Shown piece by piece: positions 1 through 64,000 of a DNA stretch of 64,000 nucleotides (positions within the stretch are counted from its first letter, which is position 1; each line of letters opens with the position of its first letter). Where the stretch lies: positions 1,477,118-1,541,117 of the forward strand of contig OZ242192.1 in the NCBI GenBank assembly GCA_965205955.1, in the 5' to 3' direction. Source of the stretch: Gammaproteobacteria bacterium (GTDB lineage: Bacteria; Pseudomonadota; Gammaproteobacteria; Eutrophobiales; Eutrophobiaceae). The position numbers and the translations under genes are program-made. The notes beneath the pieces were generated by a model. It ran no database searches, was not told the DNA's origin, and saw nothing but the letters and a program-made list of their open reading frames with translations.

Positions 1-14
1 CGGCGGGGGCTGCG

Positions 15-3000
15 GTGATGGAGGGGACAACCGCCACCTTCACGGTGACGGCGACCTCGGCTCCGGCGGCAGATCTGACCGTGACGGTTACGGTAGACGA
101 CGGGGCAGGCAACTTCATTGCCGGTGTAGCGCCGACGACGGTAACGATTACCGCCAGCGCCACGGAGGCCACGCTGATGGTGGCGACCATGGCCGACTCT
201 ATTGACGAGGCGAACGGCACGATAACGGCGACGGTGACCATAGGCGCCGGCTACACCGTGGATGGGACCAACAACACAGCCAGTGTCACCGTCAATGACG
301 ACGACGCTGAGCCGACGCTGGCGATTAGCTCGCCGAGCGTACCCGAGGGCAACAGCGGCTCGGTGATGTTGCGTTACACGGTGACGCTGACCGGGGCGAC
401 GGAGCGGGAAGTGACGGTGGACTACGCGGATGCGGGCACCGGCACGGCGACCTCGGGCACCGACTACGAAACGATTACTGCTGGCACACTGACCTTTACG
501 CCGGGCGATGCGACCACACAGGACATAGACGTAACGGTGACGGGAGACGCGATTGACGAGGGGGACGGGGAGACGGTCATCGTCACTCTGTCGGGCGCGG
601 TCAACGCGATGATTACAACCCCCGACGGCACTGGCACGATTACCGATGACGACGCCGAGCCGACGCTGACGATTAACTCGCCGAGTGTGGCAGAGGGCGA
701 CGCCGGCGAGACACCGACACTGACCTACACGGTGACACTGAACGGGGCGACGGAGCAGACGGTGACGGTGGACTATGCGGATGCGGGCGCTGGGGGCAGC
801 GGCACGGCGACCTCGGGCACCGACTACGACGCGATTACCCCTGACACGCTGACCTTTGTGCCGGGCACGACCACACAGACCATCACCGTAATGGTGACGG
901 GAGACACGGATGAAGAGGGGGACGAGACGGTCATCGTCACCCTGTCGAACCCGGACAACGCAACGATTGCAACCGCCGACGGCACCGGCACGATTCGCGG
1001 TGACGACGCCCCGGTATTGCCGACCATCTCAATCGCCGCTGGGCCTTCCCCGGTCACCGAGGCGGACAATGCCACCTTCACGCTGACGGCGGACCCGGCT
1101 CCGGGGACGGAGCTGATTGTGACGGTTACGGTGGACGACGGTTCGGGCAACTTCATTGCCAGCCCAGCGCCGACGATGGTAACGATTACCGCCAGCACCA
1201 CGACGGCCACGCTGATGGTGTCGACCGACGACGACTCTGTCGACGAGGCGGAGGGCATGATCACGGCGACGGTGACGGCCGGCGCAGGCTACACGATAGC
1301 TCTGTCGCCGGACAACAGCGCCACGGTCACGGTCGCAGATAACGACCCTGCGCCGACGCTGGCGATTAACTCGCCGACTGTGCTTGAAGGCGACAGCGGC
1401 AGCACGGCGATGCTGCGCTACACGGTGACGTTGAGCGGGGAGACGGAGCAGGAAGTCACGGTGGCCTACGCGGATGCGGCGGGCACGGCAACTCCGGACA
1501 CCGACTACGAAACGCTCACCGCCGGCACACTGACCTTTACGTCGGGCGGTGCGACCGCACAGAACATCGACGTAATAGTGACGGGGGACGCAATTGACGA
1601 GGAGGACGAGACCGTCGTCCTCAGACTGTCGGGCGCGGTCAACGCGGAGATTACAACTCCCGACGGTACTGGCACGATTACCGATGACGACGCTGCGCCG
1701 ACGCTGGCGATTGACTCGCTGAGTGTGGCAGAGGGCACCACCGGTGAGACACCGACACTGACCTACACGGTGACACTGACCGGGAATACAGAGCAGGAAG
1801 TCACGGTGGCCTATGCGGATGCGGGTGCTACGGGCGGCGGCACGGCGACATCGGGAACCGACTACGAAACGATTGCCGGCGGCACCCTGACCTTTGCGCC
1901 GGGCACGACCACACAGACCATCACCGTAACGGTGACGGGGGACACGGAGGACGAGGGGGACGGGGAGACGGTCATCGTCAGACTGTCGAACCCGAACCCG
2001 GTCGGAGTTATAATTACAACCCCCGACGGCACCGGCACGATTACCGATGACGACGACCCGACCTTGCCGGCTATCTCGATTGCCGCCGGGCCTTCCCCGG
2101 TGACCGAGGGGGACGATGCCACCTTTACGTTGACGGTGGCCCCGGCTCCGATGACGGATCTGACCGTGACGGTTACGGTAGACGACGGGGCCGGTGACTT
2201 CATTGCCAGTCCAGCGCCGACAATGGTAACGATTACCGCCAGCAACACCACGGTCACACTGACGGTGATGACCGAAGACGACACTACAGACGAGGCGGCA
2301 GGCATGATCACGGCGACGGTGACGATAGGCGCCGGCTATACGGTCAGCAGCCCATCCACAGCCCGTGTCACGGTCCAGGATAATGACATAGTCATCACCG
2401 GCACACCTACCGGCGCAGTGACGGAAGACGCGCCCACCGAAACCGCTACCGACACCCTGGTCGTGGAGGGCGGCTTTGTGGAACAGGACGGCACCACCGA
2501 CCGTGCGCGCGGGCTGGGCGCTTACGGCTCCTTTGTGCTGGATGCTACGTCCGGCGTCTGGATCTATACACTGAATAACGACCCCACCACCACTCAGGGC
2601 GCCGCCACCAACGCGCTGGCGGAAGGCGACGTGGTCACCGAGGTCTTCACTGCGGTGTCTGCCGCAGACCCCAGCGTGGAACAAGAAGTCACCATCACCA
2701 TTACCGGCGCCAATGACGCACCCACCGCCGATGCCGGTCTGATGCAAACCGTGACTCAGGGCATCACCGTCACCCTGGACGGCAGCGGCTCCAGCGACCC
2801 GGATACCGGAGATATGATTGATGCTTATGCCTGGACGCAAAGCAGTACACCGACCGTGACCCTGGATGCCACAATAGAGATGCCGACCTTCACAGCGCCG
2901 GCCGTAACTTCCCCCACCGACTTGGGCTTTAGTCTGGTAGTCAACGACGGCGACACCGATTCAGCCCCTGACCCTGTCACCATCACCGTCAATCCGGCCT

Positions 3001-6000
3001 CCGCCGCACCGGTCGTGAGTACGGTAGAGATTAGCAGTACCGGCCCCTATGCCGCCGGCGATGACATTGAGGTGACGGTGACCTTCAGCGAGATGGTCAA
3101 TGTGACAGACACCCCTCAGATTGCTCTGATGGTAGACGCCACCACCCGCCAGGCGACCTACGATAGCGGCACCGGCACCACGGCTTTGGTGTTCCTCTAC
3201 ACGGTGGTAGACGGGGAGAACGATGCGGACGGCGTGAGCATCCCCGCCAATTCCCTGGCCCAGGTCGCTGGCAGCACCATTCAGGACACCGACGGCACCG
3301 ATGATGCGACACTCACGCATCCTGCCGTGGACGCAGACCCCGCCCAGACCGTGGACACGACCGCGCCGACCGTGAGCGAGGTGGAGCTTAGCAGCGACGG
3401 CCCCTATGCCCTCGATGAGGACATTGAGGTTACGGTGACCTTCAGCGAGGCGGTCACTGTATCCGGCGCCCCGGAGATTACCCTGACGGTAGGTGCGAAC
3501 GAGCGCCAGGCGACCTTCAGTAGCGGCTCCGACACCGTTGCCCTGGTATTCACCTACACGGTGGCAGCCACGGAGACCGATGATAATGGGGTGAGCATCC
3601 CCGAAGACACGCTGGCCCAGGCCAGTGGCAGCGCCATTCAAGACACCGCCGGCAACGATGCGGTACTTGACCATGATGCCGTGGACGCAGATCCCGCCCA
3701 TGCGGTGGACACGACGGCCCCGGCCTTTGACAGCGCCACCGTCGACGCCGACGTGCTGGTACTGACGTACAGTGAAAACCTGGACGAAAGCTCTGCCCCG
3801 GACAATGGAGACTACACGATAGGGGTGACCCCCGGCACGGCCCCGACGGTCACCGGGGTGACCCTCAGCGGCACGGATGTGACTCTGATGCTGAGCACGC
3901 CCGTCACCAGCGACCAGACGGTCACGGTGAGCTACACGGTCGGCTCCACCCCGTTGCAGGACCTTGCCGGCAACGATGCCATCGAGCTGAGCGACGCGAC
4001 GGTAACCAACAACACGCCCATGGTGTTGCCGACCATCTCTATAGCTGCCGGGTCTTCCCCGGTGACCGAGGTGGACAATGCCACCTTCACGCTGACGGCG
4101 ACCCCGGCTCCGGGGACGGATCTGACCGTGACGGTGACGGTTACCGAGACGGGCACATTCCTTGGCAGTCCAGTGCCGACGACGGTAATGATTACCGCCA
4201 GCACCACCACGGCCACGCTGACGGTGCCGATCGACGACGACTCTATCGACGAGGCGCCGGGCATGATAACGGCGACGGTGACGGCCGGCACAGGCTACAT
4301 GGTAGACGGGGCAGGCAACACAGCCAGTGTCACGGTGAATGATAACGACGCTGCGCCGGCGCTGGCGATTGACTCGCCGCCGATGGTGACCGAGGGCGAT
4401 GACGGCGACACGGCAACGCTGAGCTACACGGTGACGCTGAGCGGGGATACGACGCAGGAAGTGACGGTGGACTACGCGGATGCCGGCCTTGTCGGCGGCG
4501 GCACGGCGACCTCGGGCGCCGACTACGAACCGATTACCGGCGGCACACTGACCTTTGCGCCGGGCACGACCACACAGACCATCGACGTAACGGTGAGGGG
4601 TGACGCAATTGACGAGCCGGACGAGGAGACGATCATCGTCATGCTGTCGAACCCGGACAACGCGACGATTGCAACAGACACGGGCACCGGCACGATTACC
4701 GATAACGACCCTGAGCCGACGCTGGCGATTGACTCGCCGAACATGTTCGAGGGTGACGACGGCGACACGGCGACGCTGCGCTACACGGTGACATTGAGCG
4801 GGGATACGGAGCGGGAAGTAACAGTGGGTTATGCGGATGCGGGCACCGGCACGGCGGCATCAGGAACCGACTACGAAGCGCTTACCGCCGGCACACTGAC
4901 CTTTGCGCCGGGCGGTGCGACCACACAGAACATAGACGTAACGGTGATGGGAGACGTGGATGATGAGGGGGACGAGGAGACGGTTGTCGTCAGACTGTCG
5001 GGCGCGGTCAACGCAACGATTACAACCCCCGACGGCACCGGCACGATTACCGATGACGACGACCCGCCGGCGCTGGCGATTAACGCACCGAGCGTAGACG
5101 AAGGCGACAGCGGTTCGGTGACGCTGAGCTACACGGTGACGCTGACCGGGACGACGGCACAGACGGTGATGGTGGACTACGCGGATGCCGGCAGCGGCAC
5201 GGCGACCTCAGGCACCGACTACGAAACGATTACCGGCGGCACACTGACCTTTACGCCGGGCGGTGCGACCACACAGACCATTGCCGTAACGGTGACGGGA
5301 GACACGATTGACGAGGAGGACGAGACCGTCATCCTCAGACTATCGGGAGCGGTCAACGCGGAGATTACAACCCCCGACGGCACCGGCACGATTGACGACG
5401 ACGACGACCCGCCGATGCTGGCGATTAGCTCGCCGACCATGAACGAGGGCAACAGCGGCAGGGCGATGCTGCGCTATGTGGTGACACTGACCGGGAATAC
5501 GGAGCGGGAAGTGACGGTGGACTATGCGGATACGAGCGGCGGCACGGCAACCTCGGGCACCGACTACGACCCGATTACCGCCGGCACACTGACCTTTGCG
5601 CCGGGCGGTGCGGCCACACAGAACATCGACCTAATGGTGGTGGGAGACACGATTGACGAGGAGGACGAGACGGTCATCCTCAGACTGTCGGGCGCGGTCA
5701 ACGCGACGATTTCAACCGCCGACGGCACCGGCACGATTACCGACGACGACGACGAGCCGACGCTGGCGATTAACTCGCTGACCGTGCCCGAGGGCGACAG
5801 CGGCTCGGTGATGCTGCGTTACACGGTGACACTGAACGGGGCGACGGCACGGACGGTGACGGTGCAGTATGCGGATGCGGGCACTACGGGCGGCGGCACG
5901 GCGACTTCGGGCGCCGACTACGACGCGATTACCGCCGGCACGCTGACCTTTACGCCGGGCGGTGCGGCCACACAGACCATCGACGTAATGGTGAGGGGCG

Positions 6001-9000
6001 ACACGATTGACGAGGAGGACCAGACGGTCATCCTCAGACTGTCGGGCGCGACCAACGCGACGATTACCACTCCCGACGGCACCGGCACGATTACCGACGA
6101 CGACGCTGAGCCGGGGCTGGCGATTAACTCGCCGAGCGTGGGCGAGGGCGACAGCATGCCGCTGCGCTACACGGTGAGGCTGATCGGGGCGACGGAGAAG
6201 GAAGTGACGGTGCAGTACGAGGATTCGAGAGCCGGTTCGGCAACCTCGGGCGCCGACTACGACGCGCTCACCGCTGCCACTTTGACCTTTGCGCCGGGCA
6301 CGACCACACAGAACATCGACGTAACGGTGACGGACGACACGATGAACGAGCTGACCGAGACCGTCCTCATCACCCTGTCGAACAACCCGGTCAACGCGAG
6401 GATTACAACGGGCACGGGCACCGGCAGGATTACCGATGACGACGTGCCGGTCATCTCTATAGCCGCCGGGCCTGCCGTGAACGAGGGGACGGCGGCTACC
6501 TTCACGCTGACGGCGAACCCTGCTCCGGCGGCGGACCTGACGGTCATGGTTACGGTGGACGACGGGGCGGGTGACTTCATTGACGGCGCGGCGCCGACGA
6601 TGGTAACGATTACCGCCGGCAACAGGGAAGCCACGCTGGATGTGAGGACCGATGACGACAGTACCGACGAGGTGGACGGCATGATAACGGTGACGGTGAC
6701 GGCTGGCGCCGGCTACATGGTAGCCGGAGGGGGAGACAGCACAGACAGTGTCACGGTCCGGGATGACGACGACCCGGTCATCTCGATTGCCGCGGGGGCT
6801 CCGGTGACCGAGGGGACGCCGGCAACCTTCACGGTGACGGCGAGCTCCGCTCCGATGACGAACCTGACCGTGACGGTTACGGTGGACGACGGGGCGGGCA
6901 ACTTCATTGCCAGTCCAGCACCGACGACGGTAACGATTCTCGCCAGCGCCATGATGGCCACGCTGACGGTGCCGACCACCGACGACACTACCGACGAGGC
7001 GAACGGCATGATAACGGCGACGGTGACGGACGGTGCAGGCTATACGGTGGACGGGGCCAACAACACAGACAGTGTCGCGGTCAATGACGACGACGACCCG
7101 CCGACGTTGGCGATTAACTCGCCGAGCGTAGACGAGGGCGACACCGGCGATATGCCGACACTGACCTACACAGTGACGCTGACCGGGGAGACGGAGCAGG
7201 AAGTGACGGTGGACTATGCGGATACGACTAGCGGCACCGCAGCCTCGGGCACCGACTACACCGCGATTACCGCCAGCACGCTGACCTTTGCGCCGGGCAT
7301 GACCACACAGCCCATCAACGTAACGGTGAGGGGGGACACGATAGACGAGCCGAACGAGACGGTCATCGTCATGCTGTCGAACCCGGACAACGCAACGATT
7401 ACCGCCGGCAGTGGTGTCGGTACCGGCACGATTACCGACGATGACGACCCGGTCATCTCGATTGTCGCGGCGGATCCCACGGTGATCGAGGGGGCGTCGG
7501 CGACCTTCACGGTGAGGGCGACCTCCGCTCCGGCGGCGAACCTGAGCGTGATGGTTGCCGTCACCGACGGGGCGGGCACGTTCATTACCGGCATGCCACC
7601 GACGACGGTAACGATTCCCGCCAGCGCCATGATGGCCACGCTGACGGTGCCGACCACCGACGACAATACCGACGAGGCGCCCGGCATGATAACGGCGACG
7701 GTGGAGACCGGCACAGGCTACAGGGTAGCCCCGCCGCCAGGCGACACAGCCCGTGTCACGGTCAATGATAACGACGCTCTGCCGAGGCTGGCGATTGACT
7801 CGCCGAGCGTGGGAGAGGGCAACACCGGCACGGCGACACTGAGTTACACAGTGACGCTGATCGGGGCGACGGCACGGACGGTGATGGTGGACTACGCGGA
7901 TGCGGGCGGCGGCACGGCGACCTCGGGCACCGACTACACCGCGATTACCGCCGGTACTACGCTGACCTTTGCGCCGGGCACGACCACACAGCCCATCAAC
8001 GTAACGGTGACGGGGGACACGACGGACGAGCCGAACGAGACGGTCTTCGTCATGCTGTCGAACCCGGTCAACGCAACGATTACCGCCGGCAGAGGCACGG
8101 GCACGATTACCGATGACGACGACCCGGAAATCTCGATTGTTGCCGGGGCTGCGGTGACCGAGGGGACGGCGGCAACCTTCACGCTGACGGCGAGCTCCGC
8201 TCCGGGGACAAACCTGACCGTGACGGTTACGGTGGATGACGGGGCCGGCAACTTCATTGCCGGTTCAGCGCCGACGACGGTAACGATTACCGGCGGCGAG
8301 AGGACGGCCATGCTGATGGTGCCGACCATGGCCGACTCTATTGACGAGGCGAACGGTATGATAACGGCGACGGTGGAGGACGGCACAGGCTATACGGTAG
8401 CCGGAGGGGGAGCCAACACAGCCAGTGTCGCGGTCAATGATAACGACCCCCCGCCGACGTTGGCGATTGACTCCCCGAGTGTGGCAGAGGGCGACGACGG
8501 TGATGCGCCGACACTGAGTTACACAGTGACGCTGACCGGGGATACCGAGCAGGAAGTGACGGTGGGCTACGCGGATGCGGACAGCGGCACCGCAACTTCG
8601 GGCACCGACTACGAAGCGGTTACCGCCGGCACACTGACCTTTGCGCCGGGCACAACCACACAGCCCATCGAGGTAACGGTGACGGGAGACGCGACTGATG
8701 TGGAGGACGAGACGGTCATCCTCACCCTGTCGGGCGCGGTCAACGCGACGATTACCACCGCCGACGGCACCGGCACGATTACCGATGACGATAGGGTGCC
8801 GGTAATCTCTATAGTTCCCTTCGGGCCGGAGACCGTGATCGAGGGGACGCCCCCTACGGCTGTCCGCTTCACTCTGATGGCGGACCCGGCTCCGATGGCG
8901 AATCTGACCGTGACCGTTACGGTGGACCCAGGCACGTACGCTGACGGTATCCCGCCGACGACGGTAACGATTACCGGCGGCGAGACGATGGCCATGCTGC

Positions 9001-12000
9001 CGGTACCGATCGAGAACGACGAGAGAGACGAGGCGAACGGCATGATAACCGCGACGGTGGAGACCGGCACAGGTTACACGGTAGCCTCGCCGCCAGGCAA
9101 CACAGCCAGTGTCGCGGTCGAGGATGACGACGACGAGCCGACGCTGGCGATTAACTCGCCGAGCGTGACCGAGGGCAACAGTGGCACGGCGACGCTGCGC
9201 TACGTGGTGACGCTGACCGGGATGACGGAGCGGGAAGTGACGGTGCGGTATGCGGAGGGCTCGGGCGGCACGGCGACTTCGGGCACCGACTACAACAGGA
9301 TTACCGGCGGCATGCTGACCTTTGCGTCGGGCACGACCACACAGAACATCGACGTAACGGTGAGGGGGGACACGACGGACGAGCCGAACGAGACGGTCAT
9401 CGTCACCCTGTCGAACCCGGACAACGCAACGATTATGACCGCCGACGGCACCGGCACGATTACCGACGACGACGACCCGGAAATCTCTATAGCTGCCGGG
9501 GCTGCGGTGACCGAGGGGACGGCGGCGACCTTCACGCTGACGGCGACCTCCGCTCCGGGGACAAACCTGACCGTGACGGTTACGGTGGACGACGGGAGCG
9601 GCAACTTCATTGCCGGTGTAGCGCCGACGACGGTAACGATTACCGGCACGACGGCCACGCTGAGGGTGCCGACCATGGGCGACTCTATTGACGAGGCCAA
9701 CGGCATGATAACGGCGACGGTGGAGACCGGCACCGGCTATACGGTAGACGGGACGAACAACAGCGCCAGTGTCGCCGTCAATGACGACGACGCTGCGCCG
9801 ACGCTGGCGATTGACTCCCCGAGTGTGGCAGAGGGCGACAGCGGCACGGCGACACTCAGCTACGAGGTGACGCTGACCGGGGCGACGGAGCGGGAAGTGA
9901 TGGTGCAGTATGCGGGCACAGGCGGCACGGCGACCTCGGGCACCGACTACACCGCGATTACTGCCGGCACGCTGACCTTTGCGCCGAGTGTGACCACACA
10001 GAACATCAACGTAACGGTGAGGGGGGACACGGTGGAGGAGATGAACGAGACGGTCTTCGTCACCCTGTCGAGCCCGGTCAACGCGACGATCGTCGGCAAT
10101 GGCAGAGGCACCGGCACGATTACCGATGACGATGGGGTGGTGGCACTGCCGGTAATCTCTATAAGGGCCGTCGGGTCTTTCGTGAACGAGGGAGTGCCGG
10201 CTATCTTCACGCTGACGGCGACCCCTGCTCCGATGGCGGATCTGACCGTGACCGTTACGGTGGATCCAGGCACGTACGCTGACGGTATCCCGCCGACGAC
10301 GGTAACGATTACCGGTGGCGAGACGACGGCCATGCTGACGGTACTGACCGAGAACGACATGAGACAGGAGCAGCCGTCGGGGATTATTTCTGGCCCGATA
10401 ACGGCGACGGTGGAGGACGGCGCAGGCTATACGGTAGGCTCGCCCAACACAGCCACTCTCTCTGTGATTGATGCCGACTCTCCGCCGTCTCTGAGCATTG
10501 ACTCGCCGAGCGTAGCCGAGGGCAACGCCGGGATGACGAGGTTGCGCTACACGGTGACACTGACTAACGAGTCGGAACTGATGGTGACGGTGGACTACGC
10601 GGATGAGACGGGCACTGCGGCCGGCGACACGGCGACCTCGGGCACCGACTACACCCCGCTCCCCTCTGGTACGTTGACCTTTGCGCCGCGCACGACCACA
10701 CAGAACATTGACGTAATGGTGATAGGGGACACGGATGTCGAGCCGGACGAGACGGTCATCGTCAGACTGTCGAATCCGGTGAACGCGAGGACTGGTTCCT
10801 CTTTAGACCGCACCGGCACCGGCACGATTACCGATGATGACCTGCCGGTCATCTCTATAGCCGCCGGGCCTTCCCCGGTGATCGAGGGGGCGCCGGCTAC
10901 CTTCAGGCTGACGGCGAACCCTGCTCCGGCGGCGAATCTGACCGTGACGGTTGCCGTGAGCGACGGGGCGGGCGACTTCATTGGCAGTCCGCCACCGCCG
11001 CCGACGGTGGTAATTCCCTCAGGAGGTTCGGTGACGCTGTCGGTGCCGACCAACGACGACACTGCCGACGAACCGAACGGCATGATCACGGCGACGGTGG
11101 GGAGCGGTACGGGCTACACGGTGGACGGGACGAACAACACAGCCAGTGTCACAGTCAATGATAACGACACGGCGGTGGTGCCGGTCATTTCTATAGCCGC
11201 CGGGACTTCCTCGGTGATCGAGGGGGCGCCGGCGACCTTCACGCTGAGGGCGAACGTTCCTCCGCCGGCGACTCTGACCGTGATGGTTACCGTTACCGCC
11301 TCGGGCGACTTCATTGGCAGTCCGTTGCCGACGACAGTGATGATTACCACGTCAGGTTTGGTGACGCTGACGGTACCGACCATGGACGACTCTATCAACG
11401 AACCGGATGGCATAATAACGGTGACGGTGACGGCCGGTACGGGCTACACGGTAGCCACAGGGGGAGGCAACACGGCCAGTGTCACGGTCCAGGATAACGA
11501 CGTGCCGGCCATCTCCATAGCCGCCGGGCCCCCGGTGACCGAGGGGGCGCTGGTTACCTTCACGCTGACGGCGAACCCTACTCCGGCGGCGGATCTGACC
11601 GTGACGGTTACCGTCACCGACTCGGGCGACTTCATTACCGGTGCGCCGCCGGCGACGGTAACGATTACCGGCAGTGCCACGACGGCTACGCTGGAGGTGC
11701 CGACCACCGACGACACTACCCCCGAGACGCTCGGAATGATAACGGCGATGGTAACGGCGGGCGACGGCTACACAGTCGGTACCCCGGCCATGGCCACGGT
11801 CGATGTACGGGATGACGATACAGGGATAGTTATCTCTATAGTCGCCGGGACTTCCCCGGTGCCCGAGGGGATGGCGGCGACCTTCACGCTGACGGCGGAC
11901 CCTGCTCCGTTGGCGAACCTGACCGTGACGGTTACCGTTACCGACTCGGGCGACTTCATTACCAGTGCGCCGATGCCGACGGTGGTAATTCCCCCGGCAG

Positions 12001-15000
12001 GTTCGGTGACGCTGACGGTGCCGACCACCGACGACACTACCCCCGAGCCGAACGGCGTGATAACGGCGACGGTGACGTCCGGCGCCGGCTACATGCCAGC
12101 CGGAGGGGGAGCCGACAGCGCCAGTGTCACGGTGAATAATGACGACCGCGAGGCACCGACAGAACCGGGTGTCTTCGTCTCCCAGACGGAACTCAGTATT
12201 GAAGAAGGTAGCGAGGCCATCTACACCGTGGTACTCGACACCGCGCCGACGGACGATGTCACGATTACCCCGATGGTCGCTCCTGCCTCGGATGTACTCA
12301 GCGAGACTTTCTCTTCGGGCGACGAAGTGCCGGCAACGGTATCCGAGGCGCTGACCTTCACCCCGGCCAACTGGAACGTGCCACAGCCCGTCACTGTAAC
12401 CGGCGTGGACAACAACAGAACAGGAGCCCTCTTCCTGCAGGTGAGAGTGCGCCATATGGCCTCGAGCTCGGACGGCGACTATGACAGTGTGGGCATCGCG
12501 AGCGTGAGAGTCGACGTGTTCGATGACGATCCTTTGCTCATCATCTCCCATACGGAACGCACGGTGGCTGAAGCTGGCGGCATGGCCGAATACACCGTAG
12601 TGATGGGCTTCAGGCTGAGCGTAGATTTACCTGTTAGCCTGGTGAGCGATGCCCCCACGGTGGCGACGGTATCGCCGCCGGATCTGACCTTCACCCCGTC
12701 CAACTGGGATACGCCGCGGACCGTGACCGTGACCGGCGTGAACGACCCCTTCGACAATCCCGATGACCGCACTGCGACCATCAGCCATACGCATATGGTT
12801 GACGGTCGCGACTTTGGATCGCCTTCTCTTACGGAGGATATTCGCAACTTTGTATCGAGATCTGTGGTCGTCACCGCGACCGATGATGAGACCGCCGGCG
12901 TCACCATCTCCCCAGCCCCAGGGATGCCCATGGTTTCTTTAGGGGACGAAGCGACCTACACTGTGGTGCTGGATACCCCTCCGACCGACGGGGTATTAAT
13001 AATCCTTAGGGAAGAATTCTTTCAAGACGGGTCGGCGATGGTGGTTGATGTATCGCCGTTTGATGAGAGGACTCTGATTCCTCTGCCTCTGAGGTTTACC
13101 CCGTCCGCTTGGAACGTGCCACAGACCGTGACCGTGTTTGGCCGTGAAGTCGGCACTGCGAGCCTCATGTATAGTGCCGGGAGTAGAGACGACAGCTATC
13201 ATGAGATAGACATTGCGCCTCTGGTCATCACCGTGGCTGATAACGGTCCCGTCGCCCGCGTCCGCGTTTCGCCGGCGATGGTTCAGGTGGGCGAGGATAG
13301 CGGCACGACGGAGTACACCGTAGTGCTGGACAACCGGCCGCCGACGGCCGATGTCACCATCACTCCGGCGAGTGGTGACACTGCGATAGCGACGGTATCG
13401 CCGACGGAGCTGACCTTCACCCCGGACAACTGGAACATAGCGCAGCCCGTCACCGTCACCGGTGTGGACGACCCCGACTATAACCCCCCCTTCGGCAACC
13501 GCGCTGTGGCCGTAAGCCATACGGCTGCGAGCTCGGACGTCAACTATAACGGAAGAAGCATAGATCCTGTGACCGTCACCGTAGTAGATGACGAAATACG
13601 GCCAGCAGGAGTCATCGTTACAGATATAATCGGCGGTTTGATCATCGTGGGCGAACTGGACGACTTCGACACCGAACTGGGCATGGGCCGCACCAACACC
13701 TACGCCCTGGTGCTCAACAGACAGCCGACGGACAATGTCACCGTCACTCCGAGGAGTGGCGACACTGCGATAGCGAGGGTGAGCGGGGCGCTGACCTTCA
13801 CCCCGGACAACTGGAACACAGCGCAGACCGTCACCGTGACCGGCGTGAATGACGACGTTGATAATAGCGGCGACACCCGCACTGTGACCATAACCCATAC
13901 GGCTGTGAGCATGGAGGACGCCTATGACGGGATAACCATAGATACTGTGACCGTCACCGTAGAAGATGACGACACCCCCGGCGCCATCGTCTCCCCGACG
14001 GAACTCAGTATTGAAGAAAATGGCGATGGCATCTACACCGTGGTACTCGGCACCGTGCCGACGGCCCCTGTCATGATTACCCCGATGGTCGCTCCTAACT
14101 CGGATGTACTCAGCGAGACTTTCTCTCCAGGCGACGAAGTGCCGGCAACGGTATCCGGGGTGGCACTGACCTTCACCACGACCAACTGGAACGTGCCACA
14201 GACCGTCACCGTAACCGGCGTGGACAACAACAGAACAGGAACCCTCTTCCTGCGGGTGAGAGTGCGCCATATGGCCGAGAGCTTGGACAGCGACTATAAC
14301 GGGGTGGGCATCGCGAGCGTGAGAGTCGACGTGTTTGATGACGATCCTTTGCTCATCATCTCCGAATCGGCACTCACGGTTGCAGAAAATGGCGGCATGG
14401 CCACATACACCGTAGTGATGGGCGTCAGGCTGAGCGTAGATTTACCTGTTAGCCTGGCGAGCGACACGACCTCGGTGGCGACGGTATCGTCGACGGGGCT
14501 GACCTTCACCCCGGACAACTGGGATACGCCGCAGACCGTGACCGTGACCGGCGTGAACGACCCCTTCGACAATCCCGATGACCGCACTGCGACCATCAGC
14601 CATACGCATATGGTTGATGGTCGCGACTTTGGATCGAGTTCGGAGGAGGAGGATATTCGCGAACTTGTATCGAGATCTGTGGTCGTCACCGCGATCGATG
14701 ATGAGACCGCCGGCGTCACCATCTCCCCAGATATGCACATGGTTTCTGTAAGGAGCAGAGCGACCTACACTGTGGTGCTGGACACCCCTCCGACCGACGG
14801 GGTATTAATAATCCTTAGGGAAGAATTCTTTCAAGACGGGGCGGCGATGGTGGTTGATGTATCGCCGTTTGATGCGAGGACTCTGATTCCTCTGCCTCTG
14901 AGGTTTACCCCGTCCACCTGGAACGTGCCACAGACCGTGACCGTGTTTGGCCGTGAAGCCGGCACTGCGAGCCTCATGTATAGGGCCAGGAGTAGAGACG

Positions 15001-15053
15001 ACAGCTATCATGATATAGACATTGCACCTCTGGTCATCACCGTGGTTGAGTAG
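15..15053 (+). CDS. Giant repeat adhesin-like protein, 5'-partial. More than 5,000 aa lie in the window and the ORF runs off the window start. About 40 alternating Calx-beta-type repeats, a VCBS-like segment, a PKD-like segment, Ig-like domains, and a C-terminal cadherin/Ig-like repeat block.
   Basis: A single uninterrupted frame. The Calx-beta signature recurs every ~100 aa (DYADAG...TATSGTDYE...LTF.PG.TTQ.I.V.V.GD..DE.DETV...LS...NA.I....GTGTI.DDD). A VCBS-like stretch is present (YGSFVLDATSGVWIYTLNN ... ITGANDAP). The composition is T/V/D/G/A-rich. Confidence 0.9.
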   Translation: MMEGTTATFTVTATSAPAADLTVTVTVDDGAGNFIAGVAPTTVTITASATEATLMVATMADSIDEANGTITATVTIGAGYTVDGTNNTASVTVNDDDAEPTLAISSPSVPEGNSGSVMLRYTVTLTGATEREVTVDYADAGTGTATSGTDYETITAGTLTFTPGDATTQDIDVTVTGDAIDEGDGETVIVTLSGAVNAMITTPDGTGTITDDDAEPTLTINSPSVAEGDAGETPTLTYTVTLNGATEQTVTVDYADAGAGGSGTATSGTDYDAITPDTLTFVPGTTTQTITVMVTGDTDEEGDETVIVTLSNPDNATIATADGTGTIRGDDAPVLPTISIAAGPSPVTEADNATFTLTADPAPGTELIVTVTVDDGSGNFIASPAPTMVTITASTTTATLMVSTDDDSVDEAEGMITATVTAGAGYTIALSPDNSATVTVADNDPAPTLAINSPTVLEGDSGSTAMLRYTVTLSGETEQEVTVAYADAAGTATPDTDYETLTAGTLTFTSGGATAQNIDVIVTGDAIDEEDETVVLRLSGAVNAEITTPDGTGTITDDDAAPTLAIDSLSVAEGTTGETPTLTYTVTLTGNTEQEVTVAYADAGATGGGTATSGTDYETIAGGTLTFAPGTTTQTITVTVTGDTEDEGDGETVIVRLSNPNPVGVIITTPDGTGTITDDDDPTLPAISIAAGPSPVTEGDDATFTLTVAPAPMTDLTVTVTVDDGAGDFIASPAPTMVTITASNTTVTLTVMTEDDTTDEAAGMITATVTIGAGYTVSSPSTARVTVQDNDIVITGTPTGAVTEDAPTETATDTLVVEGGFVEQDGTTDRARGLGAYGSFVLDATSGVWIYTLNNDPTTTQGAATNALAEGDVVTEVFTAVSAADPSVEQEVTITITGANDAPTADAGLMQTVTQGITVTLDGSGSSDPDTGDMIDAYAWTQSSTPTVTLDATIEMPTFTAPAVTSPTDLGFSLVVNDGDTDSAPDPVTITVNPASAAPVVSTVEISSTGPYAAGDDIEVTVTFSEMVNVTDTPQIALMVDATTRQATYDSGTGTTALVFLYTVVDGENDADGVSIPANSLAQVAGSTIQDTDGTDDATLTHPAVDADPAQTVDTTAPTVSEVELSSDGPYALDEDIEVTVTFSEAVTVSGAPEITLTVGANERQATFSSGSDTVALVFTYTVAATETDDNGVSIPEDTLAQASGSAIQDTAGNDAVLDHDAVDADPAHAVDTTAPAFDSATVDADVLVLTYSENLDESSAPDNGDYTIGVTPGTAPTVTGVTLSGTDVTLMLSTPVTSDQTVTVSYTVGSTPLQDLAGNDAIELSDATVTNNTPMVLPTISIAAGSSPVTEVDNATFTLTATPAPGTDLTVTVTVTETGTFLGSPVPTTVMITASTTTATLTVPIDDDSIDEAPGMITATVTAGTGYMVDGAGNTASVTVNDNDAAPALAIDSPPMVTEGDDGDTATLSYTVTLSGDTTQEVTVDYADAGLVGGGTATSGADYEPITGGTLTFAPGTTTQTIDVTVRGDAIDEPDEETIIVMLSNPDNATIATDTGTGTITDNDPEPTLAIDSPNMFEGDDGDTATLRYTVTLSGDTEREVTVGYADAGTGTAASGTDYEALTAGTLTFAPGGATTQNIDVTVMGDVDDEGDEETVVVRLSGAVNATITTPDGTGTITDDDDPPALAINAPSVDEGDSGSVTLSYTVTLTGTTAQTVMVDYADAGSGTATSGTDYETITGGTLTFTPGGATTQTIAVTVTGDTIDEEDETVILRLSGAVNAEITTPDGTGTIDDDDDPPMLAISSPTMNEGNSGRAMLRYVVTLTGNTEREVTVDYADTSGGTATSGTDYDPITAGTLTFAPGGAATQNIDLMVVGDTIDEEDETVILRLSGAVNATISTADGTGTITDDDDEPTLAINSLTVPEGDSGSVMLRYTVTLNGATARTVTVQYADAGTTGGGTATSGADYDAITAGTLTFTPGGAATQTIDVMVRGDTIDEEDQTVILRLSGATNATITTPDGTGTITDDDAEPGLAINSPSVGEGDSMPLRYTVRLIGATEKEVTVQYEDSRAGSATSGADYDALTAATLTFAPGTTTQNIDVTVTDDTMNELTETVLITLSNNPVNARITTGTGTGRITDDDVPVISIAAGPAVNEGTAATFTLTANPAPAADLTVMVTVDDGAGDFIDGAAPTMVTITAGNREATLDVRTDDDSTDEVDGMITVTVTAGAGYMVAGGGDSTDSVTVRDDDDPVISIAAGAPVTEGTPATFTVTASSAPMTNLTVTVTVDDGAGNFIASPAPTTVTILASAMMATLTVPTTDDTTDEANGMITATVTDGAGYTVDGANNTDSVAVNDDDDPPTLAINSPSVDEGDTGDMPTLTYTVTLTGETEQEVTVDYADTTSGTAASGTDYTAITASTLTFAPGMTTQPINVTVRGDTIDEPNETVIVMLSNPDNATITAGSGVGTGTITDDDDPVISIVAADPTVIEGASATFTVRATSAPAANLSVMVAVTDGAGTFITGMPPTTVTIPASAMMATLTVPTTDDNTDEAPGMITATVETGTGYRVAPPPGDTARVTVNDNDALPRLAIDSPSVGEGNTGTATLSYTVTLIGATARTVMVDYADAGGGTATSGTDYTAITAGTTLTFAPGTTTQPINVTVTGDTTDEPNETVFVMLSNPVNATITAGRGTGTITDDDDPEISIVAGAAVTEGTAATFTLTASSAPGTNLTVTVTVDDGAGNFIAGSAPTTVTITGGERTAMLMVPTMADSIDEANGMITATVEDGTGYTVAGGGANTASVAVNDNDPPPTLAIDSPSVAEGDDGDAPTLSYTVTLTGDTEQEVTVGYADADSGTATSGTDYEAVTAGTLTFAPGTTTQPIEVTVTGDATDVEDETVILTLSGAVNATITTADGTGTITDDDRVPVISIVPFGPETVIEGTPPTAVRFTLMADPAPMANLTVTVTVDPGTYADGIPPTTVTITGGETMAMLPVPIENDERDEANGMITATVETGTGYTVASPPGNTASVAVEDDDDEPTLAINSPSVTEGNSGTATLRYVVTLTGMTEREVTVRYAEGSGGTATSGTDYNRITGGMLTFASGTTTQNIDVTVRGDTTDEPNETVIVTLSNPDNATIMTADGTGTITDDDDPEISIAAGAAVTEGTAATFTLTATSAPGTNLTVTVTVDDGSGNFIAGVAPTTVTITGTTATLRVPTMGDSIDEANGMITATVETGTGYTVDGTNNSASVAVNDDDAAPTLAIDSPSVAEGDSGTATLSYEVTLTGATEREVMVQYAGTGGTATSGTDYTAITAGTLTFAPSVTTQNINVTVRGDTVEEMNETVFVTLSSPVNATIVGNGRGTGTITDDDGVVALPVISIRAVGSFVNEGVPAIFTLTATPAPMADLTVTVTVDPGTYADGIPPTTVTITGGETTAMLTVLTENDMRQEQPSGIISGPITATVEDGAGYTVGSPNTATLSVIDADSPPSLSIDSPSVAEGNAGMTRLRYTVTLTNESELMVTVDYADETGTAAGDTATSGTDYTPLPSGTLTFAPRTTTQNIDVMVIGDTDVEPDETVIVRLSNPVNARTGSSLDRTGTGTITDDDLPVISIAAGPSPVIEGAPATFRLTANPAPAANLTVTVAVSDGAGDFIGSPPPPPTVVIPSGGSVTLSVPTNDDTADEPNGMITATVGSGTGYTVDGTNNTASVTVNDNDTAVVPVISIAAGTSSVIEGAPATFTLRANVPPPATLTVMVTVTASGDFIGSPLPTTVMITTSGLVTLTVPTMDDSINEPDGIITVTVTAGTGYTVATGGGNTASVTVQDNDVPAISIAAGPPVTEGALVTFTLTANPTPAADLTVTVTVTDSGDFITGAPPATVTITGSATTATLEVPTTDDTTPETLGMITAMVTAGDGYTVGTPAMATVDVRDDDTGIVISIVAGTSPVPEGMAATFTLTADPAPLANLTVTVTVTDSGDFITSAPMPTVVIPPAGSVTLTVPTTDDTTPEPNGVITATVTSGAGYMPAGGGADSASVTVNNDDREAPTEPGVFVSQTELSIEEGSEAIYTVVLDTAPTDDVTITPMVAPASDVLSETFSSGDEVPATVSEALTFTPANWNVPQPVTVTGVDNNRTGALFLQVRVRHMASSSDGDYDSVGIASVRVDVFDDDPLLIISHTERTVAEAGGMAEYTVVMGFRLSVDLPVSLVSDAPTVATVSPPDLTFTPSNWDTPRTVTVTGVNDPFDNPDDRTATISHTHMVDGRDFGSPSLTEDIRNFVSRSVVVTATDDETAGVTISPAPGMPMVSLGDEATYTVVLDTPPTDGVLIILREEFFQDGSAMVVDVSPFDERTLIPLPLRFTPSAWNVPQTVTVFGREVGTASLMYSAGSRDDSYHEIDIAPLVITVADNGPVARVRVSPAMVQVGEDSGTTEYTVVLDNRPPTADVTITPASGDTAIATVSPTELTFTPDNWNIAQPVTVTGVDDPDYNPPFGNRAVAVSHTAASSDVNYNGRSIDPVTVTVVDDEIRPAGVIVTDIIGGLIIVGELDDFDTELGMGRTNTYALVLNRQPTDNVTVTPRSGDTAIARVSGALTFTPDNWNTAQTVTVTGVNDDVDNSGDTRTVTITHTAVSMEDAYDGITIDTVTVTVEDDDTPGAIVSPTELSIEENGDGIYTVVLGTVPTAPVMITPMVAPNSDVLSETFSPGDEVPATVSGVALTFTTTNWNVPQTVTVTGVDNNRTGTLFLRVRVRHMAESLDSDYNGVGIASVRVDVFDDDPLLIISESALTVAENGGMATYTVVMGVRLSVDLPVSLASDTTSVATVSSTGLTFTPDNWDTPQTVTVTGVNDPFDNPDDRTATISHTHMVDGRDFGSSSEEEDIRELVSRSVVVTAIDDETAGVTISPDMHMVSVRSRATYTVVLDTPPTDGVLIILREEFFQDGAAMVVDVSPFDARTLIPLPLRFTPSTWNVPQTVTVFGREAGTASLMYRARSRDDSYHDIDIAPLVITVVE
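12170..15053 (+). repeat. Large intragenic direct duplication. Copy A (~12170-13250) and copy A' (~13985-15053) are about 90% identical at nucleotide level, with a ~1.8 kb period. The gene terminates immediately after copy A'.
   Basis: Long identical nucleotide runs were compared by eye, e.g. ccgacggaactcagtattgaagaa...gtgagagtgcgccatatggcc...gatgacgatcctttgctcatcatctcc in both copies. The protein blocks TELSIEEG...LIISHTERT and ...REEFFQDG...LVITV are repeated. Confidence 0.8.
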
Positions 15054-15369
15054 GCCAGATGATTAAGAGGACCCGGCAAGAAGGGCTACAGTGGACGGCG
15101 ACAGGCTGACGCTGACTTATGATGTTGTAATGCTGATTTCAAGTAGTATCCCGGTTCGCGACGCCTACACGGTGAGGGTGGATTCTGTCCCGGTGACCGT
15201 CAACCAGGTGGAAATCAGAGGCAAGGCCGTGGATATTGACCCTCACCCCGGCCCTCTCCCAGAGGGAGAGGGAGATGGTGCAGCAGAAATCTGGCCGTCC
15301 TGAACTACTTTAAAGAATGGATTCCGCTTGCACAGGAATGGCAGAGATAGTTCAGCCGGCGAAGTCAGA

Positions 15370-15459
15370 TGGCGGAGAGGGTGGGATTTGAACCCACGAA
15401 TCCTGTGAGGGATTGCCGGTTTTCAAGACCGGTGCATTCGACCACTCTGCCACCTCTCC
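15370..15459 (-). tRNA. tRNA-Ser (anticodon TGA), ~90 nt with a long variable arm.
   Basis: The reverse complement reads GGAGAGGTGGCAGAGTGGTCGAATGCACCGGTCTTGAAAACCGGCAATCCCTCACAGGATTCGTGGGTTCAAATCCCACCCTCTCCGCCA. The anticodon loop is CTTGAAA, with a T-loop GGTTCAAATCC and a terminal CCA. Confidence 0.9.
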
Positions 15460-15541
15460 AGATAATTTAATGGATAAAACTTTAAAATTTATTGTCTGAA
15501 TGATATATTATTGTGTATTCGGTCACAAAAGTTTAGGAGGA

Positions 15542-16222
15542 ATGAAACATATGAAGAATGAATTTGTAGTTTCTCGTTCATCGGATTTGCCGGTATTGAC
15601 GACGAACAGGCTTATTCGTAATACGTATATACTGTTGTCTATGACGCTGCTTTTCAGCGCCGCGACCGCCGGTATTTCTATGGCGATGAACATGCCATAT
15701 ATGGGGCCGCTGGTTACGCTGGGGGGATATTTCGGTCTGCTGTTCCTGACTACCCGCCTGCGCAACAGCGCATGGGGGCTGGCGGCGATCTTCGGGTTGA
15801 CGGGTTTTATGGGGTTGACGCTCGGCCCCCTGATCAATGCGTACATCACTATTTATTCAAATGGTTCGCAATTGGTGATGACCGCACTCGGAGGCACCGG
15901 GGCTATTTTCCTGGGACTTTCGGGTTATGCCCTGAGCACGCGCAAGGATTTCAACTTTATGGGCGGCTTCCTTATGACGGGCATACTGGTTGCTTTTCTG
16001 GCGGGCCTGGGCGCCCTGATATTCAATATCCCGGCGCTGGCGCTGGCAGTTTCAGGCATGTTCATCCTGCTGATGTCGGGTCTGATCCTGTATCAGACGA
16101 GTCGGATGGTCCACGGCGGTGAAACGAATTATATAATGGCCACTATCACGCTATATGTGTCCCTGTATAATCTGTTTACCAGCCTGTTGCATCTGCTGGG
16201 CGCATTTTCAGGCAGGGAATAA
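15542..16222 (+). CDS. Bax inhibitor-1/YccA family inner-membrane protein.
   Basis: Seven predicted transmembrane segments and a sequence typical of the BI-1/YccA family (MKNEFVVSRSS...NTYILLSMTLLFSA...). A GGAGG ribosome-binding site lies 2 nt upstream of the ATG at 15542. Confidence 0.75.
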   Translation: MKHMKNEFVVSRSSDLPVLTTNRLIRNTYILLSMTLLFSAATAGISMAMNMPYMGPLVTLGGYFGLLFLTTRLRNSAWGLAAIFGLTGFMGLTLGPLINAYITIYSNGSQLVMTALGGTGAIFLGLSGYALSTRKDFNFMGGFLMTGILVAFLAGLGALIFNIPALALAVSGMFILLMSGLILYQTSRMVHGGETNYIMATITLYVSLYNLFTSLLHLLGAFSGRE

Positions 16223-16241
16223 GTTATCACGACAGTATTGA

Positions 16242-16272
16242 AGCCCGGCGCCTTGCCGGGCTTTTTTATGTA
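16242..16272 (+). terminator. Rho-independent terminator after the BI-1 gene.
   Basis: aagcccggcgccttgccgggctt followed by ttttat. It forms a 9-bp GC-rich stem, a 5-nt loop and a T-run. Confidence 0.7.
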
Positions 16273-16310
16273 AGCGGGCAAACCCGCGTATGGTTTCTTG
16301 AGGAGAAATA

Positions 16311-17843
16311 GTGAAAATAGGGGTACCTAAAGAGAGTTATCCGGGTGAGCGCCGGGTTGCAACGACACCCGAGGTGGTGAAACGGCTGAAAAAGCTGGGA
16401 TATTCGATCGCCGTTGAATCCGGAGCCGGGACGGAGGCCGGTTTTTTGGATGATGCCTATGACAAGGCCGGGGCGGACGTGGTCGGCGACACCGGGGGCT
16501 TGTATGATGCGGCAGATATTGTGTTTAAGGTGCGCGCCCCGGAGGATGAGGAAATCAAGCTGCTGCGCGAAGGGCAAACCCTGATCAGTTTTATCTGGCC
16601 GGCACAGAACGAGCCGCTGATGCAGCGGCTTTGTGAAAGAAATATCAATGCGTTGGCGATGGACAGCATACCCCGTATTTCACGGGCACAGAAGATGGAT
16701 GCGCTCAGCTCGATGGCGAATATCGCCGGCTACCGGGCGATTATCGAGGCATCGCACCATTTCGGACGTTTTCTTACCGGACAGATAACGGCCGCCGGCA
16801 AGATCCCCCCGGCCAAGGTGCTGATCATAGGCGCGGGAGTTGCGGGACTGGCGGCTATCGGCACGGCGAACAGTATGGGCGCGATCGTCCGCGCCTTCGA
16901 TACCCGCCTCGAGGCGAAGGAGCAGGTGGAAAGTATGGGCGCGGAGTTTCTATTGCTGGATTTCGCGGAGGATGGCGCCGGCGTTGGGGGGTACGCGAAG
17001 ACGATGAGCGATGAGTTCATCGCCGCGGAGATGGCGTTGTTCGCCGAGCAGGCAAGGGAAGTGGATATCATCGTTACCACCGCTCTTATTCCGGGAAAGC
17101 CGGCGCCTGAATTGCTGACGGCCGCGATGGTGCAGTTGATGAAGGCCGGCAGCGTGATTGTCGATCTGGCAGCCGAGCAGGGTGGGAACTGCGAGTTGAC
17201 CGTGCCGCATGAGGTGACGAAAAGCGATAACGGCGTGACTATCATCGGCTATAGTGATTTACCCAGCCGGTTGCCGACCCAGGCGAGCCAGTTGTATGGG
17301 AACAATCTGTATCACCTGCTCAGCGACATGACTCCGGAAAAGGATGGGGAAATGGTCATCGATATGGAGGATGAGGCAATACGCGGGGCCACGGTGATCA
17401 ATCAGGGCAAGATCACCTGGCCGCCGCCGGCGCCGAAGATTTCGGCAACGCCGCCGCCGGAACCGGCCAAGGCGCCGGAGCCGGTGGAGCGGAAGCAACC
17501 CGGTTTGCTCAGCCGGATATGGCCGGTCGCTGCAGGGGCGCTGCTCCTGTACGGAGTAGGGTCGTTCGCCCCGCCTTCTTTCATGCCCCATTTTACCGTC
17601 TTCGTTCTGGCCTGTTTCATCGGTTATATGGTGATCTGGAATGTGACGCCTTCGTTGCATACGCCGCTTATGAGCGTTACCAATGCGGTCAGCAGCATTA
17701 TCGTTATCGGCGCGCTGATCCAGATCTCATCTGCCAGCGCCCTGCTGGTGGCAATGGCCGCGTTCGGGGTCCTGATCACCAGCATCAATATCGCCGGCGG
17801 TTTTGCGGTGACGCAGCGGATGCTGCGAATGTTCAGGAAATAG
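16311..17843 (+). CDS. pntA: NAD(P) transhydrogenase subunit alpha.
   Basis: GTG start after an AGGAG ribosome-binding site. The 510 aa include an N-terminal Ala-dehydrogenase-like NAD domain ([21 protein letters not shown]...) and C-terminal transmembrane helices. Confidence 0.9.
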
Positions 17844-17850
17844 GGCGGTC

Positions 17851-19254
17851 ATGTCACCAGGACTGGTCACGGTCTCTTATATCGGCGCCATGGTTTTATT
17901 CATCCTGACGCTGGGTGGATTGAGCCATCAGGAAAGCGCAGGCAAGGGCAATCTGTACGGCATGCTCGGCATGGCCATCGCCGTGCTGGCGACGGTGTTC
18001 GGGCCGGAGGTAGATCGCAAATTTTATCTGATCATCATCGCGATGTTGATCGGCGGCACCATCGGCATCCTGCTGGCGAAAAAAGTCGAGATGACTCAGA
18101 TGCCGGAGCTGGTGGCAATTCTGCACAGCCTGGTGGGACTGGCGGCGGTATTGGTCGGCTACGTGAACTTCATGGATGAAACGGTGGTGTTCCCGACGCA
18201 TGCGGAGAAGGTCATCCATGAAATCGAGATTTATATCGGGGTATTGATCGGCGCGGTCACCTTTTCCGGCTCGGTGATCGCCTTCGGCAAATTGAGCAGC
18301 CGGATCAGCGGCAATCCGCTGCTGCTGCCGGCGCGCCATTGGTTCAATCTGGGGTTGCTGCTGGCCTCTATCTGGCTGGGATATGAGTTTGTCCAGCAGG
18401 CGGAAACGGGCGCGGGAATGCTGCCGCTGATGTTTATGACGGCGATCGCGCTGGCCTTCGGTGTGCATATGGTAATGGCGATCGGTGGGGCGGATATGCC
18501 GGTGGTGGTCTCGATGCTGAACAGTTATTCGGGCTGGGCGGCCTCGGCCACCGGCTTTATGCTGTCGAATGATCTGCTGATTGTGGTCGGCGCGCTGGTG
18601 GGCAGCAGCGGCGCGATCCTGAGCTATATCATGTGCCGGGCGATGAACCGCAATTTCCTGTCGGTGATTGCCGGCGGTTTCGGCACGGATAGCGGCCGTT
18701 CGAGTGCGGGAGCAGACGAGGAGCAGGGCGAGGTGGTGCGGATCGAAACGGATGAAGTCGCCGGCCTGCTGCTGAGTGCGAAAGAGATTATGATCATTCC
18801 GGGCTACGGCATGGCGGTGGCACAGGCACAGCATACGGTGAACGAGATCACGCAGGCGTTGCGGGAAAAGAAGATCAACGTGCGTTTCGGCATTCACCCG
18901 GTTGCCGGCCGGATGCCCGGCCATATGAATGTGCTGCTGGCAGAGGCAAGGGTGCCTTACGATATAGTGTTTGAAATGGATGAAATCAACGAGGATTTTC
19001 CGAATGTGGACGTTTCCATTGTCATCGGGGCGAACGACATCGTCAACCCTTCGGCACAGGAGGACCCGGACAGTCCGATCAGCGGGATGCCGGTGCTGGA
19101 ATGCTGGAAGGGAAATACGACGATCGTGCTGAAACGCAGTATGGCAACCGGCTATGCCGGGGTACAGAATCCGCTGTTCTTCAAGGAAAATACCCGCATG
19201 TATTTCGGCGACGCGAAGGAAAGCCTGGATGCGGTGCTGAAGGAGATCTTATAA
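17851..19254 (+). CDS. pntB: NAD(P) transhydrogenase subunit beta.
   Basis: 467 aa with a multi-transmembrane N-terminus and a C-terminal NADP(H) domain. It lies immediately downstream of pntA. Confidence 0.9.
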
Positions 19255-19260
19255 GCAGGG

Positions 19261-20538
19261 TCATTGCCCGCCAATAAGCGCCTGATTGTTCATATAGGGG
19301 CGCAGCGCCTGCGGGATGACTATATTTCCGTCTTTGTCCTGATAGTTCTCAATGACTGCAATCAGGGTTCTGCCCACGGCCAGGCCGGAGCCGTTGAGCG
19401 TGTGCAGCAATCCGGTTTTTTTGGTCTGCGGATCGCGCCAGCGCGCCTGCATGCGCCTCGCCTGAAAGTCCTCGAAATTGCTGCATGAGGATATTTCCCG
19501 GTATTTATTCGATCCGGGCAGCCAGACTTCAATATCATAGGTTTTGGCGGCGGAAAATCCGAGATCTCCGCCGCACAGCGCCACTACCCTGTAGGGAATA
19601 TTCAGTTTCTGCAGAATGGCCTCCGCATGGCCGGTCAATTGTTCGAGCGCGTTATAGGAGCCGCCGGGCTGCACCAACTGCACCAGCTCGACCTTCTCGA
19701 ACTGGTGCTGGCGTATCATGCCCCGGGTGTCTTTGCCATAGGAACCGGCCTCGCTGCGAAAACAGGGGGAATGACAGACATATTTTGCCGGCAATACACC
19801 GATATTCAGTATTGCGTCGCGGGCTATATTGGTGACCGGGACTTCGGCCGTCGGGATGAGATACAAGTCCCGTTCTTCGATCTGAAAGAGATCCTGCTTG
19901 AATTTGGGCAACTGGCCGGTGCCGTAACAACTGTCGGAATTGACCAGATACGGAACATTGATTTCGCGGTAGCCGTGCTCGCTTATATGGGTATCCAGCA
20001 TGAATTGGATCAGTGCGCGGTGCAGGTGCGCAACGTCTCTATGCAATATGACAAAGCGGGCGCCGGCTATTTTTGCGGCCGTTTCAAAGTCGAGCAGTCC
20101 GAGAGCCTCGCCTAAACTAACGTGGTCTTTGGCTTCAAAATCAAACCCCGCCGGTTCACCCCATTTTCTTATCTCTACACTATCTTCTTCGCTGGTACCT
20201 TCAGGCACGGATTCATGCGGAATGTTTGGTATGCCGGTAACAATCTCGTTGAGTTTTGCCCGAATATCATCAAGCTCCGCCGCGCTTTTATCGAGTTGCT
20301 GCTTAATATCAGCGACCTCATCCATGATAGCCTGCGCATCCTTTCCTTCGGCTTTTAACCGGCCAATCTTTTTTGATTTGGAATTCCGCAGGGCTTGCAG
20401 TTCTTCGGTCTCGATCTGGATTGCCTTGCGTCTTTCTTCTATTTTTTTTATTGCAGTGGTATCAAGCCTCATGTTGCGCCTGGTCAAGGCAGCAGCAACG
20501 GCATCGAGATCATGTCGTAATAACTGGGGGTCTAGCAC
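19261..20538 (-). CDS. serS: Seryl-tRNA synthetase.
   Basis: 425 aa with an N-terminal coiled-coil ([18 protein letters not shown]...) and class II aminoacyl-tRNA synthetase motifs. Confidence 0.95.
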
Positions 20539-21419
20539 TTCTTGTCGCGGGGATGTTTTGTGCTTGTTTCTTTCTCTGTACGTTCGGCTGCCCGTATCGT
20601 ATTGACAAGAAGCATGGTAATGGTCATTGGACCTACCCCGCCGGGAACCGGTGTGATCAGGCTTGCTTTTTCATACACCGAGTCAAAGTCTATATCACCA
20701 ACCAGACGGCCATCGTCAAGGTAATTGATCCCCACGTCGATAACCACAACTCCCTCCTTGACCATATCACCGGTGATCATTTTTGGCTTTCCGGTGGCGA
20801 CAACCAGGATATCGGCCTGGCGCGTGATCTCCGCGAGGTTCTGTGTTTTCGAGGTACAGATACTCACCGTTGCGTTCATGTGTAACAGCAACATGGCCAT
20901 CGGTTTGCCAACGATATTACTCCGGCCTACGACAACGGCATGTTTCCCCTCTACAGAAACTTTCAGGTTTTCAAGCAAAGATTTAACACCATAAGGGGTG
21001 CAGGGGGGAAATATGGTGTTACCGGTAACCAGGGCGCCCACGTTATACAAATGAAAACCATCGACATCCTTATCGACCGAGATCGTTTCCAGTACTTTAT
21101 TCTGATCGATATGGGCGGGTAATGGCAACTGAACCAGGATACCATGGATACGATTATCGTCATTTACTTCTCGTATCTTTTTTAACAGCTCGCCTTCGCT
21201 TATACCGGCATCGAGTCTATATACTTCCGAATATAAGCCTATACCTTCAGATGCCTTGATTTTGTTATTGACATACGTCTGGGACGCCGAATCGTTTCCG
21301 ACAATAATGACGGCAAGTCCGGGACACACATTTTTTCGCTTCAACTCATCAACCCGTGATCTCCATTGATCGCGAACCTGTTTGGCTATTTTTTTTCCGT
21401 CGATGATCTTTTCTTTCAT
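20532..21419 (-). CDS. folD: Bifunctional methylene-THF dehydrogenase/methenyl-THF cyclohydrolase.
   Basis: Start taken at the internal [16 protein letters not shown].... The methylene-THF dehydrogenase/cyclohydrolase family is well conserved. Confidence 0.9.
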
Positions 21420-21462
21420 TGTTATTATTTCTGTCAACCAGCTGTTATCATTTCGGTTCCGT

Positions 21463-21837
21463 TCATATTTGCCTCCCCAGCGCCATACCCGACCAGCATA
21501 CCAACACACATAAACCGACGCTTACAATCATATTGAGACCCGCCTTGGTGAGGTCACCTGCTTCAATCAGATTCATGGTGTCGATTGAAAAGGTGGAAAA
21601 GGTGGTAAATGCGCCCAATAGACCAACCATCAATACGGCGCGCCATTCGGCACTGATTTCCATCCTCTCCAGCATAAGCACGTACAGCAGACCCATCGCA
21701 AACGAGCCGATCACATTTACCGCCAATGTGCCATAGGGGAAACCACGACCGAGCAATAGATAAATACCATTAGAAACCCAGAAACGCAATAGTGCGCCTA
21801 TGGCGCCGCCAATAGCAATTGAAGCGATCTGAAACAA
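21463..21837 (-). CDS. crcB: Fluoride ion channel CrcB/FluC.
   Basis: 124 aa with 4 transmembrane segments, ...GTLAVNVIGSFAMGLL...GLLGAFTTFSTF.... A TTG or nearby start is likely. Confidence 0.85.
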   Translation of the reverse strand: MFQIASIAIGGAIGALLRFWVSNGIYLLLGRGFPYGTLAVNVIGSFAMGLLYVLMLERMEISAEWRAVLMVGLLGAFTTFSTFSIDTMNLIEAGDLTKAGLNMIVSVGLCVLVCWSGMALGRQI

Positions 21838-22041
21838 AATGTGCTCTCTTTGAGTTACTATCCCGCAGCTTGCTGCGGAGATGATTTATTCGAACTGTGG
21901 TCGCTATTCTATATGAGTGGACCACTTGTGCGCTCTACGCCTATCGGTATAGCAACCGCTGCACATTCATGCAGCGGTTCCCTGATGTTCAGATCCCATG
22001 CCGGACTAAGCCCGATCTCTATAAAAATACCGTGCTGCGCT

Positions 22042-23484
22042 TCAGTACTGAAGTTGCAAACCGACCTGAAATTGATCGACATCGGCGCCACGCAGACCTG
22101 TAATGTTTGCATCACCCGTCTGCCAGTTGGCATTGAGTCTGGCGTTATGTCCGGAAATTATATAGTTCACCCCCAATTCCAGCAAATCGCTATCTGGAGA
22201 CGAGTCCGGCATGTTTTCATTATAACGGACATAGGGCTGGAGCTTGCCGATGCCTACGTCTTGTGGAAAGAGATAGCCGGCCGTAATAAAATAGGATTCA
22301 CCATCGAATAAACAGAAGCAATTCCTAACCTGAGCAGCAGGAGCAACGGCAGCAGCATTAGCATCATCAAGGGCATCAATAAGGGCCTGATTACCAGCAG
22401 GAGTAGTAAGGGCAGTCCTAGCATCAAGAGCAGCCATAAGGTTCGTAGCAGTAGGAGCAGCAGCAACGGCAGCATTAGCCTGATCAAGGGCAGCAACAAG
22501 GGCCGCATTACCAGCAGGATCAGTAAGGTTAGTCCTAGCAGTATTAACAGCGGCGGTAGCACGACGGTTCGCAGCAGTAATCGTTTCTGGAATGTCATCG
22601 GAATCAAATACCTTGTATTCCCCCTCAATAGTAACTACCCCCTGGTTGGTCAGTGGTTTTTCGAACAGGAAATCAAAAATATAGGCCTCGAAGTCACCCG
22701 GTGTAGCCTCGGTACCCACGCCATCGCTCTGCTGGTTGAATGAAAACCCGAGGGTAAAAACATCACCGGCCGCGCCGTAATAGGTGCTGCTGGTATAATA
22801 GGCCGGGTTACCTTCCGGGTTCAGAAAATTGTAGGCGAAGCGACCCGCATACAGCAGGTTGTCATCCACATTGGCCCCGTTGTCAGTGCCCCCTGATACG
22901 GCGCCACTTAAACCATCAAAGACACCCAGCGCATATTGAAACTTGCTTTGTGTGCCCCAAACAGTGACCCCTTCGTCACGCCCCCATTCCCCTGCCGGTC
23001 CGCCACTATCGGAAGGCAGCAACGGCACGGTGTATTGATTCCATGACAGGGCATAGTAAGGGCCATTCATTTCAATACGGTCCGCCGGCACCAGCATACG
23101 CCCGGCCCAGACGTTGAATTGCGGGTTGAATTCAAACCGGGCAATCGCATCCAGTAATTCCATATCAGGATCTTCCGAACAGCCGCGCGGGCCTGCAGTC
23201 GCACACTCCGTGTTGACGGTAAACTTGATATTTTCATGGATCTGTCCATTGAAATACAAACGCACACTATCTATATTAAAATCATTGGAATAGTCATCCC
23301 CATTGCCCGCCGCATCTTCCCTGGCTTGAAACAGTGTCCTTACCCCACCGCCAATACTGATCCATTTCGTATCGTCAATCTCGATTTTGGCGCCTGCCGA
23401 AACCAATGAAGAAAACAACAAACAACTACTGACAAGCCCAACGGACAGACTTGTCTTGATCCTGTTTTTAGTCTTGTTACACAT
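22042..23484 (-). CDS. Outer-membrane porin, possibly an FmdC-like short-chain amide/urea porin. It carries an internal Ala-rich triple repeat.
   Basis: Signal peptide MCNKTKNRIKTSLSVGLVSSCLLFSSLVSAGA, predicted beta-strand-rich, with a C-terminal ...FQVGLQLQY aromatic terminus. It lies directly downstream of fmdB on the same strand. A GGGAGG ribosome-binding site is present. Confidence 0.65.
   Translation of the reverse strand: MCNKTKNRIKTSLSVGLVSSCLLFSSLVSAGAKIEIDDTKWISIGGGVRTLFQAREDAAGNGDDYSNDFNIDSVRLYFNGQIHENIKFTVNTECATAGPRGCSEDPDMELLDAIARFEFNPQFNVWAGRMLVPADRIEMNGPYYALSWNQYTVPLLPSDSGGPAGEWGRDEGVTVWGTQSKFQYALGVFDGLSGAVSGGTDNGANVDDNLLYAGRFAYNFLNPEGNPAYYTSSTYYGAAGDVFTLGFSFNQQSDGVGTEATPGDFEAYIFDFLFEKPLTNQGVVTIEGEYKVFDSDDIPETITAANRRATAAVNTARTNLTDPAGNAALVAALDQANAAVAAAPTATNLMAALDARTALTTPAGNQALIDALDDANAAAVAPAAQVRNCFCLFDGESYFITAGYLFPQDVGIGKLQPYVRYNENMPDSSPDSDLLELGVNYIISGHNARLNANWQTGDANITGLRGADVDQFQVGLQLQY
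22350..22600 (-). repeat. Three imperfect ~66-nt in-frame tandem repeats inside the porin gene, encoding (T)DPAGN.AL[VI].ALD.ANAA units.
   Basis: Nucleotide repeats gcattagc(a/c)tgatcaagggcagcaacaagggc...attaccagcagga are visible on the plus strand. The protein segment reads NLTDPAGNAALVAALDQANAAVAAAPTATNLMAALDARTALTTPAGNQALIDALDDANAAAVAP. Confidence 0.7.
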
Positions 23485-23637
23485 AAATCGTACCTCCCAC
23501 CCGCTACGGGGTGATTACTTTATTTGTTTTGCTTGGATATTCTTTAAAAGATTGGAGTAGTGTTTCCTGAGCCGGGAGACCGGGTTAAAACATCTTGTCG
23601 ATTTGCCATCTCCCAATGCAACAAACGGGAAACAGTG

Positions 23638-23937
23638 TCAATGCCCGAGCATCCATGGCCGGGATGGGCCGTGCTTATGCCTGACATTGCTACGCTTAGG
23701 CCCACTGTGCGACTCTTTTTCATCCTTACGCACCAGCCTTGGCTCATGGGCACTACGCTCATTATGTTGATGAGCAATACGCTGAGTATTTTCCATGGTA
23801 TTGAGCGAGGGCGCTTTGATGATACGTGGCGCCATTTGACCACAAGATGGACAAGTTGCGGGGAGCTTGCATGCGCTGATCTTACGCACATTGCTAAACT
23901 CCCCACACTCATCACAGTCGTAATGATAAACAGGCAT
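23638..23937 (-). CDS. fmdB: FmdB-family zinc-ribbon putative regulatory protein.
   Basis: MPVYHYDCDECGEF...CPSCG has a CxxC...CxxC zinc ribbon at the N-terminus. Its position downstream of a formamidase matches the fmdA-fmdB arrangement. Confidence 0.7.
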   Translation of the reverse strand: MPVYHYDCDECGEFSNVRKISACKLPATCPSCGQMAPRIIKAPSLNTMENTQRIAHQHNERSAHEPRLVRKDEKESHSGPKRSNVRHKHGPSRPWMLGH

Positions 23938-23960
23938 TACTGCCTCCGCTCACTATTGCT

Positions 23961-24482
23961 TCAGGACAATGCGCCCGTCAGCAATAAATATCCCGGGATC
24001 CAGCCTGTATAAATGCCCTGAACCGCACATACCATTCCGGTCACCTTTGCGATTGGTTTTTGCAAGGCCAGCAAGGCCCAAAACATCAGCCATAACACAG
24101 CCCACGATGCCCAACACAAGGCAAACCAGGTACCCCAGGTGCTGTTGGCGTCGCCAAAGGCATCCAGCGTAATCGGGATAACGGTTATACCGACAAAGAA
24201 GCAAAACCAGCCCAGGCCACGACCGTCCGCGCCGTTCCATCTGTTCCACGCCACCCAGAAATAGGTAAACGTAAACAGAAGGGTAAACGCAGCCGCCCTG
24301 ACGGAGGATAAATCTCCGGCACTTGCTCCACTAAAAGCCAGGTATAGGGCAACCAACAAGGTCAATGTACCGACAAAAATATTAATAACAGATATTTCGC
24401 GGTCTTCAATATAGCCCATGACCCAGATGCCGTTCAGAAAAAGAACGGCCCCGACAAACAATAACACTAGTCCAAGTAACAT
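23961..24482 (-). CDS. amiS: AmiS/UreI-family urea/short-chain-amide channel.
   Basis: 173 aa with 6 transmembrane segments. It is closely similar along its length to H. pylori UreI (MLLGLVLLFVGAVLFLNGI...WAVLWL...). Confidence 0.8.
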   Translation of the reverse strand: MLLGLVLLFVGAVLFLNGIWVMGYIEDREISVINIFVGTLTLLVALYLAFSGASAGDLSSVRAAAFTLLFTFTYFWVAWNRWNGADGRGLGWFCFFVGITVIPITLDAFGDANSTWGTWFALCWASWAVLWLMFWALLALQKPIAKVTGMVCAVQGIYTGWIPGYLLLTGALS

Positions 24483-24494
24483 AATATCCCTCTC

Positions 24495-25739
24495 CTAATC
24501 CGAATCTGCTACGTTAGTTCCCGCAACATGAGATTGACGAGAAGGACCGTCCTTATTTACTCGCATATCGAAATCGAATATCTCGGTCGGTAATGCCAGA
24601 GTACAACAGGCATTCGGGATATCAACGATACCGCTGATCCGCCCTTCTACGGGTGCAGTACCCAGAATCATATAGGCCTGTTCACCGCTGTAACCAAACT
24701 TCTTCATGTACTCAACCGCATTCAGACAAGCACGACGGTAAGCAATGGTCGCATCCAGATAATGTTGTTCCCCGGTATGCTCACAAACCGAAACCCCTTC
24801 GAATATCAGGTATTCCGTGAAGCGTGGTTCAATCCGACTCGGCTTGAATATAGGATTAATAACCCCATATTTCTCCATGCCGCCTTTAATCAGGTCTACC
24901 CCGATATCAATCCAACCGGCCATCTCAATGGCGCCGCAAAACGTGATTTCACCATCGCCCTGGGACCAGTGTATATCGCCCATGGAGAGACCGCCCCCAT
25001 CAACGTAAACCGGAAAATAGATCTGCGATCCACGCGACAGGTTTTTAATATCGCAATTGCCGCCATGCTCGCGTCCCGGCACCGTGCGGGCAGCGACTGC
25101 GCCAGCGTCCTTCGCCGCTGAGCCCCCCATTTGCCCCATCAGGGCGGTGGTTGTGCCTGCCATGCCATCCGGTAGCGTACACAAGGGTGGCACTCGATCC
25201 GGATCGGTTTTAAACAGCTTGGATTCCCGATCATTCCAGGTTGCCAGTAATTCGGCAGAAGGCAAACAACCAATCAGTCCCGGATGGATCATGCCGGGCC
25301 AACGTACGCCCGGTATATGCCGTGAAGAAGTGTGAATACCGTGAAAATCCCAACATGCCTTCCTCGCCTTGGGATAATGTCTATCCAGAAAGCCGCCACC
25401 ATTTTCATATGCGAAAATGCCGGTGAACCCCCACTGGGATGAGTCCAGCGCTCCAATATCATTGATATCCACCACCATCAGGTCACCCGGTTTCGCGCCT
25501 TCCACGCCGAACGGGCCGCTGAGATAGTGTACCTTGGAAAGATCGACATCACGGATATCGTTGGCACTCTCGTCGTTGTTGATTTGACCGCCGGTCCAAT
25601 CGTAACACTCTACCCGGAATTCATCGCCGGGCTTGAACATTTCCACCATGGGAATATCCGGATGCCACCGATTGTGCGGTTTGATATCCAGTTGTTCAGG
25701 AACTTTATTCGTATCAATACTAAATGCAGTTTTTGCCAT
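24495..25739 (-). CDS. fmdA: Formamidase (acetamidase/formamidase family).
   Basis: Start at MAKTAFSIDTNK, preceded by a GGAGGG ribosome-binding site. The FmdA_AmdA family is well conserved. Confidence 0.85.
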   Translation of the reverse strand: MAKTAFSIDTNKVPEQLDIKPHNRWHPDIPMVEMFKPGDEFRVECYDWTGGQINNDESANDIRDVDLSKVHYLSGPFGVEGAKPGDLMVVDINDIGALDSSQWGFTGIFAYENGGGFLDRHYPKARKACWDFHGIHTSSRHIPGVRWPGMIHPGLIGCLPSAELLATWNDRESKLFKTDPDRVPPLCTLPDGMAGTTTALMGQMGGSAAKDAGAVAARTVPGREHGGNCDIKNLSRGSQIYFPVYVDGGGLSMGDIHWSQGDGEITFCGAIEMAGWIDIGVDLIKGGMEKYGVINPIFKPSRIEPRFTEYLIFEGVSVCEHTGEQHYLDATIAYRRACLNAVEYMKKFGYSGEQAYMILGTAPVEGRISGIVDIPNACCTLALPTEIFDFDMRVNKDGPSRQSHVAGTNVADSD

Positions 25740-26073
25740 TTTGGAACTCCCTCCTTTGACCATATAGTTTATACTTATATTAGCTATCAACCTTCAGCAC
25801 ATTACTCAGAATAAGAAACTGTGCAAGTAAAATTGATAGTGAAACTTAAATACTACACTTTAATTATTATTAAACACACTAACATCATAAAGCATATTAT
25901 TATTTATTAGTTATAGCACATACCATGGAAAAAGCAAGAAAAATATATAAATAATATGAGGCCAGGAAGCCGAACAACGAGCGCCTGTTTCATTTAATGT
26001 TTATATTCAAATGACTTACAAGATAAATCAGACAAATTACTGAATATAATTCAGCCCACTTTTTTTTACATAA

Positions 26074-29000
26074 ATGACGCAAAAAATTACAGGTTGCCAG
26101 CACACAGACCGGGAGCAATGGGAATTCTGGATCGATCGCGGCGGCACGTTTACCGACGTGGTGGCCCGTCGGCCCAACGGCGAGGTGCTCACCCATAAAC
26201 TGCTGTCGGAAAACCCCCGGCAGTACCGGGATGCAGCGATTCAGGGCATCAAGGATATACTCAATCAATCCGGGTTTGCCATCGGCGGCGATCAAAGCCT
26301 GCCGAGCGAGCACATTCGGGCGGTCAAGATGGGGACCACTGTAGCCACCAATGCCCTGCTGGAACGCCGAGGCGAGCGCACCCTTCTGGTAATCACGCGC
26401 GGGTTTGCGGATGCCCTCAGAATCGGCTATCAGGCGCGCCCCGAGCTGTTCGCGTTGCACATCAAACTGCCGCAGATGCTGTACGAGGCGGCGCTTGAGA
26501 TCGAAGAACGCATCAATGCCGCCGGCGAAGTCCTGATTCCGCTGGATGTGGCCGGCGCGCAACGGGGGTTCGAGCGGTTTTTTGCCGCCGGCTACCGCTC
26601 CGCCGCCATCGTTTTGATGCACGGCTACCGCCATCACGATCACGAAAACCGGCTTGCCGAAATCGCCCGGGCTGCCGGGTTCGAGCAGGTGTCGGTGAGC
26701 CACGTGGTCAGCCCGTTGGTGAAACTGGTTTCCCGGGGGGATACCACCGTGGTGGATGCGTACCTCTCGCCGATCCTGCGCCGCTATGTCGATCAGGTGG
26801 CGTCGCAAATGCCGGGGCTCAGGGAGCTGGGCGGCAAGCTGATGTTCATGCGCTCCAATGGTGGATTGACCGACGCCGGTTTTTTTCAGGGCAAGGACGC
26901 AGTGCTTTCCGGCCCCGCCGGCGGCGTGGTGGGAATGGCGCGGGTGTCGGAACCGGCGGGCTTCAACCGGGTCATCGGTTTTGACATGGGCGGCACTTCC
27001 ACCGATGTCAGCCACTACAATGGCGAGTCCGGCCACGGCGAATTTGAACGGACTTTTGAAACCGAAGTGGCCGGGGTGAGGCTGCGCGCGCCAATGATGC
27101 TGATTCACACCGTGGCCGCCGGTGGCGGGTCGATCCTGCATTTTGATGGCGCGCGTTATCGCGTCGGCCCGGATTCCGCCGGCGCCTGTCCGGGCCCGGT
27201 GTGTTATCGCAACGGCGGACCGCTGACGATCACCGATTGCAATGTCATGGTAGGTAAACTCCAGCCTGATCTGTTCCCCCGGGTGTTCGGCGCCAGCGCC
27301 GATGAGGCGCTGGATGCGCGCGTGGTGGCGCAAAAATTTTCCGAACTGGCAACGCAGATCCAGTCCGAAACCGGCGACCAGCCCCCCCCGGAATCGGTGG
27401 CGGCGGGATTCCTCGCCATCGCCGTGGAAAATATGGCCAACGCCATCAAAAAGATTTCTGTGCAGCGTGGCTATGATGTCTCTGAATATACCCTGTGCTG
27501 TTTCGGCGGCGCCGGCGGGCAGCACGCCTGCCTGGTGGCCGATTCGCTGGCGATGAAGCGCATCCTGATTCATCCCTGCGCGGGGGTGCTGTCGGCCTAC
27601 GGCATGGGGCTGGCCGATACCGTGGTGGAACTCCAACAGGCGGTGGAAGCCGCTCTCGATCGCAAGCTGCTGGATGTGCTCGCTGGTGAACTGGACAGGC
27701 TACAGCGGGAAGGAATGGATGAATTGAAGGCCCGGGGCGAAGACTGCGCGGAAGGTAGCAGCCTGCGCTTTCGGCGAGCGCTGCACATCCGCTATCACGG
27801 CTCCGATACGGCCCTGGTGGTGGACCACGGCGGGCTGGAACAAGTGGTGTCGGCGTTTGAAGCGCTGCACCGCATGCGCTTTGGTTTCATCTCCCCGGAG
27901 AATGGCCTGGTGGTGGAATCGATCGAGGTGGAAGTGATCAAAACCGCCCGCCCGTCCACCATCGTCAACCGAGTCAACACCGACAGCCCGGCGGCTCGTC
28001 CCGACGCGCTAAGAAAGTGTTATATGGATGGCCGTTGGCAATCTTGCCCCTTTTATCATCGCAGTACCCTCAGTGCCGATGAGTTTGTGGAGGGTCCGGC
28101 GGTGATTCTCGACCCCACCAGCGCTATCGTGGTGGAGCCCGGATGGGGCGCGTTATTGACCGCCGATAACAATCTGGTGCTGGAACGCCGCCGGAAGCGC
28201 AGGCGGGAACGCGCGGTGGGAACCGGGGTTGATCCGGTTATGCTCGAGATCTTCAATAATCTTTTCATGTCCATCGCCGAGCAGATGGGCTCGGTGCTGG
28301 AGAACACCGCGGCGTCGGTCAACATCAAGGAGCGGCTGGATTTTTCCTGCGCAATTTTTGACCTCGGCGGCGCGCTGGTGGCGAATGCGCCGCACATGCC
28401 GGTGCATCTCGGCTCTATGAGCGAGAGCATCAAGACCGTGATCCGCGAGCGTGGCGCTAACATTGACCCCGGCGATGCCTATATTCTCAACGCGCCGTAC
28501 AACGGCGGCACCCACCTCCCGGACGTCACTATCATCAAGCCGGTGTTCGCAACTGGCAAACTTTTGTTTTATGTCGCCTCGCGCGGTCACCACGCCGACA
28601 TTGGCGGTAAAACTCCGGGCTCGGCGCCGGCGGATTCCACCAGCATTGAGGAAGAGGGGGTGGTCATCGACAACTTCAAACTGGTGCAGAACGACTGCTT
28701 CCGTGAACGGGAAGTTTATCAGCTGTTGACCGCCGGCAAGTGGCCGGCGCGCAATCCGCGGATGAACATCGCCGACTTCAAGGCGCAACTGGCCGCGTGC
28801 GAAAAGGGCGCACACGAGTTGATCGACATGGCGGAGCATTATGGCCTCGACACCGTGTACGCCTACATGCGGCACGTGCAGGACAACGCCGAAGAATCCG
28901 TGCGCCGCGTGCTCGGTGTGCTCGAGGACGGCAGTTTCACCTACGCCATGGACGACGGCAGTTGCATTGCGGTGGCAGTGCGGGTCGACCGTAAAAACCG

Positions 29001-29754
29001 CCGCACGGTGGTGGATTTTGCCGGCACCAGCGGGCAACATCCGGGTAACTTCAATGCGCCGTCGGCGGTGGTGCGCGCGGCGGTACTGTATGTGTTTCGC
29101 TGCCTGGTGGACGACGATATTCCATTAAATGAAGGCTGCCTGAAGCCGATGGAAATCATCATCCCCGAAGGTTCGATGATCAGTCCGCGTTATCCGGCGG
29201 CGGTCATCGCCGGCAACGTGGAGACTTCCCAGTATCTGGTTGACACCCTGTTCGGCGCTCTGCAAACCGTTGCCGCCTCCCAGGGTACGATGAACAACTT
29301 CATCTGGGGCAACGATGAATTTCAATACTATGAAACCATCTGCGGCGGCACCGGCGCAACGCCGGATGCGCACGGCACCGACGCGGTGCATTCGCACATG
29401 ACCAATTCGCGCCTGACCGACCCGGAAGTGCTCGAATGGCGGTTTCCGGTGGTGTTGGAATCCTTTGCCATCCGCACCGGATCCGGCGGCGCCGGCCGCC
29501 GTCACGGCGGGGATGGCGCCGTTCGCCGGGTAAGATTTCTCGCGCCGATGACCGCCAATATCATATCCGGCCACCGCAAGGTGCCCCCCTACGGCCTCGC
29601 CGGCGGGCAAAGCGGCGCTACCGGTAGAAACCGGGTTGAACACCCCGACGGAAGCGTAACGGAACTGGCCGGCGTCGCCCGGATTGAATTGAAGGCGGGG
29701 GACGTGTTCGTGATTGAAACCCCCGGAGGGGGCGGGTATGGTGCGGCGGAGTAG
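26074..29754 (+). CDS. Fused hydantoinase A/B-type ATP-dependent 5-oxoprolinase (OPLAH-like; it could instead be an N-methylhydantoinase).
   Basis: 1,226 aa. The N-terminal half is HyuA-like ([16 protein letters not shown]...) and the C-terminal half HyuB-like. GC is about 62%, higher than the flanking genes. Confidence 0.8.
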
Positions 29755-29806
29755 CATTGCCGAGGCCGTAACTGGATCAGCAAAAATCTGCGGACTGTAT
29801 TATTAA

Positions 29807-30616
29807 TTACTTTGAATACTGGCTATTATCTGTTTTTTTATAAATATAAATTACATTCATTTTAAATCCGGTAAAATGTTTTTCAATTAGTTCAAGGTGT
29901 CCGGCTGATACAAAGTCATTATCGATAAAATCTTCCAATTCACGATAATCGAATCCCAGGTGAGGGTCATAGCCGGTGTGTTTCGATTCTCTAAAGGAGC
30001 TTATCTCTCGTTTTTTTAGCAGATGTGCCAAATACTTCGAAAAACTATGTCTTTCAAAGAAATCTCCATAAGGATTGGGTCTAAGTAAATAACGACCTAA
30101 TAATTTAATTAATCCAACTATATAAATTTCATTAGGTATTGTTAGAATAATAATTCCCCCGGCATTTAAATGATTATAAATATTACTAAATGCATTATTA
30201 AAATTTCCAACATGCTCCAGGGTTTCAAAGCAGGTAACCAAATCAAAAGTCTTTTTCGTATCATTTATGGTATTCATATCAAAGAATTTGAATTGAGCAT
30301 CTGGAATCATCCTTTTTCGGGCTAAATCCAATAATTCTTCCGAACAGTCATAGCCCACTACAGTCGAAAATCGGAATTGAATATTCTTGATTATCTGTTC
30401 GATAATGAATCCATTCGAACATCCGAAATCCGCCCACTTGATTGTTTTTGATGGGAGGTATTTTCGAAACATCCTGAGAATTGCACGGAACCTGTTCCGA
30501 TGCACCAACGAGGCCGGATACCTGCTGGTATAATTTTTTTCATGCAATGATAAGTCTTGACTCATTTTGCGGAATAGTTTGATAAATATAGTAATCAACA
30601 GCCGAATAACAGCCAA
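29807..30616 (-). CDS. Class I SAM-dependent methyltransferase, orphan, in an AT-rich islet.
   Basis: Motif I ADFGCSNGFII and post-I VTCFETLEHV are present. The gene is about 30% GC, against about 55% for the surrounding DNA. Confidence 0.7.
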   Translation of the reverse strand: MAVIRLLITIFIKLFRKMSQDLSLHEKNYTSRYPASLVHRNRFRAILRMFRKYLPSKTIKWADFGCSNGFIIEQIIKNIQFRFSTVVGYDCSEELLDLARKRMIPDAQFKFFDMNTINDTKKTFDLVTCFETLEHVGNFNNAFSNIYNHLNAGGIIILTIPNEIYIVGLIKLLGRYLLRPNPYGDFFERHSFSKYLAHLLKKREISSFRESKHTGYDPHLGFDYRELEDFIDNDFVSAGHLELIEKHFTGFKMNVIYIYKKTDNSQYSK

Positions 30617-30915
30617 TTATATTATACAAATAGACTATTTCACAATCTATTCATCGACCCGTGCCGGGGGTACCACCCGCAACAGCCGTGCCGCCGATAC
30701 CCGGTAGCGCCTGTAGCAACTGATTCCGATTGCCTGCCTTGAGCAATTTGAGAAATGAGGTTTTGTGAACTGCAAGTATATAATCAATTATTTTATTCGC
30801 GTTTGTCGGACGGGATAAATTCGGTGCGTAGGGTAATTAAGGAGTATTTATTTTTATAGTTTTAACTTGGAAAGTTAAAGTTATTTATTAGCTATGAGAA
30901 TAAAACATTTGTTAC

Positions 30916-30944
30916 TTGACAAGTTGTGCGATGCAGCATATAAA
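30916..30944 (+). promoter_or_regulatory. Candidate sigma70 promoter for aceA.
   Basis: TTGACA (30916-30921), a 17-nt spacer, then TATAAA (30939-30944), lying ~100 nt upstream of the aceA GTG start. Confidence 0.5.
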
Positions 30945-31043
30945 GTATGTTTACACAAAAAAATTATGGTGGAAATGTGCAAGGGACCGGAGGCAAGACC
31001 ATGCACCTTCCTTTTGTTAATCATCAGTCATGGGGGATAGTTC

Positions 31044-32339
31044 GTGTTGAGAGAAGAGCAAATACAACAAATTCAGAGAGACTGGGATGAAAATCCGCGC
31101 TGGAAGGACGTAAAGCGTGGTTATACCGCGGAGGATGTTATGCGTCTGCGGGGGTCAATGCAGGAAGAATATACCCTTGCGCACAACGGAGCCGAAAAGT
31201 TATGGGATCTGCTCCATGAAGATGACCGTGTGATCTGCATGGGCGCGATCACCGCCGGCCAGGCAATGCAACAGGTCAAGGCCGGTATCAAGGCGATCTA
31301 TCTTTCGGGTTGGCAGGTTGCCGCCGATGGAAACACCTCGGAGACGATGTATCCCGATCAGTCTCTCTACGCATATAACTCGGTGCCAACCATGGTACGG
31401 CGCATTAATAATACCTTTAGGCGTGCCGATGAAATTCAGTGGGCACGAGGCGGGAATGATATTGATTATTTTGTGCCGATTGTTGCTGATGCCGAAGCCG
31501 GTTTTGGCGGGGTATTGAATGCCTTTGAATTAATGAAAAACATGGTTGAAGCCGGCGCTGCCGGGGTCCACTTTGAAGATCAGCTGGCGGCTGCGAAGAA
31601 ATGCGGCCATATGGGCGGAAAAGTGCTGGTTCCCACCCAGGAAGCCGTTCAAAAATTAATTGCGGCGCGTCTGGCAGCCGACATCATGGGTGTGTCCACG
31701 CTTGTAATCGCGCGCACCGACGCAAATGCGGCTAATCTGTTGACTTCCGATATAGATGAACGGGACAAACCGTTTGTTACCGGCGAGCGCACCAACGAGG
31801 GATTCTACAGAACCAATGCCGGTATGGATCAGGTGATTGCTCGCGGTGTTGCCTATGCCCCGTATGCCGATTTACTTTGGTTTGAAACCGCGGTTCCGGA
31901 TCTGGATGAAGCAAAACACTTTGCCGAAGCGATACACCGGGAATACCCGCAGCAGTTGCTTGCCTATAATTGTTCACCGTCTTTCAATTGGAAGCGGCAC
32001 CTCGATGATGCCACCCTGGCCAAATTCCAGAAAGAACTGGCTGCAATGGGCTATAAATATCAATTCATTACTTTGGCCGGTATTCACAGCATGTGGTACA
32101 ACATGTTCGATCTGACACGGGAATATGTGAAGCATGGCATACCCGCCTATGTTGAGAAGGTGCAGGAGCCAGAGTTTGCCGCGGCGGAAAAGGGGTACAC
32201 CTTTGCCAGCCATCAGCAGGAAGTGGGCGCCGGGTACTTCGATGATGTTACCACGGTGATACAGGGCGGCCAGTCTTCCGTTACTGCATTGACTGGTTCG
32301 ACCGAGGAGTTGCAGTTTGATGATGTGGTCTCGAAATGA
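31044..32339 (+). CDS. aceA: Isocitrate lyase.
   Basis: GTG start. The 431 aa carry the ICL signature region ...[15 protein letters not shown]... and a KKCGHMGGK catalytic loop. Confidence 0.9.
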
Positions 32340-32479
32340 GGGGGTAGATTCAGGTTCGGGACAAATTAAAGGCGCTAGTGGTACACTGGCTATAGTTGCT
32401 ATCGTCAAGATATTTTTGTAATTCTGTCAGCCAAAGCCGCTGATGTTGTATTTATAAATGTCAGTGCATTTATACGGAT

Positions 32480-32896
32480 ATGGTAGTAAAAAATTCTGAT
32501 ATGATCGTCAGTGAGTCAATTCGTGTAAGAGGGGTTGTACAAGGCGTGGGTTTTCGCCCCACTGTTTGGCGAATTGCCAATGATTGTGGCCTCATGGGCG
32601 ATGTCATAAACGATGCCGATGGCGTGCTCATTATGGCAAAGGGTCAGAGAAAATGCCTGGACGAATTTGTGAAACGCCTGGAAGATGAAGCGCCGCCATT
32701 AGCTCGTATTGATTTAATTGAACGGCAATCTGTCGATGTATTGCCTACACAGGATCAATTTCATATAAAACCCAGTAACGTGGGGGATCCGCGCACCGGT
32801 ATAGCCCCTGACTCGGCTATTTGCAGTCATTGCATCATCGTAAAATCATCTAATCGAAAATTCAGAGTTAATCATGCACCCAAAGTTAAGAATTAA
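32480..32896 (+). pseudogene. hypF: Truncated N-terminal remnant of the [NiFe]-hydrogenase maturation factor HypF: the acylphosphatase domain plus the start of the first zinc finger only.
   Basis: IRVRGVVQGVGFRPTVWRIA...PPLARID...IAPDSAICSHC is colinear with the E. coli HypF N-terminus (GKVQGVGFRPFVW...PPLARID...VPDAATCPAC). The ORF ends 20 aa later with no further Cys motifs. Intact HypF is about 750 aa. Confidence 0.7.
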
Positions 32897-33683
32897 ACCA
32901 AAGTTGCACCGCAAACCAAAGTGGTACCGCACACTTGCTCACAAGTTCGGCTACGACATTGTAAAGTTAGGAAAGCAGTTGTTGCTGGAATCTTACACCT
33001 TTCCCTTGGAATTTCATTTAAGAAATCTCTTTCCCATGCTCTCCGTTGATCTGGTGATTGATGTCGGCGCACACAAGGGCGAGTTTGCCCGGATGTTGCG
33101 ACACACGGGGTATCATGGCGAAATCATTTCATTTGAACCTGCCGAAAGCTCATTTGTCGAGCTGAGCCGGGAGACAAAAGACGATGTCAAATGGTCCGCG
33201 CACCGGTTGGCTTTGAGTGACCATGCGGGGGAAGCGGAACTTCACTTGTTAGGCAAGCCTGACAGCGATTTGAATTCGCTGCACTCGTTCAGTTCGTTTG
33301 GCGAGCATAAGTATCGGCACCGTAGTGGGTATCGTCGCCGTGTCGTCAGCACCGAAACGGTGTCTTTGGGCCGGCTGGATGAATTTCTCGCCCGGCATGT
33401 GCCGGATTTTGCCCGGCGCCGGGTCTTTCTCAAGATGGATACTCAGGGCCATAATCTTCGCGTATTTGCCGGTGCTGGCGACTACACCGGGTGTTTTTGC
33501 GGACTCGTGTCCGAAGTGTCGGTGATGCCGATATACAACGACATTCCCACCTACATGGAGAGCCTTGAGATCTACCGGCAGCACGGTTATGAAGTAACCG
33601 GGCTATACACGATTAGCCGAAACAGAAAGACCGGGCACATCGTTGAATTCGATTGTGTCATGGTGCCTAAGGTTGATGGGTGA
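32874..33683 (+). CDS. FkbM-family SAM-dependent methyltransferase.
   Basis: LVIDVGAHKGEFARML...SFEPAESSF...ALSDHAGEAELHL is typical of the FkbM family. It overlaps the 3' end of the hypF remnant ORF. Confidence 0.7.
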   Translation: MHPKLRIKPKLHRKPKWYRTLAHKFGYDIVKLGKQLLLESYTFPLEFHLRNLFPMLSVDLVIDVGAHKGEFARMLRHTGYHGEIISFEPAESSFVELSRETKDDVKWSAHRLALSDHAGEAELHLLGKPDSDLNSLHSFSSFGEHKYRHRSGYRRRVVSTETVSLGRLDEFLARHVPDFARRRVFLKMDTQGHNLRVFAGAGDYTGCFCGLVSEVSVMPIYNDIPTYMESLEIYRQHGYEVTGLYTISRNRKTGHIVEFDCVMVPKVDG

Positions 33684-33838
33684 GCGGGTTTCCCGCTCCA
33701 TTTACGCCTCGCGTGGGATCTTTTTGATTTGTTCAGGCCATAATAACTATAACTCATTGTAAATATTATGAAAAATCGAAGGAGATTGCTGTGGTTTCTC
33801 CTTGCTTGGCCGCAAGATGACGCCCAGCCCCCGCCGTA

Positions 33839-34342
33839 TTAATGACTCCGATGTTGTGAAAAAGCTATTTTATCGATCACCGCCAGCAATAATGCCGATA
33901 GTACAAAGGTGAGGTGGATAATCACGTACCATGTCAGTTGAGCGACGCTGTAATCGGGAACCCTCATAAAGACTTTCAACAGATGGATGGATGAGATCGC
34001 GATAATCGAGGCGGCCACCTTCAGCTTCAGGGTGTTCGCATCCAGTTTGCCCAGCCAGTCGAGATTGGTATCGTTTTCATCAATATCAATCCTGGAAACG
34101 AAATTTTCATAACTGCTGAACATCACCATCACGATCAGACTGCCTACCAGTACCATATCCACCAGCGACAGAATCGAAAGGATCAGGCTTGATTCGCCTA
34201 TTGCCATAATGGTGCTGAATACATGCCAGACTTCCTGGAAAAATTTAATGACGAGGGCGAACAGCATCAATGACAGGCCGAGATAGAGCGGCGCCAGCAG
34301 CCAGCGGCTTGCAAAAAGTGTTTTTTCGATAATGTGTCTCAT
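33839..34342 (-). CDS. yqhA: UPF0114/YqhA-family inner-membrane protein.
   Basis: 167 aa with 4 transmembrane segments and an [23 protein letters not shown]... N-terminus characteristic of YqhA. Confidence 0.65.
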
Positions 34343-34343
34343 T

Positions 34344-35474
34344 TCAGGCTACCAGCAGTTTTTCCAGCACGGTTTGATAAATTTTTGTCAGGGTTTGCAG
34401 TTCATCGATACTCGTGTACTCATTCGTTTTATGGATGGTGGCATTCACCGGGCCAAGCTCGATGACTTCGGCGCCGACAGGCGCGATGAATCGACCGTCG
34501 GATGTGCCGCCGCCGGTTGACTGTGCCGGTTCAAGATCGGCAACGGAGCGTATCGCGGAGCAGACTGCGCCGGTTAATTTGCCCGGTTTCGTCAGGAACG
34601 GACGGCCGGAAAGTTGCCAATCCAGTTCAAAGTTGAGCTTGTGCTCATGCAGAATGGCGGTTACTCGTTCCTGCAGGGTTTTTTCGGTTGATTCCGTACA
34701 ATAGCGGAAATTGAAAATCACATTCATTGTGCCGGGAATAATATTTTCCACGCCGGCTCCGGCATGGATATTGGAGATCTGGAATGAGGTGGGGGGGTAG
34801 TCGTGATTGCCTTCGTCCCAGTGTGTAGCGCAGAGCGCTTCAATAGCCGCACTCGCGCCATGAACAGGATTATTCGCAGTTTCAGGATAGGCAACATGGC
34901 CCTGTTTTCCAATAATAGTCAGTCTGCCCGTTAATGAGCCTCTTCTGCCGATTCGAATCTGGTCGCCGATCGTTTTATTGCTTGAGGGTTCGCCAACAAT
35001 GCACCAATCTATTTTGGTATTATGTTGCGTCAGATATTCAAGGACTCTTCTGGTGCCATGGACTGCCGCCCCTTCTTCATCGCTGGTCAGCAGGAATGCA
35101 ATCGATCCTTTGTGTTCCGGATATTGAGCTACAAATTTTTCAACGGCAACAATCATTGCGGCGATTCCGCCTTTCATGTCCGCGGCACCGCGGCCGTACA
35201 GCCTGTTATTTGCAATCCTGGCAATGAACGGGTCAGAACTCCAGGCTTGCAGCGGTCCGGGCGGAACAACGTCGGTATGCCCGGCAAAAACGAAAAGAGG
35301 GGCGTCATTTCCGCGTCTTGACCAGAGATTGTCGACATTATCATAGCGCAGGTGCTCGGAAGTAAAACCGGTATTGTTCAGGCGATTGGCAATCAGCGGT
35401 TGGCAGCCTCCGTCGCTGGGGGTGACGGATTCACGCTCAATCAATTCTGCCGCCAATTCGATTGTGCCGTTCAC
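34344..35474 (-). CDS. dapE: Succinyl-diaminopimelate desuccinylase.
   Basis: 376 aa in the M20 peptidase family, with [19 protein letters not shown]... and [16 protein letters not shown] motifs. Confidence 0.85.
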
Positions 35475-35556
35475 TGGTAGTTACCGATGATGGTTTTCGG
35501 GGTTTGACCTTGCCGAATGATCAACTGTGGTTTTAATTCAGAGGCGCTACTGTTTT

Positions 35557-36384
35557 TCAGGAGAGTCGAAACAGGATAAAAGACAGGTCATCCGGTTTAT
35601 GCGGCTGTTCCGGGAACCTGTTGTACATGCGCAGTTTCGCCTTTTCTACAAGCCGGTAGGCACAATTGGCTAAATTTCCATGCCGGATTATCCCGATAAT
35701 TTCCTTTTTGAACAGGTTATCGAACAGACCGTCACTACCGAGCAGCAAGGTATCATACCGGGCCAGATAATAAGGCCGCCCTAATTGCAGATTCATATCT
35801 GTAAGCCCTACCGCATTGGAGATGAGATGGCGCTTGCTATGAAACATCGCCATGTTTTCGTCAATCAGTCCGCGTTCCAATGCATCGCCTATCGGAGAAT
35901 GTACCGCGGTGCGCAATTTCATTTTTCCACGCTGACCGGTTACTATAATTTCGGAATCGCCGGCATGATAAGTCTTTACTTTTTGCCCCTCCAGTTCCAC
36001 TACCGCAATAGTGGTTGCGGCATTATTGTACTCAGTCATTATTCTATCATGTGCAATTGAGATGCCTTCCATAATGCCGTTGATTACCAATTCATTATTT
36101 TCTATGCTGTTTCTGGTATTTCTCGCGATTTCATTCACCGTGATTGATGCGGCTTCTTTGCCATTCGTATGTCCGCCCAGTCCATCTGCAACAACCAGCA
36201 CGGCTTGCGTATCACTAATCGGGATAATCGCCGCGGCATCTTCATTATCGGTATTTTTTATCGGTGATTTTGCTGAATAGATAATGCAACAACCGTTGGC
36301 CAGAGTTTTTTCAATACATTCTCCAGAGTTATGCCGGGTCAATATGATGGGCTGGTTATTTTGAGCATGGGTAGCCGTATGCAT
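35557..36384 (-). CDS. PP2C-family Ser/Thr protein phosphatase.
   Basis: ADGLGGHTNGKEAASITV and DSEIIVTGQ...LGSDGLFD metal-binding motifs are present. Confidence 0.8.
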   Translation of the reverse strand: MHTATHAQNNQPIILTRHNSGECIEKTLANGCCIIYSAKSPIKNTDNEDAAAIIPISDTQAVLVVADGLGGHTNGKEAASITVNEIARNTRNSIENNELVINGIMEGISIAHDRIMTEYNNAATTIAVVELEGQKVKTYHAGDSEIIVTGQRGKMKLRTAVHSPIGDALERGLIDENMAMFHSKRHLISNAVGLTDMNLQLGRPYYLARYDTLLLGSDGLFDNLFKKEIIGIIRHGNLANCAYRLVEKAKLRMYNRFPEQPHKPDDLSFILFRLS

Positions 36385-36572
36385 AGTGTAAGTATAGTAC
36401 TAATACACGCGCGGTTCAAAATAAACGGGTGAAAACATTACCAGCACTTCTCCCACTTTCCGGCGGTTGTTGGCAGTACAGCTAATGGTTCTGCCAGGCG
36501 TCGGCCTTTGCCCAGTCTCCTGAATATCCGTTCAACCAGCTTATATTTGCCGCCCGGCCATTTCAAAAGGGT

Positions 36573-36845
36573 CTATGAGCCTTCATCCGGACTCCTGGCA
36601 TCGATCTTCAACGCATGTATATCGGATTTCAGTAAATCATCTACCGCTTTATAAACCATGCGATGTCTTTCTATCAATGATTTATCGATAAACTCTTTTG
36701 AAATGATAGCAATGCTGAAATGACCGCCGCCGCTTTCGGCGCCCGGGTGGCCAATATGGCGCTCGGATTCGTCGATAATATCGAGCCTGGACGGGTGCAG
36801 GGCCTGTTCAAGCTGCCGGCGAATACGCTCAATCCGTTCGGCCAC
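36573..36845 (-). CDS. BolA-family protein.
   Basis: ...[32 protein letters not shown]...[10 protein letters not shown] matches the BolA fold motif. A GTG start at 36845 overlaps yciI's last codons. The longer ORF to 36950 has an N-terminus unlike BolA. Confidence 0.55.
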
Positions 36846-37143
36846 TGGGCAATACCCTTTTAAAGGGTTTGACGGTGATGTTTTTATAAACGCCGGCGCT
36901 ACGATAAGGATCAGCATCGGCCCATTCCTGCGCAGCCTCCAATGATGCAAATTCAGCCACGATTAAACTGCCGGTGAACCCCGCCGGGCCCGGATCTTCG
37001 CTGTCAATTTTTGGATGAGGGCCGGCCAATAGCAGCCTGCCTTCATCCTGCAAGGCTTCCAGCCGCATAACATGTTGGTCTCTGGCACTTTTCCTCTTCT
37101 CCAGACTGTCTTCGACATCCTCTCCGATTATTGCATAAAACAT
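36829..37143 (-). CDS. yciI: YciI-like protein.
   Basis: 104 aa, [42 protein letters not shown]... Its position next to yciB is conserved. Confidence 0.7.
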
Positions 37144-37171
37144 TACTTTACTCCCCGCTCTTTAATTACTA

Positions 37172-37732
37172 TTATCTTTCTTCCAGTTCGCTGATGTATC
37201 TGGACAGATAAACCGCTTGTATAATTCCAAACAACAAAGTCAGTCCCAGCATACCGAATAATTTAAAATTCACCCAGACATGTTCGGCAAAGTTGAATGC
37301 GACATATAAATTCGCCCCTCCCATGGATAAAAAAAACAGTATCCAGCCCCGGTTCAAATTCACCCAGGCCTGCGCCGGTATTTTGATGGCGTGTTCCATA
37401 ATGCGCTGCACCAGATTTTTGTTGCCAATAAATTCACTGGCCAGGAAGGCAAGGGCGAATAGCCAGTTTACGACAGTGGGCTTCCACATGAAAAAACGCT
37501 TATCCTGAGTGAAGAGCGTGATTCCGCCAAGAATGAGAATAATGACCAATGTGGCAAGATGCATTTTTTCGACACGGCGATAAAGCAGCCAATATGCCGA
37601 TACCTGTATGATGACCGCTATGATGGTGACAGCCGTCGCGAAAAACATGCGCTGCGCCAAATCGTCCGGGATATAATAGGCAACGAAAAAAGCAACCACC
37701 GGGAAGAAATCAAATAAAAATTTCATTAGCAT
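37172..37732 (-). CDS. yciB: Intracellular septation protein A.
   Basis: 186 aa with 5 transmembrane segments, (ML)MKFLFDFFPVVAFFVAYY... The start may be 6 nt downstream, at 37726. Confidence 0.8.
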   Translation of the reverse strand: MLMKFLFDFFPVVAFFVAYYIPDDLAQRMFFATAVTIIAVIIQVSAYWLLYRRVEKMHLATLVIILILGGITLFTQDKRFFMWKPTVVNWLFALAFLASEFIGNKNLVQRIMEHAIKIPAQAWVNLNRGWILFFLSMGGANLYVAFNFAEHVWVNFKLFGMLGLTLLFGIIQAVYLSRYISELEER

Positions 37733-37988
37733 TCAAATTTTAGATGGAATGTTATTATAGCTAAAGTAAGGATGAACTCACAACCCGGCCTGGCGGCATC
37801 CATCCCGGCAATTTTCAGCCGCCGCATTGGATGTGTCCAGGCTTGAGAGCTATGCCGGGCACTGTCAAGATTGGGTTATTCCTGTTCTGGTCAAGCGTAT
37901 CACAAGAGTATAGTACGCAATTTAAATGGAGGTATGTATAATATATATGCTAAATAGTACCACTCAGCTTCTTCTGGAGGATTGATGA

Positions 37989-39206
37989 TTGCCTGCTTCC
38001 GGTAATCGGCGAGTACTGTCCGGCATGCGGCCGACAGGTGAACTCCATCTTGGTCATTATCATGGGGTTCTTAAAAACTGGCTTGATTTGCAACATGAAT
38101 ATGAGTGCTTCTTTTTCGTGGCCGATTGGCATGCATTGACCACCGAATATGAAGATACTTCGATTATTTCCGACAGTGTCTGGAAAATGATAATCAATTG
38201 GCTTGCAGTGGGAATCGATCCGGGTTCCGCCAAGTTGTTTATTCAATCCAGAGTGCCGGAGCACGCTGAATTGTATTTGTTGCTGTCAATGTGCACCCCG
38301 TTAAGCTGGCTGGAGCGGGTCCCCAGCTACAAGGAGCAGCAGGAAAATCTGAATCACAAGGACCTCGCCACTCATGGGTTTCTCGGCTATCCCTTGCTGC
38401 AAACCGCTGATATTATCATCTATAAGGCGGGTTTTGTTCCGGTTGGGGATGACCAGGTTGCTCATGTCGAACTTGCCCGCGAAGTTGCCCGGCGTTTCAA
38501 TTACATCTACGGACGCGAAGCCGGATTTGAAGAAAAGGCGGAGTCGGCGGCGAAAAAGATGGGCAAAAAAAATAACAGGATTTACCATGAATTGCGCCGC
38601 AGCTTCCAGGAACAAGGCGATGCTCAGGCATTGGAAAAGGCCCGCGCCTTGCTGGAATCCCAGAAAAACATCAGTATCGGCGACCGTGAGCGTTTATATG
38701 GCTATCTTGAAGGCGGCGGTAAAGTCATATTTCCCGAACCGCAGGCATTATTGACCTCTGCCTCTAAAATGACCGGACTAGACGGACAGAAGATGTCAAA
38801 ATCCTATAACAACACGATTTCGCTGTGCGAAAATCCCGGTGTTATCGAACAAAAATTAAAAACCATGCCCACCGACCCGGCTCGGATCCATCTCACCGAT
38901 CCCGGCGACCCGGATAAATGTCCGGTTTGGAGCCTGCATCAGATTTATTCCAATGATGAGGTGAAATCTCACGTGCGCGAGGGCTGCACTTCCGCGAAGA
39001 TTGGCTGCCTGGATTGTAAAGGGCATATTGTCGATGCAGTGTTGAAGGAACAGGGGGAAATTCGGGCGAGGGCCAAAGACTATCAGGACGATCCGGAGAC
39101 GGTAAAAGGGATTATCGATGAAGGCTGTGAGGTAGCCCGGGAGGTTGCCCGAGAAACGCTGGAAGAGGTGAGACGGGTAATGGGACTGGAATACCGTTAT
39201 AAATAG
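37989..39206 (+). CDS. trpS: Tryptophanyl-tRNA synthetase.
   Basis: TTG start 9 nt after GGAGG, immediately after an in-frame TGA. Motifs ...VLSGMRPTGELHLGHYHGV... and KMSKS are present. Confidence 0.9.
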   Translation: MPASGNRRVLSGMRPTGELHLGHYHGVLKNWLDLQHEYECFFFVADWHALTTEYEDTSIISDSVWKMIINWLAVGIDPGSAKLFIQSRVPEHAELYLLLSMCTPLSWLERVPSYKEQQENLNHKDLATHGFLGYPLLQTADIIIYKAGFVPVGDDQVAHVELAREVARRFNYIYGREAGFEEKAESAAKKMGKKNNRIYHELRRSFQEQGDAQALEKARALLESQKNISIGDRERLYGYLEGGGKVIFPEPQALLTSASKMTGLDGQKMSKSYNNTISLCENPGVIEQKLKTMPTDPARIHLTDPGDPDKCPVWSLHQIYSNDEVKSHVREGCTSAKIGCLDCKGHIVDAVLKEQGEIRARAKDYQDDPETVKGIIDEGCEVAREVARETLEEVRRVMGLEYRYK

Positions 39207-39207
39207 A

Positions 39208-40041
39208 TTGCCACCGGTAATGAATACACCCGTTTCGGAAAATACGCCAGCCTTGGGCCAATCTGAGCAAGGCGCGATGCCTGTTGCCTTGGTCCAGGGC
39301 ACCCCATTGACGCAAGCGCCGAGAGATCTCTACATCCCCCCCGATGCCTTGAATGTGTTTCTGGAAGAATTTGAAGGGCCGCTCGATCTGCTGCTGTATT
39401 TAGTCAAGCGGGCGAATATTGATATTTTGAATATCCCGGTTGCTCATATTACCGCGCAGTACATGAGGTATATTGAATTGATGGAAGAGTTGCAGATTGA
39501 ACTGGCGGGTGAATATCTGGTAATGGCGGCGATGTTGACCGAGATAAAGTCCAGAATGCTGCTTCCCAATTTGGAAGAAAGCGGCGACGAAGAGGACCCT
39601 CGCGCCGAGTTAGTCAGACGGATACAGGAATATGAGCGCTATAAACAGGTTACGGAGGATCTGGATGCATTGCCGCGCTGTGAACGCGATATTTTCGCGG
39701 CGGTAATCGAATTTCCGAATAAAAAGCCGCCGCAAAAAATGCCGGACGTTTCACTCGATGCGCTTTTGTGCGCCTATGCCGGGGTTTTGAATCGGGCGGA
39801 GATGTATGCGCACCATCACATACAAAGAGAGCCACTTTCGGTGCGGGAGCGAATGACACATATTCTGGAAAAGATCGATACCGCGTCTTTCGTGGATTTT
39901 AAATACTGCTTCGAAGCAAAAGAGGGGCGGGCGGGTGTGATCGTTGCGTTTCTGGCGATTCTGGAATTGCTGAGAGACCGCCTGATCGAAATGGCACAGA
40001 ATGAAAGCAATGGCCCCATCTATATCAAGGCGGCGGGATGA
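39208..40041 (+). CDS. scpA: Segregation and condensation protein A.
   Basis: ...FEGPLDLLLYLVKRANIDILNIPVAHITAQY... is conserved ScpA. The true start may be internal. Confidence 0.8.
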   Translation: MPPVMNTPVSENTPALGQSEQGAMPVALVQGTPLTQAPRDLYIPPDALNVFLEEFEGPLDLLLYLVKRANIDILNIPVAHITAQYMRYIELMEELQIELAGEYLVMAAMLTEIKSRMLLPNLEESGDEEDPRAELVRRIQEYERYKQVTEDLDALPRCERDIFAAVIEFPNKKPPQKMPDVSLDALLCAYAGVLNRAEMYAHHHIQREPLSVRERMTHILEKIDTASFVDFKYCFEAKEGRAGVIVAFLAILELLRDRLIEMAQNESNGPIYIKAAG

Positions 40042-40736
40042 ACCGGGAAAAATTGAAAAATATTATCGAGGCGGCACTGATGGTAGCGCATCAGCCACTG
40101 AATTTGCATCGAATACAGGAACTGTTTGAAAATGAGCAGGAAAGGCCGGGGAGTTCCGATATACGCGCTGCGATAGAGCAACTGCAACAGGAATACGACG
40201 GGCGCGGCATTGAATTGAAAGAGATCGCCAGCGGGTTCCGCATCCAGGCAAAGGTCGAATATTGTGGATGGCTTAACAGGCTGTTCGAGGAAAAGTCGCC
40301 GCGCTATTCCAGAGCGCTGATTGAAACGCTCGCGATTATTGTCTATCGCCAACCCATTACGCGCGGTGAGATAGAAAATATACGCGGAGTCGGTGTCAGC
40401 TCCGCCATTATAAAAACACTGCATGAAAGAAAATGGATCAAGGTGGTCGGTCATCGGGATATTCCCGGAAAACCCGAATTACTGGCCACTACCAGGCAAT
40501 TTCTGGATTATTTCAATCTTAAAAAACTGACTGAATTGCCGGTTTTGGCTGAAAGCAAGGATGCCAGCAATATCGATGCAGATCTGTTTGAATATCCTCC
40601 AGAGGAGGCGGCAGATAAAACCGGGCTGCCAAACCCGGAAGAAAATAAAAAAGTTTTAACCAGCGATGATTCCGCCGGAAACGGCGAACCGTTACAGCCC
40701 TCCGCTGAGGTCAAAACTATCCCGTTGGCCAATTAG
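40038..40736 (+). CDS. scpB: Segregation and condensation protein B.
   Basis: MNREKLKNIIEAALMVAHQPL... An ATGA overlap with scpA is present. Confidence 0.8.
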   Translation: MNREKLKNIIEAALMVAHQPLNLHRIQELFENEQERPGSSDIRAAIEQLQQEYDGRGIELKEIASGFRIQAKVEYCGWLNRLFEEKSPRYSRALIETLAIIVYRQPITRGEIENIRGVGVSSAIIKTLHERKWIKVVGHRDIPGKPELLATTRQFLDYFNLKKLTELPVLAESKDASNIDADLFEYPPEEAADKTGLPNPEENKKVLTSDDSAGNGEPLQPSAEVKTIPLAN

Positions 40737-40766
40737 ACTAGCTCTGTTTTTGAGCGTCACGCAATA

Positions 40767-41507
40767 ATGCCCCAAAGAATTCAAAAGCTGCTGGCGCAAA
40801 TGGGCTGTGGTTCCAGACGGGAAATCGAAACATGGATCCGTGCCGGCAGGATCCAGGTCAATGGCCGGCCTGCCAAAATTGGCGAGCGGATCGATGCAGA
40901 TGACCGCATAAGCCTGGATAAAAAGCCGGTTCACCTCAATAACGGCAGCAAGGTAAAAAATCGTATCCTGGCCTATTACAAACCGGGGGGCCTGATATGT
41001 ACCTCCCGTGACCCTGAGGGCCGGGAGACGGTGTTTGAGCATTTGCCCGCCTTGAAAAAACAGCGCTGGATCAGCGTGGGCCGGCTGGATATCAATACCA
41101 GTGGCTTGATGCTGTTTAGCAATAATGGCGATTGGGCGCATTATTTAATGCATCCTTCCAGCAATATTGAGAGAGAATATGCGGTGCGCGTCCTGGGCGA
41201 AGTGGGAGAAAAACACCTGAGCAATCTCCGTGCCGGGATCATGCTGGACGGCAGATTGACGCGCTGTACAGATATTGTAGATTCAGAAGGAAAGGCGGCC
41301 AATCGATGGTTCCATATGACCATAACCGAGGGCCGCAACCGGGAAGTGCGGCGGATGTGGCAGTCGCAGGGCTTCAAAGTAAGCCGGTTGATCCGGGTGC
41401 GCTATGGCAGTTATATCCTGCCCAGAAACAAAAAACCGGGTGATTACTGGGATCTGACGGATAAGGAAATCGATCAATTGACAGCTTTCGTCAAAGCGAG
41501 CGTATAA
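40767..41507 (+). CDS. rluB: 23S rRNA pseudouridine synthase RluB.
   Basis: S4 domain followed by an RsuA-family catalytic domain (RLDINTSGLMLFSNNGDWA). Confidence 0.85.
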   Translation: MPQRIQKLLAQMGCGSRREIETWIRAGRIQVNGRPAKIGERIDADDRISLDKKPVHLNNGSKVKNRILAYYKPGGLICTSRDPEGRETVFEHLPALKKQRWISVGRLDINTSGLMLFSNNGDWAHYLMHPSSNIEREYAVRVLGEVGEKHLSNLRAGIMLDGRLTRCTDIVDSEGKAANRWFHMTITEGRNREVRRMWQSQGFKVSRLIRVRYGSYILPRNKKPGDYWDLTDKEIDQLTAFVKASV

Positions 41508-41508
41508 C

Positions 41509-42174
41509 ATGCCGGAGCTCTCATCGAGAAATTTATTGCTGCTGTACAACCGGCTATACAGCGCCTATGGCCCGCAGCATTGGTGGCCGGCCGAGTCCGG
41601 ATTCGAGGTAATGATCGGATCGATCCTGGTTCAAAACACAGCCTGGAAAAACGTTGAACAGGCGATCCAAAATCTCAAACAAGCTGAATGTCTCTCTGAA
41701 AAAAGGCTGGCCGAATTACCCGATACCGAATTAGCCGAATTGATCCGGCCATCCGGTCACTTCAACATCAAGACAAAACGCCTGAAAAATTTTCTTCACA
41801 CCTACCGACTTATGGGAGGGTTTGAAGGATTGCAATCCTTTGGCACCAATAAATTAAGGCAGATCCTGCTGGATATAAACGGAATTGGGCCGGAAACCGC
41901 CGACGATATACTGCTGTACTCCTTCAACAGGCCAGTATTTGTGATCGATGCCTGTACCCGCAGATTATTCAGCCGCCTCGATTTAATTGCCGGAGACGAA
42001 CCGTATGAGACATTGCGGGCATCGGTGGAGCAGGCATTGGGGGCGGACACAGAGGTATATAATGAATACCATGCCCTGGTAGTCAGACATGCCAAGGAAA
42101 AATGCGCACTCGGAGCGGATTGCCAGCATTGCCGCATTGAAATGCCGCTGATTGAACTACGGCAAACGGGCTGA
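41509..42174 (+). CDS. Endonuclease III-related HhH-GPD base-excision repair protein.
   Basis: HhH-GPD fold motifs are present (...LDINGIGPETADDILLYSF..VFVIDACTRR...). Confidence 0.7.
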   Translation: MPELSSRNLLLLYNRLYSAYGPQHWWPAESGFEVMIGSILVQNTAWKNVEQAIQNLKQAECLSEKRLAELPDTELAELIRPSGHFNIKTKRLKNFLHTYRLMGGFEGLQSFGTNKLRQILLDINGIGPETADDILLYSFNRPVFVIDACTRRLFSRLDLIAGDEPYETLRASVEQALGADTEVYNEYHALVVRHAKEKCALGADCQHCRIEMPLIELRQTG

Positions 42175-42286
42175 TCGAGCGAGCATATTCATGCAGGGTT
42201 ACAGGTTAATTTTACTGTATTGACTTGATTTCAAGTCTGTTATCCTTAGCCTATACAAGACTTTTTATAGAGCAGGTTCCGATTAG

Positions 42287-43051
42287 ATGTCCCCACGACA
42301 AGCACTGGTAGCCGCAAACTGGAAGATGCATGGCTCACTGGAAACCATACGGCCATTGGTAAATGGCATTGTTCGAGGTTGGAACGATGCGACAAAGGCG
42401 CAAGTCGTCCTCTGTCCGCCATTTCCCTATTTGCAGGAGGTATCGGACTGCCTGACCGGTAGCAGTATATCTCTGGGGGCACAGGATATATCGGCGCATA
42501 GTGAAGGAGCTTATACCGGCGATGTGGCCGGCTCGATGCTCCGGGACTATCGATGTGAAATGGTCATAGTCGGGCATTCGGAACGGAGAAGAGATAACGC
42601 CGATACCGATGAGCGTGTTGCGCAAAAATTCGCCTCGGCGGTTACATCGGCATTGACGCCGGTACTGTGCGTCGGTGAATCCCTGGAGGAAAGGCAGGCA
42701 GGCGATACCGAGCAGGTGATTGCCCGCCAACTCGATGCGGTCTTGAATGCAAACCGGATCAACGCCTTCGAAAATGCCGTGATCGCCTATGAACCCGTGT
42801 GGGCCATAGGCACAGGCGCCACGGCAGCGCCCGAGCAGGCGCAGGAAGCGCATGCCTTCATTCGCTTATGCCTGGCAAGGCACGATAATACTATTGCAAA
42901 TAAAATCCGCATTCTTTATGGTGGTAGTGTAAAGGCGGACAACGCTGCGGAATTATTTAAAATGGCGGATATAGACGGTGGTTTGATTGGCGGCGCATCA
43001 TTGCTGATCGATGACTTCCTGAGCATCTGTCATTCAATACAGGGCAAATAA
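42287..43051 (+). CDS. tpiA: Triosephosphate isomerase.
   Basis: ...ALVAANWKMHGS...VIVGHSERR...AYEPVWAIGTG... Confidence 0.9.
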   Translation: MSPRQALVAANWKMHGSLETIRPLVNGIVRGWNDATKAQVVLCPPFPYLQEVSDCLTGSSISLGAQDISAHSEGAYTGDVAGSMLRDYRCEMVIVGHSERRRDNADTDERVAQKFASAVTSALTPVLCVGESLEERQAGDTEQVIARQLDAVLNANRINAFENAVIAYEPVWAIGTGATAAPEQAQEAHAFIRLCLARHDNTIANKIRILYGGSVKADNAAELFKMADIDGGLIGGASLLIDDFLSICHSIQGK

Positions 43052-43079
43052 AATAGACACATTTCAGACAGTATTATTT

Positions 43080-43478
43080 TTGATACAGGTGGTGGTTGCC
43101 ATTCTCTTGGTTGGATTTATCCTGATTCAGCATGGCAAAGGCGCGGATGCCGGCGCTGCATTCGGCAGCGGCGCCTCCTCCACCATGTTTGGCAGCAGGG
43201 GCTCCAGTAAGTTTCTGGTTAAATTTACCACTTTTCTGGTAGTTATATTTTTGGGCAATAGTCTTTTTTTGGCATATCTGGCCGCGCAAAACGTGCGCCA
43301 GCCACCACCGAGCGTGATGGATCAGACGCTTGTTCCGGTGGAAGAAACGATGACAGTGATCAATGAAACAGACAGCCAGGAGGAAACAGACAGCCAGGAT
43401 GAAACAGACAGCCAGGAGGACGAGGCTGTTTCGGATATTGATGCTGTTCCCTCTGATCTGCCGACTATTCCCGAATAA
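43080..43478 (+). CDS. secG: Preprotein translocase subunit SecG, with an unusual acidic C-terminal ETDSQ repeat extension.
   Basis: MIQVVVAILLVGFILIQHGKGADAGAAFGSGASSTMFGS... followed by a second transmembrane segment, then ETDSQEETDSQDETDSQEDEA. Confidence 0.85.
   Translation: MIQVVVAILLVGFILIQHGKGADAGAAFGSGASSTMFGSRGSSKFLVKFTTFLVVIFLGNSLFLAYLAAQNVRQPPPSVMDQTLVPVEETMTVINETDSQEETDSQDETDSQEDEAVSDIDAVPSDLPTIPE
43365..43418 (+). repeat. Three tandem copies of an 18-nt unit, gaaacagacagccagga(g/t), encoding ETDSQE/D.
   Basis: Read directly from the sequence: 43365-43382, 43383-43400 and 43401-43418. Confidence 0.85.
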
Positions 43479-43490
43479 ACTGATTGTAAT

Positions 43491-43575
43491 GCCGATGTGG
43501 TGGAATTGGTAGACACGCTATCTTGAGGGGGTAGTGCCTTTTGGCGTGCCGGTTCGACTCCGGCCATCGGCACCA
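43491..43575 (+). tRNA. tRNA-Leu (anticodon GAG), 85 nt with CCA.
   Basis: GCCGATGTGGTGGAATTGGTAGACACGCTATCTTGAGGGGGTAGTGCC...GGTTCGACTCCGGCCATCGGCACCA. The anticodon loop is TTGAGGG, with a long variable arm. Confidence 0.9.
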
Positions 43576-43659
43576 TTGTATTTTTTATGCGGCGACATGC
43601 GGCAGGGAATTTAGGGTATAACTACACCCGATAACAATTATTTTTGATAAACCAAATCA

Positions 43660-46407
43660 ATGCCCCTCAGCTGGAATGAAATCCGCGATCGTGCGTTGGC
43701 GTTTTCCAATGATTGGAGCGGGGAGTCTTCCGAACGCGCCGAAGCGCAGACTTTCTGGAACGCCTTTTTTAACCTCTTCGGCGTCTCCCGCCGCCGGATC
43801 GCCTCCTTTGAAAAGCGCGTCAAGGAAGTTGACGGCAAGGGCGGCTACATCGATTTGCTGTGGAAAGGCGTGCTGTTGATCGAGCACAAGTCACGCGGTG
43901 AAAATCTCGACCGCGCTTACCAGCAGGCGCTGGATTATTTCCCCGGATTGGAAGACCGCGACCTGCCGCGTTTTGTGCTGGTGTCCGATTTCGCCCGTTT
44001 TCGGCTATACGACCTGGACGAAGGCGAGCAGCACGAGTTTGCCGTGCAAGACCTGCACAAGCACGTCAACCGTTTTGCCTTCATCGCCGGTTATCAAACC
44101 CACAAAATAAAAGAGCAGGACCCGGTCAACATCAAAGCCGCCGAGTTGATGGGCAAACTGCACGATCGGCTACGGGCAGTCGGCTACACCGGCCACGATC
44201 TGGAGGTGTATCTGGTGCGTCTGTTGTTTTGCATGTTTGCCGAAGACACCGGAATTTTTGAGCGGCAGCAGTTTCAGGAGTACATTGAAATCCGCACCGC
44301 GCAGGACGGCACCGACCTCGGGGCGCAACTCGATACCTTGTTTTATGTATTGAACGCACCGGAACCCAACCGCCTCGACAACCGCGACGAACAACTCAAC
44401 GGATTCCCGTTTGTCAACGGCAAACTGTTCGAGGAGCGCCTGCGCCCAGCGGCATTTGACTGCGCCATGCGCGAATCGCTGCTGCATTGCTGCTCGCTCG
44501 ACTGGAGCCGTATCTCCCCGGCGATTTTCGGCTCGCTGTTTCAGTCCATCATGGACAAAGACGCACGGCGCAACCTCGGCGCGCACTACACCTCGGAGGA
44601 GAACATCCTCAAACTCATCAATCCGCTTTTCATGGACGACCTGCGGGCCGAGTTTAAAAAAGTCAAAAACAACAAAAACAGGCTGTTCGAGTTCCACAAA
44701 AAACTCCGCACCCTGACGTTCCTTGACCCCGCCTGCGGCTGCGGCAATTTCCTCGTCATCGCCTACCGTGAATTGCGCCTGCTGGAGCTGGAAATTCTGC
44801 GCGCGACGTACCGGCAGGGCAGGCAGATGTTACAAATCCAAACCATGATCCAACTAGACGTGGACCAGTTCTACGGCATAGAAATCGAAGAGTTCCCGGC
44901 GCAAATCGCACAGGTGGCAATGTGGCTGGTTGACCATCAGATGAACACGCGGGTGTCGCAGGAGTTCGGTATGTACTTTGCGCGCATTCCGCTGACATCG
45001 AGCGCGAATATCGTTCACGGCAATGCCTTGCAGATGGACTGGCGGGATTTGGTTGTGCCGGAGCGGTTGAATTACATTATGGGGAATCCGCCGTTTATTG
45101 GTAAAAACTTTCAGAACAGCGAACAAAAGCAGGACATGAAGCGCATTTATGGGGAATCCAGATACAGCGCGGGATTGGATTATGTGACCGCCTGGTATAA
45201 ACAGGCTTTGCGCTATATGAAAGACAACGATGAGATTACATGCGCGTTTGTTTCCACCAACTCTATCACGCAAGGCGAGCAGGTCTATATGTTTTGGCCG
45301 GCTTTGCTGGGAGACGGCATCCAGATTCATTTTGCGCACCGGACTTTTCAATGGGCGAATGAAGCCAGAGGCAAGGCCGCCGTGCATTGCGTGATCATCG
45401 GCTTTGGCTTGAAACCGGCGAAGAAAAAGCGATTGTTTGAATACGAGGATATTCAAAGCAAGCCGCATGAAATTCGCGCCAACAATATCAACCCGTATCT
45501 TGTGGATGCTGGCAATATCGTCATTCCTGCGGCGACCAGCGCTTTGTGTGATTGCCCGAAAATGATCAACGGAAACAAGCCGACTGACGGCGGGAATCTG
45601 TTGCTGAATGAAAAGGAAAAGAATGAGTTATTAGCATTGCAACCCGAAGCAGCCGAATGGGTTAAGCCGTATTCAATGGGCAACGAGTTTATTAACGGCA
45701 TTCCCCGTTTTTGTTTGTGGTTGAAACATTGTCCCCCGGAAAAATTACGCAAGATGCCGCATGTCATAAAGCGCATAGAAGCGGTAAAAGAGATGCGCAG
45801 TAAAAGCGCGGATAAGAACACGCGGAAATTTGCCGAAAAGCCGACGGTTTTTATGGCTGATAGACAATCTGAAAGTGCGTATCTGGCGATTCCCAGGATA
45901 TCCTCTGAAAGAAGAATTTATATTCCGATAGGCTTTTTGCAACCCGACCATATTGCAGGCGAAACATTGCACACGGTGCCGAATGCAACTCTCTATCATT
46001 TTGGCGTGGTCACATCGCTTATGCACATGGCATGGATGCGGGTCGTGGGCGGCAGGCTCAAGAGCGACTATCGTTATCTAGCGAACATCGTCTACAACAA
46101 CTACCCTTGGCCTAAAACCCCAACCGAAAAACAAACCGCCGACATCGAAACCAAAGCCCAGGCAGTCCTTGACGCCCGTGCGCAATTCCCCGACTCCACC
46201 CTCGCCGATCTCTACGACCCGTTGACCATGCCGCCGCCGCTCCTCAAAGCCCATCAGGCATTGGACAAAGCGGTAGATCGCACTTACCGCAAAACCCCGT
46301 TCAACAACGAAGCCGAGCGGGTTGCCTTCCTGTTCGATCTCTACCAACAATACACCGCCCCGCTCCTGCCGAAGAAAAAAACACAGCGGCGGAAGAGGGC
46401 GATCTAA
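43660..46407 (+). CDS. MmeI-family Type IIL restriction-modification enzyme, with fused PD-(D/E)xK endonuclease, helical, gamma-class N6-adenine methyltransferase and target-recognition domains.
   Basis: At 915 aa it matches the family size. The N-terminus reads MPLSWNEIRDRALAFSNDW...AEAQTFWNAFFNLFGV...IDLLWKGVLLIEHKSRG (D...E.K nuclease core). Motif I is LDPACGCGNFLV and motif IV YIMGNPPFIGKN. Confidence 0.8.
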   Translation: MPLSWNEIRDRALAFSNDWSGESSERAEAQTFWNAFFNLFGVSRRRIASFEKRVKEVDGKGGYIDLLWKGVLLIEHKSRGENLDRAYQQALDYFPGLEDRDLPRFVLVSDFARFRLYDLDEGEQHEFAVQDLHKHVNRFAFIAGYQTHKIKEQDPVNIKAAELMGKLHDRLRAVGYTGHDLEVYLVRLLFCMFAEDTGIFERQQFQEYIEIRTAQDGTDLGAQLDTLFYVLNAPEPNRLDNRDEQLNGFPFVNGKLFEERLRPAAFDCAMRESLLHCCSLDWSRISPAIFGSLFQSIMDKDARRNLGAHYTSEENILKLINPLFMDDLRAEFKKVKNNKNRLFEFHKKLRTLTFLDPACGCGNFLVIAYRELRLLELEILRATYRQGRQMLQIQTMIQLDVDQFYGIEIEEFPAQIAQVAMWLVDHQMNTRVSQEFGMYFARIPLTSSANIVHGNALQMDWRDLVVPERLNYIMGNPPFIGKNFQNSEQKQDMKRIYGESRYSAGLDYVTAWYKQALRYMKDNDEITCAFVSTNSITQGEQVYMFWPALLGDGIQIHFAHRTFQWANEARGKAAVHCVIIGFGLKPAKKKRLFEYEDIQSKPHEIRANNINPYLVDAGNIVIPAATSALCDCPKMINGNKPTDGGNLLLNEKEKNELLALQPEAAEWVKPYSMGNEFINGIPRFCLWLKHCPPEKLRKMPHVIKRIEAVKEMRSKSADKNTRKFAEKPTVFMADRQSESAYLAIPRISSERRIYIPIGFLQPDHIAGETLHTVPNATLYHFGVVTSLMHMAWMRVVGGRLKSDYRYLANIVYNNYPWPKTPTEKQTADIETKAQAVLDARAQFPDSTLADLYDPLTMPPPLLKAHQALDKAVDRTYRKTPFNNEAERVAFLFDLYQQYTAPLLPKKKTQRRKRAI

Positions 46408-46755
46408 AGAATTGCGCTAAAATGGCTATTCTTTCAATGCCCCATCTTACTGCACATCGGCTGTATATTATAAGTACTACGATAAACCTGTTATAACTGG
46501 GATATCTATATTGTCACCAAGCATGCCAATGTGTCAGTGATATTTAATCTTTGAATAGACAATTTCTACTTTCCAGTTATTGCGGACAAGTTGTCGATAA
46601 ATATAATTCTTTCCTGCTGCCAAATCTTCAGTGGAAACTCATGGGCCGCTAGTAATCTTGCTATCTGCTTTATCAAGGTGATTTCCTGCTTAGTGTAACT
46701 CTAGGAATCTAATATTAGTTTTAGGAGTTTGAAATAGAGTTTTCAGGGTATTTTT

Positions 46756-47532
46756 TTAATCCTTATGTTTATCATTATTTTTCGATTGACGTTTGATTTT
46801 ATTGAGATCGACCAGCTCATTTCTTATTTGGTTAATTTTTATTTTATGAGGCTCATGTTTGGAGAGACAGCATTTTTTATATTTTTTACCACTTCCGCAT
46901 AAGCATAGATCATTCCTTCCGGTTTTGCCGGTTTTGCTTATTATTTCCGATTTGCAAAATTCAAGTCTCTTCTCACGATCTTCTATCTCCTCTTCAAGAG
47001 CTTCTTTTGTGGAATGTGGAGATTCTCCACATGGTGGAATTTTTCTATATTTGTAATAGTAAGACTGCCACACAAAGTATGGATAAACATCATGATGAAT
47101 GAAATCACTCAGTGAAGCTCTGGTAGATAAGCTTTTTGTCGATATGATGTTTAGGCAGCATCTGTGATCTTGAGGGAATAAATGCAAGTCAATAACTTTT
47201 TTTGTTAACTTATTTGCTAGACTCTCAATCTTCTCTCCAACTTCGTATACTTTAGGATATCTATTTTTTTGATTTAGGTCAATTTCAATTAGGTATTCGC
47301 CTGTTATACATCCATTTTGGTCATCTCTACATTGCTCTATCTCCCAATAGGTAAAATTATGCATTTTTCTCTGCTTGTAGCAACAAGCAGGAATATCCAA
47401 TATGCCGCGTATTTTGTTATCTTCTGAGCAATAGTAGAGACGAGGAAACCATTTTTTTACTTTTTCAAATTCTACCTGTGAATGTTTAATCAATTGCGAA
47501 TGGTTTTTTTGCATGCGTTGTGGGAATAACAA
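46756..47532 (-). CDS. SEC-C-motif (CxC..GSGxKYKxCC) metal-binding protein of unknown function, last gene of the AT-rich CBASS-like operon.
   Basis: The C-terminus reads ...DLCLCGSGKKYKKCCL. The N-terminal ~200 aa are Cys-rich with no domain I recognise. The gene is ~30% GC. Its 5' end overlaps the 3' end of the upstream SMODS gene by 29-47 nt, depending on which Met is used. Confidence 0.6.
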   Translation of the reverse strand: MLFPQRMQKNHSQLIKHSQVEFEKVKKWFPRLYYCSEDNKIRGILDIPACCYKQRKMHNFTYWEIEQCRDDQNGCITGEYLIEIDLNQKNRYPKVYEVGEKIESLANKLTKKVIDLHLFPQDHRCCLNIISTKSLSTRASLSDFIHHDVYPYFVWQSYYYKYRKIPPCGESPHSTKEALEEEIEDREKRLEFCKSEIISKTGKTGRNDLCLCGSGKKYKKCCLSKHEPHKIKINQIRNELVDLNKIKRQSKNNDKHKD

Positions 47533-48478
47533 CAGCTGGAGCTACGCCAATACTACTGGAGGTATTTGACGATTTTTTTGTCAATTTCCCAAAATCATCA
47601 CCAAACAATTTACGCCACTTCTTGATACTTTCATCGTGGTCTTTCTCCTCAAAAGCCTCATCAATTCTTTTATTATATATACTGAACTTGTCTCTAAAGT
47701 TATCATATTTTTTCTGATTCCAGTGTCTATTGAAATCTTCTTCAGACATGACAGGGTTTTCAATGATTGGCATGGTTATATGCATTTGGAGAAAGTCATT
47801 CAATCTATTAGAAAGAGTCTTTAATGTTGTTGGTACATCTGAAAAGTCTCTAGAGTTTCCATCTCCATCTTTGACTTCATTCCCCAACAAGGTTGTCAGT
47901 AATATAGATTTTACTGAGAAATTGTCCTTATGATCGCGCAAGAACTTCAGTAGCCTAGTTGTCTTTCTGAAATTGTTGTTTCTTACAATCTGATTTTTGT
48001 TTATCAGCCAGGTCTTATATCCATCACCGTCAGTCTTTTCATATTTTTCTTCTGTTCTGTTGCATATGTAGTTTGTTCCGTTGTGCTCTACACAAGGAAC
48101 TATGTCCAAATCAAAATCACCAGCGTAATCGATAGTTACACACCGTGTGCCTATTTCAATTTTGTCTTTGTAGTTGTCATTGTTCTTGAACACATCATAG
48201 ACTGTCTTCACATAGTCCGTTTCGAATTTGTTCGGATCAAAATTATTATCTCGAATCAAGGTTAATATATCTGCATCAAATTGATCGTTAGCTTGTACTG
48301 GCTTGATTATGGTCTTGTGGGCATATGATCCCTGCTCGCTGTATTTTCTATAGTTTGCAAGCTTTTCTTTGAGAATATCTGTGATGGTTTTTACACGTTT
48401 CTTTAGTGCTTCCAATCTCGTTGGATTCAGATTGACATGCTTATTCAGAAAATCGTCAAAATCTAGTAGGTGCTTCAT
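47486..48478 (-). CDS. SMODS-domain cGAS/DncV-like nucleotidyltransferase (CD-NTase), the cyclic-oligonucleotide synthase of a CBASS-like system.
   Basis: GS...h[DE]h[DE]h is matched by EQGSYAHKTIIKPVQANDQFDADILTLI, and the third acidic residue lies in YAGDFDLDIVPCVEH. The protein is 330 aa. A GGAGG ribosome-binding site lies 11 nt after the patatin stop. Confidence 0.7.
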   Translation of the reverse strand: MKHLLDFDDFLNKHVNLNPTRLEALKKRVKTITDILKEKLANYRKYSEQGSYAHKTIIKPVQANDQFDADILTLIRDNNFDPNKFETDYVKTVYDVFKNNDNYKDKIEIGTRCVTIDYAGDFDLDIVPCVEHNGTNYICNRTEEKYEKTDGDGYKTWLINKNQIVRNNNFRKTTRLLKFLRDHKDNFSVKSILLTTLLGNEVKDGDGNSRDFSDVPTTLKTLSNRLNDFLQMHITMPIIENPVMSEEDFNRHWNQKKYDNFRDKFSIYNKRIDEAFEEKDHDESIKKWRKLFGDDFGKLTKKSSNTSSSIGVAPAVVIPTTHAKKPFAID

Positions 48479-48489
48479 TTTTTTTCCTC

Positions 48490-49443
48490 CTATTGCTTCC
48501 GTCCGTTTAGAAAATCTGAAATGCCGGTGTTGTCTTTTGTGAACATTTCTTTAGCTCTCTCCACTAAGATGGGGATGTTTTGATAATTATCAAGTGGATA
48601 TTTATCGATAGGGGGGTTGATCCTGAAAATCCCATCTGGATCAATCAGTTGCAAGACATTTTGAGGAAACTTTGTTTGGCATGACATCATAAAATCGACC
48701 AATTGGGTATGTTTCCACCCCGTCAAAAAACCCCACCCCCATCTTTGAGGCTTTTTGTAATTGTGCTGAGCCTGCCCAGTTCCTAAAGATAAAATTTTGA
48801 TGTTATCTCGTTGTTCTGAGAAATTTCTAATGGCATCAGTATAGCCAACCAAAGAGGGATTATTTGCCCAGATGCCCCCATCACAAATAAGAGTGCCGTT
48901 TATATCTACCGGATCAAAATAAATTGGTGCTGAGCACGAGGCCAAAACTGCTTTGTATAAAGGTACTTCTCTATCACGCACATAATCGCCTTTTCGCTGA
49001 ACCTTTTGATACGATGATTTAAAGACATAGACTTCTCCAAGAGAGACGTTTGTTGCATTCAATATGAGAGGTTTTTCTATTTCTCCTAACTTCCTCTTGC
49101 CTAGTTTTTCCTGAAGAAAGCTTTCCAGAAAGGAGGAATCGTATTTGGAGCTTAAATGAATGCCTGCAAGCTTTTTCTTCCTAAATATTTTTGGGGCATT
49201 TTCGTCGTAATCCTTTACTAGCTGAGTTAAATCATACTTTGTAATGATAGCTGCAGCTATAATACTGCCGGTACTAGTTCCTACGATGAGATCGAAGGTT
49301 TTATATATATCTATATTGAGCTTGGTTTCCATAAGCTCTAGAATCTTTGCAGCGAAGATGCCTCGTACTCCACCACCATCAATGCTCAATACTCGAAATG
49401 GTCTGCTATTCATTAAATTTTCCTCTATTTCTCTGTAAACCAA
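48490..49443 (-). CDS. Patatin-like phospholipase (CapV-like CBASS effector).
   Basis: Oxyanion motif LSIDGGGVRG, nucleophile motif VGTSTGS (GxSxG) and catalytic Asp motif ICDGGIWANNP are present. Confidence 0.85.
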   Translation of the reverse strand: MVYREIEENLMNSRPFRVLSIDGGGVRGIFAAKILELMETKLNIDIYKTFDLIVGTSTGSIIAAAIITKYDLTQLVKDYDENAPKIFRKKKLAGIHLSSKYDSSFLESFLQEKLGKRKLGEIEKPLILNATNVSLGEVYVFKSSYQKVQRKGDYVRDREVPLYKAVLASCSAPIYFDPVDINGTLICDGGIWANNPSLVGYTDAIRNFSEQRDNIKILSLGTGQAQHNYKKPQRWGWGFLTGWKHTQLVDFMMSCQTKFPQNVLQLIDPDGIFRINPPIDKYPLDNYQNIPILVERAKEMFTKDNTGISDFLNGRKQ

Positions 49444-49499
49444 TTCTGCATTAGCACATACTTCATTTGTATGAGCATTATCCCGCCCTTGCTACATTC

Positions 49500-49634
49500 T
49501 TCCGCCATTCCTACCGGAGCAGAAACCCATAGATTGATTGCTGCCAATGAACAGTCCTGTTCCACAGCGGTTTGCAGGGCGAGGTACTGGCGGAGCTGCT
49601 GATGGTCATTGATATCCTCGTAGCCCAGCACCAT
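49500..49634 (-). pseudogene. IS4/IS5-superfamily DDE transposase N-terminal remnant.
   Basis: MVLGYEDINDHQQLRQYLAL...DCSLA resembles the conserved ..LGYEDLNDHD.LR.D.L.. N-terminus of IS4-like transposases and breaks off after ~40 aa. An adjacent out-of-frame Sel1-like fragment is present (MPNKDIKRFQKLLNQAEAGDPEAMFNLATAYINGAG, 49625-49738). Confidence 0.45.
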
Positions 49635-49897
49635 TTATATAGGCGGTAGCAAGATTGAACATTGCTTCTGGATCTCCAGCCTCCGCTTGATTTAGTAATT
49701 TCTGGAATCTTTTAATATCTTTGTTAGGCATTATCTCCGAACCTCGTTATTAAGCAGCGTGAGTTTGCCATCTATGCTATGGCATATAAAAACGGAATTT
49801 CCTTTTTTCTGGCTTATTTAACACTTTAAACCAGGAAATTCCGTAAAATAAACTTATGAATTATCAATGCGCCGCAAAGACAAGAATAATCCACCCG

Positions 49898-50632
49898 CTA
49901 ATACTGATCGATGAAATCCTCCAGCAGGGTTACCACCCGCCCCATACCCTGCTCAAGATTATATTGGATCATCTCCATGGTTACCGGTTGGTCTGATTTA
50001 CCGGCCGCCCGGTTCACGACCAGCGCACAGCAGGCATAGTTGATCGACTGTTCACGGGCAAGGGCGGCTTCCGGCATGCTGGTCATCCCGACAATATCGC
50101 AACCGTCCCGTTCCATTCGGGCGATCTCGGCGGCGGTTTCCAGACGCGGCCCCTGGGTTGTGCCGTATGTGCCTTGTATTGCGGCATCAAGGTTTTCGGC
50201 GGCACTGATGAGCCGCTGTCGTACCGATTCCGAGTAGGGTTGGGTGAAGTCGATATGCGTGACCTGTTTCAGGTTTTCTTCATGGAAGGTTGAGGCGCGA
50301 CCGTGGCTGTAATCTATGAGTTGGTCCGGGATCACGATGCGCTGCGGAGACATGCCGGGAGTGATTCCTCCGACTGTGTTGACTGCGATAATGTCGGTAA
50401 CCTCTATTTGTTTTAAGGCCCAGATGTTTGCCCGGTAATTTATCCTGTGCGGCGGGATGGTGTGGGGATCGCCGTGTCTGGGCAGAAACACGATTTTTTT
50501 CCCGGCGTATTCGGCGATGAGGAGCGCCGAGGATGGTTCGCCCCATGGTGCAGCTATGTTTTTATGTTCTTTTTCCCGTGCGTTGAATCGGTTGGCTATT
50601 CCCGTACCGCCGATGATTGCAAGCCGGGTCAT
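49898..50632 (-). CDS. mtnP: S-methyl-5'-thioadenosine phosphorylase (MTAP/PNP family).
   Basis: MTRLAIIGGTGI...KIVFLPRHG..HTIPPHRINYRANIWALK... Confidence 0.75.
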   Translation of the reverse strand: MTRLAIIGGTGIANRFNAREKEHKNIAAPWGEPSSALLIAEYAGKKIVFLPRHGDPHTIPPHRINYRANIWALKQIEVTDIIAVNTVGGITPGMSPQRIVIPDQLIDYSHGRASTFHEENLKQVTHIDFTQPYSESVRQRLISAAENLDAAIQGTYGTTQGPRLETAAEIARMERDGCDIVGMTSMPEAALAREQSINYACCALVVNRAAGKSDQPVTMEMIQYNLEQGMGRVVTLLEDFIDQY

Positions 50633-51186
50633 GACTCCCTCAGTGCGTAGATGCCGTTACAATTACGATGATATTCATGGTAATCCATGCCGTAGCCGAA
50701 TACATATCGGTCCGGCACGGTCAATTCACAGAAATCGGCTTTTACCCGTTTCTCATTACCGGATAACTCTTTTTCCACCAGCACGGCGGTGTAAGTTTCC
50801 TTTGCCCCGTTCCGTCGGCAATATTCACTGATTTGCGCCAGGGTGGTGCCTTGATCCAGGATGTCATCAATGATCAGCAGAGTCTTTCCCTCCAGCGATT
50901 TTTCCGGCTTTCTCAACCAGTGCAATGTGCCGCCCGCTGTTTTGCCGTGATAGCGGGTCGCATGGATATAGTCGATTTGCAGTGCAAAGGATAATCTGGG
51001 GAGCAGCATTCCGCTTGGAATGATGCCTCCGATCATCACGCACAGAATCAGCGGGTCTTTGCCGGCCAACTGCATGGTTATTTTTTCCGCCATAGTGGTT
51101 ATCGCATCTTCCACCACGCCTGCATCATGGATCAGTTCGGCATTATCGGGTGCAGAGTGTACGCTATTCAATTCTGCCCCTGTCAT
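50629..51186 (-). CDS. hpt: Hypoxanthine-guanine phosphoribosyltransferase.
   Basis: The PRPP-binding motif LLIIDDILDQGTTL is present. The protein is 185 aa. Confidence 0.8.
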   Translation of the reverse strand: MTGAELNSVHSAPDNAELIHDAGVVEDAITTMAEKITMQLAGKDPLILCVMIGGIIPSGMLLPRLSFALQIDYIHATRYHGKTAGGTLHWLRKPEKSLEGKTLLIIDDILDQGTTLAQISEYCRRNGAKETYTAVLVEKELSGNEKRVKADFCELTVPDRYVFGYGMDYHEYHRNCNGIYALRES

Positions 51187-52058
51187 GAGTCATCAGCGTC
51201 CAACTGTTGCTGTCCCACCCAGTTACGTGCGAATTGCCACGCACTCCTGCCGCTGCGCGAGCCGCGCTCCAAAGCCCATTTCAATGCGGCCATGCGCACT
51301 GTTTCATCATATTGCGCCGCTCCGAGTTTGTTTTGCCAGTATTTGACCGTGACAAGATATTGTTCCTGGGTAAAGGGATGAAATGCCAGCCATAGGCCAA
51401 AACGCTCGGATAGAGATATTTTTTCCTCTATTGCCTCACTGAAATGAAGCTCTTCCCCGATATATTTGCTTTGCAGGTTATTGTCCATGTATTCCGGCAT
51501 CAGGTGGCGCCGATTCGACGTGGCATAGAGCAAGATATTTTCAGGTATGCCTTGAATCGAGCCGTCAAGTACCGCTTTCATTTGCTTGTAGCTGGTATCC
51601 ACTGCTTCAAACGACAGGTCGTCACAAAACAGTACAAAATGCGCATCCTGTCCGTCGAGCTGGTCAATGATATCCGGCAAGTCGGTTACATATTGTTTTT
51701 TGACTTCGATTACTTTAAGCCCCTGCGATTGATAATCATTCATAACCGCCTTGATTAACGATGATTTACCCGTCCCCCTTGGCCCCCATAGCAGCACGTT
51801 GTTCGCCGGATACCCGCGTAAAAATTGTCTTGTGTTGCGAATGATCTCCCGTTTTTGATGAGCTATACATTGCAGGTCGCCGAGATTGATGGCAGCAGGG
51901 TGGTTTACCGCCTGGATGTAGCCGCCATGTTGCGATTTTCGCCAGCGATACGCAAAGGCATTGAATTCTGAAGCCGTTTCCGCTTTCTGCGGGAGCAGTC
52001 TGTCGAGATGCTCATTCAAGCGCTCAAGTTGTGTTATTATTTTCTTGTTATCGGACAC
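51183..52058 (-). CDS. DUF815-family AAA+ ATPase.
   Basis: Walker A motif LLWGPRGTGKSS and Walker B motif FVLFCDDLSF are present. The family is a conserved hypothetical. Confidence 0.65.
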   Translation of the reverse strand: MSDNKKIITQLERLNEHLDRLLPQKAETASEFNAFAYRWRKSQHGGYIQAVNHPAAINLGDLQCIAHQKREIIRNTRQFLRGYPANNVLLWGPRGTGKSSLIKAVMNDYQSQGLKVIEVKKQYVTDLPDIIDQLDGQDAHFVLFCDDLSFEAVDTSYKQMKAVLDGSIQGIPENILLYATSNRRHLMPEYMDNNLQSKYIGEELHFSEAIEEKISLSERFGLWLAFHPFTQEQYLVTVKYWQNKLGAAQYDETVRMAALKWALERGSRSGRSAWQFARNWVGQQQLDADDS

Positions 52059-52225
52059 AGATAAGGCCGCCCATGCTGTTAAAGTGATGATTATACTTTA
52101 AATGTATGCAGATATTCCTGATCCGGCTGGAATGTTTTGCGGTAGCCGTCTTATTCTAAGGTAATAGAATGGTATTTTTGCTACTATGCGTCTACAGGGC
52201 TAAACGTCATTGGGAGGAGAGTGTA

Positions 52226-53485
52226 ATGTTTACTAAAGATATGAAGGTTGAAGGTTTCGATGATGAACTTCATCGGGCAATGGATTCGGAGCGAACCAGG
52301 CAGGAGCAGCACATTGAGCTAATCGCTTCGGAAAATATGACGAGTCCCCGCGTTCTGGAATGCCAGGGTTCGGTGTTGACCAATAAATATGCGGAGGGCT
52401 ATCCCGGCAAACGCTATTATGGCGGTTGTGAGTACGTTGATATCGCTGAGCAATTGGCCATTGATCGCGCCAAGGAATTGTTTGGCGCCGATTGGGTGAA
52501 TGTGCAGGCTCATTCCGGCTCGCAGGCAAACGGCGCCGTTTATCTGGCGTTGATTGATCCGGGCGATACGATAATGGGCATGAGTCTGGCGCATGGCGGT
52601 CATCTGACGCACGGCGCATCGGTTAATGTTTCCGGTCGGATCTATAATGCGGTGCAGTACGGGTTGGATCTGGATACCGGAGAAATTGATTACGACCAGG
52701 TCGAACAGCTTGCCCTTGAGCATAAACCAAAATTAATTATGACCGGGTTTTCCGCGTATTCCCGGATTGTGGACTGGCAGCGGTTTCGGGATATTTCCGA
52801 TCAGGTCGGCGCCTTGATGGTTGCGGACATTGCGCATGTTGCCGGTCTGATCGCCGTGGACGAATATCCCAGCCCGGTTCAGATCGCAGACGTTACTACC
52901 ACCACGACTCACAAGACCCTGCGCGGACCGCGTGCGGGGCTGATCATGGGCAAGGCGAATGAGGATATTCAGAAGAAGGTGAACTTTACGGTTTTTCCAT
53001 CTTATCAGGGCGGCCCGTTTATGCATGTTATTGCGGCCAAGGCGGTTGCCTTCAAAGAAGCCATGGAACCTGAATTCAAAACGTATATTCAGCAGGTGAA
53101 GAAGAACGCGAAAGCCATGGCGGAGGCCTTTATCGAACGCGGTTTACGGATAGTTTCCGGCGGCACGGACAACCATTTGTTTCTGGTCGATATGATTGAA
53201 AAAGGTCTGACCGGAAAAGAAGTCGATGCCGCACTGGGGCGCGCCAATATAACCGTCAACAAGAATGCGGTTCCCAATGATCCTCAATCTCCTTTTGTGA
53301 CCAGCGGTATTCGCATCGGTACGCCGGCTGTTACTACCCGGGGCTTTGATGAAAATGATTGCCGGAATGTTGCTGGCTGGATCTGCGATATTATGGATGA
53401 TATAGGCAATGATGCAGTGATTGAGCGCGTCAGGAATGATGTGCTGGCACTGTGTGCAAGCAGGCCTTTATACGATTGGTCCTGA
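52226..53485 (+). CDS. glyA: Serine hydroxymethyltransferase.
   Basis: Start at [15 protein letters not shown] after GGAGG. The PLP-binding region ...[12 protein letters not shown]... is present. Confidence 0.95.
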
Positions 53486-53545
53486 GCGGTATTCTTGCGG
53501 CGAAATGCCCCCTTCCATTTAAATAAAAGCTGACAGGCACTTTGT

Positions 53546-54061
53546 ATGCAATGTCCGTTTTGTTTGCAATTAGATACGCGCGTAATTGATTCACGGCTGG
53601 CCGGTGAAGGCCAGCAGATACGCAGACGCCGTGAATGTATTGCTTGCAAGGAGCGTTTCACCTCGTATGAAAAAGCGGAACTGCATTTCCCTCATATCGT
53701 GAAGTCCGATGGACGCCGGGAGCCGTTCAAGGAAGATAAATTAAAGGGCGGAATATTGCGGGCGATAGAAAAGCGCCCGGTAGAAATGGAAAGCGTTGAG
53801 AGTGCCGTCTCTCACATTAAGCACAAGTTGCGGACACAGGGAGACAGGGAGGTGCCATCCCGCCAGCTTGGGGACTGGGTGATGGAACAGTTGCATGGCA
53901 TGGATCAGGTGGCTTATGTGCGATTTGCCTCGGTCTATAAAAGATTTGAAGACACCGATGCCTTTGTGGAAGAAATAGAACAGCTTCGGGACACATTGCC
54001 ACCGAAACTGAAGAAAGATCAGTTCGATTTGTTGCGGGAATCAGATGGTAAAGAGAATTGA
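53546..54061 (+). CDS. nrdR: Transcriptional repressor NrdR.
   Basis: [18 protein letters not shown] zinc ribbon followed by an ATP-cone domain. Confidence 0.9.
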
Positions 54062-55158
54062 CGTGGACACAGTCGGACTATGCCTGTATGTCGAGAGCCA
54101 TCCGTTTGGCCGAGAGAGGGCACTATACGACTGATCCCAATCCCCGGGTAGGTTGTGTGGTGGTAAAGAACGATGCGATCATTGCAGAAGGCTGGCATGC
54201 AACTGCCGGCGGTCCTCATGCTGAGGTTGCCGCCCTTGCCCGGGCCGCTAATGCCAACGGCGCAACATGCTATGTTACACTTGAACCCTGCGGTCATCAG
54301 GGGCGCACTCCTCCCTGTTCGGAAGCATTGATCAATGCGGGGGTAAGGAAGGTGATCGTCGGGATGATCGATCCCAATCCTGAAGTCTCCGGCAAAGGCA
54401 TACAGCAATTAAACAATGCCGGGATTAAAACCGCATCCGGTCTGATGGAGCGGCAAGCGGCGTTATTGAACCCGGGGTTCATCCGTAGAATGAAAACCGG
54501 ACGCCCGCATATTTGCTGTAAACTGGCAATGAGTATGGACGCAAGAACAGCGCTTGCCAATGGAGAGAGCCAGTGGATTACCTCAGAGCGCTCCCGGCGT
54601 GATGCGCATGGTTTGCGTGCGGCAAGTTCCGCATTGATTACCGGAATCGGCACCGTTCTCGCTGATGATCCCTTGATGACGGTGCGTGACTTTAACCGGC
54701 CCTTCCTGCCACCCATTAAGGTAATTATCGATGCAGGATTGCAGACGCCGATTGATGCCAGAATACTTTCTCCCGGATCCAGGACGCTGATATTCACATT
54801 GGCGGATGATCATCACAGGAAGCAGAGGCTGGCAAAAAGCGGGGCAGAGATCATTAGACTTGACGATGACGGTAAACGTCACTGGTTAAAAAACATAGTG
54901 CGCTACCTTGCGGAGAAGGAAGCAGTGAATGAAGTACTGCTCGAAGCCGGCGCATCATTGAGCGGCAGTTTCATCGAGAACGAATTGGTTGATGAGCTGA
55001 TTATATATATGGCCCCGAAATTAATGGGGGATGCTGCAAAGCCATTATTCAAATTGCCTCAGTTTGAGCAGTTATCGGATTGCCCGCAATTATCCATGAT
55101 CGATGTGCGTACTATAGGCAGTGATATTCGTATTCGTGCCATCGTGAATAAAAAATAA
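54058..55158 (+). CDS. ribD: Bifunctional riboflavin biosynthesis deaminase/reductase.
   Basis: CMP/dCMP deaminase motifs HAEVAAL...[14 protein letters not shown] plus a C-terminal reductase domain. Confidence 0.9.
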
Positions 55159-55192
55159 GTGCCGGGCCGAAGCACGGGTATACTTGGCATAT

Positions 55193-55792
55193 ATGTTTAC
55201 CGGGATTATCGAAGCAATGGGGGAGGTCATGGCAGTTGATGATCATGATGTCGATGTTCGGGTTACAATTCGTGCCGACGGCCTGGATTTCACCGGCATG
55301 AAATCCGGCAACAGCATTGCCGTGAATGGGGTGTGTCTTACCGTGGTCGATATCAGCAATGACCATTGCTTTTCCGCTGATATTTCCGGTGAAACCTTGT
55401 CATGCGCCACTTTCGGCACACTGCACCGGCATCAGCGGGTAAATCTGGAAAGAGCCCTTGCATCGCCGTTCCGGCTGGATGGGCATTTTGTCAGCGGTCA
55501 TGTTGACGGCATTGGTGAGATTAAGGGCATACGGGATGAGGGCCGTTCCTTGCGCATTCAGATGGAACTTCCATCCGGATTGTCGAAATACATTGCAAGA
55601 AAGGGATCGATCTGCGTTGATGGCGTCAGTTTGACCGTGAATGATCGTAGTGACAGTGGTTGTGAGAGTAATATTATTCCACATACTTTGGAAAAAACCA
55701 TAATTTCCGAGTACGAAATCGGCACCAGGGTGAATATAGAAGTAGATCTGATTGCCCGCTATCTGGAAGGCTTGATCAACAGCGGCGAATAG
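55193..55792 (+). CDS. ribE: Riboflavin synthase (alpha subunit).
   Basis: MFTGIIEAMGEV... with two lumazine-binding repeats (NGVCLTV / DGVSLTV). Confidence 0.85.
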   Translation: MFTGIIEAMGEVMAVDDHDVDVRVTIRADGLDFTGMKSGNSIAVNGVCLTVVDISNDHCFSADISGETLSCATFGTLHRHQRVNLERALASPFRLDGHFVSGHVDGIGEIKGIRDEGRSLRIQMELPSGLSKYIARKGSICVDGVSLTVNDRSDSGCESNIIPHTLEKTIISEYEIGTRVNIEVDLIARYLEGLINSGE

Positions 55793-55825
55793 GGGCTGGT
55801 TTATTATATTGGCAGATTTTGATTT

Positions 55826-56932
55826 ATGGCACTAAATACCACAGAAGAATTAATTGAACAAATCCGTCAGGGGCGGATGGTGATCCTGATGGATGATGAA
55901 GATCGTGAAAACGAGGGTGATCTGGTGCTCGCGGCGGCTTGTGTCAAAGCGGAAGATATAAATTTTATGGCGCGTTTTGGCAGAGGTCTGATCTGCCTTA
56001 CCCTGGCTGAGGAACATTGCCGACGTTTGAATCTGTCATTAATGACGAATTATACCTATTCGACGCATTCCACCAGTTTTATGGTTTCAATTGAAGCCGC
56101 CGAGGGTGTAACCACAGGGATCTCGGCAGCCGATCGTGCCAGAACCATACAAGCCGCCGTGCATGAAGGAGCCAAACCCTCGGATTTGGTCCAACCCGGA
56201 CATGTATTTCCATTGATGGCGCAGCCCGGGGGAGTTCTGTCACGTGCCGGTCATACTGAAGCAGGCTGTGATCTGGCTCGACTGGCAGGGTTTCAGTCTT
56301 CGGCGGTAATCGTGGAGATCCTTAAGGATGACGGTACCATGGCAAGACGTCCGGATTTGGAGCAATTTGCCGGGCAGCATGATCTAAAGATCGGGACTAT
56401 TGCTGATTTAATCCGGTTTAGAATTGAAAATGAAAAGACCGTCCGTTGCATCAATAGATGTGCGTTTCCAACAGAGCATGGAGATTTTACCCTGCTGACT
56501 TACGAAGATACGCTGAAAAAGAATCTGCACTTTGCCATGGTCAAAGGCAAGATCGATGGTGCGCGCCCCGTTTTTGTCAGGGTACAACTGGAAAACCCGA
56601 TATTGGAGCTGGCGGGCAGCAATAACCGGAGTCTTGGCTGGTCGGTACATGACGTATTGCAGCGGATCAGCTGCGAAGAGGCAGGCGTTATCGTTCTTTT
56701 GTGCAACCAGATCGAGCCGGGTGAACTGATCAATCAGATAGAAAATCTTGAACCCAATCAGAAACAGGCGGCTATCCATCCAAGACAGGAAGCAAGGGAT
56801 TTGAGAACCATAGGGCTTGGCGCACAGATCCTTTTAGATATAGGCGTTAAAAAGATGCGGGTTTTAAGCGCCCCCAAACGCATTCATGCCTTGTCGGGTT
56901 TCGGGCTGGAAGTTGTAGAATATATTTCATGA
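55826..56932 (+). CDS. ribBA: Bifunctional 3,4-dihydroxy-2-butanone-4-phosphate synthase / GTP cyclohydrolase II.
   Basis: DHBP synthase N-terminus (MVILMDDEDRENEGDLV) and a C-terminal GCHII-like domain. Confidence 0.85.
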   Translation: MALNTTEELIEQIRQGRMVILMDDEDRENEGDLVLAAACVKAEDINFMARFGRGLICLTLAEEHCRRLNLSLMTNYTYSTHSTSFMVSIEAAEGVTTGISAADRARTIQAAVHEGAKPSDLVQPGHVFPLMAQPGGVLSRAGHTEAGCDLARLAGFQSSAVIVEILKDDGTMARRPDLEQFAGQHDLKIGTIADLIRFRIENEKTVRCINRCAFPTEHGDFTLLTYEDTLKKNLHFAMVKGKIDGARPVFVRVQLENPILELAGSNNRSLGWSVHDVLQRISCEEAGVIVLLCNQIEPGELINQIENLEPNQKQAAIHPRQEARDLRTIGLGAQILLDIGVKKMRVLSAPKRIHALSGFGLEVVEYIS

Positions 56933-57426
56933 CTAGCAGAGCAGCACTACCACCGCAAATCAACATAATTGACGGCAGCGGCGCCGAGGTCGATGAAATT
57001 ATGGTGGGCATTATTGCGAGTCGGTTTAATGATTCAATTGTCGAACGCTTGCTGGAAGGATGTATCTCGACGCTAAACCGGGGCGGTGTAGATGCCGATG
57101 CAATTACCCTGGTGCGTGTTCCCGGCGCCTTTGAAATACCGGTCGCCGTTAAATCATTGATTGATAATTCCGATGTGGATGTCGTTATCACACTGGGTGC
57201 AATCATCAGAGGCGAAACCTCCCATTTTGATTTTATTGCAGCGGAATGTGTGCAGGGTATTTCTGCCGTCGCACTCCAGACCGGTGTGCCGGTTATCTTT
57301 GGTGTGCTGACTGTCGATACGGTTGAACAGGCGCTGGCGCGTTCCGGGCAGGGGGAGGGCAGCAAGGGCGTCGAGTTCGCTCTTGCAGCCGTTGAAATGA
57401 TCAAAGTGCTCAGACAAATCCGCTAA
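56929..57426 (+). CDS. ribH: 6,7-dimethyl-8-ribityllumazine synthase.
   Basis: ...IIDGSGAEVDEIMVGIIASRFND... and ...GETSHFDFIAAECVQG... are present. An ATGA overlap with ribBA is present. Confidence 0.85.
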   Translation: MTSRAALPPQINIIDGSGAEVDEIMVGIIASRFNDSIVERLLEGCISTLNRGGVDADAITLVRVPGAFEIPVAVKSLIDNSDVDVVITLGAIIRGETSHFDFIAAECVQGISAVALQTGVPVIFGVLTVDTVEQALARSGQGEGSKGVEFALAAVEMIKVLRQIR

Positions 57427-57446
57427 ATGTAAATGATGAAACGGTA

Positions 57447-57851
57447 ATGCGGATCATATCCAGAAGAAATGCGGTGCAGGCTTTGTATCAATACCATATG
57501 ACGGGCAAAAGCGTTGATGAGATACTGGCCGAGTTCGAAGAAAATGATCGCCGCATGAAAAATAGTGATAGAGATTTTTTCATAGCGCTGGTGACCGGGG
57601 TTATTACTCTGCAATCCGAGCTCGACAAACATCTGCGCCCGCACTCGAATCGTCCATTGAATGAACTGGACCCGATAGAACTAGCAATACTTCATCTGGG
57701 CTGTTATGAGCTCGAATACCGGCCTGAAGTGCCATGGAAGGTAGTCGTAAATGAAGCCGTTGAATTGGCAAAATTATTCGGCGCCGAACAATCGTACAAA
57801 TATATAAACGGTGTACTGGATAAACTGGCGCATGATCTGCGTCCGGCATAA
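57447..57851 (+). CDS. nusB: Transcription antitermination factor NusB.
   Basis: MRIISRRNAVQALYQYHMTG... Confidence 0.9.
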   Translation: MRIISRRNAVQALYQYHMTGKSVDEILAEFEENDRRMKNSDRDFFIALVTGVITLQSELDKHLRPHSNRPLNELDPIELAILHLGCYELEYRPEVPWKVVVNEAVELAKLFGAEQSYKYINGVLDKLAHDLRPA

Positions 57852-57878
57852 ATCGAAAAACTCCAGTGAGACGAGTTC

Positions 57879-58829
57879 TTGTTAGAATCGGACCTGATTG
57901 ACCGTTATTTCAAGCCTGCTGCAACCTCGCCTGCGGTGATACTGGGCATAGGTGATGATGCCGCGATTATCGATGTTCCCGCGGATGCGCAGTTGGCGCT
58001 GACCGTAGATACCTTGGTGCAGGGCGTGCATTTTTTCCCGGATACCGATCCCTGCAGCATCGGGTATAAAGCCGTTGCGGTCAATCTCAGCGATCTGGCG
58101 GCAATGGGGGCCAGACCGCACTGGCTGACCCTGTCGTTGACGCTGCCGGAGATCGACCACGATTGGCTGCGGCATTTTTCCAGCGGCTTTCACGAGCTTG
58201 GCCGTGAATTCAGCCTTGATTTAATCGGAGGGGATCTCAGCAGGGGGCCGCTTTCGATTACGGTGCAGGCATGTGGCCTGGTACCGAGGGGGCGGGTGCC
58301 GACCAGGAGAAATGCCGCCCCCGGTGATTTGATCTATATAACCGGCCAGGTAGGCGCCGCCGGCCTCGCGCTCAAACTAAAAAAAAAAGAACTACCCGAC
58401 AACGGCCAGTACACCCTTGAACACACCTGCCTGAACCGCCCATACCCCAGGATTGAAGCCGGATTACTCCTGCGCGAGCATGCCACCAGCATGATCGACA
58501 TATCCGACGGCCTGATCGCCGATCTCGGCCATATCATGCGGCAAAGCCGGGTAGGCGCAGAGATAAATCTGGACAAATTACCGCTAACGCCCAACCTGCG
58601 CAAACTGGGAGAAGAAACCGCATGGAACATCGCACTCAGCTCCGGTGATGATTACGAATTGTGTTTTAGCTTGGTTGGCAAGGATAACGCGAATCTGTTG
58701 CAAGAGATCAGAAATCATTGCCCCGTTACTCAGATAGGCCGCATTACCGATAGTAATACACTGACTTTATTGAAACCTGATGGTAAAGAAATGATAGCGA
58801 ATGAATCCGGTTACCAACACTTTGCATAG
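57879..58829 (+). CDS. thiL: Thiamine-monophosphate kinase.
   Basis: AIR-synthase-like fold motifs: ...ILGIGDDAAII...DTLVQGVHF... Confidence 0.85.
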   Translation: MLESDLIDRYFKPAATSPAVILGIGDDAAIIDVPADAQLALTVDTLVQGVHFFPDTDPCSIGYKAVAVNLSDLAAMGARPHWLTLSLTLPEIDHDWLRHFSSGFHELGREFSLDLIGGDLSRGPLSITVQACGLVPRGRVPTRRNAAPGDLIYITGQVGAAGLALKLKKKELPDNGQYTLEHTCLNRPYPRIEAGLLLREHATSMIDISDGLIADLGHIMRQSRVGAEINLDKLPLTPNLRKLGEETAWNIALSSGDDYELCFSLVGKDNANLLQEIRNHCPVTQIGRITDSNTLTLLKPDGKEMIANESGYQHFA

Positions 58830-59046
58830 TGGACTCGTATACTGGTCGCGAAAAAATATCACCAGATGCCCCACCAACGCCCGGTAGATTTCCTCAACTA
58901 CCGAAGAATCAAGCGGCGCGGAAAGAGCTACACCGTTACTCTCGGCGCCGATGGCTGGGGGTAGGGGGTATTTCGAGGTTCATTTCGGCATCTTTTTCAG
59001 ATTGTGGGCGGTGGATCAAACCCTTATATGAATGGAGCCAGGCTGA

Positions 59047-59985
59047 CTAGCAACACCTGGAAAGAGCATATTCTTTGTGCCAGGCTAAGGCGGAATCGTG
59101 GGGGGCTAAATTAGAATCACGGGAGTACTGAATCAAAGATCCATCATAATCCCCAAGAGAAGCATTTTCATTGATGGCTAAAATTTGCTTCGGCACCACC
59201 ACACGATACTTTTCATTAATCCAGAACATCCCTCTGTCAAACGACCAATGATGTTTGCGACACAATGCCATGCCGTTTCTTATGTCATCGGCACCGGCAA
59301 GGCGTTTCGGAACAATGTGCGCAGCCTCGGTTTCATAAACGCCGGTCAAGTCAACCAAAGAACCGGCACATATACAGCACTGATGGTTGTATGCCCGCAG
59401 AACATGGTGGCGAAATGCAGCAGAGCGCCCCGCACGTACTGAGTGAACTAAATTTATTGCCTCTTCGTCATAAAGGGAAAAATCATTTTGAGGGGTACCA
59501 TCAACAGCAGAAAACCCCTCTGAAAATTTGTCCGATCTCAATACTGCTTGATCAGAAAATGCAGCAGTGTAGCCAAACTCAAAATTAATCAAACAGGAAG
59601 GGTCGATACGAGAAATTATTCTGCTTCTGGAAGGTGGAGCACCGAGAAGAAAACCGCTTCGGAACATTTTTAAAAGCAATTCTTTATTGCTGATACGTTT
59701 TCTAACAGTTGTTCCCGGCGTGGGTTTGGAAATAGACTGCAAACAGGGGGGAACATTTCTGATCGGTAAGTAGGAGATACGATACTGAACAGCGCGTTTA
59801 TCAACATTTCCCCCCAGAACAGAATAGCCGCCAAAGCCTGGAGAGCACGGGGCAACACCGGTTAAATTCCTGTAGTCTGATTCAAATTCGGTCTGTTTTT
59901 TGGGAGGAACCTGCACGTCGTATTTCAGGGCAACATCGGGGTTGGATAAGTACCCCATAGCCTCGCATAGTTCTTTTGGTGTCAT
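59047..59985 (-). CDS. HNH-family endonuclease, the putative restriction endonuclease of a restriction-modification module.
   Basis: C-terminal HNH core ...YNHQCCICAGS...AAHIVPKRLAGADDIRNGMALCRKHHWSFDRGMF. The ATG at 59985 lies 1 nt from the upstream methyltransferase stop (59987). The longer ORF to 60111 would overlap the methyltransferase by 125 nt. Confidence 0.7.
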   Translation of the reverse strand: MTPKELCEAMGYLSNPDVALKYDVQVPPKKQTEFESDYRNLTGVAPCSPGFGGYSVLGGNVDKRAVQYRISYLPIRNVPPCLQSISKPTPGTTVRKRISNKELLLKMFRSGFLLGAPPSRSRIISRIDPSCLINFEFGYTAAFSDQAVLRSDKFSEGFSAVDGTPQNDFSLYDEEAINLVHSVRAGRSAAFRHHVLRAYNHQCCICAGSLVDLTGVYETEAAHIVPKRLAGADDIRNGMALCRKHHWSFDRGMFWINEKYRVVVPKQILAINENASLGDYDGSLIQYSRDSNLAPHDSALAWHKEYALSRCC

Positions 59986-59986
59986 T

Positions 59987-60799
59987 TCACTCGCCCTCTT
60001 TTCTGAATACGAGAAGGTATTCATGTACTTTATTGATAATGAACTTGTGCGGGTACCCAAGGGGGCGCATTTGGTTGTAGTCTTTTTGCCTGTCCCAAAC
60101 GATAATGTCATTTAAAACAAGATTGCTGCGCTGTTTGACAACTGCTACGGAATCCTGGTGCAGAGGGTAAAATCGACTTCCCTTGCGCAAATCCATCACG
60201 TTTAATATCAGATAACGACGGTCTTTTAACGCAATATCGATATTTTCAATCACGTCACCCAAAGCAGCCAGGAACTCGTCATAAGAAGATATGTTGCCAA
60301 TATCTGAATCCGAATCCGAATAGGAAATCGCCGCCTTTCCATCGCTGGACCGTCGCCTGTTCAAAATATCCCAGTATGGAGGCGAAGTAATACATACATC
60401 AACCGACTCTTCCGGCACTACATTAAGGAATGCGGAACGCTCTCTCGCGTCGCAAATCTCATAACGCCAGATCGGGTTATCTTCATTATTTTCGGCAAGA
60501 TCAAACAGACCAATGCGGTTAAGAAATAGATTCTTGTATTTTTCATTAATATCCAGCCCCACTGAAGGCATACCGGAACGAGTGGCGGCAACCAAGGTGG
60601 AACCTGAGCCTGCAAAGGGATCGAGGATAAAATCGCTTGGCCCCTGGGCATAGCAACTCAATATTTTCTGGACCAGTGAAACGGGGAAAGATGCGGGGTG
60701 AGATTTGCGATCTCCATCCCTGGCAAGATCTCTCCAAATGCTGAAAGAATTTTGCAACCAATCACGCCCACTTAACGCATTAGCGCGAGTAGCCATCAC
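59987..60799 (-). CDS. N6-adenine/N4-cytosine DNA methyltransferase (N6_N4 methylase family).
   Basis: Motif I is FILDPFAGSGSTLVAA and motif IV VCITSPPYWD. A 4-nt ATGA overlap with the upstream MT-A70 gene is present. Confidence 0.75.
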   Translation of the reverse strand: MMATRANALSGRDWLQNSFSIWRDLARDGDRKSHPASFPVSLVQKILSCYAQGPSDFILDPFAGSGSTLVAATRSGMPSVGLDINEKYKNLFLNRIGLFDLAENNEDNPIWRYEICDARERSAFLNVVPEESVDVCITSPPYWDILNRRRSSDGKAAISYSDSDSDIGNISSYDEFLAALGDVIENIDIALKDRRYLILNVMDLRKGSRFYPLHQDSVAVVKQRSNLVLNDIIVWDRQKDYNQMRPLGYPHKFIINKVHEYLLVFRKEGE

Positions 60800-61374
60800 A
60801 AAACTCCCTCCGCTTCATTCCCCCAGCTATCAAATCCTTCGTGGGAGCGGCGGGAAAAAACATCCAGGCGATGGGGGGGGAAATAACGCCGGATATCTTC
60901 GTACAGGATCGTTGGTTTTTCGCTATGTCTTTTTGCACTGGATTCAAATATCGTTTTCATCTTGCCGAGCGAGCTTTTAGAAAATTTACACTTCCCGCGA
61001 TAACCAAAAAGACAATGCTCCGTTGTAATTTGGTAGGGGCCAAATGGGCAGGGGCCGGTTCCCTTGTCCCAGGTCAACATCGTGTAATACCGAAAACCCC
61101 ATAAATCCATCAACTCAAATGCCTGTTGCAAAATAGGTTTGCCGCTGGAGCGGGAACGGCTGTTGGTAGCCCAAAGCCAAATAAACGCATCTTCGGCGGC
61201 CCATTTGGAAAGAGAAACACAACGGAATATCTCATCCTGCGTCATAGTCGGATAATCCAGTAACTTTCCTTGGTTGGGACGAACGCTGCGCCACCCTGTT
61301 TTACCCTGATCCCACGGTGGATCAACCACAATAGAACGATAAGAACCGGTAAATGGAGGATGAACCAGCTTCAT
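60796..61374 (-). CDS. MT-A70-family DNA N6-adenine methyltransferase.
   Basis: SIVVDPPW (DPPW motif) near the N-terminus. Start is taken at MKLVHPPF (61374). The ORF extension to 61449 is the translated terminator palindrome. Confidence 0.65.
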   Translation of the reverse strand: MKLVHPPFTGSYRSIVVDPPWDQGKTGWRSVRPNQGKLLDYPTMTQDEIFRCVSLSKWAAEDAFIWLWATNSRSRSSGKPILQQAFELMDLWGFRYYTMLTWDKGTGPCPFGPYQITTEHCLFGYRGKCKFSKSSLGKMKTIFESSAKRHSEKPTILYEDIRRYFPPHRLDVFSRRSHEGFDSWGNEAEGVL

Positions 61375-61417
61375 GATTTTAGAAAATCTATATGGTATGT
61401 TGATATGGTACCAAAAC

Positions 61418-61447
61418 CCACTAGTAGCCGCGGCTACTAGTGGCGAC
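61418..61447 (-). terminator. Perfect 26-nt palindrome followed by a T-run, probably the rho-independent terminator of fumA (minus strand).
   Basis: CCACTAGTAGCCG|CGGCTACTAGTGG forms a 13-bp perfect stem. On the minus strand it is followed by GTTTTGG, 30 nt after the fumA stop. Confidence 0.6.
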
Positions 61448-61476
61448 ACTTACGGAACGGCAAAAATGCATGATTC

Positions 61477-62994
61477 CTATGTCTCCGTCAATCTTTTATC
61501 CATGATGATCTCCTGCCATTTCTGCGGTCCGGTTTGATGAACAGAGTTGCCGCTTGTATCGACTGCAACGGTGACGGGCATATCTTTGACTTCGAATTCA
61601 TGGATCGCCTCCATCCCCAGCTCCTCAAAGGCGAGGACCTTCGCATTGGTGATTGCCTTGGAGACGAGATAGGCCGCGCCGCCGATTGCGATAAGGTAGA
61701 CGGCCTGATGTTTTTTTATTGCCTCGATTGCAACCGGGCCTCGTTCGGCCTTGCCAATCATGCCGATTAATCCGGTTTTATCCAGCATCATTTCAGTGAA
61801 GCTATCCATACGCGTTGCCGTTGTTGGTCCGGCAGGGCCAACAATCTCCTTTCCTACCGGATCGACCGGGCCCACATAATAGATGAATCTGTTGTTGAAA
61901 TCGACCGGCAAGGACTCGTTCCTGTCCAGCATTTCCTTAATGCGCCTGTGCGCCGCATCACGGCCGGTCAGCATCCGGCCGGATAGCAGCAGCGTTTCAC
62001 CGGGTTTCCATGTCTTGATATCCTCCCGGGTAACCGTATCCAGATTTATCCTGCGAGTTGATGGGCCGGTTTCCCAGGGAATATCCGGCCAGTCCTCCAG
62101 GCTGGGAGGGGTTTGAAATGCCGGACCATTGCCTTCCAGCACAAAATGGGTGTGGCGGGTAGCGGCGCAATTCGGGATCATTGCGACCGGCTTGTTTGCG
62201 GCATGGGTGGGATAGTCTTTTATTTTCACGTCCAATACCGTAGTGAGGCCGCCCAGTCCCTGTGCGCCGATGCCGAGTTGATTTACTCTTTCAAAAATTT
62301 CCAGACGCAGTTCATCAATGACATTTTTCGGCCCGTTGGCCTGTAATTCATGAATATCAATGGGCGCCATCAGTGATTCCTTGGCCATGACCATGGCCTT
62401 TTCGGCCGTGCCGCCTATCCCTATCCCCAGCATCCCCGGCGGACACCAGCCGGCGCCCATTGTGGGCACAGTGTTCACCACCCACTCGGCAATATCATCC
62501 GACGGATTCAGCATTACGAATTTCGATTTTGCCTCCGAGCCGCCCCCTTTGGCAGCAACCTGTATTTCTACCGTTGCGCCGGGCACGAGCTCCATATGAA
62601 TGACTGCCGGTGTGTTATCACCGGTGTTTTTTCTGGCGCCGGCGGGATCAGCCAGTATGGAAGCGCGCAACTTATTGTCCGGGTGATGGTAGGCCCTGCG
62701 CACACCTTCATTGATCATATCGGTGAGTGATAACTCGGCATCCCAGCGCACGTCCATGCCGGTTTTGACGAACACCGTGACAATGCCTGTGTCCTGGCAG
62801 ACGGGGCGGTGTCCCTCGGCGCACATTCGCGAATTGATCAGTATTTGCGCCATGGCCTCTTTTGCAGCCGTTGATTCCTCTTTTTCATAGGCGTCGTTCA
62901 GCGCCCGAATGAAATCGGGCGGATGATAATAAGAGATAAACTGCAATGCGTCGGCAATGCTGTCAATCACGTCGTCTTGTTTGATTGTTGTCAT
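61477..62994 (-). CDS. fumA: Class I (Fe-S) fumarate hydratase.
   Basis: Start at MTTIKQDDVIDSIA.... The N-terminal catalytic alpha domain ...CQDTGIVTVF... and the C-terminal beta domain are both present. Confidence 0.9.
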   Translation of the reverse strand: MTTIKQDDVIDSIADALQFISYYHPPDFIRALNDAYEKEESTAAKEAMAQILINSRMCAEGHRPVCQDTGIVTVFVKTGMDVRWDAELSLTDMINEGVRRAYHHPDNKLRASILADPAGARKNTGDNTPAVIHMELVPGATVEIQVAAKGGGSEAKSKFVMLNPSDDIAEWVVNTVPTMGAGWCPPGMLGIGIGGTAEKAMVMAKESLMAPIDIHELQANGPKNVIDELRLEIFERVNQLGIGAQGLGGLTTVLDVKIKDYPTHAANKPVAMIPNCAATRHTHFVLEGNGPAFQTPPSLEDWPDIPWETGPSTRRINLDTVTREDIKTWKPGETLLLSGRMLTGRDAAHRRIKEMLDRNESLPVDFNNRFIYYVGPVDPVGKEIVGPAGPTTATRMDSFTEMMLDKTGLIGMIGKAERGPVAIEAIKKHQAVYLIAIGGAAYLVSKAITNAKVLAFEELGMEAIHEFEVKDMPVTVAVDTSGNSVHQTGPQKWQEIIMDKRLTET

Positions 62995-63284
62995 AATAAA
63001 ATGAGCCCTGTACCATGTAATATGTTTATTATAGCATTTTACCATGTTAGAGTAGCTTGAATAATTCTACAAATCGGAGCCGATTGCAGTATTTGAAAAA
63101 ATGCTTGATTTTCTGCTGAATTTTTTTGAAAATACATGCAATTAGAAATGTTATGTATAGTGATAATACACTTGCAAAGTTAAATAACGATAATTTCTCG
63201 AAAGCGGCGGCTATCTGGATGACCGGGTGCAGACAACAATGCGGCCAGTCAAGCTGAAAAATCATCAAATAAACAGGGTAAAGT

Positions 63285-64000
63285 ATGGAAAAGAATAAAT
63301 GTATTGAATTGATCCAGTCTCTTTTGAAGCGGCGCAATAGATGGCATACCTGCCAGTTGACCGCCCTGCTGTTGTTTCTTACGGTACCCGTGCTCGTTCA
63401 CAGCCAGTCGTACAGTGAAGGCAAGGAGGCCTACCTGGCCGGAGATTATGCTCGAACGGTTGAAATCATACGTCCTCTGGCAGAACAGGGTGAGGGTGAG
63501 GCAATGGCCTTGCTTTCGCTGATGTATGAGAAGGGTGAGGGAGTGCCGCAAGATCCCGACAGGGCCTTCAAGTGGTTGCAAAGGGCTGCAACGCAGGGCA
63601 TGCCTGATGCACAGCACGATCTGGGTTTACGCTATTATGAAGGGAAAGGCGTGGCAAAAGACTATATAAAAGCTGGAGAATGGTGGGAAAAAGCGGCTCA
63701 GTCCGATGTGCTGGACTCGCAGTTCAATCTTGGGCTTATGTACCACCGTGGTCAGGGTTTCGAAAGGGACTATGTCCGTGCCAGGGAACTGCTGTTCAGT
63801 GCCGCCAATAAAGGGCACGTGCGCGCTCAGTACAGCCTGGCGGTCATATACGCCTTCGGTCAGGGGGTGAAGAGGAACTATGACCAGGCCCTGGAACTCT
63901 TCCAGAAAGCGGCAGATCAGGGGGTAGCCCAGGCTCAGTACAATCTGGGTGTGCTTTACGAGAATGGGTATGGAGTCAGCCAGGATCAGGAGCAAGCGAA
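63285..64000 (+). CDS. Secreted Sel1-repeat (TPR-like) protein, 3'-partial; it runs off the window end.
   Basis: ATG at 63285. Signal peptide ...CQLTALLLFLTVPVLVHS. It has at least 6 Sel1 repeats (AQ..LG..Y..G.GV..D...A..W..KAA). It is not in the ORF track because no stop is reached. Confidence 0.7.
   Translation, partial: MEKNKCIELIQSLLKRRNRWHTCQLTALLLFLTVPVLVHSQSYSEGKEAYLAGDYARTVEIIRPLAEQGEGEAMALLSLMYEKGEGVPQDPDRAFKWLQRAATQGMPDAQHDLGLRYYEGKGVAKDYIKAGEWWEKAAQSDVLDSQFNLGLMYHRGQGFERDYVRARELLFSAANKGHVRAQYSLAVIYAFGQGVKRNYDQALELFQKAADQGVAQAQYNLGVLYENGYGVSQDQEQA

Follow-up and report, generated by a model that had tools for sequence, protein, structure and literature searches.

The hypF remnant

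Two overlapping ORFs on the forward strand lie between aceA and UPF0114/dapE in the 64-kb window, i.e., the whole stretch of DNA that was analyzed. The first ORF, hypF' (32480–32896), encodes 138 aa and is a 5′ remnant (pseudogene) of the carbamoyltransferase gene hypF, as judged from its match to TIGR00143 and from indels among four genomes. The second ORF (32874–33683) is a complete gene for a 269-aa SAM methyltransferase of the FkbM family.

The hypF' product matches the NCBIfam model of HypF (TIGR00143) only at model positions 1–117 of 741, with a score of 97.2 bits against a cutoff of 466.1. Residues 14–96 (32519–32767) constitute an acylphosphatase-like domain that matches Pfam Acylphosphatase (PF00708) with 72.5 bits and is also delineated by the HypF alignment and by PDB entries 1gxu and 4g9i. 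A sequence search of the PDB placed the full-length HypFs 4g9i and 3vth and the N-domain of E. coli HypF (1gxt/1gxu) ahead of ordinary acylphosphatases. The phosphate-binding loop VQGVGFRP, which contains R26, and the residue N44 are intact in the window copy, and the PPLARID linker is present and colinear with HypF. The first CxxC of HypF zinc finger 1 (C115–C118; 32822–32833) was located by alignment with 29 HypF N-termini, a set made up of 28 full-length HypFs and the closest relative. Up to and including this CxxC, the window copy keeps 22 of 22 alignment columns that are at least 90% conserved in HypFs, and the CxxC is the last fully conserved HypF feature in it. The closest hypF, that of L002, is 62% identical (tblastn). 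Thus Pfam, TIGR00143, PDB, and the alignment all bear out the preliminary description, which had read the ORF as the N-terminus of HypF on the basis of the acylphosphatase domain, PPLARID, and the first CxxC.

Where does the homology to HypF end? HypF contains two zinc-finger motifs, each of the form CxxC-x18-CxxC. In hypF', the first CxxC is followed by IIVKSSNRKFR (32834–32866), a degraded stub of zinc finger 1 that was delimited by tblastn (to nt 32863) and by multiple alignment. A conserved Glu is gone from this stub via a 2-codon gap, and its SNRKF corresponds to SNRRF of HypF; the degraded SSNRKFR still aligns with the P/S-S-N-R-R-F/Y segment of HypF. Taken together, tblastn and the alignment place the end of homology at ~nt 32863–32866, between the first and second CxxC of zinc finger 1. 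The earlier claim of a truncation within zinc finger 1 therefore stands, but the claim that HypF homology is lost immediately after the first CxxC does not, as it runs on to this point.

Everything beyond the stub is missing. In the alignment, hypF' lacks the NCT.CGPR motif and all that follows, and the first CxxC (C115–C118) supplies its only zinc-finger cysteines. The YrdC-like and Kae1-like (HypF_C) domains are absent from the ORF, which ends at residue 138. In agreement with the earlier claim that the rest of HypF is gone, tblastn with both halves of the closest hypF revealed no second HypF remnant within the 64 kb. Likewise, Pfam scans of the sizeable ORFs of the window revealed no hyp or hydrogenase domains, as the preliminary description had stated for hyp and [NiFe]-hydrogenase genes. 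The zinc-finger stub appears more degraded than the acylphosphatase domain, a difference that could hint at past constraint on the domain.

The fkbM gene and the junction

The gene next to hypF' had been called an FkbM methyltransferase gene, and profile searches agree: its product scores 59.3 bits against PF05050 (cutoff 22.7) and 69.4 bits against TIGR01444 (cutoff 37.7). Homologues align full length with the window protein, and the homology starts at the N-terminal Met. The closest FkbM relatives are 240–265 aa long and 50–56% identical; those with 56% and 50% identity are encoded by stand-alone genes that adjoin GT2 or LptF/G genes, not hypF. The window protein (32874–33683) also carries two insertions, YTFPLEF (7 residues) and RHRS (4 residues), that none of the 15 aligned homologues has.

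The gap between the end of HypF homology and the fkbM ATG (32874) is ~10 nt. The start of fkbM overlaps the end of the hypF' ORF by 23 nt, with the hypF' stop at 32894–32896, and an alternative fkbM start, TTG, is found at 32904. Beside the junction, a repeat search identified an in-frame 18-nt tandem duplication (32895–32930; KPKLHR|KPKWYR; 89% identity) that extends the N-terminus of FkbM. This duplication is an insertion relative to all aligned FkbM homologues and is consistent with slippage-prone, illegitimate joining at the junction. An exact 13-nt direct repeat, TCCGCGCACCGGT, is present at 32788–32800 in hypF' and at 33195–33207 in fkbM. By a rough estimate, chance alone would produce ~0.02 such pairs in 1.8 kb, and the repeat could be a coincidence or a recombination substrate.

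A promoter scan at the locus returned nothing above shuffled expectation. A terminator-like hairpin with a T-run lies downstream of fkbM on the same strand (33701–33726), as found by a consensus scan only, in which the count of such hairpins was not above shuffled expectation. No strong SD precedes fkbM, but many genuine genes of this genome also have weak SD signals. Transcription of fkbM would probably start from signals that lie either before or inside the old 5′ part of hypF, because ~10 nt leaves no room for a promoter of its own.

Relatives of the HypF N-terminal domain

The preliminary description had pointed to a distinct family of acylphosphatase-Zn proteins of the same length as the alternative to a relic. 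A word-indexed search of 5.8 billion proteins returned high identity only to a protein of the same species (P0001), and the next match was 62% identical. Outside the species, no homologue with the length or the tail of hypF' was present among these 5.8 billion proteins. In a phmmer search of 1.84 billion cluster representatives, the best non-self match was 55% identical, and many proteins of 740–945 aa matched at their N-terminus.

Further evidence comes from 80 loci of named genomes that carry the HypF N-terminal domain and were fetched by conserved motifs. The HypF frame is at least 650 aa long in 64 of these loci, leaves the contig in 9, and meets scattered stops at 201–610 aa in the other 7. 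Short homologues on long contigs end at scattered positions (79–238 aa), typically in out-of-frame zinc-finger sequence, and further short homologues end by running off short contigs.

Three short homologues on long contigs were inspected (L002, L003, and L091), and each is a frameshifted, IS-interrupted, or split hypF. In L002 (8001–9940), hypF is divided between two ORFs with the C-terminal half still downstream; it adjoins hypC, and an IS200-like Y1 transposase gene is nearby. In L091 (6001–8426), from a generally fragmented assembly, hypF is likewise in two ORFs and its remainder is still downstream. Both are metagenome-assembled genomes, and their split hypFs are frameshift pseudogenes or long-read errors. 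L003 (8001–8705) encodes a 128-aa HypF N-terminal stub whose end is close to the first Cys residues of the zinc finger. This stub lies directly beside a Transposase_mut fragment, in surroundings rich in IS elements, and is an independent, true truncation. A distinct short acylphosphatase-Zn family was rejected, as same-length homologues occur only in the same species and the short ones are scattered frameshift products. In other words, relatives of the domain are mostly full-length and the short ones are broken hypF genes, which upholds the earlier reading of the ORF as a truncated hypF relic.

The ORF could also be a functional stand-alone acylphosphatase, an expressed ~15-kDa enzyme that hydrolyzes acyl or carbamoyl phosphate. 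The window copy keeps R26, N44, and all conserved columns of the domain, and the N-domain of E. coli HypF folds alone (1gxt/1gxu). Against this, homologues with the same length and tail are missing from the protein collection outside the species, and the ORF stays far below every stand-alone acylphosphatase equivalog cutoff. The best score was 46.9 bits for a model whose cutoff is 100, and all 25 models listed were below cutoff (cutoffs 86–131). The genomes of the same species that are considered below also bear on this question.

The aceA/UPF0114 site in related genomes

The two ORFs are contained in a segment that runs from the aceA stop to the UPF0114 stop (32340–33838) and that was defined as lineage-specific by synteny with L006 and L007. 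The closest relative, L006, has an AceA that is 85% identical, a UPF0114 that is 77% identical, and a DapE that is 73% identical. In L006, aceA and UPF0114 are convergent and ~275 nt apart. In the more distant relative L007 (11658–12762), the aceA/UPF0114 gap is occupied by a GT2 glycosyltransferase gene and a gene for a 133-aa small membrane protein. At this site, neither tblastn nor blastn detected hypF or fkbM sequence in either relative. The host is without close sequenced relatives: after the nearest DapE at 73%, identities plateau near 63% among matches labelled, e.g., 'Gammaproteobacteria bacterium'.

The parsimonious reading of these gene orders is that the hypF'-fkbM segment would be a lineage-specific insertion into a variable spot. 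An insertion is favored because the closest relative has neither hypF' nor fkbM at the site and the other relative carries other genes instead. Only two outgroups bear on whether the segment was inserted here or cleanly lost from the relative, and the intergenic DNA is too diverged from that of the closest relative to place the exact boundaries of the insertion. A repeat search revealed neither IS-like terminal inverted repeats nor a target-site duplication at the segment, and no tRNA gene adjoins it. In this poorly sampled gammaproteobacterial lineage, genes for envelope modification may have landed repeatedly in the aceA/UPF0114 gap.

The stub is most like gammaproteobacterial HypFs, being 62% identical to that of L002 and 50–57% identical to those of Sedimenticolaceae and Chromatiaceae. 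GC3 is 0.41 in hypF', 0.34–0.41 in the L002 hypF, 0.60 in fkbM, and ~0.47–0.76 in host genes. Although within gene-to-gene scatter, and hence suggestive but not decisive, these values hint that the stub may be foreign and may have an origin other than that of fkbM.

The preliminary description had proposed instead a footprint of hydrogenase-cluster loss or rearrangement. In such a scenario, the interval between aceA and dapE in this lineage would formerly have housed a hyp or [NiFe]-hydrogenase cluster that was then deleted or replaced, with the first ~129 codons of hypF left behind. Two observations are in line with such a history. First, the stub is closest to gammaproteobacterial HypFs and the host also appears gammaproteobacterial, judged from its named DapE matches. 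Second, the gap between aceA and UPF0114 is variable and accepts insertions. However, the ~275 nt that separate the two genes in L006 hold no hyp remnant, and no further hyp remnant exists in the 64 kb of the window. In none of the 80 hypF loci does fkbM, aceA, or dapE lie within 10 kb of hypF. The GC3 of the stub is at or below the host range. The footprint model also needs the gain and then the loss of a whole cluster at one spot. The synteny comparison thus does not support a loss of a hydrogenase cluster at aceA-dapE, and this history is considered unlikely.

Other features of the window

On the opposite side of aceA, a class-I SAM methyltransferase gene (Methyltransf_23; 29807–30616, reverse strand) has 34% GC and a GC3 of 0.33; it probably represents another methyltransferase gene of foreign origin that was inserted beside aceA. 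A CBASS-like anti-phage operon on the reverse strand (46756–49443) encodes a SEC-C-motif protein, an SMODS/DncV-like cyclase, and a patatin phospholipase. Its GC content is 34–39%, compared to 53% for the window, and it adjoins an MmeI-type restriction-modification gene (43660–46407) and a tRNA-Leu gene (43491–43575). Together, these elements look like a defence island at a tRNA. Genes for an HNH endonuclease and then two DNA methyltransferases (N6_N4_Mtase, MT-A70) are located at 59047–61449 on the reverse strand and may form a restriction-modification or phage-derived module. The forward strand at 15–15053 contains a giant ORF of 5012 aa with 13 or more Calx-beta repeats, one SWM repeat, and 63% GC, well above the window mean. 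This ORF probably encodes a large adhesin.

Probable decay of the stub in same-species genomes

Three further genomes of the same species were found by exact-sequence look-up and compared with the window over the 16 kb common to all four. Pairwise divergence over these 16 kb is 0.76–1.06%. The layout aceA - hypF' - fkbM - UPF0114 - dapE and the junction itself are identical in the four independent assemblies, and the truncation is older than the common ancestor of the four genomes. The junction could in principle be the product of an assembly chimera or a sequencing artefact, and the assemblies appear to be long-read, judged from contig names. As the identical junction recurs in four independent assemblies that are ~1% diverged, it is not an assembly artefact, and a false junction can be given next to no credence.

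Does the stub evolve like a gene or like non-coding DNA? The 13 flanking coding genes (13,337 bp, with 203 homopolymer runs of at least 4) contain no indel among the four genomes. Intergenic DNA (2,218 bp) contains 7 indels and the hypF' stub (417 bp) contains 2. The indel rate of the stub differs from that of coding DNA (Fisher p=9e-4 per bp and p=2e-3 per homopolymer run) and is indistinguishable from that of intergenic DNA (Fisher p=0.64). Both stub indels fall in homopolymers, so that an assembly error is possible in these apparently long-read assemblies. Homopolymer error is disfavored because the 203 runs in neighboring genes show no indel, though random errors should strike there too. 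In other words, hypF' collects indels like non-coding DNA and is an ordinary gene relic that is decaying. The features expected of a pseudogene are all present, namely truncation, disabling polymorphisms, a non-coding-like indel rate, and absence from the syntenic site in relatives.

The two indels damage the ORF in different ways. In L005, an additional T within the VQGVGFRP loop causes a frameshift at codon ~25, and the gene is not called there. In L001, the loss of 2 nt at 32842 puts the tail into another frame, which yields a 123-aa product that stops at ~32853. The sole amino-acid polymorphisms in the stub, G18E in L001 and P72S in L005, both occur at columns conserved in at least 90% of HypFs, and G18E lies in the same catalytic loop as the L005 frameshift. 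The pN/pS of the stub is 0.20, a value that comes from only five substitutions (2 nonsynonymous and 3 synonymous) and compares with a range of 0.02–0.43 for its neighbors. The fkbM gene has no indels and a pN/pS of 0.25 among the four genomes. Elsewhere in the shared region, a PP2C phosphatase gene (35557–36384, reverse strand) shows 6 nonsynonymous changes and 1 synonymous change among the four genomes (pN/pS 1.8), unlike its neighbors.

These polymorphisms bear on the idea of a working acylphosphatase. The acylphosphatase frame is open in three of the four genomes, which counts in favor of such an enzyme. The L005 frameshift and the L001 G18E substitution, however, both hit the catalytic loop, and the length of the tail varies between strains. 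The earlier suggestion that an acylphosphatase-only fragment might still be expressed finds no support: the stub has an indel in two of the four genomes, and in one of these the catalytic loop is destroyed. A functional stand-alone enzyme is accordingly regarded as very unlikely.

The stub could serve fkbM instead of acting as an enzyme. In this explanation, it would be a translated leader, an upstream ORF whose translation and termination are coupled to initiation of fkbM at the ATG (32874) or the TTG (32904). The 23-nt overlap of hypF' with the fkbM start, together with the lack of a separate promoter or a strong SD before fkbM, fits a leader of this kind. Conversely, the stub stops early in L001 and is frameshifted in L005, yet both strains keep an intact fkbM under constraint. 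Initiation of fkbM therefore cannot depend on coupling to a full-length ORF upstream, and SD strength is uninformative in this genome. The leader explanation is judged highly improbable. Considered jointly, there is only a slight chance that the stub still works as a protein in some strains or did so until recently, either as a free carbamoyl- or acyl-phosphate phosphatase or as a translated leader that sets fkbM expression. If this were true, the intact catalytic residues seen alongside a degraded zinc-finger stub would reflect real constraint.

A model for the origin of the locus

How did a hypF fragment come to abut a methyltransferase gene? The explanation judged probable is that a non-functional 5′ remnant of hypF and a complete fkbM gene were illegitimately joined and sit in a lineage-specific insertion, in which the stub is decaying and fkbM is maintained. 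The insertion, ~1.4 kb between aceA and UPF0114/dapE, would carry both hypF' and fkbM. Illegitimate recombination or a deletion would have joined codon ~129 of hypF to a point ~10 nt ahead of the fkbM start codon, with the loss of the rest of the zinc fingers as well as of the YrdC-like and Kae1-like domains, which serve carbamoyl-adenylation and transfer to HypE. A gammaproteobacterial-type gene is the presumed source of hypF. As for the order of events, an already truncated piece may have been co-transferred with fkbM, or a larger insertion may have been trimmed later. The truncation is probably not ancient because the window copy keeps every conserved residue of the domain.

After the join, the stub would have lacked selective maintenance and decayed by slippage indels and by changes at invariant residues, and fkbM would be the maintained cargo. 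Some observations run against this explanation: the window copy has an open frame and all 22 conserved columns, and its pN/pS of 0.20 is not raised, albeit from counts too low to carry weight.

The appropriate annotation of the ORF is a hypF pseudogene fragment, not 'acylphosphatase' or 'HypF', and the ORF is no evidence that the organism matures hydrogenases. Beyond annotation the finding is of little importance, being a new instance of a gene remnant of a well-known kind. It is a small-scale case in which the capture of an accessory methyltransferase gene left a gene stub at the recombination junction, and it illustrates that an indel comparison in a few near-identical genomes can tell a relic from a live short gene.

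Comparison with known systems

HypF needs all four of its domains (PMC6022934). The acylphosphatase domain and the zinc fingers act in the release of carbamate from carbamoyl phosphate, the YrdC-like domain makes carbamoyl-adenylate, and the Kae1-like domain passes the carbamoyl group to HypE via an internal channel (PMC6022934). The hypF' product cannot carry out the HypF reaction because it ends after the first CxxC and is without the YrdC-like and Kae1-like domains. It shares with HypF (TIGR00143; 4g9i, 3vth) the N-terminal acylphosphatase domain, PPLARID, and the first CxxC, in colinear order, but ~610 residues of HypF are missing from it, namely the remaining parts of the two zinc fingers plus the YrdC-like and Kae1-like domains. 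A HypF gene would be expected in association with hypCDE or [NiFe]-hydrogenase genes, whereas none lies near the stub among the ORFs of the 64-kb window.

The abutment of an fkbM gene on a hypF stub was seen here only, and FkbM relatives are not found beside hypF. A fused or operonic carbamoyltransferase-methyltransferase system was rejected, as the carbamoyltransferase domains are absent and FkbM relatives never neighbor hypF.

Stand-alone AcyP (PF00708; PRK144xx) shares its fold and its catalytic Arg and Asn with the stub. By score, the stub is nevertheless far nearer to HypF (97.2 bits) than to any AcyP equivalog (46.9 bits at most). AcyP is also a single domain of ~90 aa, in contrast to the 138 aa of the stub with its zinc-finger remnant. 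E. coli HypF-N, a 91-residue domain (1gxt/1gxu) that folds alone, is the same domain and is matched over residues 12–91. HypF-N is a laboratory construct, whereas the stub is a natural truncation, has a junk tail, and carries disabling changes in sister strains. The broken hypFs of L003, L002, and L091 resemble the stub in being N-terminal ORFs of ~125–225 aa on long contigs, but they differ from it in their break points and in their causes, which are IS insertion and frameshifts.

What the first reader, a model, noticed from the sequence alone, without database searches (positions are those of the whole stretch)
43491..49740. About 6-kb defence island inserted 3' of tRNA-Leu(GAG): MmeI-family Type IIL restriction-modification enzyme plus the CBASS-like operon
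Immediately after tRNA-Leu comes an intact 915-aa MmeI-family single-polypeptide restriction-modification enzyme. It has an N-terminal PD-(D/E)xK nuclease and a gamma-class N6-adenine methyltransferase (NPPF) with a target-recognition domain, so it needs no separate methyltransferase. It is followed by an AT-rich (~30% GC), non-coding-looking spacer (46408-46755) and the three-gene AT-rich operon. The far end is marked by a transposase remnant, after which core genes (mtnP, hpt) resume. This stacks two unrelated defence modules at a tRNA integration hotspot. The MmeI gene has host-like GC (about 55%) whereas the CBASS part is about 30% GC, which suggests two separate acquisition events.
Basis: partly seen in the sequence, partly recalled or inferred. 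Interest (0 to 1): 0.7.

Follow-up and report, generated by a model that had tools for sequence, protein, structure and literature searches.

The report
Strain-specific CBASS beside resident MmeI enzyme
Two ordinary, intact anti-phage systems sit between tRNA-Leu and mtnP: an MmeI-type restriction-modification gene that every sister strain also carries, with a swapped DNA-recognition domain, and a CBASS operon found only in this strain, which replaced the middle of a neighbouring gene rather than integrating at the tRNA.

Summary
The sequence features are real. tRNA-Leu(GAG) lies at 43491-43575. An intact 915-aa MmeI-family gene lies at 43660-46407. A minus-strand operon (patatin, CD-NTase, E2) lies at 49443-46756. 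A transposase scrap follows, then mtnP and hpt. The CBASS GC is 36%, not 30%.

Three sister-strain assemblies are 97-99% identical in the flanks, and all carry MmeI at the same spot next to the tRNA. MmeI is therefore resident in this species. No integrase or tRNA-end repeat is present.

Only the CBASS is strain-specific. Window 46662-49624 (2,963 bp, 37% GC, ending in an IS1380-like fragment) replaces 2,048 bp inside a Sel1-repeat/DUF2971 gene that is intact in one sister strain. Both stumps of that gene remain (46534-46661 and 49625-49731). Two other strains carry DUF2513 plus a methyltransferase in this slot.

The MmeI gene is a mosaic. Against the L161/L168 alleles its recognition domain is 74% identical while the rest is 95-100%. 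Specificity residues predict ..G-R-A-G here and ..G-C-A-C in that allele. Each genome has a second MmeI paralog, and the two loci have exchanged sequence.

The CBASS is an E2-only ("type II short") system with all catalytic motifs intact. Both systems are known kinds, so overall novelty is modest.

The parts
43491..43575 (+). tRNA-Leu(GAG), downstream of tpiA and secG. It is the conserved left neighbour of the locus, not a demonstrated integration site.
   Evidence: ARAGORN; Rfam RF00005 at 50.4 bits. The same tRNA sits in the same place in L161, L167 and L168. No repeat of its 3' end occurs in the window.
43602..43659 (+). 58-bp region upstream of MmeI. It is shared with the second MmeI locus of the species and marks the left edge of the duplicated MmeI unit (43602-46401). 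It presumably holds the promoter.
   Evidence: blastn of window 43602-45199 and 45973-46401 against L169 gives 89.7% and 86.7% identity. Homology to L162 also starts at 43602.
43660..46407 (+). MmeI-family Type IIL/IIG restriction-modification gene, 915 aa. Domains: nuclease, residues 1-173 (D65, E75, K77); methyltransferase, residues 333-594 (motif I at 356-364, NPPF at 476-479); target recognition domain (TRD), residues 617-819; C-terminal domain.
   Evidence: Five MmeI Pfam domains with E values from 1e-24 to 1e-94. PADLOC REase_MTase_IIG at 1235 bits. 57% identity to MmeI 5HR4 over 911 aligned positions. Motif positions.
45600..46100 (+). Hypervariable part of the MmeI target recognition domain. 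It carries the specificity residues R746/E768 (position 3), T769/R805 (position 4) and K801/D803 (position 6).
   Evidence: Nucleotide identity to the syntenic alleles of L161/L168 falls from 95-100% to 61-75% here. At protein level the TRD is 74% identical and the other domains 95-100%. The rules come from PMC2731914 and PMC4833311.
46534..46661 (-). 3'-terminal stump (128 bp) of a disrupted Sel1-repeat/DUF2971 gene.
   Evidence: Window 33659-46661 aligns without interruption to L167 1-13003, where an intact 760-aa gene occupies 12876-15158 on the minus strand.
46662..49624 (-). Strain-specific inserted segment of 2,963 bp at 37% GC: the E2-CBASS operon plus an IS fragment. It replaces 2,048 bp of the Sel1/DUF2971 gene.
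   Evidence: Identity drops sharply at 46661|46662 and at 49624|49625 against L167. The segment is absent from L161, L167 and L168 at this locus and from L162 at the second locus. The CD-NTase has one member on one contig in the protein collection, and its next relative is 71% identical.
48490..49443 (-). Patatin-like phospholipase effector (CapV-like). It has G23-G-G-V-R-G, the G55-T-S57-T-G nucleophile motif and D188-G-G. The true start is probably the ATG at 49413.
   Evidence: NCBIfam CBASS_lipase at 220.8 bits against a cut-off of 200. PADLOC phospholipase effector at 1e-83. PDB CapV and patatin chains at 1e-23 to 1e-27. Motifs.
47486..48478 (-). CD-NTase (cGAS/DncV-like cyclase), 330 aa. 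It has G50-S51, D68-x-D70 and D125, and ends ...KKPFA-ID.
   Evidence: Pfam SMODS at 2e-29. PADLOC cyclase at 5e-121. The nearest solved structure is B. cereus CdnD (9sa4) at 5.5e-17, with CdnG only at 2e-6. The catalytic residues are at least 97% conserved in 120 homologs. C-terminal motif.
46756..47514 (-). E2-like (Cap2-short) protein with a C-terminal SEC-C zinc motif, 252 aa from the ATG at 47514. It overlaps the end of the CD-NTase gene by 29 nt. Numbered on the 258-aa ORF that starts at the TTG at 47532, it has invariant H117, C125-C126 and H173, and a CxC...CC motif at 210-222.
49444..49624 (-). Decayed fragment of an IS1380-family (DDE_Tnp_1_4) transposase gene at the right end of the insert. 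It begins in mid-gene exactly at the junction.
   Evidence: Pfam PF13701 E=4e-4, profile positions 69-98 of 435. NCBIfam IS1380 E=0.022, which is weak. Junction sequence.
49625..49731 (-). 5'-terminal stump (35 codons, MPNKDIKRFQKLLNQAEAGDPEAMFNLATAYINGA) of the disrupted Sel1/DUF2971 gene.
   Evidence: Window 49625-57318 aligns to L167 15052-22748 at 98.3%. The translation matches the N-terminus of the L167 gene.
49792..49844 (-). Hairpin followed by a T-run downstream of mtnP, a likely mtnP terminator. Its right-hand (+ strand) edge is the breakpoint with the L161/L168 cassette.
   Evidence: Inverted repeat I7, 17-nt arms, 88% complementary. The breakpoint 49843|49844 is shown.

Best explanation
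The interval is a variable defence slot anchored by a resident restriction-modification gene. It is not a tRNA-integrated island.

(1) MmeI. The MmeI-family gene is a fixed, host-adapted single-polypeptide Type IIL enzyme. From family knowledge, it should methylate one strand of a 6-7 bp asymmetric site at the adenine at position 5 and cut unmethylated DNA about 20/18 nt away. Diversity arises by recombination that swaps its target recognition domain. The swaps occur between strains and between the two MmeI paralogs that each genome carries. This changes the sequence recognised. This allele is predicted to recognise ..G-(G/R)-A-G. The L161/L168 allele is predicted to recognise ..G-C-A-C. The L162 allele is predicted to recognise ..G-R-A-C.

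(2) The slot. The space between the MmeI stop codon and the mtnP terminator holds interchangeable cargo. One strain has an intact Sel1x11-DUF2971 gene. Two strains have DUF2513 plus an N6/N4 methyltransferase.

(3) The CBASS. In this strain a 2,963-bp AT-rich segment replaced 2,048 bp of the Sel1/DUF2971 gene. The segment carries an E2-only CBASS and ends in a truncated IS1380-like transposase. This is a separate and more recent event than the arrival of MmeI. It was probably IS-assisted, followed by deletion.

(4) How the CBASS should work, inferred from the characterised S. marcescens E2-CBASS. The E2 cysteine (C125 or C126, assisted by H117) trims the short tail after the conserved ...KP(Y/F)A motif of the CD-NTase and links to it covalently. 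This would prime or regulate the cyclase. On infection the cyclase makes a cyclic oligonucleotide, which activates the patatin phospholipase, and the cell dies before phage release.

Shown here: gene content, intact motifs, breakpoints, strain distribution and the mosaic structure. Inferred: enzymatic activities, recognition sequence, signal molecule and the way the insert moved.
For: Residency of MmeI:
- L161, L167 and L168 align to window 33655-46397/46661 and 49625/49844-57700 at 97-98.6% identity. Each has tRNA-Leu followed by MmeI.
- MmeI GC is 53.1% against a window mean of 53.2%.

Insertion of the CBASS into a gene:
- The junctions against L167 are clean, and both gene stumps are retained.
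- The intact gene has 11 Sel1 repeats plus DUF2971.
- The CBASS is 36% GC.
- The CD-NTase has no relative above 71% identity apart from the source genome itself.

Alternative cargo: DUF2513 plus N6_N4_Mtase in L161 and L168.

Mosaic MmeI:
- Per-domain identities and 100-bp identity profiles.
- The second paralog lies at a DUF4197...NfeD locus in L169 and L170. L162 is that locus carrying locus-1 TRD, the Sel1 gene and 109 bp of mtnP.

Specificity rules: K806/D808 specifies G, E806/R808 specifies C, R810 specifies a purine, K774 specifies C, and R/K751 with D773 specifies G (PMC2731914, PMC4833311). These were applied.

CBASS parts and motifs.

E2-CBASS mechanism: PMC12948482 and bioRxiv 10.1101/2022.05.25.493364.

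Architecture: the same three-gene layout with overlapping CD-NTase and E2 genes occurs in the nearest relatives L164 and L165. 23 of 119 homologs are CD-NTase-E2 fusions.
Against: - No strain lacking MmeI at this locus was found, so how and when MmeI arrived next to the tRNA is unknown. A very old tRNA-associated insertion cannot be excluded.
- The transposase match is short and weak (E=4e-4 and E=0.022). No inverted repeats or target duplication were found, so IS involvement is only suggestive.
- Position 3 of the predicted site rests on an R/E pair, whereas the published rule is R/K with D or S. Positions 1-2 cannot be predicted.
- The CD-NTase family ends in a conserved Ala-containing motif, not the conserved Gly of the characterised E2-CBASS. 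It is also closer to a clade-D enzyme than to clade G. Transferring the E2 mechanism to it is therefore an extrapolation.
- L162 is a 1x-coverage contig.
- No expression or activity data exist.
Confidence: 0.8

Rival explanations
1. A single composite genomic island (MmeI plus CBASS) integrated by site-specific recombination into the 3' end of tRNA-Leu. Its integrase and att repeat would have been lost since.
For: MmeI starts 85 bp after the tRNA, and the duplicated MmeI unit starts only 27 bp after it. tRNA genes are common integration sites (general knowledge). A transposase scrap lies near the far end.
Against: No repeat of the tRNA 3' end occurs in the window. None of the five gene products scanned in the interval gave a recombinase or integrase hit. 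MmeI is present with host GC in all three sister strains, while the CBASS is absent from them. The CBASS junctions lie inside a gene 3.1 kb from the tRNA. MmeI relatives in four other contexts have no tRNA nearby.
Confidence: 0.07
2. The CBASS is ancestral at this locus, and the sister strains lost it by replacement with other cargo.
For: Defence slots turn over in both directions (general knowledge). Two different alternative cargos exist.
Against: In the window the CBASS is flanked by the two ends of a gene that is intact and continuous in L167 and L162. This gives the direction: the gene came first and was then disrupted. The composition is strongly atypical at 36% against 53%. The cyclase is seen in one genome only.
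Confidence: 0.05
3. One or both systems are inactive relics: an orphan methyltransferase-only MmeI, or a CBASS silenced by loss of its promoter.
For: The CBASS sits behind a truncated gene and an IS scrap, so its promoter is undefined. The promoter scan was at chance level. The source annotation calls a shortened 202-aa E2. The CD-NTase tail motif is KKPFA rather than the usual KPYA.
Against: All ORFs are full length compared with homologs. Every catalytic motif checked is intact in all four proteins. The MmeI nuclease triad is conserved in all 40 homologs compared.
Confidence: 0.1
4. The AT-rich segment is an assembly chimera and not part of this chromosome.
For: It shows an abrupt composition change and is unique to one assembly.
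Against: The junctions fall inside a gene, both stumps are kept in the right order and orientation, and 2,048 bp are missing between them. That is a biological replacement pattern. The contig is a 2.57-Mb assembly. Analogous CBASS insertions inside other operons occur in L164 and L165.
Confidence: 0.03

Closest known systems
MmeI (Methylophilus methylotrophus), the prototype of the Type IIL / MmeI family of Type IIG RM enzymes (PDB 5HR4; PMC2731913, PMC2731914, PMC4833311)
   Same: Same five-domain order over the full length at 57% identity. The D-x9-E-x-K nuclease triad, SAM motif I and NPPF are all present. No accessory methyltransferase or specificity gene lies nearby. The specificity-determining positions align without gaps.
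   Different: The specificity residues differ at five of the six readable base positions: D/M/A, N/K, R/E, T/R and K/D, against A/F/Y, Y/K, E/N, A/R and E/R in MmeI. The site is therefore not TCCRAC. Position 6 is predicted to be G, as in the engineered MmeI(6G) and in natural NmeAIII. Activity was not tested.
E2-CBASS ('type II short' CBASS), characterised in Serratia marcescens (CdnG-E2; PDB 8hsb; PMC12948482; bioRxiv 10.1101/2022.05.25.493364)
   Different: The cyclase is 330 aa and is closest to the clade-D BcCdnD, not to the long clade-G enzymes that make up 74% of E2-CBASS. The conserved tail residue is Ala (KPYA; here KKPFA) rather than Gly. The E2 is about 250 aa and has a C-terminal helical extension and a SEC-C zinc motif, neither of which is mentioned for the 18-kDa SmE2. 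The effector is a patatin lipase.
Vibrio cholerae / E. coli CapV-DncV-Cap2-Cap3 CBASS (type II, PMC10097602)
   Same: The gene order is patatin effector first, then cyclase, then the ubiquitin-like conjugation component. The lipase passes the NCBIfam CBASS_lipase cut-off.
   Different: There is no E1 domain and no Cap3/JAB isopeptidase. The cyclase scores below the cut-off of the NCBIfam cGAS model (79 bits against 150).
Recognition-domain swapping in RM genes (Type I hsdS and Type IIG 'domain movement', for example in Helicobacter pylori, PMC3983042) and defence-gene hotspots between conserved core genes
   Same: Near-identical strains differ in a block confined to the recognition domain. Paralogous loci exchange sequence. 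The neighbouring slot holds alternative defence-type cargo.
   Different: Here it is documented for MmeI-family paralogs in an uncultured gammaproteobacterial lineage. In one case (L162) the exchange carried adjacent cargo and a fragment of a core gene (mtnP) from one MmeI locus to the other.

Membership tests
MmeI family (Type IIL / IIG RM) | Single polypeptide with the domain order N-terminal nuclease, helical spacer, gamma-class methyltransferase, TRD, C-terminal domain | tested here: met
   Pfam MmeI_N, MmeI_hel, MmeI_Mtase, MmeI_TRD and MmeI_C all lie far above their cut-offs. The alignment to 5HR4 covers query residues 1-912.
MmeI family (Type IIL / IIG RM) | PD-(D/E)xK catalytic triad (MmeI D70, E80, K82) | tested here: met
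   D65, E75 and K77 align to the triad. The triad is conserved in all 40 homologs compared.
MmeI family (Type IIL / IIG RM) | N6-adenine methyltransferase motifs I (xxDPACGxGxF) and IV (NPPF/Y) | tested here: met
   DPACGCGNF at 356-364 and NPPF at 476-479.
MmeI family (Type IIL / IIG RM) | No separate methyltransferase or specificity subunit is needed; protection is by single-strand methylation | tested here: inconclusive
   No methyltransferase or hsdS-like ORF lies between 43576 and 49897. The methylation mode itself cannot be tested with these tools.
MmeI family (Type IIL / IIG RM) | Cleavage about 20/18 nt from an asymmetric 6-7 bp site | not testable with these tools
   This needs enzyme assays or methylome data. 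Only a partial site prediction was possible (..G-R/G-A-G).
E2-CBASS (type II short CBASS) | CD-NTase with GS...DxD...D active site | tested here: met
   G50-S51, D68, D70 and D125 are at least 97% conserved in 120 homologs. Pfam SMODS at 2e-29 and PADLOC cyclase at 5e-121.
E2-CBASS (type II short CBASS) | Adjacent cyclic-nucleotide-activated effector | tested here: met
   The patatin protein scores 220.8 bits in NCBIfam CBASS_lipase against a cut-off of 200. GGxRG, GxSxG and DGG are all present. Activation by a nucleotide was not tested.
E2-CBASS (type II short CBASS) | Stand-alone E2-like protein with catalytic Cys and His, and no E1 domain or JAB partner | tested here: met
E2-CBASS (type II short CBASS) | Conserved C-terminal glycine of the cyclase followed by a short cleavable tail | tested here: not met
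   This family conserves ...(T)KPYA followed by 1-7 residues. The window has KKPFA-ID. Ala replaces Gly. Ala is tolerated in E1E2 systems (PMC10097602) but has not been shown for E2-only systems.
E2-CBASS (type II short CBASS) | Clade-G cyclase with an extended C-terminal E2-binding motif (typical in 74% of cases, not obligatory) | tested here: not met
   The protein is 330 aa. Its best PDB match is BcCdnD at 5.5e-17. SmCdnG matches only at 2e-6, and only over the N-terminal region.
tRNA-integrated genomic island | Integrase or recombinase gene at one end | tested here: not met
   Pfam and PADLOC scans of the five gene products in the interval (MmeI, E2, CD-NTase, patatin, transposase scrap) gave no integrase or recombinase hit. 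The other ORFs of at least 65 aa lie within or overlap these genes and were not scanned. The only mobile-element trace is a 30-residue DDE transposase scrap.
tRNA-integrated genomic island | Direct repeat of the tRNA 3' end at the distal boundary | tested here: not met
   The last 25 nt of the tRNA match only once in 64 kb with up to 3 mismatches. The repeat scan of 43300-50100 found nothing relevant.
tRNA-integrated genomic island | Empty site (tRNA directly followed by the distal core gene) in close relatives | tested here: not met
   All three sister strains have MmeI after the tRNA. More distant relatives (MtnP at most 64% identical) do not share the tRNA-mtnP neighbourhood at all.

The most novel reading that the evidence does not exclude
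The two MmeI paralogs of this species may act as portable homology arms. Recombination between their conserved 5' two-thirds would shuffle recognition domains, and it would also carry whatever defence cargo lies downstream from one chromosomal locus to the other and between strains. L162 fits this: a locus-2 MmeI whose 3' half, the Sel1/DUF2971 gene and 109 bp of mtnP all come from locus 1. On this reading RM genes themselves would be the recombination anchors that build and diversify defence hotspots, with no integrase or tRNA targeting needed. A smaller novelty is that this E2-CBASS subfamily may use a mechanistic variant not yet studied. It has a short clade-D-like cyclase, a KPYA tail, an E2 with a SEC-C zinc motif, and frequent cyclase-E2 fusions.
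Probability: 0.3. Interest if true: 0.55.

Novelty: new member of a known kind. Interest (0 to 1): 0.32.

Why it matters
The finding gives a clean, base-resolved natural example of how defence repertoires turn over among near-identical strains. A resident RM gene changes its target by swapping its recognition domain. The slot beside it exchanges cargo. A CBASS arrives by gutting a neighbouring gene.

It also corrects the tempting inference that a defence gene next to a tRNA marks a tRNA-integrated island.

There is practical value too. The alleles described here are natural versions of the engineered MmeI specificity switches, for example K/D against E/R at position 6 between the window allele and P0001. 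They could provide new Type IIL specificities.

The E2/SEC-C CBASS subfamily with a KPYA-tailed cyclase is an untested variant of the E2-only regulatory mechanism.

None of this overturns current understanding.

Tried and rejected
- **Search for an empty site in species-representative genomes and JGI metagenomes, using MtnP.** The best hits were only 61-64% identical, and none had secG or tRNA-Leu beside mtnP. These collections hold no close relative, so they were uninformative. The useful relatives came instead from the MmeI homolog list and context look-ups.
- **Exact look-ups of the window's own MmeI, MtnP and CD-NTase.** These returned nothing, although identical proteins (P0242, P0121) are listed on a 2,565,083-bp contig. 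The source record itself could not be read.
- **tRNA 3'-end repeat search and general repeat search.** Nothing was found. The inverted repeat I2 (46654-46676 and 49634-49656) lies near both junctions. I rejected it as the ends of an element because its right arm lies in the conserved Sel1 stump, outside the insert.
- **Promoter and terminator scan.** Promoter-like sites were at the level expected by chance (14 found, 12.5 expected) and none was informative. Terminator-like sites were somewhat above expectation (11 found, 6.3 expected), but none marked a boundary of the locus.
- **Rfam scan at a permissive threshold over 43000-50500.** Only the tRNA was found, so the 'spacer' holds no known RNA.
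- **phmmer of the E2 protein against PDB sequences.** Only the SEC-C motif matched.
- **The organism could not be named.** MmeI homologs carry names of sponge-associated candidate taxa, but that is only a hint about habitat.

Full report
**1. What is in the sequence**

ARAGORN finds tRNA-Leu(GAG) at 43491-43575, and Rfam agrees. It follows tpiA (42287-43051) and secG (43080-43478).

A 915-aa ORF lies at 43660-46407. It carries all five MmeI Pfam domains and scores 1235 bits against PADLOC's Type IIG model. It aligns end to end with MmeI itself (PDB 5HR4) at 57% identity.

The following motifs are intact:
- the nuclease triad D65, E75, K77, which aligns to MmeI D70, E80, K82;
- SAM motif I, DPACGCGNF, at residues 356-364;
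- NPPF at residues 476-479.

Three ORFs lie on the minus strand.
- **Patatin lipase, 49443-48490.** It passes the NCBIfam CBASS_lipase cut-off. It has GGGVRG, the GTS57TG nucleophile motif and D188GG.
- **CD-NTase, 48478-47486.** Pfam SMODS gives 2e-29 and the PADLOC cyclase model gives 5e-121. G50-S51, D68-x-D70 and D125 are conserved in 120 homologs.
- **E2-like protein with a SEC-C zinc motif, 47532/47514-46756.** PADLOC CBASS E2 models give 9e-21.

ORF 49425-49634 contains a 30-residue match to DDE_Tnp_1_4/IS1380 transposases. The match is weak: E=4e-4 and E=0.022.

The genes that follow are mtnP, hpt and a DUF815 ATPase. For mtnP the best NCBIfam model is S-methyl-5'-thioinosine phosphorylase.

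GC content is 53.2% for the window, 53.1% for MmeI and 36.3% for the CBASS operon, which is the window minimum. The observation therefore stands.

**2. Comparison with relatives**

Searches with MtnP in species-representative genomes and in JGI metagenomes found nothing closer than 61-64% identity. None of those loci had secG or tRNA-Leu next to mtnP.

The MmeI homolog search was more useful. It returned proteins 87-94% identical on long ENA contigs, and context look-ups on these gave sister strains.
- **L161** (ERZ25069323), **L168** (ERZ25069324) and **L167** (ERZ25069316, a 2.63-Mb contig) align to the window on both sides of the locus at 97-98.6% nucleotide identity.
- All three have tRNA-Leu(GAG) followed by MmeI at the same position.
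- None of them has the CBASS.

The window itself comes from a 2,565,083-bp contig. Proteins identical to its MmeI (P0242) and its CD-NTase (P0121) are listed on that contig. That record could not be opened.

**3. Where the CBASS sits**

Against L167 the window is collinear up to 46661 and again from 49625. In L167 those points are 13003 and 15052. Both lie inside an intact 760-aa gene on the minus strand (12876-15158), which encodes 11 Sel1 repeats and a DUF2971 domain.

So window 46662-49624 replaces 2,048 bp of that gene. The inserted segment is 2,963 bp at 37% GC. It carries the E2, CD-NTase and patatin genes plus the transposase scrap.

Both stumps of the disrupted gene remain:
- 128 bp of its 3' end at 46534-46661;
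- 35 codons of its 5' end at 49625-49731, with a translation that matches the L167 N-terminus.

The junctions are abrupt. There is no target duplication, as expected for a replacement. The right edge of the insert begins in mid-codon of the transposase fragment.

L161 and L168 hold different cargo in this slot, DUF2513 plus an N6/N4 DNA methyltransferase. Their breakpoints are at 46397 and 49844. The right-hand breakpoint is the edge of the mtnP terminator hairpin.

The cyclase is seen in one genome only, and its next relative is 71% identical.

The nearest CBASS relatives, L164 and L165, have the same three genes with the same cyclase/E2 overlap. They sit inside a Type I RM operon and are 38% GC in a 49-53% GC background. 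Low GC is therefore a property of this cassette family. The evidence that the insertion is recent comes from the disrupted gene and the strain distribution.

**4. No sign of tRNA-targeted integration**

- The tRNA 3' end is not repeated anywhere in the window.
- The five gene products in the interval gave no integrase or recombinase hit. The other ORFs of at least 65 aa lie within or overlap those genes and were not scanned.
- MmeI relatives in other contexts have no tRNA in the flanks. These contexts are the second locus (L169, L170), downstream of aspS (L163) and downstream of xseA (L171, L172). The nearest CBASS relatives have none either.

How MmeI first came to lie 27-85 bp from the tRNA remains unknown, because no MmeI-free relative was found.

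**5. MmeI is a mosaic with a variable recognition domain**

Against the syntenic L161/L168 alleles, nucleotide identity is 95-100% up to about 45600. It falls to 61-75% across 45600-46100 and recovers to about 90% afterwards. At protein level the recognition domain is 74% identical and the other domains 95-100%.

Each genome carries a second MmeI paralog: P0026 in the source genome, P0241 in L169 and P0010 in L170. It lies between a DUF4197 gene and RloB, AAA_21 and NfeD genes. Homology between the two loci spans exactly 43602-46401, with the recognition domain unalignable.

L162 is the second locus of another strain. Its first 2.8 kb match L169 at 97.5%. From about the middle of MmeI onward it carries locus-1 material: the recognition domain (96% identical to the window's), an 868-aa Sel1/DUF2971 gene and 109 bp of mtnP. 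This shows that the paralogous loci have exchanged sequence. The caveat is that L162 is a 1x-coverage contig.

**6. Predicted specificity**

The prediction uses the published covariation and structural rules for the MmeI family (PMC2731914 and PMC4833311). Residue pairs are given in MmeI numbering.

| Allele | Position 3 (751/773) | Position 4 (774/810) | Position 6 (806/808) | Predicted site |
|---|---|---|---|---|
| Window | R/E, probably G | T/R, a purine | K/D, G | ..G-(G/R)-A-G |
| P0002 (L161) | R/D, G | K/Q, C | E/R, C | ..G-C-A-C |
| P0001 (L162) | R/E, probably G | T/R, a purine | E/R, C | ..G-(G/R)-A-C |

P0002 also has K at residue 723, which correlates with C at position 1. P0001 differs from the window only at position 6, a natural counterpart of the engineered E806K/R808D switch. 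Positions 1-2 cannot be read for the window allele. All of these are predictions.

**7. The CBASS type**

The E2-like protein fits its homologs best as 252 aa from the ATG at 47514, since homologs are 240-245 aa. The source annotation's 202-aa call looks too short.

Residues below are numbered on the 258-aa ORF that starts at the TTG at 47532. Invariant residues are H117, C125-C126, H173 and the CxC...CC SEC-C motif.

Structural evidence for an E2 fold:
- An AlphaFold model built on 29 homologs has pLDDT 84.
- Foldseek ranks UFC1, Atg3 and UEV folds first, but none is significant.

No E1 or JAB domain is present. This makes the operon an E2-only ("type II short") CBASS.

In the characterised system the E2 acts as a cysteine protease. 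It removes the residue after a conserved C-terminal Gly of the cyclase and then links to the cyclase by thioester and isopeptide bonds, which regulates its activity.

The window's cyclase family differs from that system in three ways:
- It conserves (T)KPYA followed by 1-7 residues; the window has KKPFA-ID.
- It is short, at about 330 aa.
- Its nearest solved relative is the clade-D B. cereus CdnD, not clade G.

23 of 119 homologs are cyclase-E2 fusions. Such fusions are noted in the literature. The mechanism is inferred by analogy, and the signalling nucleotide is unknown.

**8. Verdict**

The "two acquisitions" idea is also right. The "tRNA-integrated 6-kb island" framing is not supported.

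The locus is a resident MmeI gene with a recombining recognition domain. Beside it is a cargo slot, into which a strain-specific CBASS came by replacing the interior of a Sel1/DUF2971 gene, probably with the help of an IS.

Novelty is modest: new members of known kinds and a well-resolved example of defence-locus turnover. The most interesting open possibility is that the paralogous MmeI genes serve as recombination anchors that move recognition domains and neighbouring cargo between loci.

Noticed in passing
source genome outside the window (protein P0026); L169 8001-10748; L170 7001-9748: Each strain has a second MmeI paralog. It is 75% identical overall to the window's MmeI (N-terminal domain 97%, TRD 43%). 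It lies between a DUF4197 gene and RloB plus AAA_21 (an OLD/AbiL-like pair) and NfeD. In L170 an NspV-like gene and an N6_Mtase gene lie just upstream, so this looks like a second defence hotspot.
   Followed up: partly
L162 1-9342: A 1x-coverage contig that is locus 2 of another strain. Its MmeI 3' half, an 868-aa Sel1/DUF2971 gene and 109 bp of mtnP derive from locus 1. An Mrr-type Type IV restriction gene follows. This is evidence for ectopic exchange between the two MmeI loci.
   Followed up: partly
L164 3834-6479; L165 3845-6490: The nearest CBASS relatives (71% identical cyclase) are inserted inside a Type I RM operon, between hsdS and a Bro-N gene plus hsdR. In L164 the hsdM gene is split into three ORFs.
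   Followed up: no
homologs of window 47486-48478 (for example P0136, P0143, P0217): 23 of 119 close CD-NTase homologs are 511-560 aa fusions of the cyclase with the E2/SEC-C protein. In unfused operons the two genes overlap by 26-47 nt.
   Followed up: partly
window 43363-43420: Three tandem 18-bp repeats encode ETDSQE(E/D) in the C-terminal tail of SecG. The SecG gene calls differ in length between strains: 130 aa in L161, 132 aa in L167 and the window, 133 aa in L168. The alignment to L161 has 6 gap columns in the 43200-43500 block.
   Followed up: no
L167 12876-15158 versus L162 4186-6792: The Sel1/DUF2971 gene varies in copy number of its 108-bp Sel1 repeat (760 aa against 868 aa). It gives a weak hit to the PADLOC candidate family PDC-S31 (E=4e-5). 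It may itself be a defence or host-interaction gene.
   Followed up: partly
window 29500-31000: A second low-GC patch (36-42% GC). It contains ORF 29807-30616 on the minus strand (269 aa), which has weak similarity to class I SAM methyltransferases such as UbiG and BioC. It may be another acquired segment.
   Followed up: no
window 15-15053: A giant 5,012-aa ORF on the + strand occupies the first 15 kb of the window. It was not examined.
   Followed up: no
L171 and L172 (ERZ25069810, one 3.98-Mb contig): An 81%-identical MmeI homolog with the same 7-kb left flank (rpsP, rimM, trmD, rplS, xseA) appears at two positions about 2.1 Mb apart on the same contig. This is either a large duplication or an assembly artefact.
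   Followed up: no
It falls just below the cut-off for MTA phosphorylase (TIGR01694, 270.6 against 274.85).
   Followed up: partly

What the first reader, a model, noticed from the sequence alone, without database searches (positions are those of the whole stretch)
47486..49443. AT-rich CBASS-like pair: patatin phospholipase upstream of an SMODS/CD-NTase nucleotidyltransferase
Two tightly linked minus-strand genes are separated by 11 nt, with a GGAGG ribosome-binding site for the second. They encode a patatin-like lipase (GGGxRG, GxSxG and DGG motifs) followed by a nucleotidyltransferase with the GS...DxD...D triad of cGAS/DncV-like SMODS enzymes. This is the minimal type I CBASS architecture; the capV then dncV order matches Vibrio. 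The genes are about 30% GC in a genome of about 55% GC and sit in an island next to tRNA-Leu, consistent with horizontally acquired anti-phage defence. I assigned the cyclase clade and nucleotide product by eye only, so both remain open.
Basis: partly seen in the sequence, partly recalled or inferred. Interest (0 to 1): 0.8.

Follow-up and report, generated by a model that had tools for sequence, protein, structure and literature searches.

The report
Three-gene E2-type CBASS phage defence operon
The two genes are a real anti-phage CBASS pair (signal-making cyclase plus membrane-destroying lipase), but a third overlapping gene for a ubiquitin-E2-like regulator was missed, so this is a known "type II short / E2-CBASS" system of a little-studied subtype, not a minimal two-gene one.

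Summary
Two intact minus-strand genes, a patatin phospholipase and an SMODS/CD-NTase cyclase, lie 11 nt apart behind an AGGAGG site. They sit in a 36% GC block within a 53% GC window, 3 kb from tRNA-Leu.

The order patatin, cyclase, E2 is kept in about 50 related loci, and in 11 of them cyclase and E2 are one fused protein. The locus is therefore a type II(short)/E2-CBASS.

It differs from the characterised Serratia system in four ways:
- The cyclase is short (330 aa) and sits nearer clade D/C than clade G by overall sequence and fold.
- It lacks the ubiquitin-like C-terminal module.
- It ends in a disordered tail with a conserved K-P-[Y/F]-Ala motif, not Gly.
- Its E2 carries SEC-C.

The nucleotide product is unresolved; the lid residues resemble those of CdnG. 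Interest is moderate: a new variant of a known kind.

The parts
48490..49413 (-). CapV-like patatin phospholipase effector (307 aa). The ORF stays open up to TTG 49443.
   Evidence: - Pfam Patatin 7e-30; NCBIfam CBASS_lipase 220.8 bits against a cutoff of 200; PADLOC phospholipase effector 1.3e-83.
- Closest solved chains are cGAMP-activated CapV proteins, E 2e-27.
- GGGVRG, GTSTG and DGG motifs are present.
- The 307-aa product is an exact database entry.
48486..48491 (-). AGGAGG Shine-Dalgarno site for the cyclase, overlapping the lipase stop codon
   Evidence: Read directly from the sequence...CAATAGGAGGAAAAAAAATG.
47486..48478 (-). CD-NTase / SMODS nucleotide cyclase (330 aa)
   Evidence: - SMODS 2.4e-29; DncV-like NTase 3.9e-10; PADLOC cyclase 5.5e-121.
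- AF2 pLDDT 87.6.
- Foldseek TM 0.78 to EcCdnD 7d4j, 0.69 to SmCdnG, 0.66 to DncV.
- Closest chain by sequence is B. cereus CdnD 9sa4, 5.5e-17.
- G50, S51, D70 and D125 are invariant in the family; D68 is >=90% conserved.
47489..47572 (-). Disordered C-terminal tail of the cyclase (residues 303-330). It ends A323-K-K-P-F-A328-I-D. A328 is the proposed conjugation or processing residue.
   Evidence: - pLDDT is below 50 for residues 303-330.
- A loose motif search found K/R-P-[YFW]-Ala followed by 1-3 residues (or, in fusions, by the E2 domain) in 94 of 119 homologues; 12 have Gly and 7 Ser.
- K325, P326 and A328 are invariant in the fusion alignment.
46756..47514 (-). E2-like (Cap2-short) protein with a C-terminal SEC-C zinc knuckle. 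The most likely start is TTG 47493 (245 aa, 8-nt overlap with the cyclase). Alternatives are ATG 47514 and TTG 47532.
   Evidence: - PADLOC CBASS E2 models 9.4e-21, and 6.3e-14 without the SEC-C part.
- AF2 pLDDT 90.3.
- Homologue N-termini MI(K/E)Y align to window LIKH at TTG 47493.
47155..47184 (-). Putative E2 active centre H111-x7-C119-C120 (252-aa numbering from ATG 47514)
   Evidence: H111, C119 and C120 are each >=90% conserved in 56 homologues. The spacing matches the canonical E2 HPN-to-Cys distance of about 8 residues (10.1101/2022.03.31.486616). It also parallels the essential H87 and C101 of SmE2 (10.1101/2022.05.25.493364).
46867..46905 (-). SEC-C zinc-binding motif C204-L-C206-GSGKKYKK-C215-C216
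   Evidence: Pfam SEC-C 2.9e-9. It matches SecA and YchJ zinc-finger peptides in the PDB. C204 is invariant and C206 and C215 are >=90% conserved. In the model it lies between two long helices, 169-195 and 218-250.
46420..49900 (.). Low-GC block (37% GC) that carries the operon
   Evidence: Composition profiles. Gene GC3 is 0.30-0.38, against 0.58-0.64 in the neighbouring housekeeping genes.
43660..46407 (+). Neighbouring MmeI-type IIG restriction-modification gene. It is convergent with the operon and part of the same defence islet, but not part of CBASS.
   Evidence: All five MmeI Pfam domains are present. PADLOC REase_MTase_IIG scores 1235 bits.
43491..43575 (+). tRNA-Leu(GAG), marking the left edge of the islet
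   Evidence: ARAGORN and Rfam tRNA at 50.4 bits. tpiA and secG lie immediately upstream.

Best explanation
The locus is an intact three-gene type II(short) 'E2-CBASS' abortive-infection operon on the minus strand: capV-like lipase, then CD-NTase, then E2-SEC-C.

Proposed mechanism:
1. The E2-like protein recognises the cyclase's disordered C-terminal tail.
2. Its conserved His/Cys centre cleaves after Ala328 (K-P-F-A|I-D) and takes the cyclase onto the cysteine as a thioester.
3. The cyclase is passed to lysines, either on E2 and other cyclase molecules (cyclase chains) or on other targets. This primes or activates the cyclase during phage infection.
4. The cyclase makes a cyclic oligonucleotide. 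The most likely product is a G/A-containing dinucleotide of the cGAMP type.
5. That signal switches on the patatin phospholipase, which degrades membrane lipids and kills the infected cell.

Shown here: gene identities, operon architecture, conservation of catalytic residues and of the tail motif, the folds, and natural cyclase-E2 fusions.

Inferred by analogy with the Serratia CdnG-E2 system: covalent chemistry at Ala328, activation by conjugation, the nucleotide product and lipase activation. The role of the SEC-C zinc knuckle is unknown.
For: - Family assignments: and (E2 models still hit at 6.3e-14 after the SEC-C part is removed).
- Synteny: patatin, cyclase, E2-SEC-C is kept in nearly all related loci whose cyclase is >=43% identical. 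Among 58 junctions the E2 is separate in the +1 frame (19), separate in the +2 frame (23), in frame after a stop (5) or fused (11). Of the 120 best cyclase homologues, 23 are cyclase-E2-SEC-C fusions of 511-560 aa.
- Tail: it is disordered but ends in a conserved K-P-[YF]-Ala motif followed by 1-3 residues or by the E2 domain. This parallels Y405-G406-E407 of SmCdnG. There, E2 removes what follows G406 and G406A is tolerated (10.1101/2022.05.25.493364).
- E2 centre: H111, C119 and C120 are >=90% conserved, paralleling the essential H87 and C101 of SmE2.
- Product hint: Q49-G-S with lid residues T149 and Y154 aligns with the QGSV, S167 and Y172 of SmCdnG (PMC12948482). SmCdnG makes 3',2'-cGAMP.
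- Most CapV genes lie in type II operons (PMC12480259).
Against: - No biochemistry was done; every step after gene identity is by analogy.
- E2-CBASS cyclases are reported to have a highly conserved C-terminal Gly and a C-terminal helix plus beta-sheet module that recruits E2, and to be 74% clade G (PMC12948482). This cyclase has Ala and no such module. By overall sequence and fold it is nearest clade D/C trinucleotide synthases.
- The E2 family profile does not detect SmE2 by sequence.
- No equivalent of the K159 isopeptide lysine is conserved.
- No Shine-Dalgarno site is visible before any candidate E2 start.
Confidence: 0.85

Rival explanations
1. Minimal two-gene type I CBASS. On this view the downstream SEC-C ORF is an unrelated neighbour.
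For: The lipase and cyclase alone would form a complete signalling pair. The source annotation calls the third gene only as a 202-aa SEC-C protein with no name.
Against: - The third ORF overlaps the cyclase stop.
- It hits CBASS E2 models even without the SEC-C part.
- Its model resembles SmE2.
- It is syntenic in about 50 loci from many phyla and is fused in frame to the cyclase in 11 loci and 23 database proteins.
Confidence: 0.03
2. The three genes form a type II(short) CBASS, but E2 works differently from the Serratia model. It might only process or hold the tail as an inhibitor. It might conjugate the cyclase to other cellular or phage targets, as full-length Cap2 does. Or the SEC-C zinc knuckle might be the actual sensor or localisation device. 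The product might also be a trinucleotide.
For: - The tail is disordered with a conserved end, as in cyclases of E1E2/JAB systems (10.1101/2022.03.31.486616), not the folded ubiquitin-like module of CdnG (PMC12948482).
- The terminal small residue is Ala, not Gly.
- The SEC-C hairpin is conserved.
- The overall nearest relatives are CdnD/CdnC trinucleotide synthases.
- One related locus (L012) carries a SAVED effector instead of the lipase.
Against: - There is no E1 or adenylation domain to activate a free C-terminus, so a protease-like transpeptidation as in SmE2 is the simplest route.
- The His/Cys centre is conserved.
- The lid residues look like CdnG, not like the Gln or His of clade C/D trinucleotide synthases (PMC13424991).
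- Known patatin effectors respond to dinucleotides (molecule names).
Confidence: 0.1
3. The operon is a decaying, non-functional horizontally acquired remnant.
For: It sits in a foreign-composition block beside a short fragment that resembles a transposase, below threshold. No clear promoter or terminator stands out above the shuffled background.
Against: All three ORFs are full length relative to their homologues. Every catalytic and motif residue checked is intact. No frameshift or premature stop is present.
Confidence: 0.02

Closest known systems
Serratia marcescens E2-CBASS: SmCdnG, SmE2 and 2TM-SAVED (type II short; Yan et al., 10.1101/2022.05.25.493364; Xiao et al., PMC12948482; PDB 8hsb/8yjy)
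   Same: - A CD-NTase sits next to an E2-only protein, with no E1 and no JAB.
- The cyclase tail ends aromatic, small residue, then a few extra residues (YGE in Serratia; [YF]-A-x(1-3) here).
- Natural cyclase-E2 fusions exist (PMC12948482).
- The QGS motif and the Ser/Thr plus Tyr lid residues align.
   Different: - The cyclase is 330 aa rather than 407 and lacks the C-terminal helix plus three-stranded sheet module. Its tail is disordered instead.
- The terminal small residue is Ala, not the reported conserved Gly.
- The cyclase is nearer BcCdnD than CdnG by overall sequence.
- The E2 has a helical hairpin with a SEC-C zinc knuckle of about 85 residues that SmE2 lacks.
- The effector is a patatin lipase, not 2TM-SAVED.
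- The E2 family profile does not detect SmE2.
Vibrio cholerae capV-dncV-cap2-cap3 (type II CBASS with E1-E2 fusion and JAB)
   Same: The gene order is lipase, cyclase, then E2-containing regulator. The effector is a patatin CapV-type protein (NCBIfam CBASS_lipase above cutoff). The cyclase tail is disordered with a conserved extreme C-terminus (10.1101/2022.03.31.486616).
   Different: There is no E1/adenylation domain and no Cap3/JAB gene. The cyclase is not clade A: DncV gives no sequence hit and TM 0.66 or lower. The E2 has a canonical-like His-to-Cys spacing, unlike the Cap2 E2 domain, which lacks an HPN motif.
Bacillus cereus CdnD (PDB 9sa4/9sa5; type II CBASS with Cap2, Cap3 and Cap4; makes cA3; PMC13424991)
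   Same: It is the closest solved cyclase by sequence (5.5e-17, and 1.2e-20 with the family profile). It is of similar length (340 aa), and lid 1 is Thr in both.
   Different: XGSX is SGSY in BcCdnD and QGSY here. Lid 2 is His in BcCdnD and Tyr here. The partner proteins differ: Cap2/Cap3 and a Cap4 nuclease there, E2-SEC-C and a lipase here.
SecA / YchJ SEC-C zinc-binding motif (PF02810)
   Same: The CxCxSGxKYKxCC zinc-knuckle sequence is shared.
   Different: Here it is appended to a CBASS E2 enzyme. No Sec translocase context is present, and its function here is unknown.

Membership tests
CBASS (any type) | CD-NTase/SMODS cyclase with the GS...DxD...D catalytic residues | tested here: met
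   SMODS 2.4e-29 and PADLOC cyclase 5.5e-121. G50, S51, D70 and D125 are invariant and D68 is >=90% conserved. The model has the CD-NTase fold.
CBASS (any type) | Adjacent co-oriented effector gene of a known CBASS effector class | tested here: met
   Patatin gene 11 nt upstream. NCBIfam CBASS_lipase scores 220.8 bits against a cutoff of 200, and the PADLOC phospholipase effector scores 1.3e-83.
CBASS (any type) | Phage-triggered synthesis of a cyclic oligonucleotide that activates the effector | not testable with these tools
   Needs enzymology and phage challenge.
Type I CBASS (cyclase plus effector only) | No ancillary (Cap2/E2, Cap3, HORMA/TRIP13, other) gene in the operon | tested here: not met
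   An E2-like gene overlaps the cyclase stop and is syntenic or fused in relatives.
Type II(short) / E2-CBASS | E2-only ancillary protein encoded next to, or fused to, the cyclase | tested here: met
Type II(short) / E2-CBASS | No E1/adenylation domain and no JAB/Cap3 peptidase in the operon | tested here: met
   Only the E2 models match meaningfully. The E1-E2 model hit (PDLC00833) covers profile positions 42-219 of 222. The flanks hold the MmeI gene and a short fragment that resembles a transposase, below threshold.
Type II(short) / E2-CBASS | Conserved catalytic Cys with a nearby essential His in E2 | tested here: met
   H111, C119 and C120 are >=90% conserved in 56 sequences. Which of the two Cys is catalytic was not resolved.
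Type II(short) / E2-CBASS | Conserved Gly at the cyclase C-terminus (reported as highly conserved, not formally defining) | tested here: not met
   A loose motif search found Ala in 94 of 119 homologues, Gly in 12 and Ser in 7. The window has A328. G406A is tolerated in SmCdnG (10.1101/2022.05.25.493364).
Type II(short) / E2-CBASS | Extra C-terminal helix plus three-stranded beta-sheet module on the cyclase that recruits E2 (reported as conserved) | tested here: not met
   In the AF2 model the last helix is 281-292, then residues 303-330 have pLDDT below 50. The protein is 330 aa, against 407 for SmCdnG.
Type II(short) / E2-CBASS | Covalent thioester or isopeptide cyclase-E2 linkage and cyclase chains | not testable with these tools
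   Needs co-expression, SDS-PAGE with and without DTT, and mass spectrometry.
Type II CBASS (full: Cap2 E1-E2 plus Cap3) | E1 adenylation domain fused to E2, plus a JAB deconjugase | tested here: not met
   The E2 protein is 245-258 aa with no E1 region, and there is no JAB gene.
CapV-type cGAMP-activated phospholipase | Patatin fold with the GGGxRG oxyanion motif and the Ser (GxSxG) / Asp (DGG) catalytic dyad | tested here: met
   Motifs at residues 13, 45 and 178. The closest PDB chains are CapV proteins at 2e-27.
CapV-type cGAMP-activated phospholipase | Activation specifically by 3',3'-cGAMP | not testable with these tools
   Ligand specificity cannot be read from about 30% identity. A cUMP-AMP-activated lipase (9iom) is nearly as close.
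CD-NTase clade D | Groups with CdnD references and carries the clade D active-site motifs (PDVDI, LDL; lid 2 Gln or His) | tested here: inconclusive
   - The nearest solved sequence is BcCdnD and the best TM is to EcCdnD.
- However, EcCdnD scores only 9e-4 with the profile, against 1e-13 for SmCdnG.
- The motifs here are FDADI and LDI, and lid 2 is Tyr as in CdnG.
- No reference-set phylogeny could be run.
CD-NTase clade A (DncV-like) | Closest relatives are DncV-type cGAMP synthases | tested here: not met
   No DncV sequence hit at E<=0.001. DncV ranks 36th or lower in Foldseek. The NCBIfam cGAS model scores 79 bits against a cutoff of 150.

The most novel reading that the evidence does not exclude
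This may be a mechanistically distinct, uncharacterised subclass of E2-CBASS. A short cyclase close to clade D is handled through an intrinsically disordered tail ending in Ala, not Gly. It has no ubiquitin-like docking module. The E2 carries a SEC-C zinc knuckle on a helical hairpin, which might supply a new sensing, localisation or E3-like function. The cassette has spread horizontally across many phyla of sponge symbionts.
Probability: 0.25. Interest if true: 0.55.

Novelty: new variant of a known kind. Interest (0 to 1): 0.4.

Why it matters
The finding corrects the system's type and boundaries from two genes to three.

It also flags a natural E2-CBASS subclass that breaks two features recently described as conserved in E2-CBASS: the C-terminal Gly and the ubiquitin-like docking module. 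It adds a zinc-knuckle domain as well.

Natural cyclase-E2 fusions that keep the K-P-Y-A motif look like self-processing polyproteins. They offer a simple test of how an E2 without an E1 can cleave and conjugate its substrate, and of whether Ala can replace Gly in ubiquitin-like chemistry.

The practical significance is modest. CBASS, CapV effectors and E2-only regulators are established, and PADLOC models already recognise this family.

Tried and rejected
1. Programmed frameshift or transcriptional slippage at the A7 run (GCA AAA AAA CCA) in the cyclase/E2 overlap, as a way to make a fusion. Rejected.
   - A -1 slip runs into a stop after 4 codons.
   - A +1 shift at the run would delete the conserved P-F-A.
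   - Across 58 related junctions the E2 lies in the +1 frame (19), the +2 frame (23), in frame after a stop (5) or fused (11). No frame relationship is conserved, and ATGA-type start/stop overlaps are common.
2. att-like direct repeat of the tRNA-Leu 3' end to delimit an integrated element. None of 14 nt or more was found.
3. The 23-nt imperfect inverted repeat that brackets the operon (46654-46676 / 49634-49656, 78% complementary). A 10-nt seed match is expected by chance in 6.6 kb, so I treat it as unproven.
4. Carriage on phages. A scan of viral contigs with the cyclase family found no relative.
5. Regulatory RNA near the operon. Rfam found only the tRNA. The promoter and terminator scan was no better than shuffles.
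6. Sequence-level link between this E2 and SmE2 or Cap2 in the PDB. Only SEC-C peptides and marginal UBC hits came up. The link rests on PADLOC profiles and the predicted structure.
7. Exact look-up of the source contig to name the organism. It is not on record, and the cluster look-up gave no names.
8. Clade assignment from PDB neighbours alone. It is inconclusive.
Full report
**Observation**

They are 48490..49443 (317 aa from TTG) and 47486..48478 (330 aa).

- The lipase probably starts at ATG 49413 (307 aa). That product is an exact database entry, and a GAGGA lies just upstream.
- The two genes are 11 nt apart. An AGGAGG spans the lipase stop codon and the spacer.
- The lipase carries GGGVRG, GTSTG and DGG. 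The cyclase carries G50-S51, D68-x-D70 and D125. G50, S51, D70 and D125 are invariant and D68 is >=90% conserved among 32 homologues.

Profile matches are decisive:
- Patatin, 7e-30, and SMODS, 2.4e-29.
- PADLOC cyclase, 5.5e-121, and PADLOC phospholipase effector, 1.3e-83.
- NCBIfam 'CBASS cGAMP-activated phospholipase', 220.8 bits against a cutoff of 200.

The operon is 36.3% GC. The window is 53.2% and the immediate flanks 49-50%. Gene GC3 is 0.30-0.38, against 0.58-0.64 in the neighbouring housekeeping genes. The contrast is real but smaller than '30 vs 55'.

A third minus-strand ORF (46756..47532) overlaps the 3' end of the cyclase in another frame.

- It hits six PADLOC CBASS E2 models (best 9.4e-21) and the SEC-C zinc-binding motif (2.9e-9).
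- With the SEC-C part removed, the E2 hits remain (6.3e-14).
- An AlphaFold2 model built on 56 homologues is confident (pLDDT 90.3). It shows an N-terminal helix, a beta-sheet, a loop carrying the conserved residues and a long helix. A helical hairpin follows, with the SEC-C knuckle between its two helices.
- In the family alignment H111, C119 and C120 are >=90% conserved (numbering from ATG 47514). So are the SEC-C cysteines.
- The His-to-Cys spacing of 8 matches the HPN-to-Cys spacing of canonical E2s (10.1101/2022.03.31.486616). It also parallels the essential H87 and C101 of SmE2 (10.1101/2022.05.25.493364).
- Homologue N-termini (MIKY/MIEY) align with window L-I-K-H, encoded from TTG 47493. 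The likeliest product is therefore 245 aa, overlapping the cyclase by 8 nt.
- The database entry of 202 aa (P0121) looks N-terminally truncated.

**Comparative evidence that the three genes form one system**

- The cyclase has 1214 database homologues at E<=1e-5. Of the best 120, 23 are proteins of 511-560 aa in which the cyclase is fused in frame to the E2-SEC-C protein.
- I examined 82 loci: 80 from species-representative genomes and 2 from exact look-ups.
- The order patatin, cyclase, E2-SEC-C holds in nearly every locus whose cyclase is >=43% identical to the window's.
- Among 58 junctions the E2 gene is separate in the +1 frame (19), separate in the +2 frame (23), in frame after a stop (5) or fused (11). 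ATGA-type start/stop overlaps are frequent.
- This pattern fits translational coupling of two genes that are sometimes fused. It rules out a conserved programmed frameshift at the window's A7 run.
- A few relatives lack the lipase. One (L012) carries a SAVED-domain protein after the E2.

**Classification**

The locus is a type II(short)/E2-CBASS, not type I. No E1 or JAB gene is present. The flanks hold a convergent MmeI-type IIG restriction-modification gene on one side. On the other are a 69-aa ORF with a weak, sub-threshold transposase-like hit and then housekeeping genes.

**Mechanism by analogy**

In the Serratia system the E2 alone performs several steps:
- It trims the cyclase after G406 of the Y405-G406-E407 end.
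- It forms a G406-C101 thioester and then a G406-K159 isopeptide.
- It builds cyclase chains that activate synthesis of 3',2'-cGAMP.
- H87 and C101 are essential, and G406A is tolerated while G406V/L is not (10.1101/2022.05.25.493364).

The window cyclase ends A323-K-K-P-F-A328-I-D.

- In the family the end is K/R-P-[Y/F/W]-small residue followed by 1-3 residues. In fusions it is followed by a linker and the E2 domain.
- By a loose motif search the small residue is Ala in 94 of 119 sequences, Gly in 12 and Ser in 7.
- I therefore propose that E2 cleaves after Ala328 and conjugates the cyclase through it. On this view the natural fusions are self-processing precursors.
- This step is inferred, not shown.

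**Differences from the characterised E2-CBASS**

Xiao et al. (PMC12948482) report three things about E2-CBASS cyclases. They are long. They carry a conserved C-terminal helix plus three-stranded sheet that docks E2, with a conserved terminal Gly. And 74% of them are clade G. Here:
- The cyclase is 330 aa. Its model ends with a helix at 281-292, followed by a disordered tail (pLDDT below 50 for 303-330). In this respect it resembles cyclases of E1E2/JAB systems (10.1101/2022.03.31.486616).
- The terminal small residue is Ala.
- The E2 has an extra SEC-C hairpin.
- A full-text search for CBASS together with SEC-C found no paper describing this combination.
- PADLOC models clearly include the family. 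One cyclase model is 462 positions long, and two E2 models align through the SEC-C motif.

**Clade and product**

- By sequence the nearest solved cyclase is Bacillus cereus CdnD, which makes cA3 (5.5e-17, and 1.2e-20 with the family profile). SmCdnG follows at 1.1e-13 (PMC13424991).
- By fold the best TM-scores are to Enterobacter CdnD (0.78), then CdnC, CdnB, SmCdnG (0.69) and DncV (0.66).
- The specificity positions look like CdnG. Q49-G-S, lid 1 T149 and lid 2 Y154 align with QGSV, S167 and Y172 of SmCdnG. Clade C/D trinucleotide synthases have Gln or His at lid 2 (PMC13424991).
- Taking this together with the patatin effector, I favour a G/A dinucleotide product, at low confidence.
- The clade is unresolved. 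DncV-like clade A is excluded as the nearest group.

**Context**

tpiA, secG and tRNA-Leu(GAG) are followed by the MmeI-type gene, which has host-like GC. Then comes the low-GC CBASS block (about 46420-49900), and then purine-salvage genes. No att repeat was found, and no relative was found on viral contigs. Nearly all related loci come from MAGs of lineages typical of sponge symbionts. These include Poribacteria, Latescibacterota, Arenicellales, Caldilineaceae and Dehalococcoidia/SAR202, together with 'Ca. Spongiihabitans', 'Ca. Porisulfidus' and AqS3. This points to wide horizontal sharing of the cassette in that habitat.

**Verdict**

The locus is a new variant of a known kind and of moderate interest.

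Noticed in passing
window 43660-46407 (+): An intact MmeI-type IIG restriction-modification enzyme (915 aa, all five MmeI domains; PADLOC 1235 bits). It lies between tRNA-Leu and the CBASS operon and is convergent with it. Together they form a two-system defence islet. Unlike CBASS, the gene has host-like GC (53%).
   Followed up: partly
window 49425-49634 (-) and 49637-49731 (-): A 69-aa ORF with a weak, sub-threshold DDE_Tnp_1_4 transposase hit (19 bits against a cutoff of 34.7). It abuts a short ORF (MPNKDIKRFQKLLNQAEAGDPEAMFNLATAY...) that has no Pfam hit. Both look like debris left by earlier insertions upstream of the lipase gene.
   Followed up: partly
window 15-15053 (+): A giant ORF of 5012 aa at about 65% GC, much higher than the rest of the window. 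Its first 1000 residues contain Calx-beta and cadherin-like repeats, so it is probably a huge adhesin or surface protein.
   Followed up: partly
window 29807-30616 (-), within 30001-31000: A second low-GC islet (36% GC over 1 kb). It holds a class I SAM-dependent methyltransferase ORF, between an oxoprolinase/hydantoinase gene and an isocitrate lyase gene.
   Followed up: partly
loci L003-L061: The cyclase/E2-SEC-C family is found almost only in MAGs of lineages typical of sponge symbionts, across many phyla. They include Poribacteria, Latescibacterota, Arenicellales, Caldilineaceae, Dehalococcoidia/SAR202, Nitrospirales, Bdellovibrionales and AqS3. This suggests habitat-wide horizontal spread. 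The window's own organism could not be named.
   Followed up: partly
L012 6531-7547 (+); L016 9233-10638; L018 6794-8727: Effector swapping and stacking in relatives. L012 has a SAVED-domain protein after the E2 instead of the lipase. The Arenicellales loci L016 and L018 carry a second, distant patatin-plus-cyclase pair a few kb downstream.
   Followed up: partly
window 46756-47364 (-) versus 46756-47493: The database version of the E2 protein (P0121, 202 aa, start ATG 47364) appears N-terminally truncated by about 43 residues relative to its homologues. Those homologues begin MI(K/E)Y, aligned to TTG 47493.
   Followed up: yes
window 46654-46676 and 49634-49656: A 23-nt imperfect inverted repeat (78% complementary) brackets the CBASS operon almost exactly. 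It is probably chance, given the 10-nt seed in a 6.6-kb search, but it could mark the ends of a cassette.
   Followed up: no

Follow-up and report, generated by a model that had tools for sequence, protein, structure and literature searches.

A CBASS operon with a predicted E2-like protein that carries a SEC-C zinc knuckle

Introduction

Type II (short) CBASS, also termed E2-CBASS, is defined by a cyclase, an effector and a lone E2, without an E1 or a JAB protein. In the DNA examined here (the window, which is the whole analysed stretch of 64,000 nucleotides), a CD-NTase gene and a patatin-like phospholipase gene are followed by a third gene whose product ends with a SEC-C motif. The first-pass annotation found no recognisable domain in the rest of this protein and considered the gene possibly novel, and the locus thus raises the question of what the third protein is and what it does for the cyclase. 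The answer given here is that it is not a new kind of gene but the accessory gene by which a known CBASS class is defined; this turns the unknown third gene of the window into a routine annotation, that of a complete three-gene E2-CBASS.

The operon and the extent of its third gene

The three genes lie on the minus strand in the order patatin phospholipase, CD-NTase and, as the last gene, E2-SEC-C:

48490..49443, minus strand: patatin-like phospholipase effector, CapV-like (Pfam, NCBIfam, PADLOC)
47486..48478, minus strand: CD-NTase (SMODS) gene, 330 aa (Pfam SMODS 2.4e-29, PADLOC cyclase 5.5e-121)
46756..47514, minus strand: E2-SEC-C gene, CBASS E2-like regulator (ORF list, sequence, PADLOC E2 HMMs, homologue alignment)

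The patatin gene matches Pfam Patatin (7e-30), a PADLOC effector model (1.3e-83) and the NCBIfam model CBASS_lipase for cGAMP-activated CBASS lipases (220.8 bits, above the cutoff of 200), and its true start is likely ATG 49413. With Pfam and PADLOC confirming the patatin and CD-NTase genes, the earlier view of a third co-oriented gene in a CBASS operon holds. An E1 (adenylation, ThiF-like) domain or a JAB/Cap3 gene was found in the operon neither by Pfam, PADLOC and NCBIfam nor in the ORF list, and this list contains no other ORF of suitable size from 46408 to 49897 and no further substantial free-standing ORF from an MmeI-family gene to a transposase remnant. The operon thus has the gene content of E2-CBASS, a CD-NTase, an effector and an adjacent stand-alone E2 with no E1 or JAB, and is filed under this class by its gene content, but not under the subfamily of the studied Serratia pair SmE2/SmCdnG.

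The reading frame of the third gene (46756-47532, minus strand) encodes 258 aa when read from TTG 47532, according to the ORF list, and its 5' end overlaps the CD-NTase gene by 47 nt with this start and by 29 nt with ATG 47514; coordinates and both overlaps had been described correctly in the first-pass annotation. A further start, TTG 47493, gives 245 aa and an overlap of 8 nt. According to the homologue alignment, the conserved part of the protein starts at about its residue 15, and the product from TTG 47493 (M-IKHSQVEF) resembles the family consensus N-terminus MIKYSxxEF, with an 8-nt overlap as in the relative L086. The gene likely starts at ATG 47514 (252 aa) or at TTG 47493 (245 aa); residues are numbered below by the 258-aa frame. 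About 57 full-length homologues at 32-57% identity exist, as well as one identical sequence annotated as 202 aa, and the ORF is therefore not a chance ORF. The identical public protein, P0001 (window 46756-47364), is annotated from Met57, and about 40 conserved residues lie upstream of this start. The annotated start is probably wrong and the protein too short, because F29, G43 and Y52, which are invariant among close relatives, would be lost. As had been noted before, the gene has an extreme AT-richness in common with the cyclase gene: its GC content is 33.8%, that of the cyclase gene 35.8% and that of the patatin gene 39.0%, versus 50-51% in both flanks.

The N-terminal domain

The protein can be divided as follows, with the domain assignment and the catalytic role of Cys126 being predictions:

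46933..47490, minus strand: predicted E2/UBC-like catalytic domain, residues ~15-200 in 258-aa numbering (~170 aa)
47155..47184, minus strand: putative active-site stretch DLH117-x7-C125-C126, with invariant H117 and C126, codons read from the sequence
47182-47184, minus strand: codon of His117
47155-47157, minus strand: codon of Cys126, the predicted catalytic cysteine
47014..47016, minus strand: His173 in a GE-x-x-H motif, the third invariant residue (family alignment)
46864..46917, minus strand: SEC-C zinc-knuckle motif, residues 206-223, RNDLCLCGSGKKYKKCCL (Pfam PF02810)
46759..46863, minus strand: Lys-rich C-terminal helix, residues 224-258 (model helix 223-254; alignment)

Seven CBASS models of PADLOC match the protein, six of them for "E2" and one for "E1-E2", the best being PDLC00872 with 9.4e-21. 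Residues 7-201 by themselves match the E2 models at 7e-14 (profile positions 37-141 of 216), and the last 63 residues by themselves match them at 4.4e-7 (positions 164-211 of 216). As both halves match separately, the CBASS E2 models in the catalogue cover an E2 domain with a SEC-C tail behind it. Several PADLOC HMMs already describe this architecture, which is thus not new to databases. Pfam detects nothing but the SEC-C motif in the whole protein, which is why the domain looked unknown. The statement that the N-terminal part has no recognisable domain therefore has to be given up in view of the PADLOC E2 models and the fold matches described below; so has the statement that the protein is not Cap2, insofar as the domain is of the same kind as the E2 part of Cap2, and so has the suggested novelty of the gene, since a stand-alone E2 defines type II (short) CBASS and HMMs of the E2 and SEC-C combination exist.

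The AlphaFold2 model of the protein, calculated with 25 homologues, has a mean pLDDT of 83.5 and a pTM of 0.74. In this model, an N-terminal helix is followed by four strands and an active-site loop; after them come two long helices, then the zinc knuckle and one last helix. A Foldseek search with an AlphaFold model had been proposed by the first-pass annotation for the apparently unrecognised domain, and against the PDB it returned E2-like matches: the best was UFC1, the UFM1-conjugating E2, with a probability of 0.97 and an E-value of only 0.05, and the Serratia CBASS E2 (SmE2) was also among the fold matches, with moderate structural scores. The UFC1 matches stand among coiled-coil noise of similar Z that is due to the long helices of the model. 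When the family profile was aligned by hhalign with the sequence of human UbcH5B, the probability was a low 6.8%, but the strands align one to one, and His117 falls on the histidine of the HPN motif and Cys126, in the active-site loop, on the catalytic Cys85. Family profiles searched against PDB sequences matched only SEC-C peptides and, insignificantly, the UBC protein 2h2y (E 0.33), and never SmE2. On the evidence of profiles and model, the N-terminal part is assigned as an E2/UBC-like domain, with moderate strength for the fold. Besides the matches named, UFC1 on top, and the positions of H117 and C126, there are differences from eukaryotic E2s: the identity is 8-16%, an additional helix separates strand 4 from the active-site loop, there is another conserved histidine as well as the zinc knuckle, and a separate ubiquitin-like substrate is missing, with the cyclase as the presumed 'Ubl'.

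When 106 members with identities down to about 22% are aligned, only the columns of His117, Cys126 and His173 are invariant, and the SEC-C cysteines are conserved to more than 90%; all 106 members match the PADLOC CBASS E2 models. It had been pointed out before that the N-terminal part contains 8 or more additional Cys and His residues, and many are indeed present, but conservation across the family is limited to H117, C126 and H173 and to the SEC-C ligands. With the SEC-C part removed, a profile of the N-terminal domain was searched against 1.84 billion representatives clustered at 50% identity and detected 819 proteins at E<=1e-3, 362 of them at E<=1e-10. A contig search with the full-length family alignment returned 80 unrelated SEC-C proteins, with the SEC-C motif dominating.

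Gene neighbourhoods and fusions

In all ten distinct neighbourhoods, two of which come from distant members, a CD-NTase gene or a remnant of it lies directly upstream on the same strand, and in most of them a patatin gene precedes the cyclase. Moreover, 23 of the 120 nearest cyclase clusters at 90% identity are cyclase::E2 fusions of 511-560 aa, most of which contain SEC-C (examples are P0121, P0128, P0142, P0152, P0183 and P0202), and more distant E2 fusions carry SMODS domains, too. The homologues thus recur next to SMODS/CD-NTase genes and are not mostly found outside defence contexts. Among the roles that had been considered for the protein, that of a regulator coupled to the cyclase is the best reading in light of this adjacency and the frequent fusions.

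Some of these loci are decayed or differ in their surroundings. In L003 (2688-5047), a Transposase_mut insertion divides the patatin gene in two, and in L089 (1319-1525), the cyclase is reduced to its last ~70 codons upstream of an E2 with a degenerate SEC-C motif (CPCGSRKKYKKYC). The distant E2-SEC-C operons in L087/L088 and L090 adjoin a pair of HTH and Peptidase_M78 (ImmA/IrrE-like) genes and an N6/N4 methyltransferase gene. The HTH/M78 pair may be the regulator of these operons; it is absent from the window.

The C-terminal tail of the cyclase

The E2 presumably has the CD-NTase as its partner and substrate, and a candidate site for the interaction is found at the very end of the CD-NTase, inside the gene overlap:

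47489..47506, minus strand: CD-NTase C-terminus K325-P-F-A328 / I-D330, predicted processing and conjugation site

The partner cyclases possess a disordered Ser/Gly/Ala-rich tail, about 35 aa long in the cyclase of the window, that ends in a conserved motif. The sequence [KRQ]P[YFHW]x occurs within the last 15 aa of 84 of 97 stand-alone cyclase homologues, and the residue at x is mostly alanine (72 sequences), sometimes serine (7) or glycine (3). The 13 exceptions mostly deviate little from the motif, with SPYA or KLYA as examples. The tail after the motif is variable, with three residues in 47 sequences and one or two in 20. In the cyclase-E2 fusions, KPYA is kept and followed by a linker of 10-25 residues and then by the E2 domain, and fusions of this type are candidates for self-processing enzymes. 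The AF2 model of the 66%-identical fusion P0121 (pLDDT 86.8) shows order in the segment RIVLPTVPASKPYADV, where the block mean pLDDT is 86, while the linkers 304-315 and 332-338 are below 50. An ordered KPYA segment between disordered linkers suggests that, at least in the model, the motif docks on a folded surface. A Foldseek search of the fusion model against the PDB singled out no CD-NTase clade, as CdnC, CdnD, CdnB and CdnG all scored alike.

Proposed function and comparison with studied systems

The studied E2-CBASS is that of Serratia marcescens, SmCdnG-SmE2 (PDB 8HSB/8YJY; bioRxiv 10.1101/2022.05.25.493364; PMC12948482). SmE2 removes the residue after the C-terminal glycine of the cyclase, joins this glycine to Cys101 as thioester or to Lys159 as isopeptide, and makes hyperactive poly-cyclase chains (bioRxiv 10.1101/2022.05.25.493364; PMC12948482). 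His87 and Cys101 are required for the linkage and His152 for the bond conversion, phage defence is lost in the C101A, H87A and H152A variants, and the authors describe the two histidines as specific to the E2s of E2-CBASS (bioRxiv 10.1101/2022.05.25.493364; PMC12948482).

By analogy to that system, with a probability of roughly three in four, the E2-SEC-C protein serves a type II (short) CBASS as its stand-alone E2 accessory protein, which would trim the cyclase after Ala328, form a thioester on Cys126 and thereby control the signalling to the phospholipase. The E2 would bind the disordered C-terminal tail of the cyclase at its KPFA segment, remove Ile-Asp after Ala328 as a Cys/His protease, and bind the freed carboxylate of Ala328 to Cys126 in a thioester, from where the cyclase could be handed to lysines of the E2 or of further cyclase molecules. 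In this way the E2 would restrain the cyclase and, on infection, turn it into a hyperactive conjugated form, and the cyclic nucleotide would then activate the patatin lipase, with destruction of the membrane and abortive infection as the expected outcome. The testable predictions are that the cyclase is cleaved after Ala328 and that Cys126 carries a thioester.

Several aspects are alike in the two systems. Both consist of a CD-NTase, an effector and a stand-alone E2 of E2-like fold with no E1 or JAB, both have a small conserved residue near the cyclase C-terminus that is followed by a removable tail, and cyclase-E2 fusions exist. The order of H117, C126 and H173 is similar to that of H87, C101 and H152 in SmE2, with 47 versus 51 residues from the cysteine to the second histidine, and His173 is the proposed counterpart of His152, on the presumption of structural equivalence. 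The differences are considerable, too. There is no detectable sequence similarity to SmE2, which has 159-162 aa and no knuckle, whereas the E2-SEC-C protein has about 250 aa with a long helix and the SEC-C knuckle. The cyclase of the window has 330 aa and a disordered tail of about 35 aa that ends with KPFA-ID, in contrast to the 407 aa of SmCdnG, which has an E2-binding motif of helix and beta-sheet and ends with Gly-Glu, and the conserved residue at the proposed site is alanine here and glycine there. In line with this, the P0121 model has only a short ordered strand in the otherwise disordered tail and no motif of a helix and a three-stranded sheet as in the clade-G cyclase of about 400 aa. 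The effector also differs, being a patatin lipase here and 2TM-SAVED in the Serratia system. A patatin effector is found in the Cap2/Cap3 CBASS of Vibrio cholerae.

In the type II CBASS with Cap2 and Cap3 of V. cholerae and Enterobacter cloacae, an E2-type domain likewise acts on a disordered, conserved cyclase C-terminus, and the E. cloacae CdnD, ending with GRFA, is a precedent for an alanine-terminated conjugated cyclase (bioRxiv 10.1101/2022.03.31.486616). In contrast to these systems, in which Cap2 is an E1-E2 fusion, the operon of the window has no E1/adenylation (ThiF-like) domain and no JAB/Cap3 gene, and the cyclase C-terminus is not pre-exposed, because two residues follow the alanine. 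Activation of CD-NTases by phage proteases was also considered as a trigger that might act via the cyclase tail; it was set aside, as PMC12991175 concerns internal activation loops mapped in enzymes of the clades A, D and G.

In the papers searched, no biochemical study of the SEC-C-type sub-lineage of CBASS E2s was found. Nor was it found discussed there that a large share of the catalogued CBASS E2s belongs to a lineage with no detectable sequence similarity to the studied SmE2, that a SecA-type zinc knuckle occurs in this lineage, or that its cyclases end with KP[YF]A and a short tail or are fused to the E2.

The SEC-C knuckle and alternative explanations

The SEC-C motif at the end of the protein, which had been recognised as canonical, is fully supported by a PF02810 match at residues 206-223 (E 2.9e-9; 37.1 bits, cutoff 20.4), with C210, C212, C221 and C222 as ligands, and the profile also matches metal-binding peptides of SecA and YchJ in the PDB at 1e-7 to 1e-6. 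Of 143 examined new top representatives (150 listed), 115 have CxCx7-11C[CH] downstream of the domain, with cysteine as the fourth ligand in 53 and histidine in 62, and several of the remaining 28 look like spacing variants or fragments. SEC-C is absent from some family members and fusions, for example P0186, P0214 and forms of about 165 aa. The Lys-rich C-terminal helix is poorly conserved and missing from many relatives, and several of the aligned homologues end straight after SEC-C. Full-text literature searches retrieved no paper that joins SEC-C with CBASS or with E2/SMODS; the only SEC-C defence protein found in them, 'Rugutis', is unrelated. Positioned after the long helix, the knuckle is most likely a structural and docking module with Zn (or Fe), and a sensing or localising role is conceivable.

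If taken further, such a role would make the knuckle the decisive part of the protein and, beyond scaffolding, the input module of this CBASS lineage, with the E2 chemistry being kept. It would tether the pair of cyclase and E2 to ribosomes, SecB or the membrane, or answer as a switch to a metal or redox change, and phage takeover of translation, secretion or metal homeostasis would release the activation of the cyclase. This is rather unlikely, and as an add-on it does not strictly exclude the E2 function. SEC-C-type ligands are present in at least 80% of the listed family, and their retention with either Cys or His in fourth position points to selection for metal binding. [quoted passage not shown] On the other hand, SEC-C is dispensable for the core function, because the members and fusions mentioned above are without it, and the studied SmE2 also functions without a SEC-C motif. 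The opposite possibility, that the E2 fold is kept without its chemistry, would result in an adaptor of the UEV type that attaches non-covalently to the tail of the cyclase and either stabilises or inhibits this enzyme. This is quite improbable and was rejected: UEV domains have no catalytic cysteine, whereas Cys126 and the two histidines are the sole invariant residues among the 106 members, and a conserved small residue with a disposable cyclase tail is hard to explain without processing.

Two further explanations dispense with the E2 altogether. The position in the operon, taken alone, would be compatible with a second effector or toxin that is activated by the cyclic nucleotide. Neither a nucleotide-sensor domain (SAVED, STING, CARF) nor a toxin domain was detected in the protein by Pfam, PADLOC and NCBIfam, the fold is E2-like, and the operon already contains a complete patatin effector, which makes this explanation very improbable, and it was rejected, too. 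That a housekeeping SEC-C protein, similar to YecA, YchJ or the tail of SecA, simply lies beside the defence genes has a practically negligible probability. NCBIfam models of the YecA/YchJ type do match at 3e-10 to 4e-5, but only in a motif region of ~20-40 residues (residues ~184-224) and with 21-41 bits, far below the cutoffs of 68-267. What the protein has in common with the C-terminal domain of SecA, YecA and YchJ is the CxCx8C[CH] knuckle with the GSGKKYKKCC signature, that is, a motif of ~20 residues alone; UPF0149/UPF0225 and SecA domains are absent, and the gene stands in a context of defence and not of secretion. The remaining ~200 aa are E2-like, all examined neighbourhoods are CBASS loci, fusions with the cyclase exist, and the foreign low GC content is common to the gene and its operon. 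The housekeeping explanation is thereby effectively refuted, in agreement with the first-pass annotation, and the preferred reading is that of an accessory E2 in a type II (short) CBASS.

Surroundings of the operon

The CBASS operon is part of a small defence islet with two systems, in which an MmeI-family gene lies between a tRNA gene and the operon:

43491..43575, plus strand: tRNA-Leu(GAG) bordering the defence islet (ARAGORN)
43660..46407, plus strand: type IIG restriction-modification gene of the MmeI family (matches to each of the five MmeI domains of Pfam; PADLOC REase_MTase_IIG 1235 bits)

The MmeI-family gene is complete and belongs to the same islet but lies outside the CBASS operon. 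Its GC content of 53% is host-like, versus 34-39% for the CBASS genes, and this difference makes a separate acquisition of the two probable. A 69-aa ORF at 49425-49634 on the minus strand, immediately upstream of the patatin gene (region 49444-49897), has a weak match, below the cutoff, to a DDE transposase fragment (PF13701, E 4e-4); this is probably what is left of the element that brought in the operon. Only short chance matches resulted when att-like direct repeats were sought around the islet, and promoter and terminator scans remained at background level.

Two other regions of the window deviate in composition. A single ORF of 5012 aa at 15-15053 on the plus strand has about 65% GC, versus about 50% for the rest of the window, so that the composition shifts sharply near 15 kb; with 13 or more Calx-beta repeats and one SWM repeat, its product is probably a giant adhesin or surface protein. 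A GC trough of 36% within 30001-31000 coincides with a gene for a class I SAM-methyltransferase (29807-30616, minus strand), and this segment may be another small acquired one.
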